Shown here piece after piece: positions 1 through 64,000 of a stretch of DNA of 64,000 bases. Position 1 is the stretch's first letter. The number at the start of each line of letters is the position of its first letter. The position numbers were made by a program, and so were the translations under genes. The stretch comes from an uncultured Solirubrobacteraceae bacterium. GTDB lineage: Bacteria > Actinomycetota > Thermoleophilia > Solirubrobacterales > Solirubrobacteraceae. Location: assembly GCA_963807275.1 (NCBI GenBank), contig CAWDZX010000001.1, positions 1,614,724 to 1,678,723 on the forward strand, given 5' to 3'. The notes under the pieces are model-generated. The model worked only from the letters and a program-made list of their open reading frames with translations, did no database searches and was not told the origin of the DNA.

Positions 1-96
1 GACCATCCGCGCCGACGGCCGCGAGCGCTCGTAGGCGAGCCAGCCGGCCACGAGAACGACCGCGACGAGCAGGAACGAGGCGAGCGGCCAGCTCAC
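1..96 (-). CDS. ECF transporter S component (cobalamin-type), N-terminal fragment running off the window edge
   Basis: GTG at 96 overlaps the stop of the ATPase gene (GTGA). Translation VSWPLASFLLVAVVLVAGWLAYERSRPSARMV is a hydrophobic start typical of actinobacterial ECF S components, and it lies directly downstream of EcfA and EcfT. Confidence 0.7.
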   Translation of the reverse strand, partial: MSWPLASFLLVAVVLVAGWLAYERSRPSARMV

Positions 97-1775
97 GAGG
101 CGAGCTCCACCGTCGCGGCCGCGCGCAGCAGCTCGGCGCCCTGCTCGGGCAGCAGCGCGCCGCCGGCGCCGCCGAGGATGCGCGCCGTCTCGGTCGCGAA
201 GTACCAGCCGCCCGCGAGCAGCTCCGCCGTCGGCCCGTCGGCGATCACGCGACCGTCGGCGAGCAGGACGGCGCGCTGCGCGCACGCCGCCGCGAACTCG
301 GGGTCGTGCGTGGCGACGATCACCGCCTGGCCCTCCGCCGCGCGCCTGCGCAGCTCCTCGGCGAGCTCCGTCTTGGCGAGCCTGTCCATCCCGCGCGTTG
401 GCTCGTCGAGCGCGAGCACGGCCGGCGGCGCGAGCGGCTCCGAGGCGCCGGCGCTCCGGCTCGGCGGGCGCTCGTCGGTGACGATCGCGAGCGCCAAGCG
501 CTGGCGCTGGCCGCCCGAGAGGTCGCGAGGATTGCGGGCGGCCATGTCGCTCAGGCCGACCTTCGCGAGCGCCTGCGGCGAGGCCTCCTGCTCGACGCGC
601 TCGTGGATCAGGTAGTCGCCGGGGTTCTGCAGTAGCAGCGCGACGCGCCCGGCGCGCTCGATCTTGCCGCGCGTCGGCTCGAGCAGCCCGGCGGCGTGGC
701 GCAGGAGCGTCGACTTGCCGGCGCCGTTTCGCCCCATCAGCGCGACGCTCTCGCCAGGCGTGAGCGTCAGCTTGACGCCGCGCAGGATCGCCGGCCCCTC
801 GCGCAGCTCGTGCCACACGCCGCGCAGCGCGAGCGCCGGCCGCGGCTGCTTGGCGCGGCGGCCGCGGCGGCGCGGGCCGGCCGGCTCGCTCGCGCCGGTG
901 CCGCTACGCGGGTCGGCGAGCGCGCCCGTGTCCTGCTGCGCCGGCAGCAGCGCACGCGCGCGCAGCGCGGCGCGGGCCTGGCGCACGCCGACGGGCGCCG
1001 GGCTGAGCCCGGCCAGCGCGAACAGCTTCGCGCCCGGGGTCTGCAGCGCGGGCGCGCCGTTGGAGGCCCACTGCGCGAACGCCTGCGGCTCGCCGTCGCA
1101 GACGACCCGCCCGCCGTCGAGCGCGATGACGCGGTCGACGGCGCTGAGGCAGCGCTCGAGGCGGTGCTCGGCGAGCACGATCGTCGTCTCCCAGTCCTGG
1201 TTGATCCTGCGCAGGAGCGCGATCAGCTCGTCACCCGCGACCGGGTCGAGCTGCGAGGTCGGCTCGTCGAGCAGCACGATCCGCGGGCGCCCGGCGAGCG
1301 CCGCGCCGAGCGCTACGCGCTGCTGCTCGCCGCCGGAGAGCTCCTGCGTCGAGCGGTCGAGCAGCGCGTCGATGCCGAGCGCGAGCGCGACCTCCTCGAC
1401 GCCGCGCGCGACCGCCGTCGCGCCGTGGCCGCGCGTTTCGAGCGCGAGCGAGAGCTCTGCGCGCACGGTGCTCGTGACGAGCTGCGTCTCCGGGTCCTGA
1501 AACAGCGCGCCGGCGAATGCGCCGAGTCGCGCCGGACCGTGCTCGCGCGTGTCGAGGCCCGCGAGCTCGACGCGTCCGGCGAAGCGCCCGCCGTGGAAGT
1601 GCGGCGCGAGGCCGCACGCGGCGCGCAGCAAGGAGGACTTGCCGCTGCCCGAGAGCCCCGCGAGCAGGCAGAACTCACCGGGCTGCACGGCGAAGCTGAC
1701 ATCGCTCAGCGCCGCTGCGGCGGAAGCTGGGTAGTGGTAGGTGACGTGCTCGAAGGAGAGCAGCGCGCCGCTCAC
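93..1775 (-). CDS. ECF transporter ATP-binding protein, fused double ABC domain (EcfA-A')
   Basis: Two Walker A motifs (GLSGSGKS, GRNGAGKS), two signature motifs (LSGGEQQR, LSGGQRQR), LLDEPT and ALDEPT Walker B. Confidence 0.95.
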   Translation of the reverse strand: MSGALLSFEHVTYHYPASAAAALSDVSFAVQPGEFCLLAGLSGSGKSSLLRAACGLAPHFHGGRFAGRVELAGLDTREHGPARLGAFAGALFQDPETQLVTSTVRAELSLALETRGHGATAVARGVEEVALALGIDALLDRSTQELSGGEQQRVALGAALAGRPRIVLLDEPTSQLDPVAGDELIALLRRINQDWETTIVLAEHRLERCLSAVDRVIALDGGRVVCDGEPQAFAQWASNGAPALQTPGAKLFALAGLSPAPVGVRQARAALRARALLPAQQDTGALADPRSGTGASEPAGPRRRGRRAKQPRPALALRGVWHELREGPAILRGVKLTLTPGESVALMGRNGAGKSTLLRHAAGLLEPTRGKIERAGRVALLLQNPGDYLIHERVEQEASPQALAKVGLSDMAARNPRDLSGGQRQRLALAIVTDERPPSRSAGASEPLAPPAVLALDEPTRGMDRLAKTELAEELRRRAAEGQAVIVATHDPEFAAACAQRAVLLADGRVIADGPTAELLAGGWYFATETARILGGAGGALLPEQGAELLRAAATVELAS

Positions 1776-2674
1776 GACTCGATCCCTCGGCGGTCGCAGA
1801 ACGGCAGCACGGCAGCCGCGATCAGCGCGAGGCAGAGCGCGCCCGTGCCCGCGTCCAGATGCCAGCGGACCTGCGGGTAGGCGACGAACGAGGCGATCCC
1901 GCTGAGACGCCCGACGAGCGCGAGCGCCAGGATCGCGAGCGCCGAAGCGGCGAAGGCGAGGTCGTGACGCGAGAGGGCACGGCGCGGCGCGCGAGGCGAT
2001 CCATGCGAGCGTCGCGCCGCGGCGAACCCGCGCACCTCGAGCGTCGCGGCGACGTCCATCGCGCGGTCGAGCGAGCCCGCGACGACGGCGCTGAGCAGCG
2101 CGACGCGGCCGCGCGCGCCGCCCGGCGCACCGCCGGGTCGCGTGCGCTGCGCTTCGGCCAGCCGCTGCGAATCGGCCGAGAGCACCGGCAGCATCCGCGT
2201 CGCGAGCGTCGCCGTCAGCGCGGAGCGAAACGACATCCGGCGAAACAGACGCAGCAGCTCATCGGGGTCGATCGCGAGCCCGGCGAGCGCCGTGATCAAG
2301 ATCAGCAACGTCACCTTCAGCGCGATCACGCCGCCGTACACGACGGCCTCGAGCGTCAGGTCGCCCTGGCCGAACGGACCGAGGTCGCCGAGCCGCGCGA
2401 ACACGGTCAGCCCCTCGCGGCTGACGAGCACGTTGACGAGCACGATCGGCAGCGCGACGATCACGGCCGTGCGCAGCGAGCGCATCAGCCGAGGACCGAC
2501 ACCGGCGCCCCACGCCGCGCCGAGCACGCCGAGCAGCAGCGCCAGCAGGGCCAGCGGGTGGTAGAGGATCAGCGATGCCGCCGTCAGCGCGAGCGCCCAC
2601 AGCGCGGCGATGCTCGCGCGGGTCGCGTGCAGTGGGCTCGCGAGGCGCTTGTAGAAGAGCAGCGTCCCGATCAC
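1772..2674 (-). CDS. ecfT: ECF transporter transmembrane T component
   Basis: Several TM helices plus the CbiQ/EcfT coupling-helix motifs (RMLPVL...AQRTR; LDRAMDVAATLEVRGF). Start and stop overlap both neighbours. Confidence 0.9.
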   Translation of the reverse strand: MIGTLLFYKRLASPLHATRASIAALWALALTAASLILYHPLALLALLLGVLGAAWGAGVGPRLMRSLRTAVIVALPIVLVNVLVSREGLTVFARLGDLGPFGQGDLTLEAVVYGGVIALKVTLLILITALAGLAIDPDELLRLFRRMSFRSALTATLATRMLPVLSADSQRLAEAQRTRPGGAPGGARGRVALLSAVVAGSLDRAMDVAATLEVRGFAAARRSHGSPRAPRRALSRHDLAFAASALAILALALVGRLSGIASFVAYPQVRWHLDAGTGALCLALIAAAVLPFCDRRGIES

Positions 2675-3672
2675 GCTCTGGCCCCCGGGCGCGGCAGGGC
2701 GAGCGCTCCGGCCGGGCCGACCGCGACGGCGAAGCGGTCACGCAACACCGGCCGGCGAAACGACGCAACAGCGCGTTCGACGCCGGCTTCGTCGGTCCCC
2801 GTCACGGCCCACACCGGAGCGTCTTCGCCGCTGCGCGTCGCCGCGATCAGGCCGGCGCCGGCGGCGAGCGTCTGCACGGCACGGCCCTGCTCGTCGAGCA
2901 GCGTCAGCGTCGTGCCATCGGGCGCGAAGCGCGCGTAGACGCCGCTCGCGCGCGGGCCGCGGGCGAGTTCGCGGATCGCGAATTCGCCTGAGATCTTTCG
3001 CCACGGGCCGACGACGACGCGCAGCGTCTGCGTCGCCCCCGCGCCGCTGCCGAGCGCCGAGACGGCCGCCGGCACGCCTTCGCCGCGCAGGCGCTTGGTC
3101 ACCGCTTTGCACGCGCTGCCCTCGGCATCGGCGCATTCGACGCGCACCGGCAGACGTTTGCCGCCGATCCCGTTGAGGAACGGCTGCGGAAACGAGCCGA
3201 CGACGGCCGGGACGTCGTCGGTCACGCTCCAGTCGTGCCTGTCCCACCAGATCTGATCGCCCGGGTGCACGTTCATCGAGGCCGCGCCCTTGCTCGCCTC
3301 TACGCCGTTGACGTAATAGAACCAGTCGACGGGCCGCCCCCCTTCCTGGCCGCCGGCGAGCCCGTTGATGCTCTGCACGAAGCCGCCGGAGTAGCGCGTC
3401 GTGACGTTCGCGTTGCGCGCCAGCAGGCTCATCACGGTCTCCTGCCCACGCACCTTCGGGGCGACCGACCCGCGCACGGTCCCCGCGCCGAAGTCGCGCG
3501 TGACGAGCAGGCCGACGGCGCTCGGCGCCTTGCCCGCGCCGAGGCCGCAGCCCGACGCGAGCAGGACGAGCGCGAGAAGCCCCGCCCCGAGCAGCCCCGC
3601 GAGCGCCGGCACGGGTGAGCGGAGCGCCGCGCGCGGCCTCGACACCGGCCTTCCGCGGCGCATCGCGCTCAT
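2671..3672 (-). CDS. DUF4430-domain lipoprotein, putative cobalamin-capture protein
   Basis: Lipobox LLASGC; FVQSINGL...WFYYVNGVEASKGAASMNVHPGDQIWWD matches the DUF4430/transcobalamin-C-like signature; lies in the B12 riboswitch operon. Confidence 0.8.
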   Translation of the reverse strand: MSAMRRGRPVSRPRAALRSPVPALAGLLGAGLLALVLLASGCGLGAGKAPSAVGLLVTRDFGAGTVRGSVAPKVRGQETVMSLLARNANVTTRYSGGFVQSINGLAGGQEGGRPVDWFYYVNGVEASKGAASMNVHPGDQIWWDRHDWSVTDDVPAVVGSFPQPFLNGIGGKRLPVRVECADAEGSACKAVTKRLRGEGVPAAVSALGSGAGATQTLRVVVGPWRKISGEFAIRELARGPRASGVYARFAPDGTTLTLLDEQGRAVQTLAAGAGLIAATRSGEDAPVWAVTGTDEAGVERAVASFRRPVLRDRFAVAVGPAGALALPRPGARA

Positions 3673-3696
3673 CGCCGTGCTCGCCTCCAGGCGGCG

Positions 3697-4902
3697 CTAG
3701 CGGACATAGAAGACGATCCTCGAAGTGCCGCGCGCGAGCGACGTGCGATTGCCGGCGGCGTCGGTCGCTTGCACGTCGAGCACGTAGCGGCCCGGCGCGA
3801 GCGCGCCCGGCAGCAGGTAGGAGAAGCTCGGCGCCGAGCCGACCGCGAAGAAGCTCCCCTGCCCGCAGCGTGCGTGCTTGAAGCGCTCGGTCACGCCGTC
3901 GTAGGCGAAGCAGCGGCCGCGATAGGAGCGGCGCAGCTCGAGCGCGACCGAGGAGATCGCCGCGTGCGTGGCGACCGTGCCACTCAGCAGCTTCGGCCCG
4001 CGCCCGCGCGGGTAGACGTGCCCTTCCTGCACGCCTGTCGCATGCGCGACGACCGCGAACGGGCCTTTGTAGGCAGCGGCGGCGCTCGTACCGGGTGCGG
4101 CGCTCGAGACGCCGGAGGGGCTCGTCGTGCCGCACGTGCCGTCGTTGCCGTTGTGCACGCAGACGGTCGTCTCCGTGCGCACCGAGCCCGGCGCGGTGAC
4201 CTGCAGCTGGATGCTCCCGGTCTGCGGGATCGCGAGCGTCGCGCGCCCGAGCGCGTCGGTGCTCGCGCTCGCGCCGCCGCCGCTCACGCTCGCTCCGGCC
4301 GTGGGAGTGGCGGCTCCGCTGACGTTGTCGTAGGAGGTCACCGTCACGGCCACGGGCGCGCCGCGTTCGGCGACGGCCGGGGCGGAGACGCCGAGCGGGT
4401 TCGGCGGCGCCGGGCAGGCACCCGTTTCGCTGAAGCATTCGGGGAAGAAGAGGATGCTCTCACCGTTCTGCAGTTCGCCTTCGCAGATGCCGACGGAGGA
4501 GGATTTGTTGTCGAGCCAGTAGCTCCAGAAGTAGTTCGCGGCGGCGCCCGGTTCGAAGGCGTGCGTCTCGCCGAGGATCGTTTCGGCGGAGTAGCCGAAG
4601 CCGCCGAACCATTCGCCGTTCCAGCTGCCGCCGGTGGCGAGCTGCAGTGCGCCCGCGGCGCTGGCGCCGCTGCAGCTGTGTTCTTTGTTGCCGTCCTTGA
4701 CCACCGACGCGGCGGCGTCGGTAGTGACCTGGGTAGGCGGCAGCAGCGTCTGGTTGATCCCCTCGACGCGAACGGTCACGCTCGCCGAGGCGAGCGCCGA
4801 GGGAGCGCCGGCGAGGGCGAATGCGGCGAGTACGAGCAGCGCGGCGGCCAGCGAAGTGACGAGCGCCGACGGCCTTTGGGTACCACTGAGAGAACGGGAC
4901 AT
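3697..4902 (-). CDS. Secreted DUF4430-like protein with Ig-like and C-terminal beta domains, first gene of the B12 operon
   Basis: ATG at 4902 follows the riboswitch (the ORF-track start at 5052 lies inside the riboswitch). Signal peptide, then YFWSYWLDNKSSSVGIC...LQNGESILFF, which is DUF4430-like. Confidence 0.7.
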   Translation of the reverse strand: MSRSLSGTQRPSALVTSLAAALLVLAAFALAGAPSALASASVTVRVEGINQTLLPPTQVTTDAAASVVKDGNKEHSCSGASAAGALQLATGGSWNGEWFGGFGYSAETILGETHAFEPGAAANYFWSYWLDNKSSSVGICEGELQNGESILFFPECFSETGACPAPPNPLGVSAPAVAERGAPVAVTVTSYDNVSGAATPTAGASVSGGGASASTDALGRATLAIPQTGSIQLQVTAPGSVRTETTVCVHNGNDGTCGTTSPSGVSSAAPGTSAAAAYKGPFAVVAHATGVQEGHVYPRGRGPKLLSGTVATHAAISSVALELRRSYRGRCFAYDGVTERFKHARCGQGSFFAVGSAPSFSYLLPGALAPGRYVLDVQATDAAGNRTSLARGTSRIVFYVR

Positions 4903-4939
4903 GTGAGCCAACCCCTTTCCACGAGGGCTTGTGGGCTTT

Positions 4940-5102
4940 CGGTCGGAGGCAGGTCTCCTGGCTCCCGGGCCGATCCCTCGCGCCTTCCCGATCCGCGACG
5001 GCGGTTCGGTGGCTGCGCGCTTTCGCGCGCTACGACGGACATCCCCGGTCACAGTGGCGGGTCCGCGCCGGATTCACACCGGCTTCCCTTCACCACCGAC
5101 CG
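4940..5102 (-). ncRNA. Cobalamin (AdoCbl) riboswitch
   Basis: Minus strand reads GGGAAGCCGGTGTGAATCCGGCGCGGACCCGCCACTGTGA...GCCACC...GGGAAGG...GAGCCAGGAGACCTGCC (B12 box). P1 CGGTCGG/CCGACCG closes the element. TAGCAT -10 at 5117-5122. Confidence 0.97.
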
Positions 5103-5169
5103 TATTTACGCGACGAATGCTACTCGACGCGCAAGCACGTAGAGATCGCCATGTGTGTGCGGAAGCTCG

Positions 5170-5505
5170 TCAGTCGCTCGAACCGGCGCCGGCCTCGACG
5201 GCGCCCTTCAGCCGCGCGAGCCGGCCGTCCCACGCGGCCTCCGTTCGCGCGATCCACTCGCTCGCGCCGACGAGCGCGCCGCCGCGCAGGCGGTAGCGCA
5301 CCTCGCGCCCGTCCGCGGGCGCGCGCTCGACGAGACCCGCGTGGTCGAGCGCGGCGAGGTGCTTCGCGACGGCCTGGCGCGTGATCGGCAGCTCGGCGCC
5401 GAGGCGCGGCACGCTCGTCGTCCCCTCGCGCAGCAGCGCCTCGATCATCGAGCGCCGCGTCGGGTCGGCGAGCGCCGCGAAGACGGCTCCGAGCTCGTCG
5501 CTCAA
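5170..5505 (-). CDS. ArsR/SmtB-family transcriptional regulator
   Basis: TTG at 5505 overlaps the SRPBCC stop. [18 protein letters not shown]...[19 protein letters not shown] is an ArsR winged HTH; [10 protein letters not shown]-terminus is typical of the SRPBCC-linked subgroup. Confidence 0.9.
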
Positions 5506-5837
5506 GCCGCCACCACCGCGAGGCTGCCCGCACGCGCGCAGCCGGCGCCCGGCGCGAAGCTCGCCGCGAGCGTGCTCAGCGGGAAGGCCGCGGGCTCGCT
5601 CTCGGTCACGATCACGCGCGCGCCGGCGGGCGCCGCGACGATCTCGAACTCGACGCGCGTCGCGGGCTCGTCCTCGCCCCCCCACCACCAGACGAGCCTG
5701 CTCGGCGCCTCGACTACCTCGAGGTGCACCTCGCGATCGGGCTCCTGAAGCCAATCTTCGCGTCGCTCGCCGTCGACGAGCGCATCCCAGACATCCTCCG
5801 GCCTAGCCTCGATCTCGATCTCTCTGCTCGCTGGCAT
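5502..5837 (-). CDS. SRPBCC/AHSA1 (START-like) ligand-binding protein
   Basis: [16 protein letters not shown]...PSRLVWWW...TRVEFEI...GARVIVTE; coupled to the ArsR gene. Confidence 0.8.
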
Positions 5838-5856
5838 GTATGCGCCGCCTCCTTGA

Positions 5857-5900
5857 CAACCAAGTGGTTGCTATTGTCGTTTGACAACCGTCAAGTTGTC
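5857..5900. promoter_or_regulatory. Two inverted-repeat operators CAAC-N6-GTTG between SRPBCC-arsR and clpP
   Basis: CAACCAAGTGGTTG (5857-5870) and GACAACCGTCAAGTTGTC (5883-5900); TTGACAACC is directly repeated at 5853 and 5881. Confidence 0.7.
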
Positions 5901-5915
5901 GAAAGGATAGCCAAC

Positions 5916-6551
5916 ATGCCACTGGTCCCGATGGTCGTCGAGCAGAGCGCGCGCGGCGAGCGCTCGTTCGACATCTACTCACGCCTGCTCAACGAGCGAA
6001 TCGTCTTCATCGGCACGCCCGTCGACGACCAGGTCGCGAACCTCGTCGTCGCGCAGCTGTTGCACCTCGAGTCGGAGGACTCCGAGAAGGACATCTCGCT
6101 GTACGTCAATTCGCCCGGCGGCGTCGTTTACTCGGGCCTTGCGATCTACGACACGATGCAGTTCGTCAAGCCCGACGTGCAGACGATCTGCTTCGGCGTC
6201 GCGATGAGCATGGGCTCGCTGCTGCTCGCCGGTGGCGCACCCGGAAAGCGCATGGCGCTGCCGAACAGCCGGATCCTGATCCACCAGCCCTCAGGCGGCT
6301 TCCAGGGCCAAGCTGCCGACATCGAGATCCACGCGAAGGAGACGCTCGAGCTGCGCCGCCACATCGACGAGATCTACTCAAAGCACACCGGCCAGCCGCT
6401 CGAGCGCGTGCACGACGACATGGACCGCGACCGCTACTTCACGGCCGAGCAGGCGCGCGAGTACGGGCTGATCGACCGCGTGATCGCCTCGCACGAGCTG
6501 AACCGGCTGCCGACGGGCTTCGCCGGGCGCGTCGACGGTGGCGATGCTTAG
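5916..6551 (+). CDS. clpP: ATP-dependent Clp protease proteolytic subunit
   Basis: [32 protein letters not shown]-terminus; catalytic Ser (AMSMGS), His (LIHQP), Asp (DRDRYF); GAAAGGA SD upstream of ATG 5916. Confidence 0.97.
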
Positions 6552-6584
6552 CGGTGCAGCCGATGAGATCCGGGACGCTCCGCG

Positions 6585-6602
6585 GCGGGGCATAGGCCCC
6601 GC
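6585..6602. terminator. GC-rich hairpin between convergent clpP and oxidoreductase genes
   Basis: GCGGGGC-ATAG-GCCCCGC, perfect 7-bp stem. Confidence 0.5.
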
Positions 6603-6644
6603 CCACGCACCGTCGCACAGGCTCGGCGCTCGGCAAAGATCGAA

Positions 6645-7883
6645 TTAATTATTTGGATCGGTGTTCGTATCGGCAAGTGCCGCGCGCCGAGCATCGTCGA
6701 GCGTCTCGCCGGCGACGATCAGCTCGCGCGCCGCGTCGAGATCGTCTGAGCGACCGAACGTCAGCGCGGCCTTGACGACGTTGTCCTTCAGGTACCAGTT
6801 CGTGAACTTGCCGTCCTTGAGCGACCCGCGCACGATCTCCTCATCCCACTCGTATGCGGGCCCGACGTACTCGAGTTCGCCCCAGTCGGCGAAGACCGAG
6901 AAGAAGTACGGCACCTCGGTGTGCGCGACGTCCTTTCCGAGCATGTTCAGCGCGGCCGTCTTGCCGTGGTTGAACGCGACGTCCCAGTGCTCGATTCGCA
7001 CGCGCTCGCCGCCGCGGATCTCAGAGGCGAACTCGCAGATGTCGCCGGCCGCGTAGACGCCCGGCACGCTCGTCTGAAGGCGCGAGTCGCAGCGCACGCC
7101 ACCGCGCTCGCCGAGCTCGAGCCCGGCGCGCTGCGCGAGCTGAACATCGGGCGTCACGCCGGCGCCGATCACGACCGCATCGGCGTCGAGCTCGAGGCCG
7201 TTGCGCGTGACGACCTGCGCGACGCTCTCCTCACCCTCGAAACGCTCGAGCTCGTCGCTCGCGTGGACCGTCACGCCGTGCGCTTCGAGCAGCTCCTGAA
7301 AGAAGCGCCCCGCCGTCGCGCCGAAGCCACGTTCGAGCGTGTGCTCCTCCTGCATCACGAGCGTGCAGTGCTTGCCGATCAGCGTCAGCGACGCGGCGAC
7401 CTCGCACGCGATGTAGGAGCCGCCGATCAGGACGATCTCGTGCGCATCCTTGACACCCTCGCGGATCGCCTGCGAGTTGCCGAGCGTGCGCAGGTAGTGG
7501 ATCTGCTCGAGGTGGCAGCCGTCGACGTTCAGGCGGCGCACGTTCGCGCCCGTCGCGAGCAGCGCCTTGCCGAACCCGAGCTCTTCCTTGTTCGAGAGCT
7601 TCGCCGTGCTCGCGTCGAGGTCGAGCGCCGTCACGCTCGTGCGCAGCATCAGCTCGATGTTCTGCTCCTCCCACCACTCGTTCGGGCGGAAGAACGCCTC
7701 CGAGCGGTCCTCCTTGCCCTGCAGGTAACCCTTCGAGCAGTCCGGGCGGTTGTACGGCGGGTCCGGCTCGCGCCCGACGAGCGCGATCGTGCCGTCGGCG
7801 CCTTCCTCGCGCAGCCAGCGCGCGCAGTTGGCCGACGCGAGGCCGCCGCCGATCAGCAGGTAGTCGACGTTGCGCGTCGGCAT
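6645..7883 (-). CDS. FAD/NAD(P)-dependent ferredoxin-reductase-like oxidoreductase
   Basis: LLIGGGLAS FAD motif, PPYNRPDCSK, second Rossmann IGGSYIACE, TSVPGVYAAGD, EHW and PYFFS C-terminal motifs. TAAGGT -10 lies 7 nt before the ATG (leaderless). Confidence 0.9.
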   Translation of the reverse strand: MPTRNVDYLLIGGGLASANCARWLREEGADGTIALVGREPDPPYNRPDCSKGYLQGKEDRSEAFFRPNEWWEEQNIELMLRTSVTALDLDASTAKLSNKEELGFGKALLATGANVRRLNVDGCHLEQIHYLRTLGNSQAIREGVKDAHEIVLIGGSYIACEVAASLTLIGKHCTLVMQEEHTLERGFGATAGRFFQELLEAHGVTVHASDELERFEGEESVAQVVTRNGLELDADAVVIGAGVTPDVQLAQRAGLELGERGGVRCDSRLQTSVPGVYAAGDICEFASEIRGGERVRIEHWDVAFNHGKTAALNMLGKDVAHTEVPYFFSVFADWGELEYVGPAYEWDEEIVRGSLKDGKFTNWYLKDNVVKAALTFGRSDDLDAARELIVAGETLDDARRAALADTNTDPNN

Positions 7884-7952
7884 GCGCCGGACCTTACAAC
7901 GTCCAGCGCATGCCCTTGGCGCCTTACGGCCGCGACCCGCGACTGCCGACGG

Positions 7953-9068
7953 CTAGATTTTCGTGTTGAAGTCGATCGCTTCTTCGTTCAGCCCATTCGC
8001 ACTCAGTTTCAGCCCCGCTCGTTCGTAGCCGGCTTCTTTGAAGTCCATTTCGAGCACTGCTTCGGCGCCGCCGATGAAGAAGCGCGTCTTCGGCACGCCA
8101 TGGCTCTCGCTCGCCGCCCATTTGATCTTTTCGACCATTTTGTCGGGCGTTTTCAACCCGACGATCAGGTCGCCGCGCACGCTCACAGGGTCGGAGCACG
8201 AGAACGTCGTGAGCGTTTCGCCAGACGTGGCCTTCAGATCGAGCCCGACCGAAGCCTTTTCGCCCGATTTGAGTTCGGTGACGCCAAGCGTGCCCGTGAG
8301 CGGCTCGAAGCGCACTTCGCCAGGCGCCGCGCCCGCGCTCGTGCACGTGCCCGTGATCCGGCTCGAGCAGCCCGTGAATGCCATCGCGCTGACCTCGACC
8401 TGTTTCGCCGCCGAGTATTCGCCCGTCGCGCTGCCGTGCGTGCAGACGATCTGGTTGTAGCCGTAGTACCTGCGGGTCGTCCCTTCGAGCTTCATCCCCT
8501 TCGCCGCCGTCAGCGTGAAGCCGTGTTTGACGATCGGCCGCGAGCCTTCGAACCCCGGGAACCATTCGAACTCCGAGTTGCCGAACGTCGAGCGCTGTTC
8601 CGTCTGGCAGCCGCTCGCCGTAAACGACCCGTTGCCGAAGCCGAGCTTCACGCACGTGCCGAATTCCGGCGGTTGCAGGTATTGGAAGCTCGACCTTTCG
8701 CCGACTTCGCTGACACCTTCGGCCGTTTCGACCGTGACCGCGACCGTGCCCGGACCCGCAGCCGGCGGCGATACCGCCGTGAGCCCTTCCGAGTCCCTCA
8801 CCATGAACGATTTCGCCGGTGTAGAGCCGAAGTAGACCGCGATCACGCCATTGAATTCGCTACCGCGAATTTCGACATCCGTATTGCCGCTCGTGCGACC
8901 GATCGGCGGCGTCACCAACCTCACCGTCGGGGCACTCGCCGCCGCCAGCGCCGGCGACGCTGCCAGCGATCCCAATGCAAGAGCCAAGACCACGCCGGCG
9001 CGGACGATCGCGCCACCCCCGAAGTTCCCCAACCTCATCTCCGACCCCCTCCTCGCGCGGCGCTTCAC
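7953..9068 (-). CDS. Secreted IPT/TIG-domain protein with Cys-paired C-terminal beta domain
   Basis: Signal peptide (VVLALALGSLAASPALA), then IPT/TIG-like APTVRLVTPPIGRTSGNTDVEIRGSEFNGVIAVYFG...LTAVSPP. Start may be the ATG at 9038. Confidence 0.7.
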   Translation of the reverse strand: MKRRARRGSEMRLGNFGGGAIVRAGVVLALALGSLAASPALAAASAPTVRLVTPPIGRTSGNTDVEIRGSEFNGVIAVYFGSTPAKSFMVRDSEGLTAVSPPAAGPGTVAVTVETAEGVSEVGERSSFQYLQPPEFGTCVKLGFGNGSFTASGCQTEQRSTFGNSEFEWFPGFEGSRPIVKHGFTLTAAKGMKLEGTTRRYYGYNQIVCTHGSATGEYSAAKQVEVSAMAFTGCSSRITGTCTSAGAAPGEVRFEPLTGTLGVTELKSGEKASVGLDLKATSGETLTTFSCSDPVSVRGDLIVGLKTPDKMVEKIKWAASESHGVPKTRFFIGGAEAVLEMDFKEAGYERAGLKLSANGLNEEAIDFNTKI

Positions 9069-9147
9069 GCCGCTGTCACAGACCGTTTACTGATAGCCAC
9101 CGACACGGCGGAGAGTACTCCTCCGCAGGGCTCCGCGGCGTGTTGCC

Positions 9148-10320
9148 TCAGAGGCCCGGCGGATGGCGCACCGACCAGTGTGCCCAGGCCGGAATCCGAT
9201 CGAGGATGCGCCAGCGTGGGCCGTCCTCGTTGCGATTCGGACCTGTGTCCGTGCCGTTGTGGCTCGTGTCGAGCCGAAGTCCCGCGATCGTCATGAAAGT
9301 GTGATCCGCCGGGGTCGTGGTCGAGTAGATCGTCACCCACCGGCCCGGCCCCGGAAGGCCCCAGTGGAGATAGTCCTGCGCGAGTGGATTCTCGTTCACT
9401 ATTTCACCTATCGACCGGACGCCCGACCTGTAGAGCACGTAGTTGACAGTGCTCGAGCAATCCTCCTCCAGCGCGCCGCGCGGATCGGGATGACCGTCGG
9501 GTCCGTAAGGCAAACCTTGCAGCTCGTCTCCAGCCACGAGCATCGCCTGTACGACGGCCGGCACGCCGGCCGGGATCAGCGCCTGATGGCCGTCGCTCGG
9601 CGATAGCGACGCACGCGTCCCGGCGATGAACCGGACCGTCGTCGAGGTCAGCGCCGCCAGGCGCTCGTCGGCTCCCTCGGCTGCACCGCCCGGCTGGACA
9701 TAGCCGTCAACGAGCGAGACACCCGACGCGTCCGAGAGCGTCGATCCTCGATACCTGGCCGCCCAGCGCTCGACCTCGGCGACATACCAACCGGCATGGT
9801 TGTAGGCGAAGATCGCGCTTCGGTAGTTCCTCGGTGCTCCGGACCGATGCAGGTAGTTCGCCGCCGCGTAGATCGCATCCGCCGCATCCCAGCGATCGAG
9901 CTTGCCATCGCCATCTCCGTCTACCCCGTACTGAGCCCATGTCTGCGCGACGAACTGCATCGGCCCACCGGCGCCCGCCGAGTTCGTCGCGCCCTCGTGC
10001 CCGCAGGCCGGGTCGGCGTCGCGGCCGTGATCGCACTCGACCTTGCCGATGCCGGCGAGGATCGCCCAGTCCAACCCGTAGCGCGCAGCTGCTTGCTCAT
10101 ACAAGTCGAGATATACGCCAGGTATCTCCCTGCGAGCGAGCGCCGACGGTTCGGCGCTCGCCTCGCCCGTCGTCTGCTCATCGGCGCCTTCGAGGCTCGC
10201 GCCCGTGAATGCCGCCACGGCGAGCAGCCCCGCCAAGACGAGCAGCGTCGCCGCGGATCCTGCGATCTTCGCCGCACTGCCGATCCGGGCGCGAGGCGCC
10301 GCGAGCGAGCCTGCACTCAC
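9148..10320 (-). CDS. Bifunctional peptidoglycan hydrolase: lytic transglycosylase (SLT) plus NlpC/P60-like domain (VirB1/CwlT/Orf14 analogue)
   Basis: N-terminal TM anchor; WAILAGIGKVECDHG...AGAGGPMQF...TW...AIYAAANYL SLT motif; C-terminal EDCSSTVNYVL...HTFMTIAGLRLDT Cys-His dyad. GTGA overlap with the upstream gene. Confidence 0.85.
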   Translation of the reverse strand: MSAGSLAAPRARIGSAAKIAGSAATLLVLAGLLAVAAFTGASLEGADEQTTGEASAEPSALARREIPGVYLDLYEQAAARYGLDWAILAGIGKVECDHGRDADPACGHEGATNSAGAGGPMQFVAQTWAQYGVDGDGDGKLDRWDAADAIYAAANYLHRSGAPRNYRSAIFAYNHAGWYVAEVERWAARYRGSTLSDASGVSLVDGYVQPGGAAEGADERLAALTSTTVRFIAGTRASLSPSDGHQALIPAGVPAVVQAMLVAGDELQGLPYGPDGHPDPRGALEEDCSSTVNYVLYRSGVRSIGEIVNENPLAQDYLHWGLPGPGRWVTIYSTTTPADHTFMTIAGLRLDTSHNGTDTGPNRNEDGPRWRILDRIPAWAHWSVRHPPGL

Positions 10321-12989
10321 GGCAGGCCTTCGCCGAGCTGTCGTTTGCGTTTGGCCGCGACCTCGCGTGCATCTCTCATCACGATTGATTCCGACGGCCG
10401 CCGAGGACCGGGACGGTGCTCGTGCTCGTCACGGCCACGCGATCGAGCTGGCGCGTTCCCCGGCTCACGCTCGGTCCCGTGCGCATCGACCGCCGAGAGC
10501 CCACTGCGAAAGACCGTGGCCTGCTCGCTGCGCAACGCCAGCTCGCGGTCGATCTGCGTCCGCGCAGTTCGCGCCTCCTGGGGGTCGAGCCTTTCGTACT
10601 CGCGGCGTCCGTAGCCCGCAAGACCGGCGAGCGCCGCGTAGCTCCGTAGCGGCCCCGCGCGTTCCCGCTCGCCGTCGCTCGCCGGCAGTTGCGCCTGTGC
10701 ATCGAGAAAGCGCTCGAGCCGCTGCCGTGCCGCCGCTGGAGCGGACCCGAGATCGCGAGGCCGATCGGCGTCGGCGCGCGCATGCTCGTCCTCGCGACGC
10801 TCCAGGCCTTCAGAGCGTGTCGTGCCGTTCTCTTCGATGCGCTGGACTCGCCCTGCCAGACTCGCAGCGCGGCGAACGTTGCCAACCGCAAGCGCACGCG
10901 CACGCTGGCTTCTCAGCGACTCGAGCCGACCCGCAACCGCCGCCGGACGAGTGGCTTCGTTCGCCGGCTCTGGAGCAAACCCGCGTGCCGAGCGCAATCC
11001 GGCGGGCGTCATCCGTGCGAGCCTGCCTTTCAGCTCGGCACCCGGGGACTCGAGTCCCGGAGCGCGCCGATTCCGGCGGCCGTGACCGGACCCGCCTCGA
11101 CTGCGAAGCTCCGGCGTGTCTTTCGCGAGCCGCTTCCTCGCCGCCTGCGCGCCGTCTAGCACTTTCCTGCGCGCCGCGAACACGTCGTTCGCCTGCCTCG
11201 CGATCGTGTGACGCCGGACAGACGGCTCCCGAGAGTGTCCGCCGCTCGCCAGCTGCAGCGCTTGATGTCGCTGCAGGAACGCACCCCACCAGAACGCGGA
11301 CATCAGCAGCCACTGCGTCCACCAACCGAGCGCTTCCAGATCGGCCAAGATCCCGAGGATCGCGAGGATCGCACCGAGCAGGAACGAGAACAGCAACTTC
11401 GAGACGACCGCTGCGAGCAGCTTTGCAGCCCACTTGCGAAAGACCGCCTGCCCTGCTTCGCCGAGCGCCGGAGCGAGCACGACCGCCGGCGCGAGCATCA
11501 GATAGAGCAAGCTGAAAAGCGCCGAAGTCAGCAGCCGCAGCGCGACGAAACCGAGCAGCAGCAGCATCCCCAGCGCACCCGCGACGATCAGCAGCAGCCC
11601 CCCGACCCTGGCCCACGTGCCGTGGTTCGTGCGGAACTCGGCCTGCGCCGCCGTTGGCCCGCGACAACTCGTCGCATCGTCGCTCTGGCAGATCGCTCGC
11701 AGCAGCGACTTCGGGTCGTTGATCGAGTTGCGCGCCGGCCCGTTTGCCGGGAGCGCGAGGAAGATCGCACCGTTCGTCTGCGCCGCCCGCAGCAAACGCG
11801 CGCTGTGCTCGAGCGCCTTCGCTTCAGCGCTTTCGGCTCGCGTGCATTGCGCAAGCGCCGAACCCCTCGGCTTGCAGTCGACTTCGGTCAGCTCGGCACT
11901 CGCGATCGCGAGTGCCGATGAGCGCAATGCCGGGTCGAGTCTCGCCGGGTTCCTGCACCAGCCGACATCGCCGAACTCCAGATAGCACCACGGAACTTCG
12001 ACGACTGCGGCAAAGACAGTCCCCATGCTGTCGGCGAGCGCCCGGTCGGCTTCCACGGGCGTCCCGCGCGCCGTCACCGCGAGCGTCCCGAGACTCGCCT
12101 GGTTGGCCCATGTCCCGAGCGCACCGATCGTGCCGGCCGGGTTGAGCATCACCCAGCTGCCCGCGGCAGTCATCGCCAGCGCGACGAGCGCCTGCCCGAG
12201 ACTCTCGGCCACGCGTCGCCGCACGAGCCCGTGATAGGCACACAGCACGGCGCCCACCGAAAGCACGCACGCGAGCCATGGGACGGTGAACGCGGCCTGC
12301 ATCTGGCGCAGGCCGGTGGCGAGCCCGAGCCTGACCGATCCGCTGTCGAGCAGGTCGATCGTGAAGCACCACTCGAGCATCACGACGAGCGCGTGCGCCG
12401 CCCAAACGAGCGCCATCCAGAGCGGCGTGACGAATAGATCCTGAACGGTCGAGAGCAGCTCACCCGAGCCGAACGGGACGAGCCCCGTGTCGATGTGCAC
12501 ATCGATGCCGAAGTTGCCCGTCGGTGCGGCCGCGGCGATGAAGCCGGACGTTTCGCAGTTCTGCTTGCTCGGAGCCGAGAGCTCGACGCTCGACGCGCGT
12601 CGAGCGCACAGCGGGCTGCCGAGCCCGTTGCTCACGAGCGGGTCCGTTTCGCCCTGCGGCAAAGCACCGGTGTCCGCTTCCTCCCCTCCCGCAGCCGGCC
12701 CGCCGGCACCTGTCAGGAGTGGTGCACTGCCAGGTGCCCTGTCCGCCCCAGAGCCCGAGGGTGCCGGTAACGCCGAAGCAGGCGCATCGGCGCGCCGTGT
12801 GGCGTTTGCCCGAGCACCGTCCCGCGCGATAGGTGCGCGCCCAGGCGACGGCGTGCCTGCTCGCGCTCGGTGCGCTGCGACGCTTGCGCCGCTCGCATGT
12901 GAGCACGCGAGCGCGAGCAGGCCGAGAGCCGTTGGCAGCACCAGCGCCGCGCGCATGCCATGGAGCACACTGCGAGACGTTCTGCTCAC
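10317..12989 (-). CDS. Polytopic membrane protein of the conjugation module (VirB6/ConG/Orf15-like)
   Basis: About 8 hydrophobic helices, Cys-rich extracytoplasmic loops and a long Arg-rich cytoplasmic tail; position between VirB4 and the hydrolase matches MPF_FA gene order. Confidence 0.7.
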   Translation of the reverse strand: MSRTSRSVLHGMRAALVLPTALGLLALACSHASGASVAAHRARAGTPSPGRAPIARDGARANATRRADAPASALPAPSGSGADRAPGSAPLLTGAGGPAAGGEEADTGALPQGETDPLVSNGLGSPLCARRASSVELSAPSKQNCETSGFIAAAAPTGNFGIDVHIDTGLVPFGSGELLSTVQDLFVTPLWMALVWAAHALVVMLEWCFTIDLLDSGSVRLGLATGLRQMQAAFTVPWLACVLSVGAVLCAYHGLVRRRVAESLGQALVALAMTAAGSWVMLNPAGTIGALGTWANQASLGTLAVTARGTPVEADRALADSMGTVFAAVVEVPWCYLEFGDVGWCRNPARLDPALRSSALAIASAELTEVDCKPRGSALAQCTRAESAEAKALEHSARLLRAAQTNGAIFLALPANGPARNSINDPKSLLRAICQSDDATSCRGPTAAQAEFRTNHGTWARVGGLLLIVAGALGMLLLLGFVALRLLTSALFSLLYLMLAPAVVLAPALGEAGQAVFRKWAAKLLAAVVSKLLFSFLLGAILAILGILADLEALGWWTQWLLMSAFWWGAFLQRHQALQLASGGHSREPSVRRHTIARQANDVFAARRKVLDGAQAARKRLAKDTPELRSRGGSGHGRRNRRAPGLESPGAELKGRLARMTPAGLRSARGFAPEPANEATRPAAVAGRLESLRSQRARALAVGNVRRAASLAGRVQRIEENGTTRSEGLERREDEHARADADRPRDLGSAPAAARQRLERFLDAQAQLPASDGERERAGPLRSYAALAGLAGYGRREYERLDPQEARTARTQIDRELALRSEQATVFRSGLSAVDAHGTEREPGNAPARSRGRDEHEHRPGPRRPSESIVMRDAREVAAKRKRQLGEGLP

Positions 12990-15439
12990 ACCCGGCGCGG
13001 TGACGTCGAGAGCGCCTGCAACAGCGAAGGCACTACGACGTCCACCTGGATCGCCTCGATGCGCCCGCGATGATCTCGGAACAGACAGCGCCCAGCCTCC
13101 AACTCGAGCAGGCTCTGTCGCAGACGGCCACTTTCGTGATCGAGCCCGAGCAACGCGAGCGCGCGGCCCGCCTCAGCCTCCGAGCGCATGCCGAAGACGA
13201 ACGTAGCGCCGAGCAGGTTCTCGAGCGACTCGCGCTCCCCCATCAACGTGTCTGTGACGAGCTGTGTGCTGATGATCGGCACCGCCAGCTCCGAGCGCCC
13301 CATGCGCTGCAACGACGCCAGCAGGCTGCGGCCGGCCGGGTCGCCGAGCAGTCGCCAGCCCTCGTCGAACGAGAACAGCTTCAGCCGCTCGCGCTCGGTG
13401 CTCATCAGGTGCATCGCGAACATCGCAATCAAGCGGACGATCTGCTCGCCGATCCGCTCCGCCTGCGAGTACTCGGCGCGTGAGGTGCCGGGCTCCGGGC
13501 CCGGCAGATCGCGGATCGGCAGGTACGTCACTTGCCGGTGCCCGACGGCCGGCAGCGAAACTGCCGGGTCGGCGAACCCGAGCTGCGTCAGCCCCGAGCG
13601 CGCGTACACCTCGAGCGCTCGGCCTACCTGCGCGTCGACCGCGTCTCCCTCGCACAGCGCTCGCACGACCTCCAGGCATGTCGGCGTCGCCGCCTTTGCG
13701 AGCACGCGGTCGACCGCCGCGATGACTGCCGTCTCCCAGGCCGGCTCCGCCCGAGCCGGCAACAGGTCACGCAGGAACGAGACGGCCACATCCTGGCGCA
13801 GATGCGCAGGAGCTACACGTAGCGGATCGAGCACGCCGCGCAGCGACGGGTCCGGGCGCAGCGTGACGCACTCGGCATGCGGCGCGACGTCGTCGAGCAG
13901 ATGGAAGCGGTGATCGCCCTTCGGATCGCAATCGATCACACGCGCCCCGAGCAGGAACCCCTCGTACTTGAGCTTTTGATCGAGCGTCGTCTTGCCCGAT
14001 CCGAGTGCGCCGACGCTGAGGATCGCCGTGTTTCGATCGCTGTCCGACCCCTCGCGGAGGTTGAACCTGACCGGTCGCTGCGAGCGCGTCAGCGTGTGAC
14101 CGAGGTAGAAGCCGCTGCGCGATCCGGCCTCGTGCGTAGCGGTCGGCATCATCGCCGCTATCTGCTCCACCGTCAGCGTGTCGTCATAGCCGATCACACG
14201 CGTGCGCTGGCCCGGGAGCTGCTGCAGGAAGAGCTCGAGCTGATCGCCGAGCGGCCGATGCAGGCGGATGTCGCCGTAAGCGCGCCTGCACATCTCGACA
14301 CGCCGCTCGAGCTCCTGCTCGCTGCTCGCTGCCACGGCGAGCGCCAGCGAGGCGCGCATCAGCGGTGGTCGGCTCGATGCCTGCAGGTACGTCAGCAGGT
14401 CGCGCGCTTCGTGCGTTCGCGCATAGCCGCGATCGGTTACGCCCTGCTCGCCATCGGACTCCGCGCGCACGATCTGATCGGCATCCTGGATGCGCCTTCG
14501 CGCAAGGCGCAGAGCGAGCTCGTTTGGCAAGAAGCGCGCGTTGAGCGACAGGTCGATCGCAAACGGAAGCTCTTCGGGCGGCGCGAACATGAGCTCCACA
14601 CGCGCGCCCGGGAACTCGCAGCGGTCGGGCAGCGCGCCAAGAACGAGGTGCGCCTGCCAGCTCGTGCCTTGCTCGGACTCGACCCGCAGTGAGCGCCGGC
14701 GGTGCTCGATATACGAGTTGCACCACCGCATCACATCGCCCTCGAGCGGCGCCAGCACGGCCTCGCCGTTGCGCTCGAACAACAGCGCGCGCGGCTCGTG
14801 CAGCCCGTCCACATGAGGCTCGGCAAGACCGCGGCAGAATGCGCGTCGCACGAGCCACTGAAGCTCGACGCCGCGCGCCTGGCGGACCGGCAGAAAGTCC
14901 GCCAGCCGCGCATGAGCTCGATCGGCACGCACGCGAGCGCGCTCCAGCTCCGATGCCTTCAGCAGACCGCTCGCGCGCAACGAGAAGGCAGCGCCCAGCG
15001 CCCGGCGCCAGTCTGCCGCTCCACGCTCTGCGAGCTTCGATACGTAGCCGGCGACATCGCGTTCGGGCTCGCGCAGGCTGACGAGCACGAACAGTGACGG
15101 TCGGGCCTCACCGAGAGCCGCCAGCCGCGCCGCGTGCTGTGCCACGTAAGTCCGCCGTGCCTGTGAATGGGGCTCGCTGAACGGGCTCGCGCTCGCCTCG
15201 GCTTCCAGCTCGCGCTCGTACTCCCCGTCGCCGAGCCCAGGAGCAGAGCCGACCCTCAGAATCTGCACATCGGCCTCGAGCGCCTCGAGTGCTCCTAGCA
15301 GCGCGAGCATTCGTGCGCGCTTTCCGTCCTCGCCAAGCCACTGATAGGAGGAGACCTCGATCACAAACGCCGCCCAAGCGTCGGCGTGATCCTCCGCGAA
15401 CACGCAGTTGCCGTACGTGAAGCTGATCGGAGCGCCCAT
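12986..15439 (-). CDS. virB4: VirB4-family conjugation ATPase (ConE/TcpF/Orf16-like)
   Basis: 817 aa; Walker A GALGSGKT, IDCDPKGD, Walker B KLFSFDEGW, RMGRSELAVPIISTQ, GRCLFRDHRGRIEAIQVD C-terminus. Confidence 0.9.
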   Translation of the reverse strand: MGAPISFTYGNCVFAEDHADAWAAFVIEVSSYQWLGEDGKRARMLALLGALEALEADVQILRVGSAPGLGDGEYERELEAEASASPFSEPHSQARRTYVAQHAARLAALGEARPSLFVLVSLREPERDVAGYVSKLAERGAADWRRALGAAFSLRASGLLKASELERARVRADRAHARLADFLPVRQARGVELQWLVRRAFCRGLAEPHVDGLHEPRALLFERNGEAVLAPLEGDVMRWCNSYIEHRRRSLRVESEQGTSWQAHLVLGALPDRCEFPGARVELMFAPPEELPFAIDLSLNARFLPNELALRLARRRIQDADQIVRAESDGEQGVTDRGYARTHEARDLLTYLQASSRPPLMRASLALAVAASSEQELERRVEMCRRAYGDIRLHRPLGDQLELFLQQLPGQRTRVIGYDDTLTVEQIAAMMPTATHEAGSRSGFYLGHTLTRSQRPVRFNLREGSDSDRNTAILSVGALGSGKTTLDQKLKYEGFLLGARVIDCDPKGDHRFHLLDDVAPHAECVTLRPDPSLRGVLDPLRVAPAHLRQDVAVSFLRDLLPARAEPAWETAVIAAVDRVLAKAATPTCLEVVRALCEGDAVDAQVGRALEVYARSGLTQLGFADPAVSLPAVGHRQVTYLPIRDLPGPEPGTSRAEYSQAERIGEQIVRLIAMFAMHLMSTERERLKLFSFDEGWRLLGDPAGRSLLASLQRMGRSELAVPIISTQLVTDTLMGERESLENLLGATFVFGMRSEAEAGRALALLGLDHESGRLRQSLLELEAGRCLFRDHRGRIEAIQVDVVVPSLLQALSTSPRRV

Positions 15440-15440
15440 C

Positions 15441-16052
15441 TCAGCCCACGCGCAGGCGCGTTGCGCGCTCCAGGACGACCACCTCGGCTCGCCCCGTCGC
15501 CGGCGCGTCCGGAATCGCGCTCACCCTCAGATGGGGACGCATACCGAGCCACACGAGCGGGCCGCGAGCGGCCCGTCGCTCGTGCGCGACCCCAGCCAGC
15601 ATTGCGCCCGGACCGGTGTAGTGCAGACGCCGGCCGCGCTCCGATCCGTCCGGGAGGATCAGCAAGGAGTCCGGATGCCAGCACTCGCCCGGTCGTGTCC
15701 CGGTCCTCGCGCGACCCGCAGCGGTCCCGAGTCGGGCGACTCTCCGCGGGCCGCAGCGAAAGCGCAGCAGTGCGCGGACGGCAAGATGAAACGGCCTGCC
15801 CTCGAGACGAACGACGGTCAGCAGCGCAGCGACGAGCGCAGGCAGTGCCACGTCGCGCGCGTACCAAGGCGCCGTTCTTGCCGCGATGCCCGCGACGGGC
15901 AAGTGCGATGTGACCACGGCACCGCCGAGCAGAACGAGGAAGTAGACGAGGCCGCGCAAAGGAACGCCACCCGGATTGAGGCGGATGCGATCGATCCGGT
16001 AGATCCTTCGCTCGAGGTCGAACACGTGCCGGTATGAGCGGATCTCCATCAC
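15441..16052 (-). CDS. tcpE: TcpE-family (VirB3-like) conjugation membrane protein
   Basis: IRSYRHVFDLERRIYRID...GVPLRGLVYF is the TcpE/Orf17 N-terminal signature; two TM helices; immediately upstream of virB4. Confidence 0.8.
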   Translation of the reverse strand: MMEIRSYRHVFDLERRIYRIDRIRLNPGGVPLRGLVYFLVLLGGAVVTSHLPVAGIAARTAPWYARDVALPALVAALLTVVRLEGRPFHLAVRALLRFRCGPRRVARLGTAAGRARTGTRPGECWHPDSLLILPDGSERGRRLHYTGPGAMLAGVAHERRAARGPLVWLGMRPHLRVSAIPDAPATGRAEVVVLERATRLRVG

Positions 16053-16459
16053 TGGCTCCCGAACAGCGAGGCGACCGTGTCACGCAGCAGGCTCACGCCG
16101 GCCGGCGTCGCCAGCAGCACCGACACGATCCCTACGGCGAACACGCCGGCTGCCTCCTTGAAGTCGCGCCGGAACGCGAGCACGGTCGCGGCGACGGCGA
16201 AGGCCAGCCCGATCAGGCTCATCGCGACGGCGCGTCCGGTGTTGCCTGCCTTCGATGCGGCCGCTTCGAGCGAGCTGACCGCGTTTTCGGAGGACGGCGC
16301 GCGTTCACCGCGGGCGGCGTGCGATGTCGGGCTCACCACGGCCGCCAGGGCGACCGAAGCGCCGGGGGCAAGCGCGACGACAACTGCCAGGAGCACTGCG
16401 AGCACGGCCGGCAACACCGATCGCCGCTGCGCGCAAGAACATCGAGCAGCCCGACTCAT
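16049..16459 (-). CDS. Small 2-3 TM conjugation protein (TcpD/ConC/Orf19-like)
   Basis: ATG at 16459 overlaps the TcpC stop (ATGA). AGNTGRAVAMSLIGLAFAVAATVLAFRRDFKEAAGVFAVGIV resembles the TcpD-type hairpin, and the position matches. Confidence 0.65.
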   Translation of the reverse strand: MSRAARCSCAQRRSVLPAVLAVLLAVVVALAPGASVALAAVVSPTSHAARGERAPSSENAVSSLEAAASKAGNTGRAVAMSLIGLAFAVAATVLAFRRDFKEAAGVFAVGIVSVLLATPAGVSLLRDTVASLFGSQ

Positions 16460-17292
16460 CCGCGCGAGTCCATCTGGATCGCCGAGATCTCCCAACGGCC
16501 CTCGACATCGGCGACGTCGAGTTCGTAGCCGAGCGTGTACCGCACGTTCCGAGCGTCGTGCGCCTGCACGATCGCGAGCACCGAGCGCCGATCGGTCGAC
16601 CAGGTCAGCCGCTGCATCGATTCCAGCGTCAGACCCAACTCCGGAACGGCGATCGGAGCGTGACTCGACAGGTCTGCCGCAAGCTCTTCGGGTGCCGCGG
16701 CGAGGTAGTTGCGAAGCCCGCGCTCGACGACTGCGGCCAGCGCCCGATCCTCTACATCGTCCGCCGGCGCAGGGCCCTGCGCCGGCCCGGATTGTGGCGC
16801 GCCGACGAATGCCGGGTAGCCGGCGAGCGCGAGGCTTCCGTCCTTCTCGCGCTCGACCTCGACGGTCAAGTAGAGAAGGCCGGCGGCGTCGGTCTGAGCG
16901 GCGACCGTGTAGACCCGCATCCCCGTGCGCTCCGTGCGAGCTTGAACGACTTCGGCCCAGAGCACGTGCTGCGCTCCGCTCGGCGGCAGCACGATTCCGG
17001 CGCCACCCGCGAACGCAGTGCCGATCATCGGGGCGAGCGACTGCGCGCTGAGCTGCGGCTGCGACGCATCCCAGGTCAAATAGCGGCGAGTGAAGAGCGT
17101 CGCGTAGCCTTCGGCCGCTGAATCGCTCGGCGGCGAGACGGGTGCGACGATCGCCTGCCGTCGGACCCGAGGAGGGTCCACGGCAAAGCGCGCGCTGGCA
17201 AGCAGGCCGGCGACGCATGTCGCATAGAGCAGATAGCGGGGCAAGCGCCGCGCCAACCGCAGCCGCCACATCGGACGCGCGGCGATCGCCAC
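16456..17292 (-). CDS. tcpC: Conjugative transposon protein TcpC (VirB8-like, two NTF2-like domains); start uncertain
   Basis: N-terminal TM, then YATLFTRRYLTWD...YTVAAQT...YLTVEV...LAGYPAFVG and a second repeat ending YTLGYEL...GRWEISAI. Confidence 0.8.
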   Translation of the reverse strand: MAIAARPMWRLRLARRLPRYLLYATCVAGLLASARFAVDPPRVRRQAIVAPVSPPSDSAAEGYATLFTRRYLTWDASQPQLSAQSLAPMIGTAFAGGAGIVLPPSGAQHVLWAEVVQARTERTGMRVYTVAAQTDAAGLLYLTVEVEREKDGSLALAGYPAFVGAPQSGPAQGPAPADDVEDRALAAVVERGLRNYLAAAPEELAADLSSHAPIAVPELGLTLESMQRLTWSTDRRSVLAIVQAHDARNVRYTLGYELDVADVEGRWEISAIQMDSRG

Positions 17293-17335
17293 AGTCGCGC
17301 TCCCTGGCCGGGCCGCTTCGGTGACTGCAGTTTGC

Positions 17336-17905
17336 TCAGCGCTCAAAGCCGAACTCCGCGGACCGCGGGCGCACCGAAGCCTCAGTCGAATTCGCCACCT
17401 CTGTGCGAGCGACCTCGTCGCGACCGGCCCGGGCTGCAGCAGGGCGACCCACTGCACCTTCGTCTCGCTGCAGTCGCTTTGGTGGCGCCTGGGACCCATC
17501 CGATCCCGCACGCCCGCGTTTGAGATCGGCCTGACGTCCGCCTCGCCGCGATTGACGCGCGAGCGCACGGGGAAGCCCCGGCCTGCTCAGCGATCGAGCG
17601 CTTGCGCTGGTTACACGAGCCGTCCCAGGGGCGACGCGCGACAGCGCGGTGCGTCGCCGCAAACCGCCTGCGTGCCGAGGCGCATCGAGTGCGAGGACGA
17701 CGACCACAGCGCCTGCCGCCCCGACCAGCATCGCCACACCCGCCGCCCGCCGCGCGCCGCGCATCCGCGGGCGGTCGAGCGAGTCTGTGCTTAGAGGGTC
17801 GCGCTCACCGACAACGGCGGGCTCGCCGCCGGCGAAGAAGCCGTCCTCGGCGAAGAGCTCGTTCGGCGAATAGACGCGGTAGCGCTCGCGTGTCGGAATG
17901 CGCAT
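17336..17905 (-). CDS. Hypothetical single-TM protein of the conjugation-like operon
   Basis: ORF with a charged N-terminus (RERYRVYSPNELF), one TM (AAGVAMLVGAAGAVVVVLAL) and C-terminal AEFGFER; co-oriented and adjacent to tcpC. Confidence 0.55.
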   Translation of the reverse strand: MRIPTRERYRVYSPNELFAEDGFFAGGEPAVVGERDPLSTDSLDRPRMRGARRAAGVAMLVGAAGAVVVVLALDAPRHAGGLRRRTALSRVAPGTARVTSASARSLSRPGLPRALARQSRRGGRQADLKRGRAGSDGSQAPPKRLQRDEGAVGRPAAARAGRDEVARTEVANSTEASVRPRSAEFGFER

Positions 17906-18065
17906 CGCTCAGCTCTCCGTTCGCGCCGCGTCGTCGCAGCCCCCAGCCACGCAAGCGGCCGAGAGCCGAGTTGGGAGAAACCCGGCCCCCGACCGCATGC
18001 GGGCGGATCGAGATCGCCGCGTCGTCGTTCGCTCAACCGACGGCCGGCGCCTCGTCAGGACGGGC

Positions 18066-18749
18066 CTATGTGTGGGGGGTGGCATGGTCATAGGTCGGTC
18101 CTGACATCTCTTCCGACGCGTGCTCGTCCACCGGGACGCCCGATTCGGCGATCTGCATCAACGTCCGCAATCTGAGCCGCGCGCGCTGGGCGACCTTGCG
18201 GTACTTCTCGCGGGACCAGCCCGTGCGCGCGCAGAACTCGGCACATGCCTCGCCGGCGAGCTGCGAACCCAGTACGAGCCGTTGATCTGCGGAAAGTCGT
18301 GCGACGAGACTCCCGATCGTGCGCAGCTCGTGGCGAAGCAACACGACCGTCTCGACATCCGCGGCGCGATCGACGAGTTCGATGCGTGCTTCCGCGGCGC
18401 CTCCCAGCATGACGGCCTCCTCGAGCGCTGCCTGCATCGGGCTGCGGCCGCCGAGCGCGCGCCTGCGATCGCGGACGCGCGAGAGGAAGCGCAACTCGAG
18501 CGCGTTTGCAATGTGCAAAGCGCTGCTGAAGCCGGCACCTTGCCGGACCTGCGCAAGCAGCTCGAAAGTCGCTTGGCTGTAGGCGTCCTCGAGATCCTCT
18601 CGCCGCAGGCGGAAGCGATTCACACGCAAGAGCAACTCGCGTCGGGCGTGTGAAACGAGCGCGACCTCTTCGAGCAGATCGCGTAACCGTCGGCCGGCCG
18701 CGCGCCAGCCCTCGCGAGGCGCTCGTTTTTGCACACATCGGGTAGACAC
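18066..18749 (-). CDS. ECF-like sigma-70 factor (region 2 + region 4) heading the conjugation-like cluster
   Basis: EDLEDAYSQATFELL is region-2-like; LSADQRLVL...FCARTGWSREKYRKVAQRARLRLR is a region-4 HTH. Start uncertain. Confidence 0.6.
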   Translation of the reverse strand: MSTRCVQKRAPREGWRAAGRRLRDLLEEVALVSHARRELLLRVNRFRLRREDLEDAYSQATFELLAQVRQGAGFSSALHIANALELRFLSRVRDRRRALGGRSPMQAALEEAVMLGGAAEARIELVDRAADVETVVLLRHELRTIGSLVARLSADQRLVLGSQLAGEACAEFCARTGWSREKYRKVAQRARLRLRTLMQIAESGVPVDEHASEEMSGPTYDHATPHT

Positions 18750-18844
18750 ACAGCCATGTCGTCGGTGAGTGCCCGCAGACCCCCCTGCGAATTGCCCTGC
18801 GCATCGCGCGCAGGCAAGCGGGCAGACCCGTCGAATCGATCGCG

Positions 18845-19798
18845 ATGAGCATCACCGACCGCCTCCACGCGATCGATCGCCGCCAGCAGCAGACGCCTGG
18901 CGTGCGCTTCATCGCAGCCGTCTACAAGAAGTTCGCTGACGACCAGGCCGGTCAACTCGCAGCGCTGATCGCGTACTACGCGTTCGTCTCGATCTTCCCG
19001 CTGCTGCTCGCGTTCGTGACGATTCTCGGCTTCGTGCTCGAAGGCCATCCTGACGACCGTGAAAAAATCCTCCACGGCACGCTCGGGCAGTTCCCGATCC
19101 TCTCCGAACACCTCACGTTGAGCTCGCTCAAAGGCAGCGGCGTCGCGCTCGCGATCGGTATCGTCGGCGCTCTGCTCGCCGGGATGGGCGTGACGAGCGC
19201 GGCACAGAACGCGTTCAACCGGATCTGGCACGTGCCGTTCAAGGACCGGCCTAACTTCATCTTCTCGCGGCTGCGAAGCCTCGCCGTGCTCGCGATCCTC
19301 GGCACGCTGACGATCGTCTCGACGGCGGCAGCGGGCTTCGTCGGCGCGAGCTCGCACGGCGCGCTTGCGGTGATCGCCGGCGTGCTCGTCGCGTTCGCCG
19401 TCAACGTCGCGCTGTTCATGACCGCCTTCACACTGCTCACGGCGGCCGATGTGAGCTGGCGCGAATACCTCCCGGGCGTGATCGTCGCCGCGATTCTCTG
19501 GCAGCTCTTGCAACACCTCGGCGGCTTCTACGTCGACCATTCGCTAAAGCACACACAGGCGCTGTACGGCATCTTCGCGCTCGTGCTCGGCCTGCTCGCG
19601 TGGCTCTACCTCGGCGCGCAGCTCGTCATCTTCGCGGCCGAGGTCAACGTCGTCCGTGTCCGCAAGCTGTGGCCGCGCAGCTTCCTCTCCGATCCGCTGC
19701 TCGACGCCGACCGGCGCGCGCTGACTTCGTCGGCAGAGGTCGAGGAACGTGTCGAGCAGGAGAACGTCGAGGTCAGCTTCGACGATCCCTCCAAGTAA
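18845..19798 (+). CDS. YihY/virulence factor BrkB family membrane protein
   Basis: AALIAYYAFVSIFPLLL, AFNRIW, PGVIVAAILWQLL, YGIFALVLGLLAWLYLGAQLVIFAAEVN motifs. Confidence 0.92.
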   Translation: MSITDRLHAIDRRQQQTPGVRFIAAVYKKFADDQAGQLAALIAYYAFVSIFPLLLAFVTILGFVLEGHPDDREKILHGTLGQFPILSEHLTLSSLKGSGVALAIGIVGALLAGMGVTSAAQNAFNRIWHVPFKDRPNFIFSRLRSLAVLAILGTLTIVSTAAAGFVGASSHGALAVIAGVLVAFAVNVALFMTAFTLLTAADVSWREYLPGVIVAAILWQLLQHLGGFYVDHSLKHTQALYGIFALVLGLLAWLYLGAQLVIFAAEVNVVRVRKLWPRSFLSDPLLDADRRALTSSAEVEERVEQENVEVSFDDPSK

Positions 19799-19839
19799 CC
19801 AACGCGCGCGGCGGGTGCGAAACAACGGACGACGAACTG

Positions 19840-19869
19840 TTGACACTGTGTCGCTGGCGCGAGTACGTT
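19840..19869 (+). promoter_or_regulatory. Housekeeping sigma (SigA/HrdB-type) promoter of the lipase gene
   Basis: TTGACA-N18-TACGTT. Confidence 0.55.
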
Positions 19870-19956
19870 CGCTCTGAGGGTTGCATGGGGCCTAAGCCCG
19901 AGCGCGGGAGGCTCGGAGGTCCATCGCGGCCGAAAACACAGGAGTCAGGGGATCGG

Positions 19957-20898
19957 ATGTCGAGAATGAGATCGCTGCTGCTCGCAGTACTGCTGGTCGT
20001 CGCCGTCGGTGCCGTCGCGAGCACAAACGCGAGCGCAAGCCTTTACGTGCCGTACGGCAGCGGAGCAGTAGTCGAAGCCGCGTGGAACGAGACGTGGAAC
20101 CCCACAGCGCTGTCAGGTGGCAACAACAACTGCAAACCGACCGCCGCACACCCCTATCCGGTCGTGCTCGTGCACGCGACGTTCGCCGACGAGGGATCCA
20201 ACTGGGTCACGCTCGCGCCGCTGCTCGCGAACAACGGCTACTGCGTCTACTCGTTCAACTACGGCAAGACGATTCTCTCGGGGCTGCTCGGCAGCATCGA
20301 CGGTCTTGGCAACATCGAACACTCCGCCGAAGAACTGAGCTCGTTTGTCAGCGCCGTACTCAGCAAAACGGGCGCGTCGAAAGTCGACATGGTCGGCCAC
20401 TCGCAGGGCGGCATGATGCCGAATTACTACATCAAGTTCCTCGGTGGCGCGAGCAAGGTTCACACGCTGATCGCCCTCGCGCCGAGCAACCACGGCACGA
20501 CCGTCAGCGGGCTGACGACACTGATCGAAAAGTTCCCGTTTGCGACGCTGCTCGTGCCGACGTTCCTCGACGTGATCGGCGCTCCTTCGCTGCCGCAACA
20601 GGAGTCCGGCTCCGCGTTCGAGAAAAAGCTGTTCAGCGGCGGCGATACGGTTGCGGGACCGCGCTACGTCGTCATCGAGACGACGCACGACGAGGTCGTC
20701 ACGCCCTACACGAACGCCTTCCTCAGCGGGTCGAGCGTCACGAACATCACGATCCAGAACCAATGCCCGAAAGATCCCGTCGCTCACGTCGGCATGTTCG
20801 AGGACTCGCCGTCGCTGCAGAACGTGCTCAATCAGCTGAGCGCGAGCCCGAGCGGGTCGTTCTCGGCTGCTTGCTCGAACTACGGGTTGGGGGCTTAG
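19957..20898 (+). CDS. Secreted lipase/esterase (lipase class 2, alpha/beta hydrolase)
   Basis: Signal peptide; HPYPVVLVHATF, nucleophile elbow VGHSQGG, APSNHGTT, DEVVTP (Asp), VAHVGM (His). Confidence 0.9.
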   Translation: MSRMRSLLLAVLLVVAVGAVASTNASASLYVPYGSGAVVEAAWNETWNPTALSGGNNNCKPTAAHPYPVVLVHATFADEGSNWVTLAPLLANNGYCVYSFNYGKTILSGLLGSIDGLGNIEHSAEELSSFVSAVLSKTGASKVDMVGHSQGGMMPNYYIKFLGGASKVHTLIALAPSNHGTTVSGLTTLIEKFPFATLLVPTFLDVIGAPSLPQQESGSAFEKKLFSGGDTVAGPRYVVIETTHDEVVTPYTNAFLSGSSVTNITIQNQCPKDPVAHVGMFEDSPSLQNVLNQLSASPSGSFSAACSNYGLGA

Positions 20899-20931
20899 CT
20901 CCCCGCGCCAGGCGCGTCGATTCCGGTCGCC

Positions 20932-20959
20932 ACAGCCCTGCCCTCCGGGGCGGGGCTGT
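20932..20959 (+). terminator. Hairpin terminator after the lipase gene
   Basis: ACAGCCCTGCCC-TCCG-GGGCGGGGCTGT, 12-bp stem with one G-U pair. Confidence 0.65.
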
Positions 20960-21213
20960 AGCGCCATGCCGATGACGCAGCGCACTCAGCGCGACGGCGC
21001 GTCAAGCGACGGCAGCTCGCGTTACCTTCGTGTCCCAGGACCTTTGATCGCCTGCAGCCAGCGTTTGGCGATTCGGCCGGCCTTGTCGGCGCCCACGAGG
21101 ATGAAGCTTCGGCCTTCCGGCCTCGCGAAACCTGGAGGCGCAGTCTCAGAGACGCCTCGTGCCGGACGAGGCTTCTTCCGAGGCTTGTTGTCTTCAATGA
21201 TCATTGCTGAAGG

Positions 21214-21672
21214 TTAGCTCGCCAGACCGATCGTGCAACAAAGCACCTCGACTGCGAGCGCTAGACAACTGATCGTCAAGCAGTCGGCCAGCTGATCGAT
21301 CCTCCGGCTGTTGCGCTCCAAGTACGGCTCGATCCACCCCGTGGCCGCGCGGTACCCCTCGATGACATCGACCTCCTCAGCAGCGCTGTCCACGTCAGCC
21401 ATGAACTCCGCCCCGCCGAACGAAAGCACCAGCTCGTGCGGGAGAACGACCCAGATCGCGCTCCCAAAACAGAGCGCATACGAGATTGTCGCGAGCAGAG
21501 CCCAAATTGCGAGCGGTCCGCCGCTGACGCGCGCGGCGACGAGTGACGCCGCGATCGAAGCTGCCCCTAGGACCGTCCCGGCGGAGACCCTCAAGCCGGA
21601 CACCGCCCGCTCCTGCTCGCTGAGCACTCCCGACGACAGCTCAAAACTCAGCTGCTCGATCGAATCGGCCAT
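21214..21672 (-). CDS. Hypothetical 3-TM membrane protein
   Basis: 152-aa ORF with alternating hydrophobic segments; no recognised family. Confidence 0.55.
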   Translation of the reverse strand: MADSIEQLSFELSSGVLSEQERAVSGLRVSAGTVLGAASIAASLVAARVSGGPLAIWALLATISYALCFGSAIWVVLPHELVLSFGGAEFMADVDSAAEEVDVIEGYRAATGWIEPYLERNSRRIDQLADCLTISCLALAVEVLCCTIGLAS

Positions 21673-21949
21673 CGCACAGTTCTAAGCGGGACTTGGGATG
21701 AAACGCTCTGGCGGAGATCTCTTTCATGACGTAGCCCCGCCTGCGCCTGTATGACCTGGCCGCCTGCGGCGCAGCTACGGGCGGCGCATGCTGCGCCGCC
21801 CGGCAGGACCGCACATGTACGGTCGCTCTACTTACTTCAAGACTTGGCTCTACAGAGCCATCTCCGGCATCGTCCGTAAGTACTTGCGCGCGCAACCAAC
21901 GCGCGCTATACTAACTAAACTTTCGTAAGCTCATATGGAGCAATAACTG

Positions 21950-24425
<2,476 letters not shown>

Positions 24426-24442
<17 letters not shown>

Positions 24443-24749
24443 CCGCTGCCAACCCGTACCCGCGGAGGTCCGCCAGACGGCGGACCTCCTCGAGCGGCGC
24501 TGGCAGCTCTCGATCATCTACGCCGCGCTGAGCGGCGCGCTGCGCTTCAACGAGTTCGCCGAGGCCGTTGCCGGCATCTCCCCGCGAATGCTCTCCGAGC
24601 GCCTGCGCGACCTCGAGGGCGCCGGCCTTGTCGAGCGCACCGTCATTCCATCGAGTCCGCCAACCGTCGAGTATCGCCTGACCGAGCGCGGGCGCAAGCT
24701 GCAGCCGATCATCGAAGCGATGCGCGCCTACGCCGGCGAACCTGTCTAA
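24426..24749 (+). CDS. HxlR/DUF24 (MarR-like) winged-helix regulator
   Basis: RCQP...ADLLERRWQLSII...LRFNEF...GISPRMLSERLRDLE...PPTVEYRLTERG; overlaps the lon stop codon. Confidence 0.9.
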
Positions 24750-24873
24750 GACCAATCCCGATGGGCCGCGCTACCGAGATTCTCACGCGGAGCGTTGGTG
24801 GCGCTGATCGCACGGCGAGAAAGTCTCCCCTACGTAGTTCGCTCCGCCGCGGCATTCGGCAGTATGCCCGTAT

Positions 24874-25566
24874 ATGGGATATTGGAATGAGGCAAATGCG
24901 CGCAGAGTCTCTTACCTATTGGTTGCTGTTGCGGCAACTGTCGCAACTGTCGGGATCCTGAACGGCCTTGAGGCGGCAGCGCCTCTTGCGGCCGCAGCGG
25001 CTGCAGGAACATTTGCTTACAGAGTGTTTGCTCCTCGGCAGCAAACACTTGGCTGGATCGAAATTAGCGTTGTCCTTCTAGCTGCCGCATGTGCCGGATT
25101 CTGCTGTTGGACCATCGTGCTGTTGAAAGCTCGGCGCGCGACCTCCGCACACCAGGCTGGCAACGTCGGTAAAGCAACACGCGTTGAAATCGAAACCCCC
25201 ACACGAAATCAGGCGGTCGGCCAAGATCTTGACGGAATGCGCGGAACGATTACAGGACTAGCGCCGGGAGACACAGTCTGGCTAATGGTGCAAACGGTCG
25301 GAGAAGACAGCTACTACCCAGCGCAGTCTCCTTGCGCGTTCAAAGCGCCAGATGAATGGTCATGTCAACGTCTATACGTTGGGCCTCGGGGCTTCGACAG
25401 GCATCGTTATCGGATTCTTGTTCGGGTTCTGGACGGCCACACACAGCAAACGGTGATCAATGGCTGGGCGGCTGCGCTAGGTGCCCGACGCAAAACGGTT
25501 TCCTACGACCATCCCCTTGGCCGTCCCGTTAAGGACGTCATCGTGCACCGCTTCGGACCGGCCTGA
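24874..25566 (+). CDS. Hypothetical membrane-anchored protein with C-terminal Ig-like domain, atypical composition
   Basis: Three N-terminal TMs, then a beta-rich domain; visibly more A/T-ending codons than the flanking genes. Confidence 0.6.
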   Translation: MGYWNEANARRVSYLLVAVAATVATVGILNGLEAAAPLAAAAAAGTFAYRVFAPRQQTLGWIEISVVLLAAACAGFCCWTIVLLKARRATSAHQAGNVGKATRVEIETPTRNQAVGQDLDGMRGTITGLAPGDTVWLMVQTVGEDSYYPAQSPCAFKAPDEWSCQRLYVGPRGFDRHRYRILVRVLDGHTQQTVINGWAAALGARRKTVSYDHPLGRPVKDVIVHRFGPA

Positions 25567-25587
25567 AAGGCGCTATAGCCCGCCGGG

Positions 25588-27225
25588 TCACGCCGTACTA
25601 CCGGCAGGTCGCGCTATCCCATCGGAGTCCTCGCGCCAGTCGATCTCCGAGCTCGCCCCGACGAGCTGACCTCCGGCGCAGCTCTGCGCGTGGATCTCCT
25701 CTTCCTGCTTGCGCGGGTTGCGGATCCCGAGCCCGCCGACGATGCCGCCGAGCGCGACGAGCGCCGCGGCGATCACGAGGCCGAGGTGGAAGCTGTGCAG
25801 CGACGCGCCTTCGGCCGCCGTCGTCACGGCGTGCGCCTGTGCCGAGGACATCCCGTGCACGCTCGGGCGACCGAGCGGCAGCCGCTTCGCTTCGGCGACA
25901 GCCGCTTTCGCCGCACCGCCGAGCGCGACCCCCGAGAGCCTGCTGTCCATCGACGACGCAAACGACGACGCGATCGCCGCGCCGACGGCCGCCGTGCCGA
26001 GCAGCCCCGCGACGCGAGCGATCGCGTTGTTGACACCCGACGCGATTCCGGCCTCCTTCTCCGAGCCCGCGAGCACCGCCGCCGTCAGCGGCGCGACCGT
26101 CATCGACAGGCCAAGCGCGAAGATCAGCAGTGGCGGCAGCACTTCCGAGACGTAGTCCGCCTTGGCGCCCGTCATCTGGAACAGCAGCAGGCCGCCTGCC
26201 CCGATCAGCGGCCCAACGCCCATGAAGAAGCGCGGCCCGAAGCGATCCGCGAGCGCGCCGAAGCGCCGCGAGAGGAAGAACATGATCACCGTCACCGGCA
26301 ATGTCGCCAGGCCACTCTTCAGCGGCGAGTAGCCCCCGATCTGCTGCAGGAACAGGATCAGGAAGAAGAACACGATCGCAAGCCCCGCGTACATCGCGAA
26401 CGTCTCGACGTTGCCCGCCGAGAAGTTGCGCCTGCGAAACAGCACAAGCGGCAGCATCGGGTCCTTCGCGCGCGACTCGTAGAACGTGAACGCCGCGAGC
26501 AGCAGCGCGCCGGCGATCAACGGCCCCGCGACGGCCGCGCTCGACCAGCCCAGGCGCGGCTGCTCGATCAGCGCGAACACCGGCCCTCCAAGCCCAAGCG
26601 CGCAGAGCAGCGCACCCGTGTAGTCAACATGCCTGCTGCCGCGATCGCGCACCGCGCTCGGCGGGATCGCCGCGAGGATCAGCCAGACGCACGCCGCCGC
26701 GAGCGGCACGTTGATCACGAAGATCCAGCGCCACGAAGCGATCGCCAGGAGCTCGCCGCCCGCGAGCGGACCGAGCACGCCCGCGATCGCTCCCCACGCA
26801 GTCCACGTGCCGATCGCCCCACCGCGCTCAGACGCCGGAAACGTGTTGACGATCACCGCGAGCGAGCTCGGCACGAGCAGTGCCCCCGCGATCCCCTGCA
26901 GCGCACGCGCCGCGACGAGCACGCCGATCGACGGCGACACGGCGCACAGCGCCGAGGCGACGCCAAAGCCTCCGACGCCGAGCGCGAACACCTTGCGCTC
27001 GCCGTAGAGGTCGCCGAGCGAGCCGCCGACGAGGATCAGCGACCCGAGCGTCAGCAGGTAGCCGTTGACGACCCACTGCTGCGCCGCAAGGCCGCCGCCG
27101 AGCGCACGCTGGATCGTCGGCAGCGCGACGTTGACGACCGTCCCGTCGAGCAGCGCGATGCCCGAGCCGAGAATGCACGCGACGAGCGTGACGCGCTTGA
27201 CCATCGCATCGTCGCTGATCACCAT
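25588..27225 (-). CDS. MFS transporter, DHA2/EmrB-like (14 TM)
   Basis: LDGTVVNVALP, WVVNGYLL...GGSLGDLYGERKVF, WRWIFVINVPL motifs; start uncertain (27204-27318). Confidence 0.92.
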   Translation of the reverse strand: MVISDDAMVKRVTLVACILGSGIALLDGTVVNVALPTIQRALGGGLAAQQWVVNGYLLTLGSLILVGGSLGDLYGERKVFALGVGGFGVASALCAVSPSIGVLVAARALQGIAGALLVPSSLAVIVNTFPASERGGAIGTWTAWGAIAGVLGPLAGGELLAIASWRWIFVINVPLAAACVWLILAAIPPSAVRDRGSRHVDYTGALLCALGLGGPVFALIEQPRLGWSSAAVAGPLIAGALLLAAFTFYESRAKDPMLPLVLFRRRNFSAGNVETFAMYAGLAIVFFFLILFLQQIGGYSPLKSGLATLPVTVIMFFLSRRFGALADRFGPRFFMGVGPLIGAGGLLLFQMTGAKADYVSEVLPPLLIFALGLSMTVAPLTAAVLAGSEKEAGIASGVNNAIARVAGLLGTAAVGAAIASSFASSMDSRLSGVALGGAAKAAVAEAKRLPLGRPSVHGMSSAQAHAVTTAAEGASLHSFHLGLVIAAALVALGGIVGGLGIRNPRKQEEEIHAQSCAGGQLVGASSEIDWREDSDGIARPAGSTA

Positions 27226-27412
27226 CTGCTCACCGTACCGGGCCGCTCTGCCCGCGACAGCCCGCCGGCGCATCTCTCCGGCGAGAGCGGCAGCAACGTC
27301 CGTCCACAAGCTTTGCACCGCCGGCGCGCATCCTCGAAGATGAGCCCGTCCGAGCCGAGACGTTCACAGCCTCGCAACGGGCAGCTGGCGACGTACGGGT
27401 ACCTTCGATCTC

Positions 27413-27616
27413 ATGCAAGCGAACGAGCTCACCGTAAAACGCACCGCCCAGAACTACTGGGTCGTTCAGAGCGGCGCCGACGCCGTCGCCGGTGGAGTCA
27501 CGCGCCAAGCAGCCGAAGCAGAGCGCGAGCTGATGCGCAGGCTGCGCCGGCGCACAGCAGACATGCGCTCCGTCTCGCCCAGACGACCGCGCGTCATCGA
27601 GCGGCTGACTCGCTGA
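27413..27616 (+). CDS. Small hypothetical protein (67 aa)
   Basis: ORF-track ORF with host-like codon use, divergent from the MFS gene. Confidence 0.45.
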   Translation: MQANELTVKRTAQNYWVVQSGADAVAGGVTRQAAEAERELMRRLRRRTADMRSVSPRRPRVIERLTR

Positions 27617-27700
27617 CCCCCACGAGCAGCCGCTCGCGCCAAGAAGCTGCCCCGTCGCGCCTACGTAGTTTGCACGGATGCGTGCGCATCGGCCGGTCCT

Positions 27701-27727
27701 TCAAGTTTCTCGTCGTCGCGCCGATGA
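27701..27727 (+). promoter_or_regulatory. Sigma28 (FliA/SigD/WhiG)-type promoter of pilin 1
   Basis: TCAAGTTT-N11-GCCGATGA versus consensus TAAAGTTT-N11-GCCGATAA; ends 6 nt before the ATG. Confidence 0.75.
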
Positions 27728-27733
27728 GAGGGC

Positions 27734-28180
27734 ATGTTCTCTCGACTCCGCCAACACGCCGCCAATGACTCCGGCTTCACCCTGATCGAGCTCCTCGTAG
27801 TCATCCTGATCATCGGCATCCTCGCCGCGATCGCTATCCCTGCGTTCCTCAGCCAGACCAGCAAGGCAAACGACTCCGCCGCGAAGACACAGGTGGGGAC
27901 ACTGCAGACCACGATGCAGACCTACGCCACCGAACACTCCGGCAGCTTCGTCGGAGCGACGCTCGCCGAACTGCAGAAAATCGAGCCCATTCTGAAAGAC
28001 ACGACGACCGCGACCGCATCGGTCAACAAAGCCGAAGCCGAAGCTTTCGAAATCCAGTCCGTCGCGAAGGGCTCCGGCAACACCTACAAGCTGAAGAACG
28101 AAAAAGGCGCCATCACGCGCACTTGCATCACGGGCGGCACCGGCAACAACGGCGGCGGATGCGAAGGCGGCAGCTGGTAG
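27734..28180 (+). CDS. pilA: Type IV major pilin paralogue 1
   Basis: Class III signal SG|FTLIELLVVILIIGILAAIAIP with Glu5; C-terminal Cys pair D-region (C...C...W). Confidence 0.92.
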   Translation: MFSRLRQHAANDSGFTLIELLVVILIIGILAAIAIPAFLSQTSKANDSAAKTQVGTLQTTMQTYATEHSGSFVGATLAELQKIEPILKDTTTATASVNKAEAEAFEIQSVAKGSGNTYKLKNEKGAITRTCITGGTGNNGGGCEGGSW

Positions 28181-28256
28181 CGACCCGAGCTAGGCGGTAG
28201 CTGGCGCCCCCTCGGGGCCGGCCGTCGCCAACCGCGGCGCTCAGAAAACGCTGCGG

Positions 28257-28284
28257 TTTAGCTTCCCCGCTCCCTGACCGATGA
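28257..28284 (+). promoter_or_regulatory. Sigma28/WhiG-type promoter of pilin 2
   Basis: TTTAGCTT-N12-ACCGATGA, ending 6 nt before the ATG, as for pilin 1. Confidence 0.6.
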
Positions 28285-28290
28285 GACAAC

Positions 28291-28767
28291 ATGCTTCCTC
28301 GCATCAACCAAACCCTCAACAACCAGCGCATCCATCAGTCGTTCAGCAGCCAGCGTGGCTTCACCCTGATCGAGCTCCTAGTAGTCATCTTGATCATCGG
28401 CATCCTCGCGGCGATCGCCATTCCGGCTTTCCTGAGCCAGACGAGCAAGGCCAACGACTCCGCCGCAAAGACGCAGATCGGCACCCTGCAAACGACGATG
28501 CAGGCCTATGCGATCGAACACTCCGGCAGCTTCGTCGGCGCCACGCTCACGGAACTGCAGAAAATCGAGCCCGTGCTCAAAGACACCTCCACCGCGACGG
28601 CAGCTGTCGTCGGGACTCCCACAGCCGAAGGCTTCGAAGTCTCCTCGACTGCCAAAGGCTCCGGCAACGTCTACAAACTCAAAAACGAAAAAGGCGCCGT
28701 CACGCGCAGTTGCACGACGAGCGCGACCGGCAACAACGGCGGCGGCTGCACTTCAGGCAGCTGGTAG
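28291..28767 (+). CDS. pilA: Type IV major pilin paralogue 2 (tandem duplicate)
   Basis: RG|FTLIELLVV; mature N-terminus near-identical to paralogue 1; Cys pair. Confidence 0.92.
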   Translation: MLPRINQTLNNQRIHQSFSSQRGFTLIELLVVILIIGILAAIAIPAFLSQTSKANDSAAKTQIGTLQTTMQAYAIEHSGSFVGATLTELQKIEPVLKDTSTATAAVVGTPTAEGFEVSSTAKGSGNVYKLKNEKGAVTRSCTTSATGNNGGGCTSGSW

Positions 28768-28785
28768 GGCCGAGCGGCACAGCGA

Positions 28786-28808
28786 CGCGCGGGGCTGAGC
28801 CCCGCGCG
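28786..28808. terminator. Bidirectional hairpin between pilin 2 and the beta-helix gene
   Basis: CGCGCGGGGCT-G-AGCCCCGCGCG perfect inverted repeat. Confidence 0.6.
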
Positions 28809-28836
28809 CCACGCGCCTCTTAGCGCCGCGCGTTCC

Positions 28837-30141
28837 CTACGGCCTCGCCACGAGCCACGGCGTGTAGTCCACCGTGCCGACGGCCGTGTCGCAGCGACCC
28901 ATGTTCGGACCCTGCTTGCAGCCCCACCAGTTGTTCTCCGCGTTCACGACGGTCCCCGTTTCCCCATTCGCGCCCGTCGCGTTCGTGTGGATCGTGTTGT
29001 TCGACGCCGTAACCGTCGCCTGACCGCCGGCCGGCTGGCCGGGAGTCGGGCTCGTCTGCGTCACGAGCAGGCCCGTGCCCGAGTGCATCAGCGAGTTGTG
29101 CGTGAGCGTCACGTCGACGTCGCCGAATGCGAAGCCGAGCTGATCCGTCGTCACGTAGACGCCGTAGGAGCCGGCCGGGTCCGTCGTGCTCGCGCCCGTC
29201 CCGTTGATCTTGTTTTCGGTCAGCGTCGGGCCCTGCCCCGAGACAGCCCCGCCGAACGCGGCGATACCGATGTAGCAGCCCTTCACCTTGTTCGCCTTGA
29301 CCGTCGGCGAGACATACGGAACGAAGACGAAGATCCCGTAGCCGTTTGAGTTGCATTCGCTGATCTTGTTGCCTTCGATCAGGTCGGCGCTCCCGCCCGA
29401 GTCGCCGTTGTTGTCCGTGTGCACGCCGCTACCCGATTTTGTGATCGTGTTGTCGATGAACTGCGTGCCCGCCGAGTGGTTCGCCGAGATCGCGTCGTTC
29501 GCGTTCGAGACCTTGTTGTGCGACATCGAGCCCGAGCCGCCAAACGCGAACATCGCGATCGACGCTTCTTCGCCCTGGACGTTTTCGACGGTGTCGCCTT
29601 CGAAGTCGAACGTGCCGCCCGAGGATGCGTACATCCCGCGCAGGTAGACGTCCGCGACCCTCACCTTCGTGACCGTCAGGTCGGTGTACGTGCCGAGTTC
29701 GTGGTTCGTGATGATCCCGTTGCGCGCATCGATGTCCTTGCCGCCGCGAACGACGCCGCTCGTCAGAGCCGGGTTGTCGCCCTCGAGCGAGAGCTTCGTC
29801 AGCGTCACTTCGTTTGCCTCGACGAGCACGATGTTGCTCGCCGCGCCGCCGCACAGCGACCCGCCTTCGCAGGCCGGGTTCGACGTCGCCGGCTCGATCG
29901 TCGTGTGACGTCCGGCGCCCTGCAACGTCAGCGGCTTGTCGACAACGACGTTTTCCGTATACGTGCCCGGTCCGATCGTGATCGTCGCTCCAGGCGCGGC
30001 CGCGGCGATCGCCGCGTTGATGCTCGTGAACGCGCAGTGTTTCGCGCACACCGTCTTCGGCGACGCCAGCGCCGGGCCCGCAACCGCCAGGCAGGTCGCG
30101 AACACGCCGCCGACGAGCAGCAGTCGAATCGTACGTCCCAT
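28837..30141 (-). CDS. Secreted right-handed parallel beta-helix (pectin-lyase fold) protein
   Basis: Signal peptide from ATG 30141; TSINAAIAAAAPGATITIGPGTYTENVVVDKPLTLQGAG opening; repeated N-x-I/V strands; terminal NAENNWWG. Confidence 0.85.
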   Translation of the reverse strand: MGRTIRLLLVGGVFATCLAVAGPALASPKTVCAKHCAFTSINAAIAAAAPGATITIGPGTYTENVVVDKPLTLQGAGRHTTIEPATSNPACEGGSLCGGAASNIVLVEANEVTLTKLSLEGDNPALTSGVVRGGKDIDARNGIITNHELGTYTDLTVTKVRVADVYLRGMYASSGGTFDFEGDTVENVQGEEASIAMFAFGGSGSMSHNKVSNANDAISANHSAGTQFIDNTITKSGSGVHTDNNGDSGGSADLIEGNKISECNSNGYGIFVFVPYVSPTVKANKVKGCYIGIAAFGGAVSGQGPTLTENKINGTGASTTDPAGSYGVYVTTDQLGFAFGDVDVTLTHNSLMHSGTGLLVTQTSPTPGQPAGGQATVTASNNTIHTNATGANGETGTVVNAENNWWGCKQGPNMGRCDTAVGTVDYTPWLVARP

Positions 30142-30238
30142 TGTCCCCTCCTCCATCCTTGTCCCCCCTCCTCCAGGACGGGGCTTGAGCGGAATGGTAC
30201 GGACTTGCCCGATGTTCGGCCGCGCGACGTTCAGTGCA

Positions 30239-30721
30239 TCACCAGCTCCCACCCTTGCAGCCGCCCGCGCCAGCCGGCGTGCACGAGCGTGTGACTTCGC
30301 CATTGCTGCTGACGAGCTTGTAGACGTGGTTGCTGCCAACGGCTTCCGATTCGATTTCGAAGTTGGTCACCGTAGCCCCGGCGACTTCCTTGGCGACGGC
30401 CGTCGTTTCATCCTTCAATGTCGGCTCGATCGCCTCGAGCTTGGCGAGCGTCGCGCCTTTGTAGCTGCCGCTGTTGTCCATCGCGAACTCCTTCATCGCC
30501 GTCTGCAGCGTGCCGATCTGCGTCTTCGCCGAGGCGTCGCTCGCGCGCGCCGTCTGGCCGATGAACGATGGGATCGCGATCGCAGCGAGCACGCCGATGA
30601 TCAGCAGCACCGTGAGCAGCTCCATCAGCGTGAAGCCGCGCTCGTCGTTCGCGGCATTCGTGCAACGTGTGCCCAAACGCTTTGTGAGTCGGGACGAAAG
30701 ATCGGTCGGGAAAGCGATCAC
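30239..30721 (-). CDS. pilA: Type IV pilin paralogue 3 (more divergent)
   Basis: ERG|FTLMELLTVLLIIGVLAAIAIP; shorter D-region TRSCTPAGAGGCKGGSW. Start uncertain. Confidence 0.88.
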   Translation of the reverse strand: MIAFPTDLSSRLTKRLGTRCTNAANDERGFTLMELLTVLLIIGVLAAIAIPSFIGQTARASDASAKTQIGTLQTAMKEFAMDNSGSYKGATLAKLEAIEPTLKDETTAVAKEVAGATVTNFEIESEAVGSNHVYKLVSSNGEVTRSCTPAGAGGCKGGSW

Positions 30722-30878
30722 GGCAGTTCCTCTCCGGCGGTCTCATGAGCAGCGTCGGCCGATCTCCGGTGCCGCTCCCTCGCCTCGCGGCGAGCTCGCC
30801 TGTAAGTAGTTTTGCGGAGCGACGAGTGTGCAGGCCACGGCGGGCTTTTGGCACTAGACGTTCGGGTAGAACTCGTCC

Positions 30879-31355
30879 ATGCGCATCGTCCGGTCCGGGT
30901 TCTGGAGATCAGCGGCATTGATCGCCGTCATGGCCGGGCTCGGCGCTTTCTGCAGCTCGACGGCCGGCGGCGAGCTGCCTCAAGTGAGCACAGTTTGCAC
31001 AGAAATGGGCTGCGAATCCGGCGTCACCGTCCGGCTCGGACAGCTCCACCGCACGCTCCGCCGCGCGCGTAGCGTCACGCTCTGCGTCGACCATCGATGC
31101 GGTCGGCTTTCAGCGAAGACCGCAGGCATCTCGGTGCGCCTGCCCGGCGTACCCAAGAGCCCGGCTTCGCGCTATCGCGTCGAGCTGGTCGTCCAGGATG
31201 GCCGGGGTAGCACGTTGCAGCAGGTTGCCCGGACCGTCACGCTGCTGCGGAGTCAGCCGAACGGTCCCGACTGCGAGCCCACGTGCTACTTCCGCCTTCT
31301 CACTTTCGAGCCCGCCCATCGTCGGCTGGCCTTGCATCCGAGGCAAATTGCCTGA
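30879..31355 (+). CDS. Hypothetical secreted/lipoprotein-like Cys-paired protein
   Basis: Hydrophobic N-terminus ending in Cys; VCTEMGCESGV and QPNGPDCEPTC Cys pairs. Confidence 0.5.
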   Translation: MRIVRSGFWRSAALIAVMAGLGAFCSSTAGGELPQVSTVCTEMGCESGVTVRLGQLHRTLRRARSVTLCVDHRCGRLSAKTAGISVRLPGVPKSPASRYRVELVVQDGRGSTLQQVARTVTLLRSQPNGPDCEPTCYFRLLTFEPAHRRLALHPRQIA

Positions 31356-31483
31356 CTCCACGATGCGCCGCCCGCTTTCACACCTCGCACGCATCCTGAC
31401 CGCGCCGGTCAGGTTCTTTCGCTACATCAACCGCCCCGGCGAAGAATTTCTGGTGAACCGGTCGCGCCATACTGGCTCGGAAC

Positions 31484-31960
31484 ATGGCGACGCCGACGAT
31501 CTATGAGTGGGGCGGCGGACGCGAGGCGTTTGCCCGCTGGCTAAACCGGTTCTATGACCTCGTCGAACGTGAGGCTCCCGAGATCGCGTCGCTGTTCGGC
31601 GGGCACGTCAGCGCCGACCACCGGGAGCACGTAACCGATTGGTGGGCGGAGGTCATGGGCGGCCCGGCGCGATACAGCGAGCGCCGCGGCGGCTATGAGC
31701 AGATGCTCGCTCGCCACCACGACTTGGCGATCACGGCCGAGCAGCGGCTCCAATTCGTGACCTTGCTCAGCCGCGCCGCCGACGAGGCCGGACTCCCCGA
31801 CGACCCCGAGTTTCGCGCCGCGATCATCGGCTACGCGGAGTGGGGCACGCGCCTCGCGCTGCACAACTCTCAGCCCGGCGCCGAGACCGTCGCTCACGCG
31901 CCGGTTCCTCGCTGGGGCTGGGGAGTTGCGCCGCCGTATGAGCCGGACACCGACGATTGA
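31484..31960 (+). CDS. Group II truncated haemoglobin
   Basis: TIYEWGGG...RFYDLV...LFGG...W.EVMGGP..YS...MLARHHDL.IT.EQR; C-terminal VPRWGWG. Confidence 0.9.
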   Translation: MATPTIYEWGGGREAFARWLNRFYDLVEREAPEIASLFGGHVSADHREHVTDWWAEVMGGPARYSERRGGYEQMLARHHDLAITAEQRLQFVTLLSRAADEAGLPDDPEFRAAIIGYAEWGTRLALHNSQPGAETVAHAPVPRWGWGVAPPYEPDTDD

Positions 31961-32155
31961 CAAGGGGGCCGGCCGGAGACCGTCGCCACTCGTCCAGTCG
32001 TCTCCGCGAATACGACGAGCCCGATTACACCGATGGGCACCGTCGAGGCGACATCCGCATCTTCTGCCCCCAAGCACGGTCAATGATGCTGCCCGCTCAA
32101 GCGATTGGCGTTAGCCGTGGCGGGTACTTAGGACTAGAGGAAGGAAGGAGAGGCT

Positions 32156-32224
32156 ATGTTCAAGAAAGTCTTTGAGCTGATCACGTTGAAATGGCTGTGG
32201 GACCGCCGTGGCTCGCGACGGTAG
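32156..32224 (+). CDS. Putative 22-aa small protein MFKKVFELITLKWLWDRRGSRR (not in ORF track)
   Basis: Strong purine-rich SD (GGAAGGAAGGAGAGG) 2 nt before the ATG; open frame to TAG at 32222-32224. Confidence 0.45.
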   Translation: MFKKVFELITLKWLWDRRGSRR

Positions 32225-32412
32225 TACGGCAGAACGACGCGCCCGCCGAGCGGCAGAAGCGCTCAGACAACTCAGGAGTGGCGCCCTGCGGGCGGAAGGC
32301 GATAGGCGTAGTCGCCATGCATTTCGCAGCTCCGTTGACCGAGCGCGCGCGCTGCGAATCAGCCGCCGAGCAGGCTCGTTTGTCGCGCGACAGCCTTAGG
32401 TAGCCCCCGCCC

Positions 32413-33192
32413 TCACGGACGTAGGGCCAGCTTGGCCACGAGAGCGGAGTGATCAGACAGCCCTGCTTCCCGCCACGAGTGTTCGTAGCGGCAGTCCTCG
32501 ACGGCGAGCTCCTGCGAGACAATCAGATGATCGAGGCGGTAACCGCCGCCCCATCGCGCCCATTCCCAGCTGATCTCGTCGGTGGCGTCAGGATGCAAAA
32601 GCCGAAATGCGTCGCGGTATCCATATGCCTCGAGGCCTCCGATCAGCGCAAGCTCGGCCCGATCCCAACGATCTCCACGCTCGGGGCGCAGATGTCCGTA
32701 GCGATCTCGCGCGAAGGTCCAGACGGTGCCGTCTACGTGCTCCTTGCGAGGAGTGTTCAGATCTCCGCAGAGGATTCTTGCGTACCCGGGCGGCTCATCG
32801 GCCAAGTGCCGGTGGACGGCTTCGTGCGTGCGGACCTTGGCGAGGTCGGGCTTCGGGCTGATCGGCGAGTGGACGTTGACGATTTCCGTGCCGTCGCTCA
32901 GGTGAACGGCAAGCACGCGCTCGGGCCAAGGCACTTCATCGACCAGCACGGCATGTAGCGGCGTCCGCGAAGCCGTCAGAACAGCAAGCGGTCTTTTGCG
33001 CCCAGCTACGGCAAGTTCGCCGTGCTCGATCGCGAGGTATCCAGCCTCGCGCAGCAGTGATTGCCAGCGTGGCAATGTGCTGCGCGTGATCTCTTGGAGG
33101 CACAGCACGTCCGCGTCTCGTTCGAGCAGCCGCTCAGCCTGTTCGTGCAGGCGCTTGACGCGCCCGGCGACGTTCCAGCTCACGAGCTGCAC
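32413..33192 (-). CDS. Endonuclease/exonuclease/phosphatase (EEP, ExoIII-like) family protein
   Basis: SWNV, DVLCLQE, NVH, GDLN, RLDH, SDH motifs; TAGGCT -10 lies 7 nt before GTG 33192. Confidence 0.9.
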   Translation of the reverse strand: MQLVSWNVAGRVKRLHEQAERLLERDADVLCLQEITRSTLPRWQSLLREAGYLAIEHGELAVAGRKRPLAVLTASRTPLHAVLVDEVPWPERVLAVHLSDGTEIVNVHSPISPKPDLAKVRTHEAVHRHLADEPPGYARILCGDLNTPRKEHVDGTVWTFARDRYGHLRPERGDRWDRAELALIGGLEAYGYRDAFRLLHPDATDEISWEWARWGGGYRLDHLIVSQELAVEDCRYEHSWREAGLSDHSALVAKLALRP

Positions 33193-33287
33193 CAAGCTAA
33201 GCCTACGTTCCGAGCGTCGCGACTTCCCTAATGGGGCAGCGCCTCAATTCGGCGTTGACCCGGCTTTTCGCTCCCGGCTACGCCGAA

Positions 33288-33313
33288 GGCCCAGCCCCTT
33301 CGAGGACTGGGCC
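33288..33313 (-). terminator. Hairpin downstream of tRNA-Pro
   Basis: Minus strand GGCCCAGTCCT-CGAA-GGGGCTGGGCC, 11-bp stem with G-U pairs. Confidence 0.55.
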
Positions 33314-33332
33314 GGTTCGACCTACATCAAAA

Positions 33333-33409
<77 letters not shown>

Positions 33410-33420
33410 ATCAGCCGAGT

Positions 33421-34047
33421 CTACCGCCAGCTATCGCGCGTCTTGCAGATCCACGCCTGCAGTCGGGCGCGCAACAGCGCGTCCTCGACGCTGACCGTCA
33501 GCACGCCGTGGCGTGCGTGTCGCGGCGCATGAGCAGCGCCGGCTCGGTCGGGCTCTTCGTAGACGCGGATCGCCCGCGCCTGCACGCCCACGATCCCGCT
33601 CCAGAAGCGGCGCAGCTCGGTCAGGCTCTGGCCCGGCTCGTAGCGCACCGAGAGCAGCGGCGACCTCTCGCTCAGGCGCAGCATCCAGCGGTTGGCGAGT
33701 CGCATCACGGCCGGGTCCGAGTCGCTCAGCGAGACCTTCGTCCGCTCGCGCGTGCAGCCGCGCGCGATGTAGAGACAGACGAAGTCGCGAAACGTCGGCT
33801 GCGCCGCGAGATCGTCGAACGCGCGCAGCGCGTCCTCGTACGCCGTCTCGCCTACGGCCACGGCCCCGCTCGTGCGCTCCGCTACGCCCGCGACGTCGCG
33901 CTCTTCCTCGCGCAGCGGCAAGTCGCGCACCCAGTAGTAGACCGTGCTGCGCGGGAGCGCCAGCCGCGAGGCGAGCTGATCGACTGTCAGCCGCTGCTCG
34001 ACGCGCAGCAGCCGGGCCATCTGACGGAGATACGTCGAGTGCGCCAT
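33421..34047 (-). CDS. HTH + LAGLIDADG-like domain protein (tRNA-adjacent family), probably catalytically degenerate
   Basis: N-terminal HTH ([25 protein letters not shown]); C-terminal CLYIARG...[12 protein letters not shown]...FWSGIVGV...[16 protein letters not shown] pattern. Family assignment is from recall. Confidence 0.6.
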
Positions 34048-34065
34048 GCGAACATATGTTCGCAT
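34046..34065. promoter_or_regulatory. SOS (LexA/Cheo) box
   Basis: Perfect 20-bp palindrome ATGCGAACATATGTTCGCAT containing CGAAC-N4-GTTCG, abutting the start codon of the HTH gene. Confidence 0.85.
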
Positions 34066-34133
34066 ACGACCGCGCCTGCCGTCAACCGCGAGCGCAGCCG
34101 TCTCGGCGCGCGCTGGTAGCCTCCGCCACCGCC

Positions 34134-35408
34134 ATGGCAGACGTCCAACCGCTGCGCGCGCTGCACTACGACCCGGCCGTCGCCGGGCCCTTGCAGGACG
34201 TCGTCGCGCCTCCGTATGACGTGATCGACTCCGAGCAGCGTGCCGCGCTGATCGAGCAATCGCCGAACAACGTCATCGCCGTCGACCTGCCTCAGGGCGA
34301 GCCCGATCCGTACGCGGCCGCGCGCGAGCAGTTCGAGCGCTGGCAGGAGCACGGCGTGATCGTCCGCGACGAGCAGCCCGCGATCTGGGCGCACACGCAG
34401 GACTACACCGGCCCCGACGGGCAGCGGCGCACGCGGCGCGGCTTCTTCTGCCGCGTGCGAATCGAGGGCTACGGCCCCGGCCGCGTGCGCCCGCACGAGC
34501 GCACGCATCCAGGCCCGAAGGAGGACCGCCTGCGCCTGACGCGCGCGACGCGCGCGAACATCTCGCCGATCTTCTCGCTGTTCTCCGACCCGGCCAACGC
34601 CGCCTGGAGCGCGCTCGAGCCGGTCACCAACGCGCAGCCGCCGTGGGGCGAGGTGAGCGACGCCGACGGCACCGTGCACCGCATCTGGCGCGTCGCCGAC
34701 GCCGACGCGATCGCAGCCGTGCAGGCCGCCACGCGCGACGCCGAGCTGCTGATCGCCGACGGCCATCACCGCTACGAGACGATGCAGGCCTACGCCGAGG
34801 AGGTCGAGGCCGCCGGCACGCCGCCGAATGACGAGCACCGCTACATCCTGATGTGCCTCGTCGCGCTCGAGGATCCCGGCCTGACGGTCTTCCCCACGCA
34901 CAGGCTCGTCAACGAGCTCGACGAGCCGCGCCGTCAAGCGCTCGCCGAGGCGCTCGCGCGCGATTTCCAGATGCGCGAGGTCGACGCCGGCGAAGTCGCT
35001 CCCGAGCCCGGCAGCGGGCCGCTCGAGCTCGGCTACGTAAGCTCACAAGACGAGCGCTGCTATCGCCTCACGCTGAAGGATCAGGCGATCGCCGACGCCG
35101 CGCTGAGCGGTCACTCCGACGCCTACCGACACCTCGACACGGGTGTGTTGGAGACGCTTTTGCTGAAGGGCGCGCTCGGGCTGAGCGACGATGACATCTC
35201 GCACTTCAACGGCCTCTTCTACGCACGCGACACGGCCGAGGCGCTGCGCGTCGTGCGCGCGGGCGAGTACGAAGCCGCGTTCCTGATGCGCCCGACTCCG
35301 ATCGAGCAGGTCCGTGAGGTCGCGGCCGAGGGCGAGAACATGCCGCCCAAGTCGACCTACTTCTTCCCTAAGCTGCTCACCGGGCTGCTGTTCAACCCGC
35401 TTTCGTAG
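34134..35408 (+). CDS. DUF1015 family protein
   Basis: VVAPPYDVI, PHERTH, IADGHHRYET, VFPTHR, MPPKSTYFFPKLLTGL motifs. Confidence 0.92.
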   Translation: MADVQPLRALHYDPAVAGPLQDVVAPPYDVIDSEQRAALIEQSPNNVIAVDLPQGEPDPYAAAREQFERWQEHGVIVRDEQPAIWAHTQDYTGPDGQRRTRRGFFCRVRIEGYGPGRVRPHERTHPGPKEDRLRLTRATRANISPIFSLFSDPANAAWSALEPVTNAQPPWGEVSDADGTVHRIWRVADADAIAAVQAATRDAELLIADGHHRYETMQAYAEEVEAAGTPPNDEHRYILMCLVALEDPGLTVFPTHRLVNELDEPRRQALAEALARDFQMREVDAGEVAPEPGSGPLELGYVSSQDERCYRLTLKDQAIADAALSGHSDAYRHLDTGVLETLLLKGALGLSDDDISHFNGLFYARDTAEALRVVRAGEYEAAFLMRPTPIEQVREVAAEGENMPPKSTYFFPKLLTGLLFNPLS

Positions 35409-35494
35409 AGTCGTTCGCGCAGTACCATGTAAATAGAGGTTTCTTTGAGCTTCTCGAAAGGAGCAAGATGGGTGGATCGGTCGGGCCGACAAGG

Positions 35495-35902
35495 ATGAAA
35501 GCCACCGCACGACGCGACGGAGGCGGCTTCAGGCATTCGATCCAGCTCAACGAGCATCAGCTCACGGTCGACGAGCCGCACGCCGTCGGCGGCGAGGACG
35601 CCGGCCCGAGCCCGCAGGAGCTGCTCGCCGTCAGCCTCGCCTCGTGTACGGCGATCACGATGGAGATGTACGCCGCGCGCAAGGGCTGGGAGATCGGCCA
35701 CGTCGAGGTCGACGTCGAGTACAGCCCCGCCGAGCGCGGCTGCCCGACGAAGTTCGAGCTCATCGTGCGGCTGCCCGACGACCTGCCCGAGGATCAGATC
35801 GACCGCCTGCGTGCGATCGCCGCGAAGTGCCCCGTGCACCGCGTGCTCGACGGCGAGGTCATGTTCCTCGAGCGTGTCGAGCGCGTCCACATGGCCGCCT
35901 GA
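35495..35902 (+). CDS. OsmC-like family protein
   Basis: GEDAGPSPQELLAVSLASCTAITMEMYA...AAKCPVHRVL (two conserved Cys). Confidence 0.9.
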   Translation: MKATARRDGGGFRHSIQLNEHQLTVDEPHAVGGEDAGPSPQELLAVSLASCTAITMEMYAARKGWEIGHVEVDVEYSPAERGCPTKFELIVRLPDDLPEDQIDRLRAIAAKCPVHRVLDGEVMFLERVERVHMAA

Positions 35903-35919
35903 GCGGCAACCGCAGCCGC

Positions 35920-36513
35920 TTGCCTTCCGGCCCTACTGATCCTCCGAGCCTGCCGAGCTGGACGCTGCCGCCGGACGAGCGCGAGGGACAAACGCTCGCG
36001 GCCGTGCTCGTGCCGCTGATCGTCGTACCCGAGTCCGACTCGCCGCACGTCGTCTTGACCAAGCGCCGCGCTGACCTGCGCCGGCACGCCGGCGAGGTCT
36101 CCTTCCCCGGCGGCCGCCGCGACCCCGACGACGCCGACCTGAGCGTCACGGCGCTGCGCGAGGCCGAAGAGGAGATCGGGCTCGCGCGCGAATCCGTCGA
36201 GCTGCTCGGCGAGCTGCCGCCGATATCGACGTTCGCGACGAACTACCTGATCCACCCGTTCGTCGGGCAGATCGCCGCAAGCCAGCGCTGGGAGGTCTCT
36301 CCGCGCGAGGTCGACGCCGTGCTCGAGCTGCCGTTGCGCGAGCTGCAGGAGAGCCGCACGCGCACGCCGATCGAACGCCGCGGCATCACGTTCGAGACAG
36401 ACGCCTACGTCCCCGACGGCAACGTCATCTGGGGCGCGACGTTCCGCATCCTCGAGAACCTGCTCGAGCGGCTGCAGGCGAGCGACGCCGGCGCGCGGCT
36501 GTCGCTCGCCTGA
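35920..36513 (+). CDS. NUDIX hydrolase, CoA pyrophosphatase type; start uncertain
   Basis: AAVLVPL...LTKR...LRRHAGEVSFPGG...ALREAEEEIGL NUDIX box; IWGAT. Confidence 0.9.
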   Translation: MPSGPTDPPSLPSWTLPPDEREGQTLAAVLVPLIVVPESDSPHVVLTKRRADLRRHAGEVSFPGGRRDPDDADLSVTALREAEEEIGLARESVELLGELPPISTFATNYLIHPFVGQIAASQRWEVSPREVDAVLELPLRELQESRTRTPIERRGITFETDAYVPDGNVIWGATFRILENLLERLQASDAGARLSLA

Positions 36514-36521
36514 GCTCGCGA

Positions 36522-37187
36522 TTACTTGCTCGACGGCTCCGGGACGATGCGGATGTACGGGCGCGGCTCCTCCCACCCGTCCGGGTAGATCTCCTTCGCC
36601 TGGTCGTTCGAGACCGAGCCCGCGATGATCACGTCCTCGCCGCGCTTCCAGTTGACCGGCGTCGCGACCTTGTGCTTCGCCGTCAGCTGCAGCGAGTCGA
36701 TCACGCGCAGCACCTCGTCGAAGTTGCGCCCCGTCGTCATCGGGTAGACGAAGATCAGCTTGACCTTCTTGTCCGGGCCGATCACGAAGACGTTGCGGAC
36801 CGTCTGGTTGTCGGCCGGCGTGCGCTCGCCCGGGTCGCCCGAGACGTCCTGCGGGAGCATCCCGTAGAGCTTCGAAACGTTGAAGTCCGCGTCGCTGATG
36901 ATCGGGTAGTTCGGCGCCGTGCCCTGCGTCTCCTCGATGTCCTTCGCCCACTCCTCGTGCTTGCCGAGCGGGTCGACCGAGAGGCCGATGATCTTCACGT
37001 CGCGCTTGTCGAACTCCGGCTTCGCGTTGGCCATGTAGCCGAGCTCCGTCGTGCAGACCGGTGTGAAGTCCTTCGGGTGCGAGAACAGCACCGCCCACGA
37101 GTCGCCGATCCAGTCGTGGAATTTGATCCGGCCCTCGGTCGTCTCGGCCTCGAAGTCGGGTGCTGTGTCGCCAAGATGCAGCGTCAT
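36522..37187 (-). CDS. 1-Cys peroxiredoxin (Prx6 family)
   Basis: FSHPKDFTPVCTTE, YPMTTGRNFDEVLRVIDSLQ; AAAGGA SD before ATG 37187. Confidence 0.95.
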   Translation of the reverse strand: MTLHLGDTAPDFEAETTEGRIKFHDWIGDSWAVLFSHPKDFTPVCTTELGYMANAKPEFDKRDVKIIGLSVDPLGKHEEWAKDIEETQGTAPNYPIISDADFNVSKLYGMLPQDVSGDPGERTPADNQTVRNVFVIGPDKKVKLIFVYPMTTGRNFDEVLRVIDSLQLTAKHKVATPVNWKRGEDVIIAGSVSNDQAKEIYPDGWEEPRPYIRIVPEPSSK

Positions 37188-37272
37188 TGATGGTTCCTTT
37201 CTCGACAGTTGGCCTAGCACTCCGCTGGGCAGTGAAGCCGACTGTCCGTAATCCTGATCGGCTTTGAGGGAT

Positions 37273-37284
37273 TATTAATTAATA
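37273..37284. promoter_or_regulatory. AT-only palindrome upstream of the peroxiredoxin gene (candidate operator)
   Basis: TATTAATTAATA, a perfect 12-bp palindrome in otherwise very GC-rich DNA. Confidence 0.45.
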
Positions 37285-37339
37285 TAGCGGACCGAGCCTT
37301 GCGCTCAGCCCGCGCGCGACGCCCGTTCGGGCGCGCGGC

Positions 37340-37948
37340 TCAGGCCTCTGGGGTCCAGCCCGAGAGCCCCGACCAGACGCTCTCGAGCTCCGCCTGCGAA
37401 GGCTCTCTGCCCTCGCGCCGGCGCGGCCAGGCGGCGCCGGCGATCATCGCCAGCGCCGCGAGCAGCGCCAGCCACGCGCCCTCGCGCAGCGAAAGCGCGA
37501 GCAAACCTTGCGCATCGCCTCCCGGCGATGGCAGGACGAGCATCCGGAACAGCACGAGCGCCGCCGCGAGCGCGCCGAGCAGCGCCAGCGGGCCGCGATC
37601 GGCCTCTGCGCTCGATGCCGGACCGGCGAGCCCGACGAGCGCGATCACGACGCCGAGGCCCGCGAGGATCAGCAGCGCGACGTTGATCTGCTTCAGCGCC
37701 TGATGCGCGCTGACCGCGACGAATTCGTGGCCCGCGAGCCCGGCGATGTTCGCGTGGAACGTGCCGAGATAGCTCTTCATCGCCGCGTTGCCGTACTGCG
37801 CCGCCGCCTGGTCGCCGGCCTGCTGCACGAACGCGACGCCGTGCGCCGTGAAGCTGACGCCGTACCACGGCAGGAACACCGCGACCGCGAGCAGCACCGC
37901 GCCGAGTGCCGCGACGACCAGCCGATAACCCGCGCGCGAGTCCCCCAT
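37340..37948 (-). CDS. Hypothetical 4-TM membrane protein
   Basis: ALGAVLLAVAVFLPWY N-terminal motif and three more hydrophobic helices. Confidence 0.65.
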   Translation of the reverse strand: MGDSRAGYRLVVAALGAVLLAVAVFLPWYGVSFTAHGVAFVQQAGDQAAAQYGNAAMKSYLGTFHANIAGLAGHEFVAVSAHQALKQINVALLILAGLGVVIALVGLAGPASSAEADRGPLALLGALAAALVLFRMLVLPSPGGDAQGLLALSLREGAWLALLAALAMIAGAAWPRRREGREPSQAELESVWSGLSGWTPEA

Positions 37949-38030
37949 ATTTCACATCCATCGGCAGATCCGACGAATGACTTGACATCCGCGCCCGTCC
38001 CGCTCGCGGCCTGGCGGAGTCCGGCGCCTC

Positions 38031-38531
38031 TCAGGCTGGGGCCAGCAGACGCTCGACCGCTGCTGCCGCCTCTTCTACCCACGCCTCCTCCCCATCTGCG
38101 CCGTCCGTCCCGAGCAGCGCCATCGGGATCGCGTTGAGCTCCGTCAGCGTCCTGACGAGCCGCTCGCCCTCGGCGAGCGCGTCCGCCGGCACGTGCCCCG
38201 GCGTCGCGTCGTAGATCAAGCCGCGCACCGTCGTGTCGATCGCCTGCGTGAGGAAGAACTCCAGGCGCGATCCGTGCAGCGCCCGCACAGCGTCCGGCTC
38301 GCCGTGCGCGCCCGCGAGCATCCAGCACGCGATCGTCACGTTCGCAAGCGCCCCGCGTAGCGTCGCGAGGCGGTCAGGCGTGCCGATCCAGCACTCCGCG
38401 CCCGCCTGCTCGATCGCCGCGCGGCCCGCCTCGGTGCGCGTCGTGACGCGCACCGCGTGCCCGCTCTCGCTCATCCGCGCCGCGAAGCGCCTGCCTCTGC
38501 TGCCGCCGCCGACGATCAGGATTCGTGCCAC
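38031..38531 (-). CDS. Rossmann-fold (NAD(P)-binding-like) hypothetical protein
   Basis: RILIVGGGSRG...VRVTTR; TAAGAT -10 lies 8 nt upstream. Confidence 0.7.
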   Translation of the reverse strand: MARILIVGGGSRGRRFAARMSESGHAVRVTTRTEAGRAAIEQAGAECWIGTPDRLATLRGALANVTIACWMLAGAHGEPDAVRALHGSRLEFFLTQAIDTTVRGLIYDATPGHVPADALAEGERLVRTLTELNAIPMALLGTDGADGEEAWVEEAAAAVERLLAPA

Positions 38532-38581
38532 GCGGCGGCATCTTATGCGTGGCCCCTCACAGGTCGCCTATCATCGCCGCC

Positions 38582-39967
38582 GTGGCGAGCGACGTCGTAA
38601 CCATGGAGAAGATCGTCGCGCTGTGCAAGCGGCGCGGCTTCGTCTTCCCCTCCTCTGAGATCTACGGCGGCGTCGGCTCGACGTACGACTTCGGCCATTA
38701 CGGCGTGCTGTTGAAGGGCAACGTCAAGGGCGAGTGGTGGCGCGCGATGATCACCGAGCGCGACGACATCGTCGCGATCGACTCCGCGATCCTGCAGCAC
38801 CCGCGCGTGTGGGAGGCCTCCGGGCACCTCGAAGGCTTCACCGACCCGCTCGTCGACTGCAAGACGTGCGGCAAGCGCTATCGCGCCGACCATCTCGGAG
38901 AGCTCGAGTGCGGGCGCAAACCGTCGAAGCACCCCGGCGAAGCCGATGAGTGCGAGCTGACCGAGGCGCGCGACTTCAACCTGATGTTCGAGACGACGAT
39001 CGGGCCCGTCAAGGAGTCCGGCTCGGTCGCCTACCTGCGCCCCGAGACCGCGCAGGGCATCTTCATCAACTTCAAGAACGTGCTGCAGTTCGCGCGCAAG
39101 AAGCCGCCGTTCGGGATCGCGCAGGTCGGCAAGTCGTTCCGCAACGAGATCACGCCCGGCAACTTCATCTTCCGCACGCGCGAGTTCGAGCAGATGGAGA
39201 TGGAGTTCTTCGTGGCGCCCGAGGAGGCGCAGCACTGGTTCGAGCACTGGCTCGCCGAGCGCGAGCTGTGGTACACGGGCCTTGGCATCCGCCCCGACCA
39301 CCTGCGCCTGCGCGCGCACGACGCCGACGAGCTCTCGCACTACTCCTCCGGCACGAGCGACGTCGAATACCTCTTTCCGATCGGCTGGTCCGAGCTCGAG
39401 GGGATCGCCAACCGCGGCGACTTCGACCTCTCGCGCCACGCCGAGTTCTCCGGCGAGAAGCTCGAGTACTTCGACCAGGGAAGCGGCCAGCGCTACGTCC
39501 CGCACGTGATCGAGCCCGCCGCCGGCGCCGACCGCGCGACGCTCGCGTTCCTCGTCGACGCCTACGACGAGGAAGTCGTCGAAGGCGAGGGTGCCGGCGA
39601 CGGCGAGTTGCGCACCGTGCTGCGGCTGCACCCGCGCCTCGCGCCCGTCAAGGCCGCGATCCTGCCGCTCGTCAAGAAGGACGGCCAGCCCGAGCTCGCG
39701 CACGAGGTTCACCGTGCCGTGCGCAGCGTCGTGCAGGCCGAGTACGACGAGGGCGGTTCGATCGGCAAGCGCTATCGCCGCCAGGACGAGATCGGCACGC
39801 CGTTCTGCTTGACCGTCGACCACCAGAGCGTCAGCGACCGGACGGTCACGCTGAGGGATCGCGACTCGCTCGCGCAGGAGCGCATCCCGATCGAGGGGAT
39901 CGCGGAGGAGATCGAGCGGCGAGTGACAGCGCCGTGGACTACGCCAAAGCTAACCCAGGAGGGATGA
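38582..39967 (+). CDS. glyQS: Glycine--tRNA ligase (alpha2, GlyQS type)
   Basis: LCKRRGFVFPSSEIYGG, YLRPETAQGIF, GKSFRNEITPGNFIFRTREFEQME, IGKRYRRQDEIGTP; TATCAT -10 lies 7 nt before GTG 38582. Confidence 0.97.
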   Translation: MASDVVTMEKIVALCKRRGFVFPSSEIYGGVGSTYDFGHYGVLLKGNVKGEWWRAMITERDDIVAIDSAILQHPRVWEASGHLEGFTDPLVDCKTCGKRYRADHLGELECGRKPSKHPGEADECELTEARDFNLMFETTIGPVKESGSVAYLRPETAQGIFINFKNVLQFARKKPPFGIAQVGKSFRNEITPGNFIFRTREFEQMEMEFFVAPEEAQHWFEHWLAERELWYTGLGIRPDHLRLRAHDADELSHYSSGTSDVEYLFPIGWSELEGIANRGDFDLSRHAEFSGEKLEYFDQGSGQRYVPHVIEPAAGADRATLAFLVDAYDEEVVEGEGAGDGELRTVLRLHPRLAPVKAAILPLVKKDGQPELAHEVHRAVRSVVQAEYDEGGSIGKRYRRQDEIGTPFCLTVDHQSVSDRTVTLRDRDSLAQERIPIEGIAEEIERRVTAPWTTPKLTQEG

Positions 39968-39968
39968 G

Positions 39969-41132
39969 ATGGATTTCGAGCTGAGCGACGAGCAGAAGCT
40001 GATCAAGGCCACCGCGCGCGAGTTCACCGACAAGGAGATCGTCTTGCAGTCGCGCGAAAACGCGCGCAACCACCACTTCGACACGGACCTCGTCGCGAAG
40101 ATCGCCGCGCAGGGCTACCTCGGCGCGATCGTGCCGGCCGAGTACGGCGGCGCCGGCCTCGATTACCTCTCCTACGGGCTGATCGTCGAGGAGATCGGCC
40201 GCGGCGACTCGGCGATCCGCACGGTCATCTCCGTGCAGACCTCGCTCGTCTGCTCGGGCATCCTCAAGTGGGGCACCGAGGAGCAGAAGAACAAGTACCT
40301 GCCAAAGCTCTGCTCCGGCGAGTGGCTCGGCTGCTTCGGGCTGACCGAGCCCGACACCGGCTCCGACGCGGCCAACCAGAAGACGCGCGCGAAGAAGACC
40401 GACAACGGCTGGGTGATCAACGGCGCGAAGATGTGGATCTCGATGGCCAACTACGCGAAGGTCGCGCTGATCTTCGCGCAGACCGACCCCGAGCTCGGCC
40501 ACAAAGGCCTCGCGTGCTTCATCGTCGACACCGACCAGCCAGGCTTCAAGACGCAGACGATCGAGCACAAGATGGGGCTGCACGCCTCCGACACCGCGTC
40601 GATCTCACTCGAAGACGTCGAGGTCTCCGACGAGGACGTGCTCGGCGAGGTCGGCCAGGGCTTCAAAGTCGCGATGTCGAACCTCGACTCGGGGCGCTAC
40701 TCCGTCGCGGCCGGCTGCGTCGGCATCTGCCAGGGCTGCGTCGACGAGTCCGTCAGCTACGCGAAGGAGCGCGAACAGTTCGGCCGCCCGATCGCGAGCT
40801 TCCAGCTCGTCCAGGCGATGATCGCCGACATGACCGTCAAGACCGAGGCCTCGCGGATGCTCGTCTGGCGCGCCGGCTGGCTGAAGGATCAAGGCCGCAA
40901 GAACACGCTCGAGACCTCGATCGCGAAGCTTCACGCCACCGAGGCCTCGCTCGAGTGCGCGAACATGGCGATCCAGGTGCACGGCGGCGCCGGCTACGTC
41001 GACGACCACCCCGTCGAGCGCTACTTCCGCGACGCCCGTGTGACGACGCTGTACGAGGGCACCTCGCAGATCCAGAAACTGATCATCGGTCGCGAAATGA
41101 CCGGCATCGGCGCGATGGTCCCGACCGCCTGA
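39969..41132 (+). CDS. Acyl-CoA dehydrogenase
   Basis: CFGLTEPDTGSDA, NGAKMWIS, GRYSVAA, REQFGRPIASFQ, YEGTSQIQ. Confidence 0.95.
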   Translation: MDFELSDEQKLIKATAREFTDKEIVLQSRENARNHHFDTDLVAKIAAQGYLGAIVPAEYGGAGLDYLSYGLIVEEIGRGDSAIRTVISVQTSLVCSGILKWGTEEQKNKYLPKLCSGEWLGCFGLTEPDTGSDAANQKTRAKKTDNGWVINGAKMWISMANYAKVALIFAQTDPELGHKGLACFIVDTDQPGFKTQTIEHKMGLHASDTASISLEDVEVSDEDVLGEVGQGFKVAMSNLDSGRYSVAAGCVGICQGCVDESVSYAKEREQFGRPIASFQLVQAMIADMTVKTEASRMLVWRAGWLKDQGRKNTLETSIAKLHATEASLECANMAIQVHGGAGYVDDHPVERYFRDARVTTLYEGTSQIQKLIIGREMTGIGAMVPTA

Positions 41133-41150
41133 GCGGCCGAGGAGATCGCC

Positions 41151-42860
41151 ATGTTCGCTGCTGAGGATGTCCTGAAGTCCGGCGGGGCCGGGTCCGCTCG
41201 CGCCGCGACCGTGATCGGCGTGCTCGGCGCCGGCACGATGGGCTCCGGCATCGCACAGCTCGCCGCGCGCTCCGGCGCGCGGACGCTGCTGCACGACCCG
41301 CTGCCGGAGGCGCTCGAGAAGGGGCTCGAGCGCGCGCGCGACGGCTTGCGCAAAGAAGCCGCGAAGGGCAAGCTGAGCGAGGCCGACGCCGAGGCCGCGA
41401 GCGCGCGCCTCGAGGCAGTCGAGGACATGTCCGCGCTCGCGCCGTGCGAGCTCGTGATCGAGGCCGTCCCCGAGCGGATCGACCTGAAGCACGCGATCTA
41501 CGCGCAGCTCTCGGAGATCGTCTCCGCGGACTGCGTGCTCGCGAGCAACACCTCCTCGCTGCTCGTCACCGCGCTCGGGCCGGCCGCGAGCAACCCCGAG
41601 CGCGTCGTCGGCATGCACTTCTTCAACCCCGCGCCGCTGATGAAGCTGCTCGAGGTCGTCGCCGGCGAGCAGTCCTCCGAGATCGCGCTCGGAGTTGCGC
41701 ATGCGACGGGCGAGGCGATGGGCAAGACCGTGATCCGCGCGAGCGACGGGCCCGGCTTCCTCGTCAACCGCTCGAACCGGCCGTTCGGCCTGGAGGCGCT
41801 GCGGCTCTTGCAGGAGCGCATCGCCGACGTCGAGACGATCGACCGCATCTGCCGCATGGAGGGCCGCTTTCGGATGGGCCCGTTCGAGCTGATGGACCTC
41901 GTCGGCGTCGACGTCGGCTTCGAGATCTCCCAGAGCTTCTACGCGCAGAGCTTCGGCGAGCCGCGCTGGCGGCCGTCGCCGATCGCCGCGCGCTACGTCG
42001 CCGCCGGCCTGCACGGGCGCAAGGCCGGGCGCGGCTACTACACCTACCCGCCGAAGGACGCCGACGGCAAAGCCGTGGCCTATCGCGACGCCGATCCCGA
42101 CCCGAGCGAGGCGCAAGCGCCCGGCGGCGGCGAAGGCGTCGTCGTGATCTCGGGCTCCGGCAGCGTCGCGGCCGACCTGCGCGATGCCGCCGCTGACGCC
42201 GGCTATGAGGTGCGCTCGCCCGAGGAGAAGACCGGCGGCGTGCTGCCGGCGCTGATCGTCGAGTGCGACCGCGAGCCGGCGAGCGCAGCCGAGGTCGCGG
42301 CCGTCGCGAGCGACCCCGTCGAGACGAACGAGCACGCGCAGGGCGGCGCGCACCTCGTGCTCTGCCAGGCCGGCTCGCTCGGCGCGCTCGACCCGCGCGG
42401 CAGCGCCGTCGGATTTCACGTGCTCGGCCCGCTCGCGCAGGCGCAGCTCGTCGAGCTGACGCGCAACGAGAGCTCCTCGCCGCTCGCCGCCGCGCGCGCC
42501 GAGCGCTTCTTCGCCGTGCTCGGCAAGCACGTCGAGTGGGTCGGCGACGCGCCCGGGCTCGTGCTCGGGCGGATCGTCTGCCAGGTGATCAACGAGTGCG
42601 CGTTCTCCTTCGGCGAAGGCGTCGGCGACGCGCACGACATCGACACCGGCATGGTGCTCGGCCTGAGCTACCCGCGCGGGCCGCTCGACTGGGCCGACGA
42701 GATCGGCCTGGACACCGTTATCGCCGTGCTCGAGGCGCTCTGCGCGGAGTACCGCGAGGAGCGCTACCGCCCCGCGCCGGCGCTGCGCGCGCTCGTGCAG
42801 GCCGGGCGGCTCGGGCGCGCGACCGGTGCCGGGTTCTTCGACTACGGCGGCGCCGACTGA
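41151..42860 (+). CDS. 3-hydroxyacyl-CoA dehydrogenase (PaaH-like, duplicated C-terminal domain)
   Basis: GVLGAGTMGSGIA, SNTSSL, GMHFFNP, PGFLVNR, MGPFELMD, YPRGPLDWAD. Confidence 0.92.
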   Translation: MFAAEDVLKSGGAGSARAATVIGVLGAGTMGSGIAQLAARSGARTLLHDPLPEALEKGLERARDGLRKEAAKGKLSEADAEAASARLEAVEDMSALAPCELVIEAVPERIDLKHAIYAQLSEIVSADCVLASNTSSLLVTALGPAASNPERVVGMHFFNPAPLMKLLEVVAGEQSSEIALGVAHATGEAMGKTVIRASDGPGFLVNRSNRPFGLEALRLLQERIADVETIDRICRMEGRFRMGPFELMDLVGVDVGFEISQSFYAQSFGEPRWRPSPIAARYVAAGLHGRKAGRGYYTYPPKDADGKAVAYRDADPDPSEAQAPGGGEGVVVISGSGSVAADLRDAAADAGYEVRSPEEKTGGVLPALIVECDREPASAAEVAAVASDPVETNEHAQGGAHLVLCQAGSLGALDPRGSAVGFHVLGPLAQAQLVELTRNESSSPLAAARAERFFAVLGKHVEWVGDAPGLVLGRIVCQVINECAFSFGEGVGDAHDIDTGMVLGLSYPRGPLDWADEIGLDTVIAVLEALCAEYREERYRPAPALRALVQAGRLGRATGAGFFDYGGAD

Positions 42861-42927
42861 CACGGCGAGCAGAGCGGCGGCGCTTGGCGGCGTCTCACGT
42901 TCCGGCGCCCGTGCGCGTTCTACTCAC

Positions 42928-43446
42928 ATGAGCGCGCAGCTGCCCCCGTTTCAACGCTTCCTCGACGAGCAGCGCGACGTCGTCTGGCGGCTGCTCGTCT
43001 CCTCCGTCGGAAGCGCCGAGGCCGAGGACTGCTTCCAGGAGACGTTCATCGCTGCGCTGCGCGCCTATCCAGAGCTGCGGCCCGGCTCGAACCTGCGCGC
43101 GTGGGTGCTGACGATCGCCCAGCGCAAGGCGATCGACGTGCATCGAGCGCGAGCTCGCCGCGCGCTGCCGGTCGCCGATCCGAGCGAGGCCGAGGCGCGC
43201 AACGGCGCCTCGCCGGGCAGCGGCCGCGCACCGAGCACGAGCGAGCAGGCAGCTCCGGCGCACGACGAGGCGCTGTGGCGCGCCGTCGGTGAGCTGCCCG
43301 AGCGCCAGCGCTCGGCCGTCGTGCTGCGCTTCGTCGCCGACATGCGTCATCGCGAGATCGCCGAGTCGATCGGCTGCTCCGAGGAGGCCGCGCGCAGCTC
43401 GCTGCGCGAGGGATTGAACAAGCTGAGGAAGGTGGTCGAGGTATGA
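42928..43446 (+). CDS. ECF RNA polymerase sigma factor
   Basis: AEDCFQETFIAAL...LRAWVLTIA.RKAID region 2; LPERQRSAVVLRF...EIAESIG region 4. Confidence 0.92.
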   Translation: MSAQLPPFQRFLDEQRDVVWRLLVSSVGSAEAEDCFQETFIAALRAYPELRPGSNLRAWVLTIAQRKAIDVHRARARRALPVADPSEAEARNGASPGSGRAPSTSEQAAPAHDEALWRAVGELPERQRSAVVLRFVADMRHREIAESIGCSEEAARSSLREGLNKLRKVVEV

Positions 43447-44126
43447 AGACGCAAGCGACACACGATCCAGGTCGGAGCGTCGAGGTCGCGCTGCGGCGCA
43501 GCCGCGAGCACGTCGCCGGCGATGCGGCAGCGGCTGCGCGGCGGCTCGCCGCGCGCATCGCCGAGCAGCGCCTCGCCGACGTCAGCTACGCATCGCTCGA
43601 CTCACCGTTCGGCGAGCTGACCGTCGCCGCGACCGAGCGCGGGCTCGTGCGGCTGGCGTTTCCCGAGGAGGGCCGCGACGCCGTGCTCGAGCGCCTCGCG
43701 GCGCGGATCTCGCCGCGGATCGTCGAAGCGCCGGCGCCGCTCGACTCGATCCGCCGCGAGCTCGAGGAGTACTTCGCCGGGCGCAGGCGGCAATTCGAGC
43801 TGCCACTCGACTGGACGCTCGTCGGCCCGTTCGGCCGGCGCGTGCTGCGTGCGGCCTCGGCGATCCCCTACGGCCGCGTGCTCAGCTACACGCAGGTCGC
43901 CACCGAGGCCGGCAGCCGGCGCGGCTCGCGCGCCGCCGGCAACGCGCTCGGCTCGAACCCGATCCCGATCGTCGTGCCGTGCCATCGCGTGCTGCGCAGC
44001 GGCGGCGCGCTCGGCGGGTATGCCGGTGGGCTCGAGCGCAAGCAGTGGCTGCTGGAGCTTGAGGGCGCGATCGCGCCCGCCGATCCGCTGCCTGGCCAGA
44101 CGGCTAGGCCCGGCCGCCGCGACTAG
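43443..44126 (+). CDS. ogt: Methylated-DNA--protein-cysteine methyltransferase
   Basis: IPYGRVLSY, RAAGNALGSNPIPIVVPCHRV active site, KQWLLELEG; overlaps the sigma stop codon. Confidence 0.95.
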   Translation: MKTQATHDPGRSVEVALRRSREHVAGDAAAAARRLAARIAEQRLADVSYASLDSPFGELTVAATERGLVRLAFPEEGRDAVLERLAARISPRIVEAPAPLDSIRRELEEYFAGRRRQFELPLDWTLVGPFGRRVLRAASAIPYGRVLSYTQVATEAGSRRGSRAAGNALGSNPIPIVVPCHRVLRSGGALGGYAGGLERKQWLLELEGAIAPADPLPGQTARPGRRD

Positions 44127-44141
44127 GCGCGGCCGTCTCGG

Positions 44142-45182
44142 CTACGAGCTGGCTGTCTCGGCAGCAGCCGGCTCGGGCGCCGGCGCGGCCCACTGCGCCT
44201 CGGCGAGGTCGCCCTCGGGCATGCCTGCGGGCGTCGGCACCTCGGGCGTGTCGCGCAGGTACCACTCGGCGTCGAGCGCCGCCTCGCATCCGGACGCGGC
44301 CGCCGTGATCGCCTGGCGGTAGGTGTGGTCGACGAGATCGCCCGCCGCGAACACGCCCGGCCGGTTCGTCCGCGTCGACTTGCCCTCGGTCTTCACGTAG
44401 CCCTCGTCGTCGACGTCGATCTGCCCGTCGACGATCGCCGACTGCGGCTCGTGGCCGATCGCGATGAACGCGCCCGAGACGGGCAGGTCGCGCAGCTCGC
44501 CCGTCTCGGTGTTCTTCAGCTCGGCGTGGCCGAGCGCGCCGTTCTCGCCGGCGACGAACTCGTTGACGGTGTACGGCGTGAGCAGCTCGATGTTCTCCTG
44601 CGCGCGGGCACGCTCGAGCATGATCTTCGAAGCGCGGAAGTCCGCGCGGCGATGCACGACGGTGACCTTCGACGCGAACTTCGAGAGGAAGATCGCCTCC
44701 TCCATCGCCGAGTCGCCGCCACCGACGATGACCGTCTGCGCGCCGCCGAAGAAGGCCGCGTCGCACGTCGCGCAGTAGCTGACGCCGCGTCCAGAAAGCT
44801 CGTCCTCGCCCGGCACGCACAGTTTCTTGTGCTCCGCGCCCATCGCCAGGACGACCGTGCGTGTGCGGTACTCGGTGTCTCCGACCCACACGCGGTGAAT
44901 GCCGCCGGGCTCGTTCGCGAGCTCGACGCGATCGACGTCCTCCGTCTCCAGGCGCGCGCCGAAACGCTCGGCCTGGTCGCGGAACTTCTGCATGATCTCC
45001 GGGCCCATGATGCCCTCGGGGAAGCCCGGGAAGTTCTCGACGTCGGTCGTCTGCTGAAGCAGCCCGCCCCAGGCGAAGCCCTCGAACACGAGCGGGCTCA
45101 GGTTGGCCCGCGCCGTGTACAGCGCCGCCGTGTAGCCGGCCGGGCCGCTGCCGACGATGATCACGTTCTCGATGTCGCTCAT
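44142..45182 (-). CDS. trxB: Thioredoxin reductase
   Basis: IIVGSGPAGYTAA, CATCD redox motif, VGGGDSAMEEA, FAAGD...YRQAITAA. Confidence 0.97.
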   Translation of the reverse strand: MSDIENVIIVGSGPAGYTAALYTARANLSPLVFEGFAWGGLLQQTTDVENFPGFPEGIMGPEIMQKFRDQAERFGARLETEDVDRVELANEPGGIHRVWVGDTEYRTRTVVLAMGAEHKKLCVPGEDELSGRGVSYCATCDAAFFGGAQTVIVGGGDSAMEEAIFLSKFASKVTVVHRRADFRASKIMLERARAQENIELLTPYTVNEFVAGENGALGHAELKNTETGELRDLPVSGAFIAIGHEPQSAIVDGQIDVDDEGYVKTEGKSTRTNRPGVFAAGDLVDHTYRQAITAAASGCEAALDAEWYLRDTPEVPTPAGMPEGDLAEAQWAAPAPEPAAAETASS

Positions 45183-45210
45183 CTGCTCTCCAATCGAGTC
45201 CTCAAAAGGT

Positions 45211-45230
45211 ACTTCACAAAGTAAAGTATA
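45211..45230 (-). promoter_or_regulatory. trxB promoter -10 (TATACT) overlapped by a 7-3-7 inverted repeat
   Basis: ACTTCAC-AAA-GTAAAGT (45211-45227, one mismatch) overlaps AGTATA (TATACT on the minus strand). Confidence 0.5.
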
Positions 45231-45255
45231 GCGTTGCCATAGGGTCCTGTATAGC

Positions 45256-46437
45256 TCATCCGGCTCCGACCGCCCCGGCGGTCCCGACCGAGCCGGCGTG
45301 CAGCTCGCCGGTGCCGTGCGGCTCTTCCTCTTCGCGCCAGTGCGCGACCGTGCGCCGCAGCCGCAGGTAGGCGATCGCGCCCGGCACGGTCGGCAGCCAG
45401 AACGAGATCCCGCGATAGGCGATCACGGCGAGCACCGAGAGGTGGAAGTCGACGCCGAAGGCCGCGAACGCGCCGATCATGCCGCCTTCCACGCCGCCGA
45501 TGCCGCCGGGCAGCGGCACGAGGTTCCCGAGCGTGCCGACGAAGTAGGCCATCCAGATGACCGTGAACGGCGGCGGTGAGCCGAACGCGTGGAACATCGC
45601 CCAAAGCACGCAGATGTCAAAGCCCCACCACGCGATCGCGCCGAGCAGGCCCGCGTTGCGCGAGCGGATCAGGTCGATCGCCGTGCGCACGCCGCTGGCC
45701 GCGAGCGCCGGCGCCGTCGCGACGCGCGCGAGCAGATGCGCGAAGCGCCCCGAGCCCGACGCACGCCGCTCCAGGCGCCGCTCGACGTCGCCCGGCAGCG
45801 CGGCGACCGCGCCGGCCACGGCCAGCAGCAGCGCCGCGACGATCGCCGGGACGAAGGTGATCGCGAACGATCCGCCGCCCGGGAACAGCCCCGTGCCGAG
45901 GCCGATGCCGTCGAGCAGCAGCGATCCGGCGTAGACGAGGTACAGCAGCACCGTGAACGCGACCATCCGGCAGGCAACGACGCGCGGCTCCATCCCCGAG
46001 CGCCGCAGCGCCCACGCGGTCAGCGCGATGCCGCCCGCGCCGGCGGCCGCGAACAGCCGCGTCGCGACGAGCCCGGCCATCGTGATGTCGTAGCTCTCCG
46101 ACCAGCCGATCCGGCCGTGCCCGCGCACGAACACGGCGCGGAACAGCGCGACGTAGCCGGCGAACGAGAGCATCTCGAAGACGACGCCGATCGCGATCCA
46201 CCAGCTGTCGCCGTGCTCGATCCGGTGCACCGTTTTGCCCACGTCCGTGAGCTTCGGCAGCACGAAGTAGAAGAACGCGACGACCGTCAGGACGAACAGG
46301 CCGAGCCCGATCGCGCGCCTGCGCGTGAAGACGACACGAGGCATCTCCTCGTCGCCCGCACGACTCCTCTCCCCGACCGGCACACCCGCCTCCACAGGCG
46401 CCTCTTCGGCCTCGTGATCCTCCAGCTGCTCGCTCAC
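45256..46437 (-). CDS. Lysylphosphatidylglycerol synthase TM-domain (UPF0104, flippase-like) protein
   Basis: GTG 46437 overlaps the PAP2 stop; AYFVGTLGNLVPLPGGIGGVEGGM...VLAVIAYRGISFWLP motif. Confidence 0.85.
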   Translation of the reverse strand: MSEQLEDHEAEEAPVEAGVPVGERSRAGDEEMPRVVFTRRRAIGLGLFVLTVVAFFYFVLPKLTDVGKTVHRIEHGDSWWIAIGVVFEMLSFAGYVALFRAVFVRGHGRIGWSESYDITMAGLVATRLFAAAGAGGIALTAWALRRSGMEPRVVACRMVAFTVLLYLVYAGSLLLDGIGLGTGLFPGGGSFAITFVPAIVAALLLAVAGAVAALPGDVERRLERRASGSGRFAHLLARVATAPALAASGVRTAIDLIRSRNAGLLGAIAWWGFDICVLWAMFHAFGSPPPFTVIWMAYFVGTLGNLVPLPGGIGGVEGGMIGAFAAFGVDFHLSVLAVIAYRGISFWLPTVPGAIAYLRLRRTVAHWREEEEPHGTGELHAGSVGTAGAVGAG

Positions 46438-47399
46438 GTGGCCACTCTGCCTCCCCCGTGCGCGACCGCCTCGAGCGCCCCCAGCGCGCGAGCGAAACGA
46501 GCCGCCGGCGGCGCGAAGCGCGGTGCGAGCCGCCGCACCCCGACAGTCAGCGCGGCGCCGGCGAGCAGATCGACGACGTAGTGCTCGCCGAGGTAGACGA
46601 GCGCGAAGCCGAGCGTCGCCGTGTAGGTCGCGCCGAGCGCGCCCGCGACCGGCCCCGCCTCCGCGAGCAGAAGCGCGGCCATCAGGGATGTGGCGAAGTG
46701 AAGCGACGGCATCGCAGCTAGGGGATTTCCCCCGAAGACACTGTAGAGCGGGCCCCAGCCGTCTCGCCAGAAGTGCTCGCCGTACTCGACCATCATCCGC
46801 CGCACCTCGGCGCCGTCGCGCCCGCCGCGCTCGTCGCCTTCGGCCGCGGCGAACCACGGCGGCGCGGTCGGCACGATCCAGTAGAAGCTCGCGCCGAGGT
46901 CGAACACCGCATACGTCAGCGCAGCGGCGCGCGGGAAGCGCGCCGGCTCGCGCACGAGCATGTACGCGACGGTCCCGTGCGGCACGAGGAACCACGCCCA
47001 GTGCGCCCAGACGAGCACGCGGTCGAGCGTGCGCCATTCGGCGCCGTCGGGGCCCACTCGCGCGAGCGCGCGCTGCAGGCGCACGCTCGGCAGCTCGCCG
47101 AGGCCGAGCACGCGGTCGGCGACGGCCGGATAGTCAAAGCGCGTCCGCCGGACCTGCTCGTCCGGATCGTCGTGCGGCGACTTGTAGGCCGCGAGGTACG
47201 CCCACATCTGCAGTGCGCAGACCCCGACGTCGCGCGTGCGCGAGGGGCGCATCGCGACGGACAGGCCGACCGGCGCGGCGAACGCGACGGCCTGCAGGGC
47301 GATCGGCGGCACCTGCACGCGCTTTCGCAGCAGCGGCGCCGCGGCGCCGGCGAGGACGATCCCCCAGGCGGTTGCTCGAATCGCGCTCGACCGCCGCAC
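46434..47399 (-). CDS. PAP2/AUR1-like (inositol phosphorylceramide synthase-like) membrane protein
   Basis: PTAPPW, AAMPSLHFA, LVYLGEHYVVD motifs; TATACT -10 lies 7 nt before the GTG. Confidence 0.85.
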   Translation of the reverse strand: MRRSSAIRATAWGIVLAGAAAPLLRKRVQVPPIALQAVAFAAPVGLSVAMRPSRTRDVGVCALQMWAYLAAYKSPHDDPDEQVRRTRFDYPAVADRVLGLGELPSVRLQRALARVGPDGAEWRTLDRVLVWAHWAWFLVPHGTVAYMLVREPARFPRAAALTYAVFDLGASFYWIVPTAPPWFAAAEGDERGGRDGAEVRRMMVEYGEHFWRDGWGPLYSVFGGNPLAAMPSLHFATSLMAALLLAEAGPVAGALGATYTATLGFALVYLGEHYVVDLLAGAALTVGVRRLAPRFAPPAARFARALGALEAVAHGGGRVAT

Positions 47400-47461
47400 T
47401 GGGCCGAGTATATGACCGGCCCCGGAGCGCCTCCGCGAGCGCCCGCGTGCCCGGCGCGGGC

Positions 47462-48205
47462 TCAGGCGACGGCGCTGCGCTCGCGCGCGTGCGCCTGCGC
47501 GGCCGCGACGAGCCCGCCGATCACCGGGCTCGTCTCGTCTGCCTCCGGGTGCCACTGCACGCCGAGCACGAAGCGCCGTCCGGGCAGCTCGACGGCCTCG
47601 ACGAGATCGTCGGCCGTCGCGCGAGCGCTGACGAGCAGCCCGTCGCCGACGCGATCGACGCCTTGGTGGTGATGTGACTTCGTGCCATGGCTGCTCGCGC
47701 CGATCACCCGCATCGCGAGCGTGTCCTCGAGCAACTGGACGTCGTGGTCGGAGCCGTCGAAGGAGCCGATCACCTTGCGGTGCTCCTCCGAGGCGAGGTG
47801 CTCGGGCAGGTGCTGCGTGAGCGTCCCGCCGAGCGCGACGTTGATCAGCTGCATCCCGCGGCAGATGCCGAGCAGCGGTATGTCGCGCTCGATCGCGCCG
47901 CGCGTCAGCGCGACCTCGAAGGCGTCGCGCTCGGGCACGGTCTCCTGCGTCTCGGCGTGCGGCGACTGGCCGTAGAGCGCCGGATCGATGTCCGCGCCGC
48001 CGGCCAGCAGCAGGCCGTCGAGCAGATCGAGCAGCTCGTCCGGCCGCTCGACGACGCGCGGATCGGGCGGCAGCAGCACCGCCATGCCGCCGGCCAGCTG
48101 CACCGCGTCGACGTAGTTGCGCGGCAGCAGCACGGCAGCCTGGTCCCACACGCTCCACTGCGCGCGTTCGAGCGCGGTGCACAGTCCGATCACGGGTCGC
48201 GACAT
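47462..48205 (-). CDS. Gamma-glutamyl-gamma-aminobutyrate hydrolase family (peptidase C26, PuuD-like)
   Basis: LLLAGGADIDP..YG, PLLGICRGMQLINV, SHHHQGV, GVQWHPE; TAAGGT -10 lies 8 nt before the ATG. Confidence 0.92.
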   Translation of the reverse strand: MSRPVIGLCTALERAQWSVWDQAAVLLPRNYVDAVQLAGGMAVLLPPDPRVVERPDELLDLLDGLLLAGGADIDPALYGQSPHAETQETVPERDAFEVALTRGAIERDIPLLGICRGMQLINVALGGTLTQHLPEHLASEEHRKVIGSFDGSDHDVQLLEDTLAMRVIGASSHGTKSHHHQGVDRVGDGLLVSARATADDLVEAVELPGRRFVLGVQWHPEADETSPVIGGLVAAAQAHARERSAVA

Positions 48206-48301
48206 CAGCGCACACCTTAGGATCAGCGGACGCCGGCCGCCGTGCTCGCAGCGGCGCGGCGGCGAAGCGTGCCCAGCACCGCCCAACCGGAGGAGAGAGC
48301 C

Positions 48302-49114
48302 GTGAACGAGCCGACCGCGCAACTGCAGAGCGTCAACGTCTATCGCGAGGGCGGCGCGGCGACCGTCGAGCTGAACCGGCCTCAGGCGCTGAACGCGTGG
48401 AACGCGCAGCTCGGCGCCGACCTGCTCGCGGCCTTGAGCGAGCTCGCACAGGATGAGAGCGTGCGCGCGGTGACGATCACCGGCGCCGGGCGAGCGTTCT
48501 CCTCGGGCGCCGACCTGAAGGACATGAGCGGCGGCGAGCTGACGCCCGACGGGCGCCCGGACGTCTACAAGACGTTGACCGAGCGCTACCACCCGATCAT
48601 GCACGCGATCCGCGAGATGGGAAAGCCCGTGCTCGCGAGCGTCAACGGGCCGGCCGTCGGCATCGGCTGCTCGCTCGCGCTGTGCTGCGACCTGATCGTC
48701 GCCTCCGAGAGCGCCTACTTCCTGCTGGCGTTCGTCAACATCGGCCTCGTGCCCGACGGCGGCTCATCGCTGTTCGTGCCGACGCGCGTCGGGATGGCGC
48801 GCGCGAGCGAGCTGATGATGCTCGGCGAGCGCCTGCCGGCTCCGCAGGCGCTCGACTGGGGCTTGATCAACCGCGTCTTTCCCGACGAGCAGCTCGCGGC
48901 CGAGACCGCCGCGCTCGCCGCGCGCCTGGCCGCCGGGCCGACGAGCTCCTATGCCGGAAGCAAGCGTCAGCTGAACAACTGGCTGTACGAGCGGATGGCC
49001 GAGCAGCTCGAGCTCGAGGCCCAGATCCAGCAGGAGATGGCCGGCAGCGACGACTTCGTCGAGGGCGCCACGGCGTTCATCCAGAAGCGCGCGCCGCGCT
49101 TCCAAGGACGATGA
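48302..49114 (+). CDS. Enoyl-CoA hydratase/isomerase (PaaG-like)
   Basis: LNRPQALNA, AFSSGADL, VNGPAVGIG, IGLVPDGG, ALDWGLINRV. Confidence 0.93.
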   Translation: MNEPTAQLQSVNVYREGGAATVELNRPQALNAWNAQLGADLLAALSELAQDESVRAVTITGAGRAFSSGADLKDMSGGELTPDGRPDVYKTLTERYHPIMHAIREMGKPVLASVNGPAVGIGCSLALCCDLIVASESAYFLLAFVNIGLVPDGGSSLFVPTRVGMARASELMMLGERLPAPQALDWGLINRVFPDEQLAAETAALAARLAAGPTSSYAGSKRQLNNWLYERMAEQLELEAQIQQEMAGSDDFVEGATAFIQKRAPRFQGR

Positions 49115-49211
49115 ACGCCATCCTGCCTCCGGCCATCCGGGCCAGCTTTAAGGCTTGTGCGATACGTCATCAAGCGCATCCCGTCCCGGGCTGAATAGAA
49201 TCTCGCCCGCC

Positions 49212-50051
49212 TTGGGCCATCTTCTCTCAACGACGCTCGCGTTCTTCACCCCGGAGTCAGGCGGCTCCTCGAACGCGAACCAGATCGACAGCCTCTACAA
49301 GATCACGCTCGTCGTAGCGCTGATCGTGTTCGTGGCCGTCGAGGCGGGCCTCGTCTACGCGCTGATCAAGTTCCGCTGGCGCAAGGGCGCCGTCGCGGCG
49401 CAGATCCGCGGCAACACGCGCCTGGAGGTCGGCTGGACGGTCGGCGCCGCCGTGGTGCTGCTCGCGCTCGCGATCCTCACGTTCGCCAAGCTCGGCTCGA
49501 TCCAGGACCCGTCGAACTCCTCGGCCGGCGGCGACAAGCTCGCCAGCAGCGGCGGCCTGCTCTACGCGAGCTCCGAGCGCAAGCTGCCGCCCGACGGCAA
49601 ATCGCTGAACATCCACGTGATCGGCCGCCAATACATCTGGCAGTACGTCTACCCCGGCTCGAGCGAACCGGACGGGCTCGGCGCGCCGTACTCCTACGAG
49701 GAGATGGTCGTGCCGACGAAAACGACCGTCACGCTCGACATCGTCTCGGCCGATGTCGTGCACTCGTGGTGGGTGCCGCAGCTCGGCGGCAAGTTCCAGG
49801 CCGTCCCCGGATACCACAACTACACGTGGTTCAAGATCGAAAAGCCCGGCATCTACAAGGGCCAGTGCGCGATCCTCTGCGGCCGCGGGCACGCGCGGAT
49901 GGTCGCGACCGTCAAGGCCGTCCCGCCGGCGCAGTTCGACGAATGGCTCGCCTACCAGAAGAAGCTGCTCGCGGAAGCCAACGCGAACGCGAAGGTCGCG
50001 CGCGCGAAACTGAATGCCCAGACCGGCGCAGGCCAGGTCGAAAACCCCTAA
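49212..50051 (+). CDS. ctaC: Cytochrome c oxidase subunit II, copy 1; start uncertain (49155 or 49212)
   Basis: Two TMs, GNTRLEVGWT, GRQYIWQY, DVVHSWW, CuA motif CAILCGRGHARM. Confidence 0.92.
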   Translation: MGHLLSTTLAFFTPESGGSSNANQIDSLYKITLVVALIVFVAVEAGLVYALIKFRWRKGAVAAQIRGNTRLEVGWTVGAAVVLLALAILTFAKLGSIQDPSNSSAGGDKLASSGGLLYASSERKLPPDGKSLNIHVIGRQYIWQYVYPGSSEPDGLGAPYSYEEMVVPTKTTVTLDIVSADVVHSWWVPQLGGKFQAVPGYHNYTWFKIEKPGIYKGQCAILCGRGHARMVATVKAVPPAQFDEWLAYQKKLLAEANANAKVARAKLNAQTGAGQVENP

Positions 50052-50076
50052 GGACCAGAGGAATCAAGCGCACGAA

Positions 50077-51777
50077 ATGGCCACCCAAGTCGCCCCAGTC
50101 CCCCAGGTAACCACGCACGGCGTCCAGCGCGAGGCGCGCGGGTGGACGAGCTGGATCACGACGACCGACCACAAGCGGATCGGGATCATGTACATGGTCA
50201 CGACGTTCGTGTTCTTCTGCCTCGGCGGCGTCGAGGCGCTGTTGATGCGCCTGCAGCTCGGCGCACCGAACAACACGCTGATCTCGCCGCAGGTCTACAA
50301 CCAGCTGTTCACGATGCACGGGACGACGATGATCTTCCTGTTCGTCGTGCCGATGATGGCGGGGCTCGCGAACTACTTCGTGCCGTTGATGATCGGCGCC
50401 CGCGACATGGCCTTCCCGCGGCTGAACGCGCTGTCGTTCTGGCTGCTGCTGGCCGGCGGCATCGTCTTCTACGCGTCGGTCTTCTGGAACCCGCCGGAAG
50501 CCGGCTGGACGAGCTACCCGCCGCTGTCGAGCGTCGCCTACACGCCGGCCGGCGGCCAGGACGCCTGGATCTACCTCGTCCACCTGACCGGCATCTCCTC
50601 GATCCTCGGCGCCGTCAACTTCTACGCGACGATCGCGAACATGCGCGCGAAGGGCATGAGCTGGGGCCGCCTGCCGCTGTTCATCTGGGCGATCCTGACG
50701 TACTCGGTGCTGATCATCTTCGCGATGCCCGTGATCGCGGCGGCCGTCACGATGCTGTTGACCGACCGCCACTTCGGCACGCACTTCTTCGACCCGGCCA
50801 ACGGCGGCTCGCCGATCCTTTGGCAGAACCTGTTCTGGTTCTTCGGGCACCCGGAGGTCTACATCATGATCCTGCCCGGCTTCGGGATCGTCTCGGAGAT
50901 CCTGCCCGTGTTCGCGCGAAAGCCGATCTTCGGCTACAAGGCGATCGCCGCGGCGACGGTCGCTATCGCGTTCCTCGGCTTCCTCACGTGGGCGCACCAC
51001 ATGTTCACGGCGCCGATCCCCGAGGCGGTGCTCGTGTTCGTAATGCTCAGCTCGTTCCTGATCGCCGTGCCGACGGGCGTGAAGATCCTCAACTGGATCG
51101 CGACGCTGTGGCGAGGGACGGTCGAATTCAAGACGCCGCTGCTGTTCAGCGCGGGCTTCATCGCGCTGTTCTTGATCGGCGGCATCTCGGGCGTGTTCCT
51201 CGCCGTCTTCCCCGTCGACTGGCAGCTCAACGAAACGTACTTCGTCGTCGCGCACCTGCACTTCGTGCTCGTCGGCGGCTCGGTGATGACGATCTTCGCG
51301 GCGATCTACTACTGGTTCCCGAAGATCACCGGGCGAATGCTCAGCGAGGGCCTCGGCAAGCTGAGCTTCTGGCTGATGTTCCTCGGCATCCTCTGCACGT
51401 TCCTGATCCAGCACGTGATCGGCCTCGACGGGATGCCGCGGCGCGTCTACGAGTACGACAACGTCGGCCACCTGGCGCTGTACAACCAGATCTCGACGGT
51501 CGGCTCGTTCATCCTCGGCCTCGGCGTGCTCGTGACGATCATCAACGTCGCGCGCAGCGTGAAAGTCGGCGTGCTCGCCGGCCCGGACCCGTGGAAGGCG
51601 AACACGCTCGAGTGGTTCACGGCCTCACCGCCGCCGGTCAACAACTTCGACACGGTCCCGACGGTGCGCTCGGTCGAACCGATGAAGGACATCCGCCGCG
51701 AGATCGAGCGGCGCACGGGCGCGGCTCCGGCCTCCGGCGCGATCGTGCCGACCGGCGCGACGCAGGTCGGGGTCTAG
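50077..51777 (+). CDS. ctaD: Cytochrome c oxidase subunit I, type A1
   Basis: DHKRIG, TMHG, DMAFPRLN (D-channel), WFFGHPEVY (A1), HHMF, PTGVK (K-channel), AHLH. Confidence 0.97.
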   Translation: MATQVAPVPQVTTHGVQREARGWTSWITTTDHKRIGIMYMVTTFVFFCLGGVEALLMRLQLGAPNNTLISPQVYNQLFTMHGTTMIFLFVVPMMAGLANYFVPLMIGARDMAFPRLNALSFWLLLAGGIVFYASVFWNPPEAGWTSYPPLSSVAYTPAGGQDAWIYLVHLTGISSILGAVNFYATIANMRAKGMSWGRLPLFIWAILTYSVLIIFAMPVIAAAVTMLLTDRHFGTHFFDPANGGSPILWQNLFWFFGHPEVYIMILPGFGIVSEILPVFARKPIFGYKAIAAATVAIAFLGFLTWAHHMFTAPIPEAVLVFVMLSSFLIAVPTGVKILNWIATLWRGTVEFKTPLLFSAGFIALFLIGGISGVFLAVFPVDWQLNETYFVVAHLHFVLVGGSVMTIFAAIYYWFPKITGRMLSEGLGKLSFWLMFLGILCTFLIQHVIGLDGMPRRVYEYDNVGHLALYNQISTVGSFILGLGVLVTIINVARSVKVGVLAGPDPWKANTLEWFTASPPPVNNFDTVPTVRSVEPMKDIRREIERRTGAAPASGAIVPTGATQVGV

Positions 51778-51778
51778 C

Positions 51779-52687
51779 GTGCCGAGCGCAGCACCGACGC
51801 TCGACGCGGCACGCGTCGGCCTGGCGCCGCGCACGCGCCAGCTGCTGAGCGACTACGCGGAGCTGACGAAGCCGAAGGTCCAGTCGCTGCTCCTGCTGAC
51901 GACGATCGCGACGATGTACGTCGCCGGCGATCCCTCGCCGCTGCTCGTCTTCTACACGTGCCTCGGCGGCTACCTGTCGGCCGGCGGCGCCGGTGCGGTC
52001 AACCACTGGTTCGATCGCGACATCGACGCGCAGATGGGCCGCACCGCGAACCGCCCCGTGCCGTCGGGCCGCGTCGCGCCGCTCGCGGCGCTGGCGTTCG
52101 GCTGTGCGCTTGCGTGCCTGTCGCTGATCGAGCTCTCGATCGCCGTCAACCCGCTCGCGGCGGGGCTGTCGTTCTCGGGCTTCCTCGGCTACGTGTTCGT
52201 CTACACCGTCTGGCTGAAGCGGCGCACGCCGCAGAACATCGTGATCGGCGGCGCCGCGGGAGCCGTGCCGCCGCTCGTCGGCTGGGCGGCCGTTACGGGC
52301 TCCGTCAGCGGCACGGCCGTGATCCTCTTCTTCATCGTCTTCTTCTGGACGCCGCCGCACTTCTGGGCGCTCTCGCTGCTGATGAAGGGCGAGTACGAGA
52401 AGGTCGGCGTGCCGATGCTGCCTGTCGTGCGCGGCGAGGCCGAGACGCGGCGGCAGATCCTGCTCTATTCGGTGCTGCTGTACGCCGTCACGCAGCTGCC
52501 GTTCTGCGCCGGCGGCTTCGGCGCGATCTACCTGGTCGCCTCGCTGACGCTCGGCCTTGGCTTCATCGGCGGCGCCGTGCGCCTCTACCGCCGCGCCGAC
52601 CGCAAGTCGGCGCTGCAGCTCTACCTCTTCTCGCTCGCCTACCTGGCGCTGCTGTTCTGCTCGATGGTCGCCGATGCCCACCTCTAG
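51779..52687 (+). CDS. ctaB: Protoheme IX farnesyltransferase (heme O synthase)
   Basis: LTKPK, DRDIDAQMGRTANRP, WLKRRTPQNIVIGG, WTPPHFWAL, GVPMLP. Confidence 0.96.
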   Translation: MPSAAPTLDAARVGLAPRTRQLLSDYAELTKPKVQSLLLLTTIATMYVAGDPSPLLVFYTCLGGYLSAGGAGAVNHWFDRDIDAQMGRTANRPVPSGRVAPLAALAFGCALACLSLIELSIAVNPLAAGLSFSGFLGYVFVYTVWLKRRTPQNIVIGGAAGAVPPLVGWAAVTGSVSGTAVILFFIVFFWTPPHFWALSLLMKGEYEKVGVPMLPVVRGEAETRRQILLYSVLLYAVTQLPFCAGGFGAIYLVASLTLGLGFIGGAVRLYRRADRKSALQLYLFSLAYLALLFCSMVADAHL

Positions 52688-52715
52688 CGGCTCCGATCGC
52701 TAGGCTTCTGCAGCG

Positions 52716-52826
52716 ATGAACCGCCGCCTCGCACGCAAGAACCTCCGCACGGGCTGGATCGTCTGCGCGATCTGCATGTTCATGTTCGCGATCACGTTCC
52801 TCGTCGCAGCGGTGTACGTCTCTTGA
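52716..52826 (+). CDS. 36-aa single-TM micropeptide MNRRLARKNLRTGWIVCAICMFMFAITFLVAAVYVS (not in ORF track)
   Basis: Basic N-terminus followed by a TM helix; its TGA overlaps the TTG of the next gene (TTGA coupling). Confidence 0.65.
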   Translation: MNRRLARKNLRTGWIVCAICMFMFAITFLVAAVYVS

Positions 52827-53044
52827 GCCCGCTCGACCCCGAGGTCCCGCCGGTCGGCGAGGAGATCCACCTTCCCGGCCCGACGATCCTGCCGGTGCTC
52901 ACGGCGGTCGGCCTGACGCTGCTGCTGATCGGCTTCACGACGTTCATCGAGCTGACTGTCGCCGGCGCCGTGCTGACGATCTGGTGCATCGTGCGCTGGA
53001 TCAAAGACACGCGCCGCGAAACCAACGAGCTCCCGCTCGACTAG
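52823..53044 (+). CDS. Short 2-TM protein resembling cytochrome c oxidase subunit IV
   Basis: EEIHLPGPTILP.L.A.G..L..IG...W..D..RE resembles the actinobacterial CtaF P.SWWP-type segment; lies in the oxidase operon. Confidence 0.55.
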   Translation: MSPLDPEVPPVGEEIHLPGPTILPVLTAVGLTLLLIGFTTFIELTVAGAVLTIWCIVRWIKDTRRETNELPLD

Positions 53045-53170
53045 CGCCAATCGGCGCGTGCGCCCAGGCCGTGCGACTTCTCGCGGCCACGGCTAGCCAT
53101 CCGAGACCTGCGGGCTTCTGAGCCTGAGCGGGTGCCGCGTGCGGTCCCCAAACCGCACGCGGACCCTCAC

Positions 53171-53584
53171 TCACCCCACTGCGGCGCTTGCCGGAACGGG
53201 ACAGATCGCGCCGTCCTCGGTCCAGCAGCGCACGACGTCGCGAACGGAGAGAATGCCCACAGTCTCCCCCCTCTCGACGACGATCAGGTGGCGAAAGCCG
53301 CCGCGCACCATCGCGGCGGCGGCCTCCTCCAAAGACCAATCCGGAGCGGCGAAGACGACATCGCTCGTGAGGTGATCGGCGACGAGCTCGGCGTCCGGGT
53401 CCTCGTCGGCGCCGAGCGAGCTGAGGATGTCGCGCTCGGTGATGATCCCCGGCCCGGCGCCGTCTGGATCCATCACGACGGCGGCGCCGACGGCGCGGCG
53501 CGACATCAGCTGCGCGACCGCGCGCAGGGTGTGATCGGGCCCGACCGCAAGGACGGTAGGACTCATGCCTTCGCTCACCTGCAT
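53171..53584 (-). CDS. CBS-domain protein
   Basis: Two CBS repeats (GIITERDIL; GFRHLIVV...VGILSVRDV); AAGGAG SD before ATG 53584. Confidence 0.9.
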   Translation of the reverse strand: MQVSEGMSPTVLAVGPDHTLRAVAQLMSRRAVGAAVVMDPDGAGPGIITERDILSSLGADEDPDAELVADHLTSDVVFAAPDWSLEEAAAAMVRGGFRHLIVVERGETVGILSVRDVVRCWTEDGAICPVPASAAVG

Positions 53585-53799
53585 GCCCGCTCCTTTCCCG
53601 CTCGACCTCACGGCGAAGCGCCGCTTCAAGCATTTGCAACGATTGGCTCAATCTATTACCCGGATGCTCAAGCGTCAAGCGCCGAGTCGTTCGGGGGGAG
53701 AAGGCATTAGGATCACGCCCGCAATGGAGAGGACCGCGCCAGACACAGCAAGGACGCCCACGGAGCAGCAAGCCGGTACGGCTCGTCGCGGAGCGGCTC

Positions 53800-54576
53800 G
53801 TGTTTAAGCAGCGCCCGATCCTCGTCACGGCAATCGCGGCTGTGCTCGCGATCGCGATCGGCATCGTGCTCAGCTTCGTGATCCACTGGTTCCCGGTGCA
53901 GGCCTCGACGCAGGCGCACAACACCGACCGCCTCTACCACGTGCTCGTGATCGTCTCGATCCCGATCTTCGTGCTCGTCGTCTCGGTGATCCTCTACTGC
54001 TGCTGGCAGTTCCGGATGAAGCCGGGCGAGGAGCTCAAGGACGGGCCGCCGATCCACGGCAACACGCGTCTCGAGGTCGTCTGGACGACGATCCCGGCGA
54101 TCATCCTGCTGGCGCTCGTCTCCTACTCCTTCGTCGTGCTGCACGACAACGAGAAGAAGCCCGCACGCGAGATCCAGGTCGGCGTCACGGGCCAGCAGTT
54201 CGCGTGGACCTTCCAGTACCCGCCGTCGGTGACGGGCGGCAAGGCGGTCGAATCCGACCAGCTCTACCTGCCGAAGGGCGAGTCGGTCCGGTTCGGCCTG
54301 CACTCCAAGGACGTGATCCACGCCTTCTGGATTCCCGCGTTCCGCCTGCAGGAGGACGTCGTTCCGGGGATCACCGTGCACTACCGCGCGACGCCGAGCC
54401 GCCTCGGCACTTACCCGATCGTCTGCAACCTGCTCTGCGGTCTCGGCCACTCGCTGATGCGCGCGCAGGTGCACGTCGTGCCGGAGGCCGAGTTCAAGCA
54501 ATGGCTGAAGAGCCGCGAAGCCCTCTCCGGCTCGAGCGCGAGCTCGAGCTCCAGTGCGGCCGGGAGTGCGGGATAA
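53800..54576 (+). CDS. ctaC: Cytochrome c oxidase subunit II, copy 2
   Basis: HGNTRLEVVWT, GQQFAWTFQY, DVIHAFW, CuA motif CNLLCGLGHSLM. Confidence 0.93.
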   Translation: MFKQRPILVTAIAAVLAIAIGIVLSFVIHWFPVQASTQAHNTDRLYHVLVIVSIPIFVLVVSVILYCCWQFRMKPGEELKDGPPIHGNTRLEVVWTTIPAIILLALVSYSFVVLHDNEKKPAREIQVGVTGQQFAWTFQYPPSVTGGKAVESDQLYLPKGESVRFGLHSKDVIHAFWIPAFRLQEDVVPGITVHYRATPSRLGTYPIVCNLLCGLGHSLMRAQVHVVPEAEFKQWLKSREALSGSSASSSSSAAGSAG

Positions 54577-54631
54577 TGTCGGCGATGAGCGTGCACGGCG
54601 AGCAGAGCGGAACGGCAAGGAGCGCGATCTG

Positions 54632-56611
54632 ATGGCGACGACGACCGCACCCGCCCCTTCTCAGCACGGCTCCGGCTACGGTGGCGCGCAGCTGTCGTTT
54701 GGCGCCAAACTCCGCGCGCCCGGCTTCTATCGCGCGGCCTGGCTGATGGTCCTCGGCGTCGCGTTCGCCTTCGGCCTTACGTGGCTCGTGCGGATGAGCA
54801 CCGGGCACACGACGTTCAAGCACTACATCGACGGCGAAGCGATCCTGACGGTCTCGCTGATCGCCGTGCCGCTGCTGTTCCTCGTCGGGATCGGCGGCTT
54901 CGACTACTGGTTCTACTGGGCCGCCGGGCGCAAGACGCGCCCGGAGGACCACTCCGGCCACGGCGCGTACTCGTGGCGGGACTACTTCCGGATCAACACC
55001 GATCACAAGGTGATCGGGATCCAATACACGGTCAGCTCGTTCTTCTTCCTGCTCGTCGGCGGCCTGATCGCGATGCTGATGCGCGCCGAGCTCGCCGCCC
55101 CGGGAGCGCAGTTCGTCGACGCGAACACGTACAACGGCCTGTTCTCGGTCCACGCTTCGCTGTTGATCTTCCTGTTCGTGATCCCCGTCTTCGCGGGCCT
55201 CGGCAACTTCGTCATCCCGCTGATGATCGGCGCTCCCGACATGGCCTTCCCACGCCTGAACGCGCTGTCGTTCTGGCTCTTGCCGGTCGCCGGCGCGCTG
55301 ATGATCGGCAGCTTCTTCGCCCCCGGCGGCGCGTTCGCCGACGGCTGGACGGCGTATGCGCCGCTGTCGACCGATGCGCCGGTCGGGCAGACGTTCTTCT
55401 CGCTGGCGGTGCAGTTCGCCGGCGCCTCCTCGATCATGACCGCGCTGAACTTCCTCGTGACGATCATCACGATGCGCGCGCCGGGGATGAGCTTCTTCCG
55501 CATGCCGCTGCTCGTCTGGGCGAACTTCGCTACGTCCCTGCTCGTCGTCATCGCGACGCCGTTCATCGCCGCGTCGCAGTTCTTCGTGCTGCTGGACCGC
55601 GCGCTCGGCTTCAACTTCTTCAACGCGGCGAAGGGCGGCGACGTGCTGATGTACCAGCACGTCTTCTGGTTCTACTCGCACCCAGCCGTCTACATCATGA
55701 TGTTGCCCGGCTTCGGGATCGTCTCGGAAGTGATCGCCGTGAAGGCGCGCAAGCCGATCTTCGGCTACCGGATGATGGCCTTCTCGCTGCTGGCGATCGT
55801 CGGTCTCGGCTTCACCGTCTGGGCGCACCACATGTTCACCTCCGGGATGGCCTCGTGGATCCGCATCCCGATGGCGATCACGACGGCGATCATCGCCGTG
55901 CCGACCGGCATCAAGATCTTCTCGTGGCTGGCGACGCTGTGGCGAGGCGTGCTGCACCTCGATACGCCGATGCTGTTCGCGCTCGGCTTCCTGACGACGT
56001 TCACGCTCGGCGGGATCAGCGGCGTGATGCTCGCGATGATCCCGTTCGACATCCACGTCTCGGCGACGTACTTCATCGTCGCGCACATCCACTACGTGCT
56101 GTTCGGCGGCTCGCTGATGACGATCTTCGCCGGCGTCTACTACTGGTTCCCGAAGATGACCGGGCGAATGTACGACGAGCGACTGGGCAAGTGGCACTTC
56201 TGGACGACGTTCGTGTTCTTCAACGCCACGTTCGGTCCGATGCACATCCTCGGCCTGCAGGGCATGCCGCGGCGCGTCGAGGACTACGCCTCGAAGTTCG
56301 GCGCGCTCAACCTGGCGATCTCGATCATGAGCTTCGCGCTCGGCCTGAGCACGCTGATCTTCGTCTACAACATGGTCACGAGCTGGCGCGGCGGCCCGAA
56401 AGCGGTCAAAAACCCGTGGCGCGGGATGACTCTCGAGTGGCAGGTCTCCTCGCCGCCGCCGGTGTTCAACTTCGACAAGGTGCCGACGGTCGTCGGCGGT
56501 CCTTACGAGTACGGCGTCCCTGGCGCGGTACACGGCACGTTCGCCCCGGGCCCGACGCCGGCCACGGTCGGCGCGGCGGGACCGAGACAGGTCGCAGGAC
56601 CCAGCGAGTGA
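54632..56611 (+). CDS. ctaD: Cytochrome c oxidase subunit I, type A2, with extra N-terminal TMs
   Basis: TDHKVIG, SVHA, DMAFPRLN, WFYSHPAVY (A2 YS motif), HHMF, PTGIK, AHIH. Confidence 0.96.
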   Translation: MATTTAPAPSQHGSGYGGAQLSFGAKLRAPGFYRAAWLMVLGVAFAFGLTWLVRMSTGHTTFKHYIDGEAILTVSLIAVPLLFLVGIGGFDYWFYWAAGRKTRPEDHSGHGAYSWRDYFRINTDHKVIGIQYTVSSFFFLLVGGLIAMLMRAELAAPGAQFVDANTYNGLFSVHASLLIFLFVIPVFAGLGNFVIPLMIGAPDMAFPRLNALSFWLLPVAGALMIGSFFAPGGAFADGWTAYAPLSTDAPVGQTFFSLAVQFAGASSIMTALNFLVTIITMRAPGMSFFRMPLLVWANFATSLLVVIATPFIAASQFFVLLDRALGFNFFNAAKGGDVLMYQHVFWFYSHPAVYIMMLPGFGIVSEVIAVKARKPIFGYRMMAFSLLAIVGLGFTVWAHHMFTSGMASWIRIPMAITTAIIAVPTGIKIFSWLATLWRGVLHLDTPMLFALGFLTTFTLGGISGVMLAMIPFDIHVSATYFIVAHIHYVLFGGSLMTIFAGVYYWFPKMTGRMYDERLGKWHFWTTFVFFNATFGPMHILGLQGMPRRVEDYASKFGALNLAISIMSFALGLSTLIFVYNMVTSWRGGPKAVKNPWRGMTLEWQVSSPPPVFNFDKVPTVVGGPYEYGVPGAVHGTFAPGPTPATVGAAGPRQVAGPSE

Positions 56612-56627
56612 GCGCGGAGATGCAGCG

Positions 56628-57470
56628 ATGAAGGAAGTCCTCGTTGTCGCGAACCGCACGCTCGGCGGCGCAAAGCTGCTCGAGGCCGTGCGCGAGCGAG
56701 CCGCGGCCGGCGACGTCCGCTTCCGCCTCGTCGTGCCGCAGAACAACCCTTCGGCGGGCCTCGTGATCTACGACGAGGCCGTGCGCGACTCGGCGCAGGC
56801 GCGCGTCGACCTCGCGCTCTCGCTCGTCGCCGGCGAGGGCATCGAGGCAAGCGGCGAAGTCGGCGACATCGACCCGTTCCTCGCGACGATGGACGCGATC
56901 GCCGCCCGCCGCCCGGACGAAATCCTGATCTCGACCTACCCGGCGGCGAGCTCCGGCTGGTTGCGCCGCGACCTCGTCGAGCGGATTCGCAACGCCTCCG
57001 GCTTGCCGGTGGAGCACGTCGTCGTCGACCTCGAGCAGGACGGCCTGCCGTTCAAGGTCACGCTCGTGCTCGCGAGCCGCACGGCCGGCGGCGACGAGCT
57101 GCTCGACCGGCTCAAGCAGAAGGCCGCCTCAGACGAGCAGCGGCTGTTCATCGTGATCGTGCCGCAACCGGACAAGAGCGGCAGCGCACCGCAGCTCGCG
57201 CGCGCGCGCCTGGCGACGATGCTCGATCGCCTGCACAGCGAGGGCCTGCTCGGCTCGGGCATGATCGCCGACCCCGACCCCTACACGGCGGCCGTTTACG
57301 CGCTCGACCTGTTCCGCGTCGATGACGTCGTCATCTCGACGCTGCCCGACGAGCGCTCGGGCTGGATGCGCGCGAACCTGATCGAGCGCGTGCAGCACAT
57401 GACCTCCGTGCCGGTCGAGCACGTCGTCGTCGACCTCCAGTCCACATCGACCGCGGCTTCGGCCGCCTAG
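56628..57470 (+). CDS. Tandem universal-stress-protein-like domain protein inside the oxidase operon
   Basis: Two homologous halves (EVLVVANRTLGG..LL...F.LVVPQ / TLVLASRTAGG..LL...FIVIVPQ; DEILISTYP..SSGWLR / DDVVISTLP..RSGWMR; PVEHVVVD twice). Confidence 0.65.
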   Translation: MKEVLVVANRTLGGAKLLEAVRERAAAGDVRFRLVVPQNNPSAGLVIYDEAVRDSAQARVDLALSLVAGEGIEASGEVGDIDPFLATMDAIAARRPDEILISTYPAASSGWLRRDLVERIRNASGLPVEHVVVDLEQDGLPFKVTLVLASRTAGGDELLDRLKQKAASDEQRLFIVIVPQPDKSGSAPQLARARLATMLDRLHSEGLLGSGMIADPDPYTAAVYALDLFRVDDVVISTLPDERSGWMRANLIERVQHMTSVPVEHVVVDLQSTSTAASAA

Positions 57471-57483
57471 CTGGGGAGGAACC

Positions 57484-58113
57484 GTGGAGGCAGCCAGCAT
57501 CGCGCACCCCGGCGTACACGCCGACGACGGCCACGGCGACCACCACGGCCCGCCGCCGGCGAACGCCAGCTCGCGCGTCAACCCATCGCTGCTCGGGATG
57601 CTGCTTTTCATCATCTCCGAGGTGATGGTCTTCGGCGCGTTCTTCACGGCGTACTTCTTCATCCGCGTCGCCCAGGGCGACCCGTGGCCGGCTCCCGGCA
57701 CGAAACTGCCGGTCGAAGTCGCCGGGATGAACACGGCGATCCTCGTCTCCTCCTCGTTCACGATCCACTGGGCCGAGCAGGCGATCAAGAAAGGCAACCG
57801 CTTCGGCCTGAAGGCCGGCATGCTGACGACGTTCCTGCTCGGCTGCACGTTCCTCTTCATCCAGATCAACGAGTACGCGAACATCGGCTTCGCCCCCCAG
57901 GACGCCGCCCAGCAGACGATCTTCTACTCGCTGACCGGCCTGCACGGCGCCCACGTCTTCATCGGCCTCTTGCTGCTCTTGTTCGTCACGATCAGAGCCT
58001 TCCGCGGCCATTACAGCGCCGAGTCCCATCGTGGCGTCGAAGTGCCCGGGATCTACTGGCATTTCGTCGACATCATGTGGCTGGTCGTCTACTTCACCGT
58101 CTACATCCTCTGA
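57484..58113 (+). CDS. ctaE: Cytochrome c oxidase subunit III
   Basis: GMLLFIISEVMVFGAFFTAY, NTAILVSSS, TGLHGAHV, YWHFVDIMW. Confidence 0.95.
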   Translation: MEAASIAHPGVHADDGHGDHHGPPPANASSRVNPSLLGMLLFIISEVMVFGAFFTAYFFIRVAQGDPWPAPGTKLPVEVAGMNTAILVSSSFTIHWAEQAIKKGNRFGLKAGMLTTFLLGCTFLFIQINEYANIGFAPQDAAQQTIFYSLTGLHGAHVFIGLLLLLFVTIRAFRGHYSAESHRGVEVPGIYWHFVDIMWLVVYFTVYIL

Positions 58114-58269
58114 TCTGTCGACCGTGGACGCTGCGCGAGACGGCGTCCTCGATCGCTCGCGTGCAGAGCACGCTTCGCTCACTGCGTCCTTGTCTCGCTT
58201 GATCCACGATCGACAGATCCGCGTCTTGCTCCAACCTGCGTCACGGCCTTCCCTCGCTGAGAGCACGTC

Positions 58270-58380
58270 GTGCTGAACCCGCTCGGGACCGAGGGGGATG
58301 CGTTCAAGTTCCTGCTGTACGTGCTCGGCGTGTTCGTCGTGCTCGTCGTCGTGATCCTGGCCGCTCGGGCGATCTTCTAG
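58270..58380 (+). CDS. 36-aa single-TM micropeptide MLNPLGTEGDAFKFLLYVLGVFVVLVVVILAARAIF (not in ORF track)
   Basis: GTG-TAG open frame with host-like codons (CTC/GTC/GTG) and one strong TM; co-oriented with ctaE. Confidence 0.55.
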   Translation: MLNPLGTEGDAFKFLLYVLGVFVVLVVVILAARAIF

Positions 58381-58433
58381 GCCACGAGGGACGCTCCTAG
58401 CCGCTCCTGCCGGGCGGGCGTATGCTCCGGCAG

Positions 58434-58562
58434 GTGAACCCTCAGAAACGAGCTCTGATCGGCGCAATCGAGACGATCGCCACGCTCGTCGTGATCCTCG
58501 CGATCGTCGCCTTCGTCGTCTGGTTCCTGTTCTTCGCGCACAGCCCGCTGTTGCGGGCCTAG
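58434..58562 (+). CDS. 42-aa single-TM micropeptide MNPQKRALIGAIETIATLVVILAIVAFVVWFLFFAHSPLLRA (in-frame ATG also at 58422)
   Basis: Open frame with host-like codon usage and one TM; co-oriented with the oxidase genes. Confidence 0.55.
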   Translation: MNPQKRALIGAIETIATLVVILAIVAFVVWFLFFAHSPLLRA

Positions 58563-58573
58563 CCGACAGACGG

Positions 58574-59380
58574 CTACTTCACCGTGAGCGTGCCGTACAT
58601 GCCCGCCTGACGGTGCCCTGGGGCCTCGCAGAAGAACGTGTACGTGCCGGCCTTGAGGCTGACCGTGACTTTCGCGGTGCTCTTCGTCGTGAATTCGCTG
58701 GCGCCGATCTTTGAGCCCTTGGCGGTAGCGCCGCCTTCGCCGGTTTCGATCGCGATGTTGTGCGAGACGCCGGACATGTTGGGCATTTCGACCGTCACCG
58801 AGCCGGCCGTCGCGGTGGCCTTGCTCGTTTCGTAGGCTAGCTGGCCCTGCGCGTTGGCGGCGATCGACAGCTTGCCGCCCTTCTCTTCGGCCGGCTTGCC
58901 GGAGCCCGGCGATTTGACGGCGCTCGCGAGCAGGCCGGTGTCCTTGCCGGACTTGTCGGCCGATTGCGCGACGTACGCGGCGATGTCTTTCAACGCCGAG
59001 CCGCTGACGAGGTTCTTCGGCATCGCGCCTTCGGGGTTCGGGATCTGGATCTGTTTTTCGACGGCGCCACGGATCGTGTCGCGCTTCAGCCCTTCGTCGA
59101 GGCTCGCGCGAAAGGCTTCGTCGAGGTTCGGGCCGACGACGCCTTTGGTTTCGGCGCGCGCGAGCGTGTGGCAGGAGCCGCACTTGGCGACGAACATCTT
59201 CTTGCCGGAGATCACGTTGGCGTTGTCGCCGCCCTTCACGGAGCAGCCGCTGGCGACAAGCGCGACCGCCGCGACGGCGCCGAGCGCCGACGCGCGCGCG
59301 ATCGCGCCCCGGAAAGGACGGCGGGCGGCGGTATCTACTGCGCTCTGGGCGTCGGCTCGGCTCATCGGCGGGCGAAACAC
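58574..59380 (-). CDS. Lipoprotein fusion: c-type cytochrome + cupredoxin (type-1 copper) domain
   Basis: Lipobox LVASGC; heme motif CGSCH with distal Met (AMP); C-terminal HNIAI...YTFFCEAPGHRQAGMYG (His, Cys, His, Met ligands). Confidence 0.88.
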   Translation of the reverse strand: MFRPPMSRADAQSAVDTAARRPFRGAIARASALGAVAAVALVASGCSVKGGDNANVISGKKMFVAKCGSCHTLARAETKGVVGPNLDEAFRASLDEGLKRDTIRGAVEKQIQIPNPEGAMPKNLVSGSALKDIAAYVAQSADKSGKDTGLLASAVKSPGSGKPAEEKGGKLSIAANAQGQLAYETSKATATAGSVTVEMPNMSGVSHNIAIETGEGGATAKGSKIGASEFTTKSTAKVTVSLKAGTYTFFCEAPGHRQAGMYGTLTVK

Positions 59381-59446
59381 TATCCGAACGGGCGGGTGCC
59401 TCGACGGCCGCTCGCCTGCCGCGCTACGCGCTCGCGAGCGCCGGTT

Positions 59447-61015
59447 TCACGGGGTCTGCAGCCCATCGAGCTCCCCGCGCGCCGCCGCGATCACGCCGCG
59501 TGCAACGCCGTCCCAGGACCAGCGCTCGCGCACGACCTCCACGAGACCCGCACGCGCGGCCGCGCGGAGCTCCGGATCGGCGCGCAGCCAGCCGCTGAGA
59601 CGGCTCGCCAGCGCCCGCACGGCGCCGTCGTCGACGGGGAAGGAGAGCAGTCCGGCGAACTCTTGCGGAACGCTCCGCGCGAGCGCGTCGCTGACCTCGG
59701 CAAGGCCCGAATGCGCGGCGCTCACCGGCAGCACGCCGCAGGCGGCCGCCTCGGCGGCGACCATCCCGAACGCCTCCGGGAACGTGCTCGGCACGACCAT
59801 CGCCTCGCACGCCGGGAGCAGCTCGGCGAGCTCCTCGTGATCGAGGCGGCCGCTCAGCACGACCCGCTGCTCGAGCGTCTTCGCCGCGGCGAGATAGCGA
59901 TCGAGCTCTGCCCCTTCGAGATCGTCGAAGAAGGCGAGCAGGTGGCGAAGCGGAGAAGGCTCGAGCGCCGCATCCTCGAGCGAGCGTCCCGCGCTGGCGA
60001 TCTCGCGCGCGCCGTCCAGATCGCCGCTCGCGAGCGCCGCGCGCAGGCGCTCGAAGCCCTCGCGATAGGCGCCGAATCCGACGACGACGAGCCGCGCGGC
60101 GGGGTCCTGCTGAAGCACGAGCGGCCACGCGGCGAGCAGCAGGTCGACGCCCTTGCTGACGATCAGCTTGCCGACGAACGCGACGAGCCTGTCCTCGCCC
60201 GGGCGCAGGCTCGCCAGCGCGAGCCCTGCCGCGCGATCGTCTCGCGCGAACGTGTCCTCGTCGCTGACCGCGCCCGGCAGCTGCTCGCTGGCCTGCAGGC
60301 GCGCCGCGAGCCGCTGCACGCCGGCGAGGGCCTCGGCCGGCGAGCGAGGCGCGAAGCGCTCGACGTCGACGCCCGGCGGGCCGAGGCGCGTACGCCGCTC
60401 GAGCCGTGGGTCGGCCAGCGCCTGCCACAGGCTCGCGGCTGTGTGATGAGAGCCGACGAGAACTCCGTTCGCCCGCTCGATGCCCTCGCGCGCGTAGGGA
60501 AGGAACCGATCGGGCTGCGGCTTCACGGTGTACTCGAGCGCGCTTCCGTGCACCTTGACCGCGTACGGGACCGCGCCGGCGAGCGCCCGCGCGAGGATCG
60601 CCGGGCCCATCACGAGATGGTTCGCCAGCGCGAGGTCCGGATCGACGCGCTCGACGAGCTCGCGCACGGCCGCGACGTTGGCCTCGACGTAGGCCTCGAC
60701 CTGCTCGTCGCTGCAGTCGGCGAACGTGCGCGCCTCGATCCCCTCGTAGTGATCGGCGACGTAGACCGGAAGCAGGCCGCCGATGTCCGGGCGGTAGACC
60801 GTGCAGCGCACCGGCTCGCGCAGCGCGCGCACCCGCAGGCTCCCCGAATCCCAGTCGCCGACGGCGTCGACGAACGGCTGACGCTCGGCGTGGCGATCCT
60901 GGCTGAGCAGGTGCACCTCGTGCCCCTGCGCGACGAATGCGGCCGCCAGGCGGGCGTTGTAGACGTTCGAGCCGGTGCCGTCGAGCAGGTAGCCGTGGAA
61001 GACGAGGATGCGCAC
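59447..61015 (-). CDS. Glycosyltransferase family 4 (GT-B)
   Basis: HGYLLDGTGSNVY, FVGKLIVSKG, VVPSTFPEAFGMVAAEAAACG; TAGGCT -10 lies 6 nt upstream. Confidence 0.92.
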   Translation of the reverse strand: MRILVFHGYLLDGTGSNVYNARLAAAFVAQGHEVHLLSQDRHAERQPFVDAVGDWDSGSLRVRALREPVRCTVYRPDIGGLLPVYVADHYEGIEARTFADCSDEQVEAYVEANVAAVRELVERVDPDLALANHLVMGPAILARALAGAVPYAVKVHGSALEYTVKPQPDRFLPYAREGIERANGVLVGSHHTAASLWQALADPRLERRTRLGPPGVDVERFAPRSPAEALAGVQRLAARLQASEQLPGAVSDEDTFARDDRAAGLALASLRPGEDRLVAFVGKLIVSKGVDLLLAAWPLVLQQDPAARLVVVGFGAYREGFERLRAALASGDLDGAREIASAGRSLEDAALEPSPLRHLLAFFDDLEGAELDRYLAAAKTLEQRVVLSGRLDHEELAELLPACEAMVVPSTFPEAFGMVAAEAAACGVLPVSAAHSGLAEVSDALARSVPQEFAGLLSFPVDDGAVRALASRLSGWLRADPELRAAARAGLVEVVRERWSWDGVARGVIAAARGELDGLQTP

Positions 61016-61068
61016 CGCGCGAGCCTACAGACCCCCTACCCGGGGGCCGCTCCGATAAAGTCCTGCGC

Positions 61069-61353
61069 ATGAGCACCAGCCAGCGCTATCGCCTGCGCAA
61101 CCCCGCCAGCGGGCGCGAGATCGTGCTCGAGGCGGAGCCGGGCGAGGTCTATCTCGATCGCGACACGGGCGAGCCGCTCGAGGTCACCGGGATGGTGCTT
61201 CCGCTCGCACCGTCCAGCTCACGCTTGCCGTGGGCCGTCGAGAACCTCAGGTTCTGCTCCTGGTGCGGCCAGCACGCGCAGAAGGACCTGAACGACTGCC
61301 CCACCTGCGGGCGACGCATGGGACCGCTTGGATCGCGGACGGGAGATCGTTGA
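61069..61353 (+). CDS. Small protein with C-terminal zinc ribbon
   Basis: CSWCG...DCPTCGRRM (CxxC-x9-CxxC). Confidence 0.7.
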   Translation: MSTSQRYRLRNPASGREIVLEAEPGEVYLDRDTGEPLEVTGMVLPLAPSSSRLPWAVENLRFCSWCGQHAQKDLNDCPTCGRRMGPLGSRTGDR

Positions 61354-61745
61354 GCGCGCGCGCCGTCGTCGTCGCGCTGGCACTGCTTCTTGCCGCTGGA
61401 ACGCTCGGCGCCTGTGGCGGCGGTAGCAGCCCGTCGGACGCCGTGCCGAAGAGCACGCCGGACATAACCGCACCAAACGACACGAGCGCCGAAAAGGCCG
61501 CCGCGCAGACGACCTCGACCTCGACATCGACGACCAAAACCTCGACGAGCGAAAGCGCGGCCAACGAATCGGGCGGCAACGAAGCGACCGAAGAACCCGA
61601 AAGCGGCGGCAGCTCAAGCGGCGCCGGTGAAGAAACCGCCACCCCCTCCGGCGGCGCTTCGGCCGAAAAAGAAGAAGCGGCCAGCGAAAAATCGGCCGCC
61701 GGCTCGAGCCCGACGGGCGGCGCCGGCGCTCCGACCGGCAAATAG
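61350..61745 (+). CDS. Low-complexity S/T/E/G-rich lipoprotein
   Basis: TTG overlaps the upstream stop; lipobox LGAC followed by a disordered tail. Confidence 0.65.
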   Translation: MSARAVVVALALLLAAGTLGACGGGSSPSDAVPKSTPDITAPNDTSAEKAAAQTTSTSTSTTKTSTSESAANESGGNEATEEPESGGSSSGAGEETATPSGGASAEKEEAASEKSAAGSSPTGGAGAPTGK

Positions 61746-61762
61746 TCGCGCCGGCGCGGCGC

Positions 61763-63535
61763 TCAGTCGAGCAGTCGCGCGACGACCCGCGTCGTGCGCT
61801 GCACCTGCGGGCCCGTCGCGAGCATCGCGTCGTTGTAGAGGAACGCCTCGGCCAGCCTGACGATCGCGTATGCGAGGTTGCGCAGCTCGTCCTCCGGCGT
61901 GCGCAGCGCACCGCGAGCGTGCTCCTCGATCAGCAGCGCATGCATCTGACTGACTGCGGCAGGATGGACGTGGCCGCTGCTGGACGTGAGCATCCGCAAG
62001 GTCCCCTGCGGATCGGCCTGCAGCAGCAGGTGCAGCGGTCGGAAGTTGGCGACGGCGCAGGCGAACTGTTCGTAGACGGCGAGCACCTTCGCCGTGCCGC
62101 GGAGAGCAGCGTGCTCCTCCTTCGCGCGCAACATCAACTCCGTCGAGAACGCCGCGATGATCTCACCAAGCAGCGATTCGCGGTCGCCGCACCAATCGTT
62201 CAAGCGCTCCAGCGGTACGCCCAGCCGCTCGGCGAGGGTCGCGAGCTCGACCGGTTCGCTCTTGACGAACATGCGCCTCGCAAGCTCAAAGGCGTCGGCC
62301 GGCGTCGGCTCGCGCTCCGTGCCCGGCGCCCTGCGCTCCTCGGCGGCGCGCGCCGCGAGCGAAGCCGCCGGTATCTCCAGCTGGACGCCGTCGTATGCCC
62401 TGCCAAGACAGACGCGGTTGCGTCCCTCGACCTTCGCGCGATACAGCGCGCGGTCGGCGGCGATCAGCAGATCGTCGAACTCGATCCGCTCGCGGCCGGC
62501 GACGCTCAGGCCAATCGACATCGTCATCTCGAGGCCCGCCGGGTGCGCGGCCGCGATGACCCTGCGCACCCGCTCGGCGACGGCCAGGGCGCGCGCCTCG
62601 TCGGTGCGCGGGAGCAGGACGACGAACTCCTCGCCGCCGTAGCGGTAGACGTAGTCGAGCGTGCGCACGTTGGCGCGCAGCACGCTTGCGACCTCGCGCA
62701 GGACGGCGTCGCCGACGTGGTGGCCCTGGCGGTCGTTGACCCGCTTGAAGTGATCGAGGTCGCCCATCAGCACCGCCAGCGGCGCCTCCGAGCTGCGCGA
62801 CCTCGCCAGCAGCTCGCTCGCGCGGGCGGCGAGCGCCTGGCGGTTGAACAGGCCCGTCAGCGGATCGATCACGGCGTCCGCCCGGTGCTTGACGTCCGAG
62901 CGCATCAGCGCCGTCGAGAGCACGACGACGCCGCCGAGCAGGACCAGGGCGACGATCAGCGACTCCGGGTGGGCGGCCACGGCGCCGGGGCTGACCCCGA
63001 CGGTCACGGCGATCATCACGATCACCGTCCACACGACGCCGACGGTCACGCCGCGCAGCTTGAAGCGCGTGCTCAGCTTGACCGCGTGGATCGCCAGCCA
63101 CGGCAAGAGCGCGCTGCGCGGGCCGCCGGTCACGACGATCGCCGCGCCGATCGCCGCCTGCGAGAACATCCAGGCGCCCATGAACCAGTACTCCGGACGC
63201 GGGCTGCGCGGCATGCGCGTGCCGGCCAGGGTGAAAGCGACGAATGACCCGGCGACTGCAAGCAGCGGCGAGAAGCCGAGCCACGGCACGAGGATCAGCG
63301 CCCCGGCAAGCAGCATCGCGAACGCCGCGAGCCGTGCCGAGCGCAGGTGGACCTCCATGTCGAGCAGCCGCCGGCGCGTCGGCTCGTCCTCGCACAGCAG
63401 GCTAACCGCCCGCTCGTGCGGCTCGGCCGGAGGCAGCGGACCCACGACGGGGCCGTCGTCGCGCTTGGGCCGGATCGGCGCATGCGGCCGCGAGCGGTCC
63501 GCCCCCAGCAGCCGCGAAGTCGAGATCGTCCTCAC
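61763..63535 (-). CDS. Membrane diguanylate cyclase fused to a C-terminal QsdR/TetR-like domain
   Basis: About 5-6 TMs; DPLTGLFNR, DLDHFKRVND..GH..GD, RTLD-x5-GGEEF (I-site and active site intact), ADRALY.AK..GRN; then FELARRMF...LAERLGV...W.GDRESLL...LAYAIVRLAEAFLY. Confidence 0.88.
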   Translation of the reverse strand: MRTISTSRLLGADRSRPHAPIRPKRDDGPVVGPLPPAEPHERAVSLLCEDEPTRRRLLDMEVHLRSARLAAFAMLLAGALILVPWLGFSPLLAVAGSFVAFTLAGTRMPRSPRPEYWFMGAWMFSQAAIGAAIVVTGGPRSALLPWLAIHAVKLSTRFKLRGVTVGVVWTVIVMIAVTVGVSPGAVAAHPESLIVALVLLGGVVVLSTALMRSDVKHRADAVIDPLTGLFNRQALAARASELLARSRSSEAPLAVLMGDLDHFKRVNDRQGHHVGDAVLREVASVLRANVRTLDYVYRYGGEEFVVLLPRTDEARALAVAERVRRVIAAAHPAGLEMTMSIGLSVAGRERIEFDDLLIAADRALYRAKVEGRNRVCLGRAYDGVQLEIPAASLAARAAEERRAPGTEREPTPADAFELARRMFVKSEPVELATLAERLGVPLERLNDWCGDRESLLGEIIAAFSTELMLRAKEEHAALRGTAKVLAVYEQFACAVANFRPLHLLLQADPQGTLRMLTSSSGHVHPAAVSQMHALLIEEHARGALRTPEDELRNLAYAIVRLAEAFLYNDAMLATGPQVQRTTRVVARLLD

Positions 63536-63542
63536 GCGCTGC

Positions 63543-63569
63543 CTATCGGCCGCTTGGGGCGATCCTCAA
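63543..63569 (-). promoter_or_regulatory. Sigma28/WhiG-like promoter of the DGC gene
   Basis: Minus strand TTGAG-N14-GCCGATAG, ending 7 nt before the GTG start. Confidence 0.55.
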
Positions 63570-63635
63570 ACTATGCAAAGCGCCACTCGGCAGACGATCC
63601 ACGCCGCCCGCCGCGTGCGCCCGCCTATCGGCTCG

Positions 63636-64000
63636 TCAGGGCGTCGAGACGAGCGTCGCGCTGTAGGTCAAGCGCGCCGTCTGGTACAGGCAGAAGTACT
63701 GGATTTCGGAGCCGATCGACGTGTGCGTGCTCTGCGCGCTCGTGCTCGCGCACTGCTTCTTTTCGCGACTAGCCCGCCACGAGGTGTCCTTGCCGAAGCC
63801 GAGCGCCAGCGCCGGTGCCCAGGTCGGCACGGTCAGCGCGACGATGTAGCCCTTCTTCACCGGGATCGAGCGTTCGAGTGGGAACTGAGCCGTTTTGCCG
63901 AAGTACTTTTCGAGCTTGACCATCGGGCTCGAAGCGATCAGCTTGTAAGTCAGGTTCGGTTTCTTCTGCGCTTGCAGGATCGCGATCCCCGCTTCGGCCG
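63636..64000 (-). CDS. C-terminal part of a hypothetical (probably secreted) protein, 5' end outside the window
   Basis: Frame is open from the window edge to the stop at 63636; beta-rich with a Cys pair; host-like codons. Confidence 0.6.
   Translation of the reverse strand, partial: AEAGIAILQAQKKPNLTYKLIASSPMVKLEKYFGKTAQFPLERSIPVKKGYIVALTVPTWAPALALGFGKDTSWRASREKKQCASTSAQSTHTSIGSEIQYFCLYQTARLTYSATLVSTP

What the first reader, a model, noticed from the sequence alone, without database searches (positions are those of the whole stretch)
9148..18749. Intact conjugation-channel operon with its own sigma factor but no relaxase, coupling protein or integrase
Seen: seven co-oriented genes, mostly with overlapping or abutting start/stop codons and no frameshifts, in MPF_FA order (hypothetical, TcpC, TcpD-like, TcpE, VirB4, VirB6-like, SLT+NlpC/P60 hydrolase), preceded by an ECF-like sigma gene. 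Established: Tn916, ICEBs1 and pCW3 encode an FtsK-like coupling ATPase (Orf21/ConQ/TcpA) and a relaxase, and the integrative elements also encode an integrase. None of these is recognisable anywhere in the 64 kb, and the flanks (IPT protein, YihY, lipase) are ordinary. Inference: this may be a domesticated, sigma-controlled T4SS-like machine used for something other than self-transfer, such as chromosomal DNA exchange or uptake, protein delivery or cell-cell junction formation. It could also be a helper for elements encoded elsewhere.
Basis: partly seen in the sequence, partly recalled or inferred. Interest (0 to 1): 0.8.

Follow-up and report, generated by a model that had tools for sequence, protein, structure and literature searches.

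The report
Chromosome-fixed, split conjugation machine
A soil actinobacterial genus carries the channel half of a Gram-positive DNA-conjugation machine at one fixed chromosomal site, and its coupling protein and DNA-nicking enzyme sit at a second fixed site 790 kb away, so it looks like a host-owned DNA-transfer system rather than a channel with no DNA-handling parts or an ordinary mobile element.

Summary
Window 9148-18749 (minus strand) carries an intact, translationally coupled operon. It runs from a sigma-like gene through a structured leader, a hypervariable membrane protein, TcpC-like, a small 3-TM protein, TcpE-like, VirB4/TcpF, VirB6-like, to an SLT hydrolase. No T4CP, relaxase or integrase lies in the 64 kb.

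The operon sits at the same address (YihY/Lon on one side, an oxidoreductase on the other) in every same-genus Solirubrobacteraceae locus long enough to show the flanks. That covers 19 targeted genomes and about 70 of 80 further loci. dN/dS is 0.07-0.25.

The system is not an orphan. At G000 C1:826-835 kb the genome encodes a TraD/VirD4-type coupling protein, MOB_C (Replic_Relax) relaxase domains and an SSB. This second locus is also syntenic across the 10 same-genus genomes sampled and under purifying selection. In another family of the order the same gene set is contiguous, with a tyrosine integrase and an excisionase, as a true ICE.

Best reading: an ICE-derived conjugation system immobilised and split in the genus ancestor, probably still moving DNA (chromosome and/or small mobilisable elements).

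It is dispensable. About a quarter of 34 assessable genus genomes have virB4 deleted, decayed or interrupted by a serine-recombinase element.

Function is inferred, not shown.

The parts
18066..18749 (-). Divergent ECF-like sigma factor (227 aa), first gene of the block, conserved N-terminus MSTRC
   Evidence: No Pfam hit for this copy. 2/23 orthologues hit Sigma70_r4_2 or Sigma70_r2. AF2 pLDDT 79.7. Foldseek PDB top 50 are almost all sigma factors (SigL, SigE, SigH, AlgU), prob 0.97-1.0 for the ECF-type hits in the top 10, E 2.6e-3 and weaker, TM 0.25-0.38. Present in 71/71 relatives whose contig reaches it. dN/dS 0.18. The related ICE in G060 carries a canonical ECF sigma.
17947..18053 (-). 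Conserved structured non-coding element between the sigma gene and the first T4SS gene (hairpin 1 at 18015-18049; hairpin 2, 16-bp stem, at 17955-17996)
   Evidence: Alignment A3 of 28 orthologues: 32 pairs, 95.7% of cells paired, 13 pairs with compensatory double changes, 0/500 shuffles reach this, slid controls 31-52%. G-U pairs far outnumber A-C cells, so the structure is specific to the operon's sense strand. No Rfam family. Single copy in the genome. Coordinates checked.
17336..17905 (-). Single-pass membrane protein (189 aa), hypervariable except for the invariant C-terminal motif EFGFER
   Evidence: One TM. The longest ORF at this position ends in EFGFE[RQH] in about 55/71 relatives. 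The positional analogue in the G060 ICE ends in REFGP.
16456..17274 (-). TcpC/ConB-type (VirB8-like) bitopic protein, 272 aa from the likely start M99 of the long ORF
   Evidence: PF12642 at 26.2 bits (cut-off 27) over 1-230/231 of the profile. 21/23 orthologues hit it, best 9.5e-12. N-terminal TM. dN/dS 0.11.
16049..16459 (-). Small membrane protein (136 aa): signal-like TM plus two C-terminal TMs (TcpD/VirB2-like by topology only)
   Evidence: GC3 frame plot. TM prediction and ATGA overlap with TcpC. 67-94% identical in relatives. dN/dS 0.07. No family hit.
15441..16052 (-). TcpE/ConD-like membrane protein (203 aa)
   Evidence: PF12648 at 18.7 bits for this copy. 19/23 orthologues hit it, best 1.7e-6. 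Two TMs.
12986..15439 (-). VirB4/TcpF-type conjugation ATPase (817 aa)
   Evidence: AAA_10 3.1e-45. NCBIfam ATPase_TcpF 2.1e-53. Walker A in 79/79 orthologues. The only AAA_10 copy over the family cut-off in the genome. dN/dS 0.08.
10317..12989 (-). VirB6/TcpH/ConG-like polytopic membrane protein (890 aa) with a long charged C-terminal tail
   Evidence: NCBIfam CD3337/EF1877 mobilome membrane protein 7.1e-10, below cut-off. About 6 TMs. 42-55% identical in relatives. dN/dS 0.22.
9148..10320 (-). Membrane-anchored cell-wall hydrolase: MltB/SLT lytic transglycosylase plus a conserved C-terminal Cys-His domain (NlpC/P60-like by motif)
   Evidence: SLT_2 2.1e-13 and SLT 1.1e-5. PDB Slt35/MltB 1.4e-6. 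Invariant D287-C288-S289-S290 and H340. No hit for the C-terminal half. The AF2 model is poor there.

Best explanation
This operon is the mating-pore half of a Gram-positive-type (MPF_FA/FATA-like) conjugation system. The system descends from an integrative conjugative element and became fixed, without integrase, in the chromosome of the ancestor of this Solirubrobacteraceae genus.

The other half is fixed at a second locus about 790 kb away (G000 C1:825.8-835.4 kb), next to hrcA-dnaJ. It comprises:
- a TetR/MarR-type regulator;
- a 1270-aa membrane protein with a TraD-like P-loop and a C-terminal MOB_C (Replic_Relax) domain;
- a TraD/VirD4-type coupling protein;
- a small MOB_C relaxase (wHTH + PD-(D/E)XK), frameshifted in this assembly;
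- an SSB.

Inferred mechanism:
1. A MOB_C nuclease nicks a chromosomal or IME-borne oriT.
2. The coupling protein hands the single strand to the VirB4-energised channel (TcpC, TcpE, VirB6-like, small membrane proteins).
3. The SLT hydrolase opens the wall.
4. Expression is gated by the operon's own ECF-like sigma factor and a structured leader.

Because there is no excision machinery, the cargo would be chromosomal DNA (Hfr-like) and/or small mobilisable elements.

What is shown: gene content, fixation at two loci, purifying selection, and homology to a complete ICE. What is inferred: that the two loci work together, and that DNA is the substrate.
For: **Fixation of the operon.**
- Same address in 19/19 sampled genus genomes and in all of 80 further loci that are long enough.
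- Two genomes carry a deletion scar at that very address.

**Selection.**
- dN/dS is 0.07-0.25 for all operon genes, against 0.06-0.23 for the flanks.
- dN/dS is 0.06-0.32 for the T4CP, MOB_C, RelaxL1270 and SSB genes.

**The T4CP.**
- TrwB_AAD_bind 3.4e-11, TraG-D_C 2.9e-7, NCBIfam SXT_TraD 1.1e-29, two N-terminal TMs and Walker A/B motifs.
- Present in 34/36 genus genomes.

**The relaxase candidates.**
- MOB_C: PF13814 at 51-54 bits against a cut-off of 25.3.
- The small MOB_C is one intact ORF in 9 other genus genomes.
- PF13814 corresponds to the CONJscan MOB_C class and partners with VirD4-type CPs (PMC5357655). It has a PD-(D/E)XK relaxase fold with an N-terminal wHTH, as in TraX (PMC12857230, PMC3424549).

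**Second locus and link between the halves.**
- The second locus is syntenic across the genus.
- In G060, from another family, one contiguous cluster carries Tyr integrase, Xis, T4CP, full-length MOB_C, ECF sigma, SSB, SLT, VirB6-like, VirB4, TcpE, the small protein, TcpC and ArdC.

**No mobility genes and vertical descent.**
- No integrase or recombinase lies within 100 kb of either locus.
- VirB4 distances track the unlinked DnaJ (rho 0.77; 9 taxa).
Against:
- No oriT was identified.
- No shared promoter motif links the two loci.
- The canonical partners of MPF_FA systems, an FtsK/TcpA-type T4CP and a MOBT or TcpM relaxase, are absent.
- The small MOB_C gene is frameshifted in this genome. 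This could be an assembly error or a real pseudogene.
- G008 keeps an intact T4CP although its operon is deleted, so the two loci are not strictly co-lost.
- About a quarter of assessable genus genomes have lost or interrupted virB4.
- Distance correlations with the flanks are weak or noisy.
Confidence: 0.55

Rival explanations
1. The channel has been domesticated for a job that is not DNA transfer, such as protein delivery, cell-cell contact or killing, as proposed for the relaxase-less T4SS of Patescibacteria. On this reading the distant T4CP/MOB_C locus is an unrelated fixed relic.
For: - The operon alone has no Dtr genes in 64 kb.
- It has a hypervariable surface-type protein and a long VirB6-like tail.
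- There is a precedent in PMC12102498.
- G008 retains the T4CP without the operon.
Against: - The T4CP, MOB_C and SSB genes are conserved, syntenic and under purifying selection in the same genus.
- They are contiguous with the same T4SS genes in the G060 ICE.
- No candidate effector genes are conserved next to the operon.
Confidence: 0.15
2. The resident machine serves mainly as a shared helper for small integrative mobilisable elements. These carry a serine recombinase, MOB_C and sometimes a T4CP, and they lack a channel of their own.
For: Such elements are found in relatives. In 4 genus genomes they are inserted in virB4 at residue 691-694, and three examined inserts carry a roughly 480-aa serine recombinase next to the 3' piece of virB4; a MOB_C gene is present in two of them (G017, G029) and a T4CP-like gene in one (G017). 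The layout matches IME_Class_8 of PMC5357655.
Against: - Host-level vertical conservation and purifying selection over more than 80 species is hard to explain by benefit to parasites alone.
- The elements interrupt virB4, the gene they would depend on.
- G000 itself has no such element; its only large serine recombinase is at 2.91 Mb.
Confidence: 0.15
3. The operon is an inert remnant of an ancient ICE that lost its integrase and is slowly decaying.
For: - No integrase is present.
- There are deletion scars in G008 and G012, decayed virB4 in G019 and G033, and a frameshifted MOB_C in G000.
Against: - All seven genes plus the sigma gene are intact, with overlapping junctions.
- dN/dS is 0.07-0.25 in 12 close pairs, like the housekeeping flanks.
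- Walker A is intact in 79/79 orthologues.
- A non-coding leader is maintained by compensatory changes.
Confidence: 0.07
4. The machine works in DNA release or uptake (like the Neisseria GGI or the Helicobacter ComB system) rather than in cell-to-cell conjugation.
For: It is a chromosomal T4SS with a relaxase, a T4CP and an SSB but no mobile-element functions. The GGI likewise uses a relaxase and a T4CP to export chromosomal ssDNA (established knowledge; PMC6736028 covers the GGI TraI).
Against: Nothing in the sequence separates this from conjugation. ComB-type uptake systems lack a relaxase and a T4CP, both of which are present here.
Confidence: 0.08

Closest known systems
MPF_FA-type Gram-positive conjugation modules: pCW3 Tcp (TcpC-D-E-F-G-H), ICEBs1 Con (ConB-C-D-E-G, CwlT), Tn916
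   Same: - Same gene order and parts: VirB8-like TcpC, small membrane proteins, TcpE, VirB4/TcpF ATPase, VirB6-like polytopic protein, bifunctional wall hydrolase.
- A sigma-like regulator also has a precedent in Tn916 (orf7; from my own knowledge).
   Different: - VirB4 is only 24-31% identical to the nearest plasmid copies.
- There is no FtsK/TcpA-type coupling protein, and no integrase. MOBT/TcpM-type relaxases were not searched for.
- The partners are a TraD/VirD4-type T4CP and MOB_C, encoded 790 kb away.
- The operon is fixed at one chromosomal address across a genus.
The ICE in genome G060 (another family of Solirubrobacterales; loci L143+L144)
   Same: Homologous TcpC, small protein, TcpE, VirB4 (41-42% id), VirB6-like, SLT hydrolase, SSB, ECF sigma, MOB_C and T4CP (43-44% id).
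   Different: - In G060 everything is contiguous and flanked by a tyrosine integrase, Xis, ArdC and restriction-modification cargo.
- In the window's genus the integrase and Xis are gone, the set is split over two loci, and a 1270-aa MOB_C fusion protein and a TetR/MarR regulator have been added.
Chromosomal relaxase-less T4SS of Patescibacteria (PMC12102498)
   Same: A monoderm-type conjugation channel that has become a vertically inherited chromosomal feature of a whole lineage.
   Different: - Here a coupling protein and relaxase domains are retained and conserved, so loss of the DNA function is not implied.
- The system is also dispensable in a minority of species.
MOB_C relaxases (TraX of pAD1, MobC of CloDF13) and streptococcal IME_Class_8 (PMC5357655, PMC12857230)
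   Same: wHTH plus PD-(D/E)XK (Replic_Relax, PF13814) relaxase paired with a VirD4-type coupling protein. The elements inserted in relatives' virB4 add a serine recombinase, as in IME_Class_8.
   Different: - The resident copies are chromosomal, lack a recombinase, and are unlinked to the channel.
- One copy is fused to a large membrane/P-loop protein, an architecture I found no description of.
Chromosomal transfer systems of Actinobacteria (Streptomyces TraB, Mycobacterium smegmatis DCT/ESX), as reviewed in PMC12857230
   Same: The proposed outcome is the same: host-encoded or host-fixed machinery that moves chromosomal DNA between cells of a lineage.
   Different: The machinery is unrelated (FtsK-like dsDNA pump; ESX/type VII). 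Here it is a VirB4-type T4SS with a relaxase and a T4CP.

Membership tests
MPF_FA/FATA-type conjugative T4SS (pCW3 Tcp / ICEBs1 Con / Tn916) | VirB4/TcpF-class ATPase with Walker A and B | tested here: met
   AAA_10 3.1e-45. NCBIfam TcpF 2.1e-53. GALGSGKT and FSFDEGW motifs; Walker A in 79/79 orthologues.
MPF_FA/FATA-type conjugative T4SS (pCW3 Tcp / ICEBs1 Con / Tn916) | TcpC/ConB (VirB8-like) bitopic protein | tested here: met
   21/23 orthologues hit PF12642, best 9.5e-12. The window copy scores 26.2 bits against a cut-off of 27, with full-length profile coverage. No PDB sequence hit.
MPF_FA/FATA-type conjugative T4SS (pCW3 Tcp / ICEBs1 Con / Tn916) | TcpE/ConD-like and VirB6/TcpH/ConG-like membrane proteins | tested here: inconclusive
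   TcpE: 19/23 orthologues hit PF12648, but all below the gathering score for the window copy (18.7 against 29.9). VirB6-like: NCBIfam CD3337/EF1877 7e-10, below cut-off; about 6 TMs.
MPF_FA/FATA-type conjugative T4SS (pCW3 Tcp / ICEBs1 Con / Tn916) | Bifunctional cell-wall hydrolase (glycosidase plus peptidase) | tested here: inconclusive
   The SLT/MltB domain is met. The peptidase half is known only from the invariant DCSS...H motif; there is no family or PDB hit and the model is poor.
MPF_FA/FATA-type conjugative T4SS (pCW3 Tcp / ICEBs1 Con / Tn916) | FtsK/TcpA/ConQ-type coupling protein encoded with the channel | tested here: not met
   The only PF01580 hits over cut-off in the genome are FtsK (C1:1.17 Mb) and an EccC-like protein (C1:1.25 Mb). 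The T4CP found is TraD/VirD4-type and lies 790 kb away.
Integrative conjugative element (ICE) | Integrase/excisionase at an element border, with att sites | tested here: not met
   No Phage_integrase or large serine recombinase hit lies in the window or within 100 kb of either locus. att sites were not sought.
Integrative conjugative element (ICE) | Variable presence or insertion site among close relatives | tested here: not met
   The flanks are the same in 19/19 genus genomes and in the 80 further loci. Where the operon is absent, a deletion scar remains at the same address.
MOB_C relaxases (Replic_Relax, PF13814) | N-terminal wHTH plus PD-(D/E)XK catalytic domain | tested here: met
   PF13814 at 51-54 bits (cut-off 25.3) in the 1270-aa protein. 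Small gene: wHTH plus the HRPDL...EVELTIK motif; one ORF in 9 relatives, frameshifted in G000. NCBIfam MobC_subf 1.1e-5, below cut-off.
MOB_C relaxases (Replic_Relax, PF13814) | Site-specific nicking at an oriT | not testable with these tools
   No oriT was identified. Biochemistry is needed.
VirD4/TraD-type type IV coupling proteins | Two N-terminal TMs plus a P-loop NTPase with T4CP family signatures | tested here: met
   TrwB_AAD_bind at 43.1 bits (cut-off 20.5), TraG-D_C at 30.9 (22), T4SS-DNA_transf at 24.2 (20.1). SXT_TraD 1.1e-29. TM segments and GATGSGKT / VVIDEF motifs seen in the sequence.
ECF (group IV) sigma-70 factors | Sigma-2 and sigma-4 domains recognisable by sequence | tested here: not met
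   No Pfam hit for the window copy at E up to 5. 2/23 orthologues give weak hits. PDB profile search: best hit is an ECF sigma at E 0.39. NCBIfam sigma70-ECF E 0.081.
ECF (group IV) sigma-70 factors | Two-domain sigma-2/sigma-4 fold | tested here: inconclusive
   AF2 pLDDT 79.7, with two helical bundles. Foldseek top hits are almost exclusively sigma factors with full-length alignments, but E is 2.6e-3 or weaker and TM is 0.25-0.38.
Domesticated relaxase-less T4SS (Patescibacteria type) | No relaxase or coupling protein in the genome | tested here: not met
   A T4CP and MOB_C domains are present and conserved at a second locus.

The most novel reading that the evidence does not exclude
A species-rich genus of uncultured soil Solirubrobacteraceae owns a host-encoded 'sex' apparatus. 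It is an integrase-less conjugation system split over two chromosomal loci. It transfers chromosomal DNA from a fixed oriT, possibly the conserved hairpin element at the head of the operon, and its own genes spread or are restored by homologous recombination rather than by site-specific integration. It is switched on by a dedicated divergent sigma factor and a structured leader.
Probability: 0.25. Interest if true: 0.85.

Novelty: new variant of a known kind. Interest (0 to 1): 0.66.

Why it matters
- Conjugation machines are normally the property of plasmids and ICEs. A complete but immobilised set (channel, coupling protein, relaxase, SSB) kept by selection at two fixed chromosomal sites through more than 80 species would be a case of a host lineage keeping conjugation for itself.
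- That would bear on how abundant, uncultured soil Actinobacteria exchange genes.
- It also corrects a tempting inference. 'No relaxase in view' does not mean a relaxase-less, repurposed T4SS, because the partner genes can be hundreds of kilobases away.
- The system offers several concrete handles for experiment: a dedicated sigma factor, a covarying leader structure, and an unusual T4CP-like/MOB_C fusion protein.
- It also shows small elements that target virB4 itself.

Tried and rejected
- **Shared promoter or operator between the two loci.** I compared conserved 7- and 8-mers upstream of the sigma gene, the operon, the T4CP, RelaxL1270 and TetR/MarR. Nothing was shared.
- **Second copy of the structured element.** I searched G000 and the Dtr loci and found none. 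There is also no Rfam family.
- **VirB4 against flank distance correlations as a test of vertical descent.** Lon, HrcA and MaoC are too conserved to carry signal. The only usable result is VirB4-DnaJ rho 0.77 on 9 taxa, so the test is suggestive at best.
- **Fold test of the NlpC/P60 half.** The AF2 model has pLDDT below 50 over residues 263-390, so I ran no fold search.
- **PDB profile searches.** TcpC gave no hit, and the hydrolase C-terminus gave no hit.
- **GC-content dip as evidence for an island.** I rejected this. The lower-GC stretch (about 5-41 kb) also holds ClpP, Lon and other core genes.
- **FtsK-family weak hits at C1:486 kb and 1011 kb.** These are PilT-like ATPases judged from their sequence, not T4CPs.
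Full report
**What is in the window.**
- GC3 frame analysis and ORF listing resolve a minus-strand block.
- In order, the genes are: sigma-like (18066-18749), a 160-nt conserved non-coding element, a 189-aa single-pass membrane protein (17336-17905), TcpC-like (16456-17274), a 136-aa three-TM protein (16049-16459), TcpE-like (15441-16052), VirB4 (12986-15439), an 890-aa VirB6-like protein (10317-12989) and an SLT hydrolase (9148-10320).
- Five junctions are overlapping or abutting start/stop codons: GTGA, GTGA, TGAGATG, GTGATG and ATGA. There are no frameshifts.

**Identities of the operon proteins.**
- VirB4: AAA_10 3e-45, NCBIfam TcpF 2e-53, with Walker A and B motifs.
- TcpC: 21/23 orthologues hit PF12642.
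- TcpE: 19/23 orthologues hit PF12648.
- VirB6-like: CD3337/EF1877 7e-10 and about 6 TMs.
- Hydrolase: SLT/MltB domain. Its C-terminal half carries an invariant DCSS...H motif but matches no family or structure, and its model was too poor to test.
- Sigma-like protein: no Pfam hit. The AF2 model (pLDDT 79.7) retrieves almost only sigma factors from the PDB, with weak scores.
- The 'hypothetical' first gene is real. Its body is hypervariable, but about 55 of 71 relatives end in EFGFER.

**Organism and conservation.**
- The genome has 3.10 Mb in 2 contigs and 69.7% GC. It belongs to uncultured soil Solirubrobacteraceae/Solirubrobacterales.
- VirB4 orthologues at 66-83% identity occur in 32 of 36 same-genus genomes; a 33rd (G008) has only a 38%-identical paralogue. 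Only 5 of 24 genomes from other families of the order have one, at about 40-44%.
- In all 19 genus genomes sampled over 20 kb the order is MFS-HxlR-Lon-YihY-[sigma ... SLT]-oxidoreductase-g04-g03-g02-g01. The same holds in 80 further loci wherever the contig is long enough.
- The window's IPT/TIG gene is absent from all 80 loci. Its lipase and ClpP neighbours are variable.

**Selection on the operon.**
- Nei-Gojobori dN/dS on 12 close pairs: sigma 0.18, TcpC 0.11, small protein 0.07, TcpE 0.25, VirB4 0.08, VirB6-like 0.22, SLT 0.13.
- For comparison: Lon 0.06, oxidoreductase 0.16, YihY 0.23.

**Not universal.** Combining for the 36 genus genomes:

| State of virB4 | Genomes | Which |
|---|---|---|
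| Full-length | 21 | |
| Ambiguous (contig breaks or frameshifts) | 4 | |
| Interrupted by inserted elements | 5 | G017, G025, G026, G029, G031 |
| Decayed | 2 | G019, G033 |
| Whole operon deleted | 2 | G008, G012 |
| Locus not assembled | 2 | Lon is missing too |

The deletions leave the N-terminal part of sigma fused to SLT residues 296-390, between YihY and the oxidoreductase.

**The missing half.**
- Whole-genome family searches place no T4CP, relaxase or integrase in the window.
- A weak FtsK-family hit led to a 540-aa protein at C1:832544-834166. It has two N-terminal TMs and Walker A/B motifs. It scores over the cut-offs for TrwB_AAD_bind, TraG-D_C and T4SS-DNA_transf, and 1.1e-29 for SXT_TraD.
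- Its neighbours are:
  - a TetR_N+MarR regulator;
  - a 1270-aa protein with N-terminal TMs, a TraD-like P-loop and a C-terminal Replic_Relax domain (PF13814, 51-54 bits against a cut-off of 25.3);
  - a 339-aa ORF;
  - a small Replic_Relax gene, whose wHTH and PD-(D/E)XK halves lie in different frames in G000;
  - an SSB (1.6e-30), followed by maoC, hrcA and dnaJ.
- PF13814 is the MOB_C relaxase class of CONJscan and pairs with VirD4-type coupling proteins (PMC5357655). MOB_C relaxases are PD-(D/E)XK enzymes with an N-terminal wHTH, as in TraX of pAD1 (PMC12857230, PMC3424549).
- The small MOB_C gene is one intact ORF of roughly 235 aa in nine other genus genomes. The break in G000 lies in a GC-rich run and may be an assembly error. 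I could not check reads.
- The T4CP is present in 34/36 genus genomes. The whole locus is syntenic in the genus.
- dN/dS at this locus: T4CP 0.20-0.30, MOB_C 0.21-0.32, the 1270-aa protein 0.10-0.24, SSB 0.06-0.31.

**Link between the two halves.**
- In G060, from another family of the order, homologues of both loci form one contiguous cluster. It carries C5-methylase and EcoRV-like cargo, tyrosine integrase (2e-36), Xis (HTH_17), T4CP, full-length MOB_C, a canonical ECF sigma (r2 1.3e-8, r4_2 2.2e-8), SSB, SLT, VirB6-like, VirB4, TcpE, the small protein, TcpC, a membrane protein ending in REFGP, and ArdC.
- That cluster is an ICE of the same family. It argues that the window's genus inherited an immobilised, split copy.
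- No integrase or large serine recombinase lies within 100 kb of either locus in G000.
- On nine genomes with both loci, VirB4 distances correlate with the unlinked DnaJ (rho 0.77), with the T4CP (0.55) and with TcpC (0.90). Lon, HrcA and MaoC carry no signal (compare). This fits vertical descent but is weak evidence.

**Interpretation.**
- The sequence evidence shows a complete conjugation gene set (channel, T4CP, relaxase domains, SSB). It lacks excision functions, is fixed at two chromosomal loci and is held by purifying selection in most species of a large genus.
- That the two loci cooperate, and that DNA is the substrate, is inference. It rests on the contiguous ICE relative and on established roles of these families.
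- With no way to excise, the likely cargo is chromosomal DNA from a resident oriT and/or small mobilisable elements.
- Repeated loss and interruption show the system is dispensable, as expected for a conjugation-type function rather than a core organelle.

**Comparison with earlier notes of this scan.**
- Three earlier AI follow-ups on sister genomes (e1-5198669, e1-4313798, e1-4184945) reported the same fixed operon. They called it an orphan channel without DNA-handling parts.
- My results agree on fixation, selection, the sigma-like gene and, for e1-4184945, a structured RNA.
- The whole-genome search here contradicts the 'no DNA-handling parts' conclusion for this genome and for the nine other genus genomes in which the locus was sampled (the T4CP alone was found in 34/36 genus genomes).

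**Side findings.**
- The sigma-operon spacer holds two hairpins. There are 32 pairs, 95.7% paired, with 13 compensatory pairs; 0/500 shuffles reach this, and slid controls give 31-52%. G-U pairs far outnumber A-C cells, so the structure belongs to the operon's sense strand. It is most simply an RNA leader, with an oriT-type hairpin as the alternative.
- The elements that interrupt virB4 at residue 691-694 carry a roughly 480-aa serine recombinase. Two of the three examined also carry MOB_C, and one (G017) a T4CP-like gene, like streptococcal IME_Class_8.

**Closest mobile relatives.** The closest VirB4 copies in the plasmid collection are only 24-31% identical. They come from Bacillus plasmids with TcpE neighbours, and from Nocardiopsis and Nonomuraea.

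**Prior description.** Literature searches found no description of this system in Thermoleophilia or Solirubrobacterales.

Noticed in passing
window 17947-18053 (minus strand): A covarying two-hairpin element lies between the sigma gene and the first T4SS gene. It has 13 compensatory pairs, is specific to the sense strand, has no Rfam family and is single-copy in the genome. It could be an RNA leader or attenuator, or an oriT-type hairpin.
   Followed up: partly
L145 (G017) 8274-13751; L146 (G029) 7805-12181; L147 (G031) 8705-11869; L148 (G026); L149 (G025): In five genus genomes virB4 is split by inserts of 3-16 kb, four of them at the same codon (about residue 691-694). The three inserts examined (G017, G029, G031) carry a large serine recombinase next to the virB4 3' piece. 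G017 and G029 also carry a MOB_C relaxase, and G017 a T4CP-like gene. They look like mobilisable elements that target the channel ATPase gene.
   Followed up: partly
L150 (G008) 5488-6342; L151 (G012) 16332-16790: Clean deletion scars: the N-terminal part of the sigma gene is fused to the last 95 codons of the SLT gene, between YihY and the oxidoreductase. The whole operon is gone.
   Followed up: yes
G000 C1:826988-830800 (outside the window): A 1270-aa protein combines N-terminal TMs, a TraD-like P-loop and a C-terminal MOB_C (Replic_Relax) domain. It was found in 8 of the 10 same-genus genomes sampled at this locus. I found no description of this architecture.
   Followed up: partly
G000 C1:834163-834869 and C1:1712660-1713317 (outside the window): The small MOB_C gene next to the T4CP is frameshifted at the wHTH/nuclease junction in this assembly only. 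A third MOB_C-like remnant, also frame-broken, lies next to lexA about 34 kb beyond the window's end.
   Followed up: partly
The genome search: e.g. G015:C31:140706-143106, G030:C1:303945-306337: About ten genus genomes, though not this one, carry a second, distant VirB4 paralogue (35-40% id). It is encoded as two adjacent ORFs (residues about 4-410 and 416-815).
   Followed up: no
window 7953-9068: The IPT/TIG-domain gene between the hydrolase and the oxidoreductase is absent at this position in all 80 related loci, so it is a strain-specific insertion. The lipase (19600-20898) and ClpP (5724-6551) neighbours are also variable.
   Followed up: partly
window 17336-17905 and orthologues: The first operon protein evolves so fast that tblastn finds it in only 4/80 loci, yet it keeps one TM and the invariant C-terminal heptapeptide EFGFER. 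The analogue in the G060 ICE ends in REFGP.
   Followed up: partly
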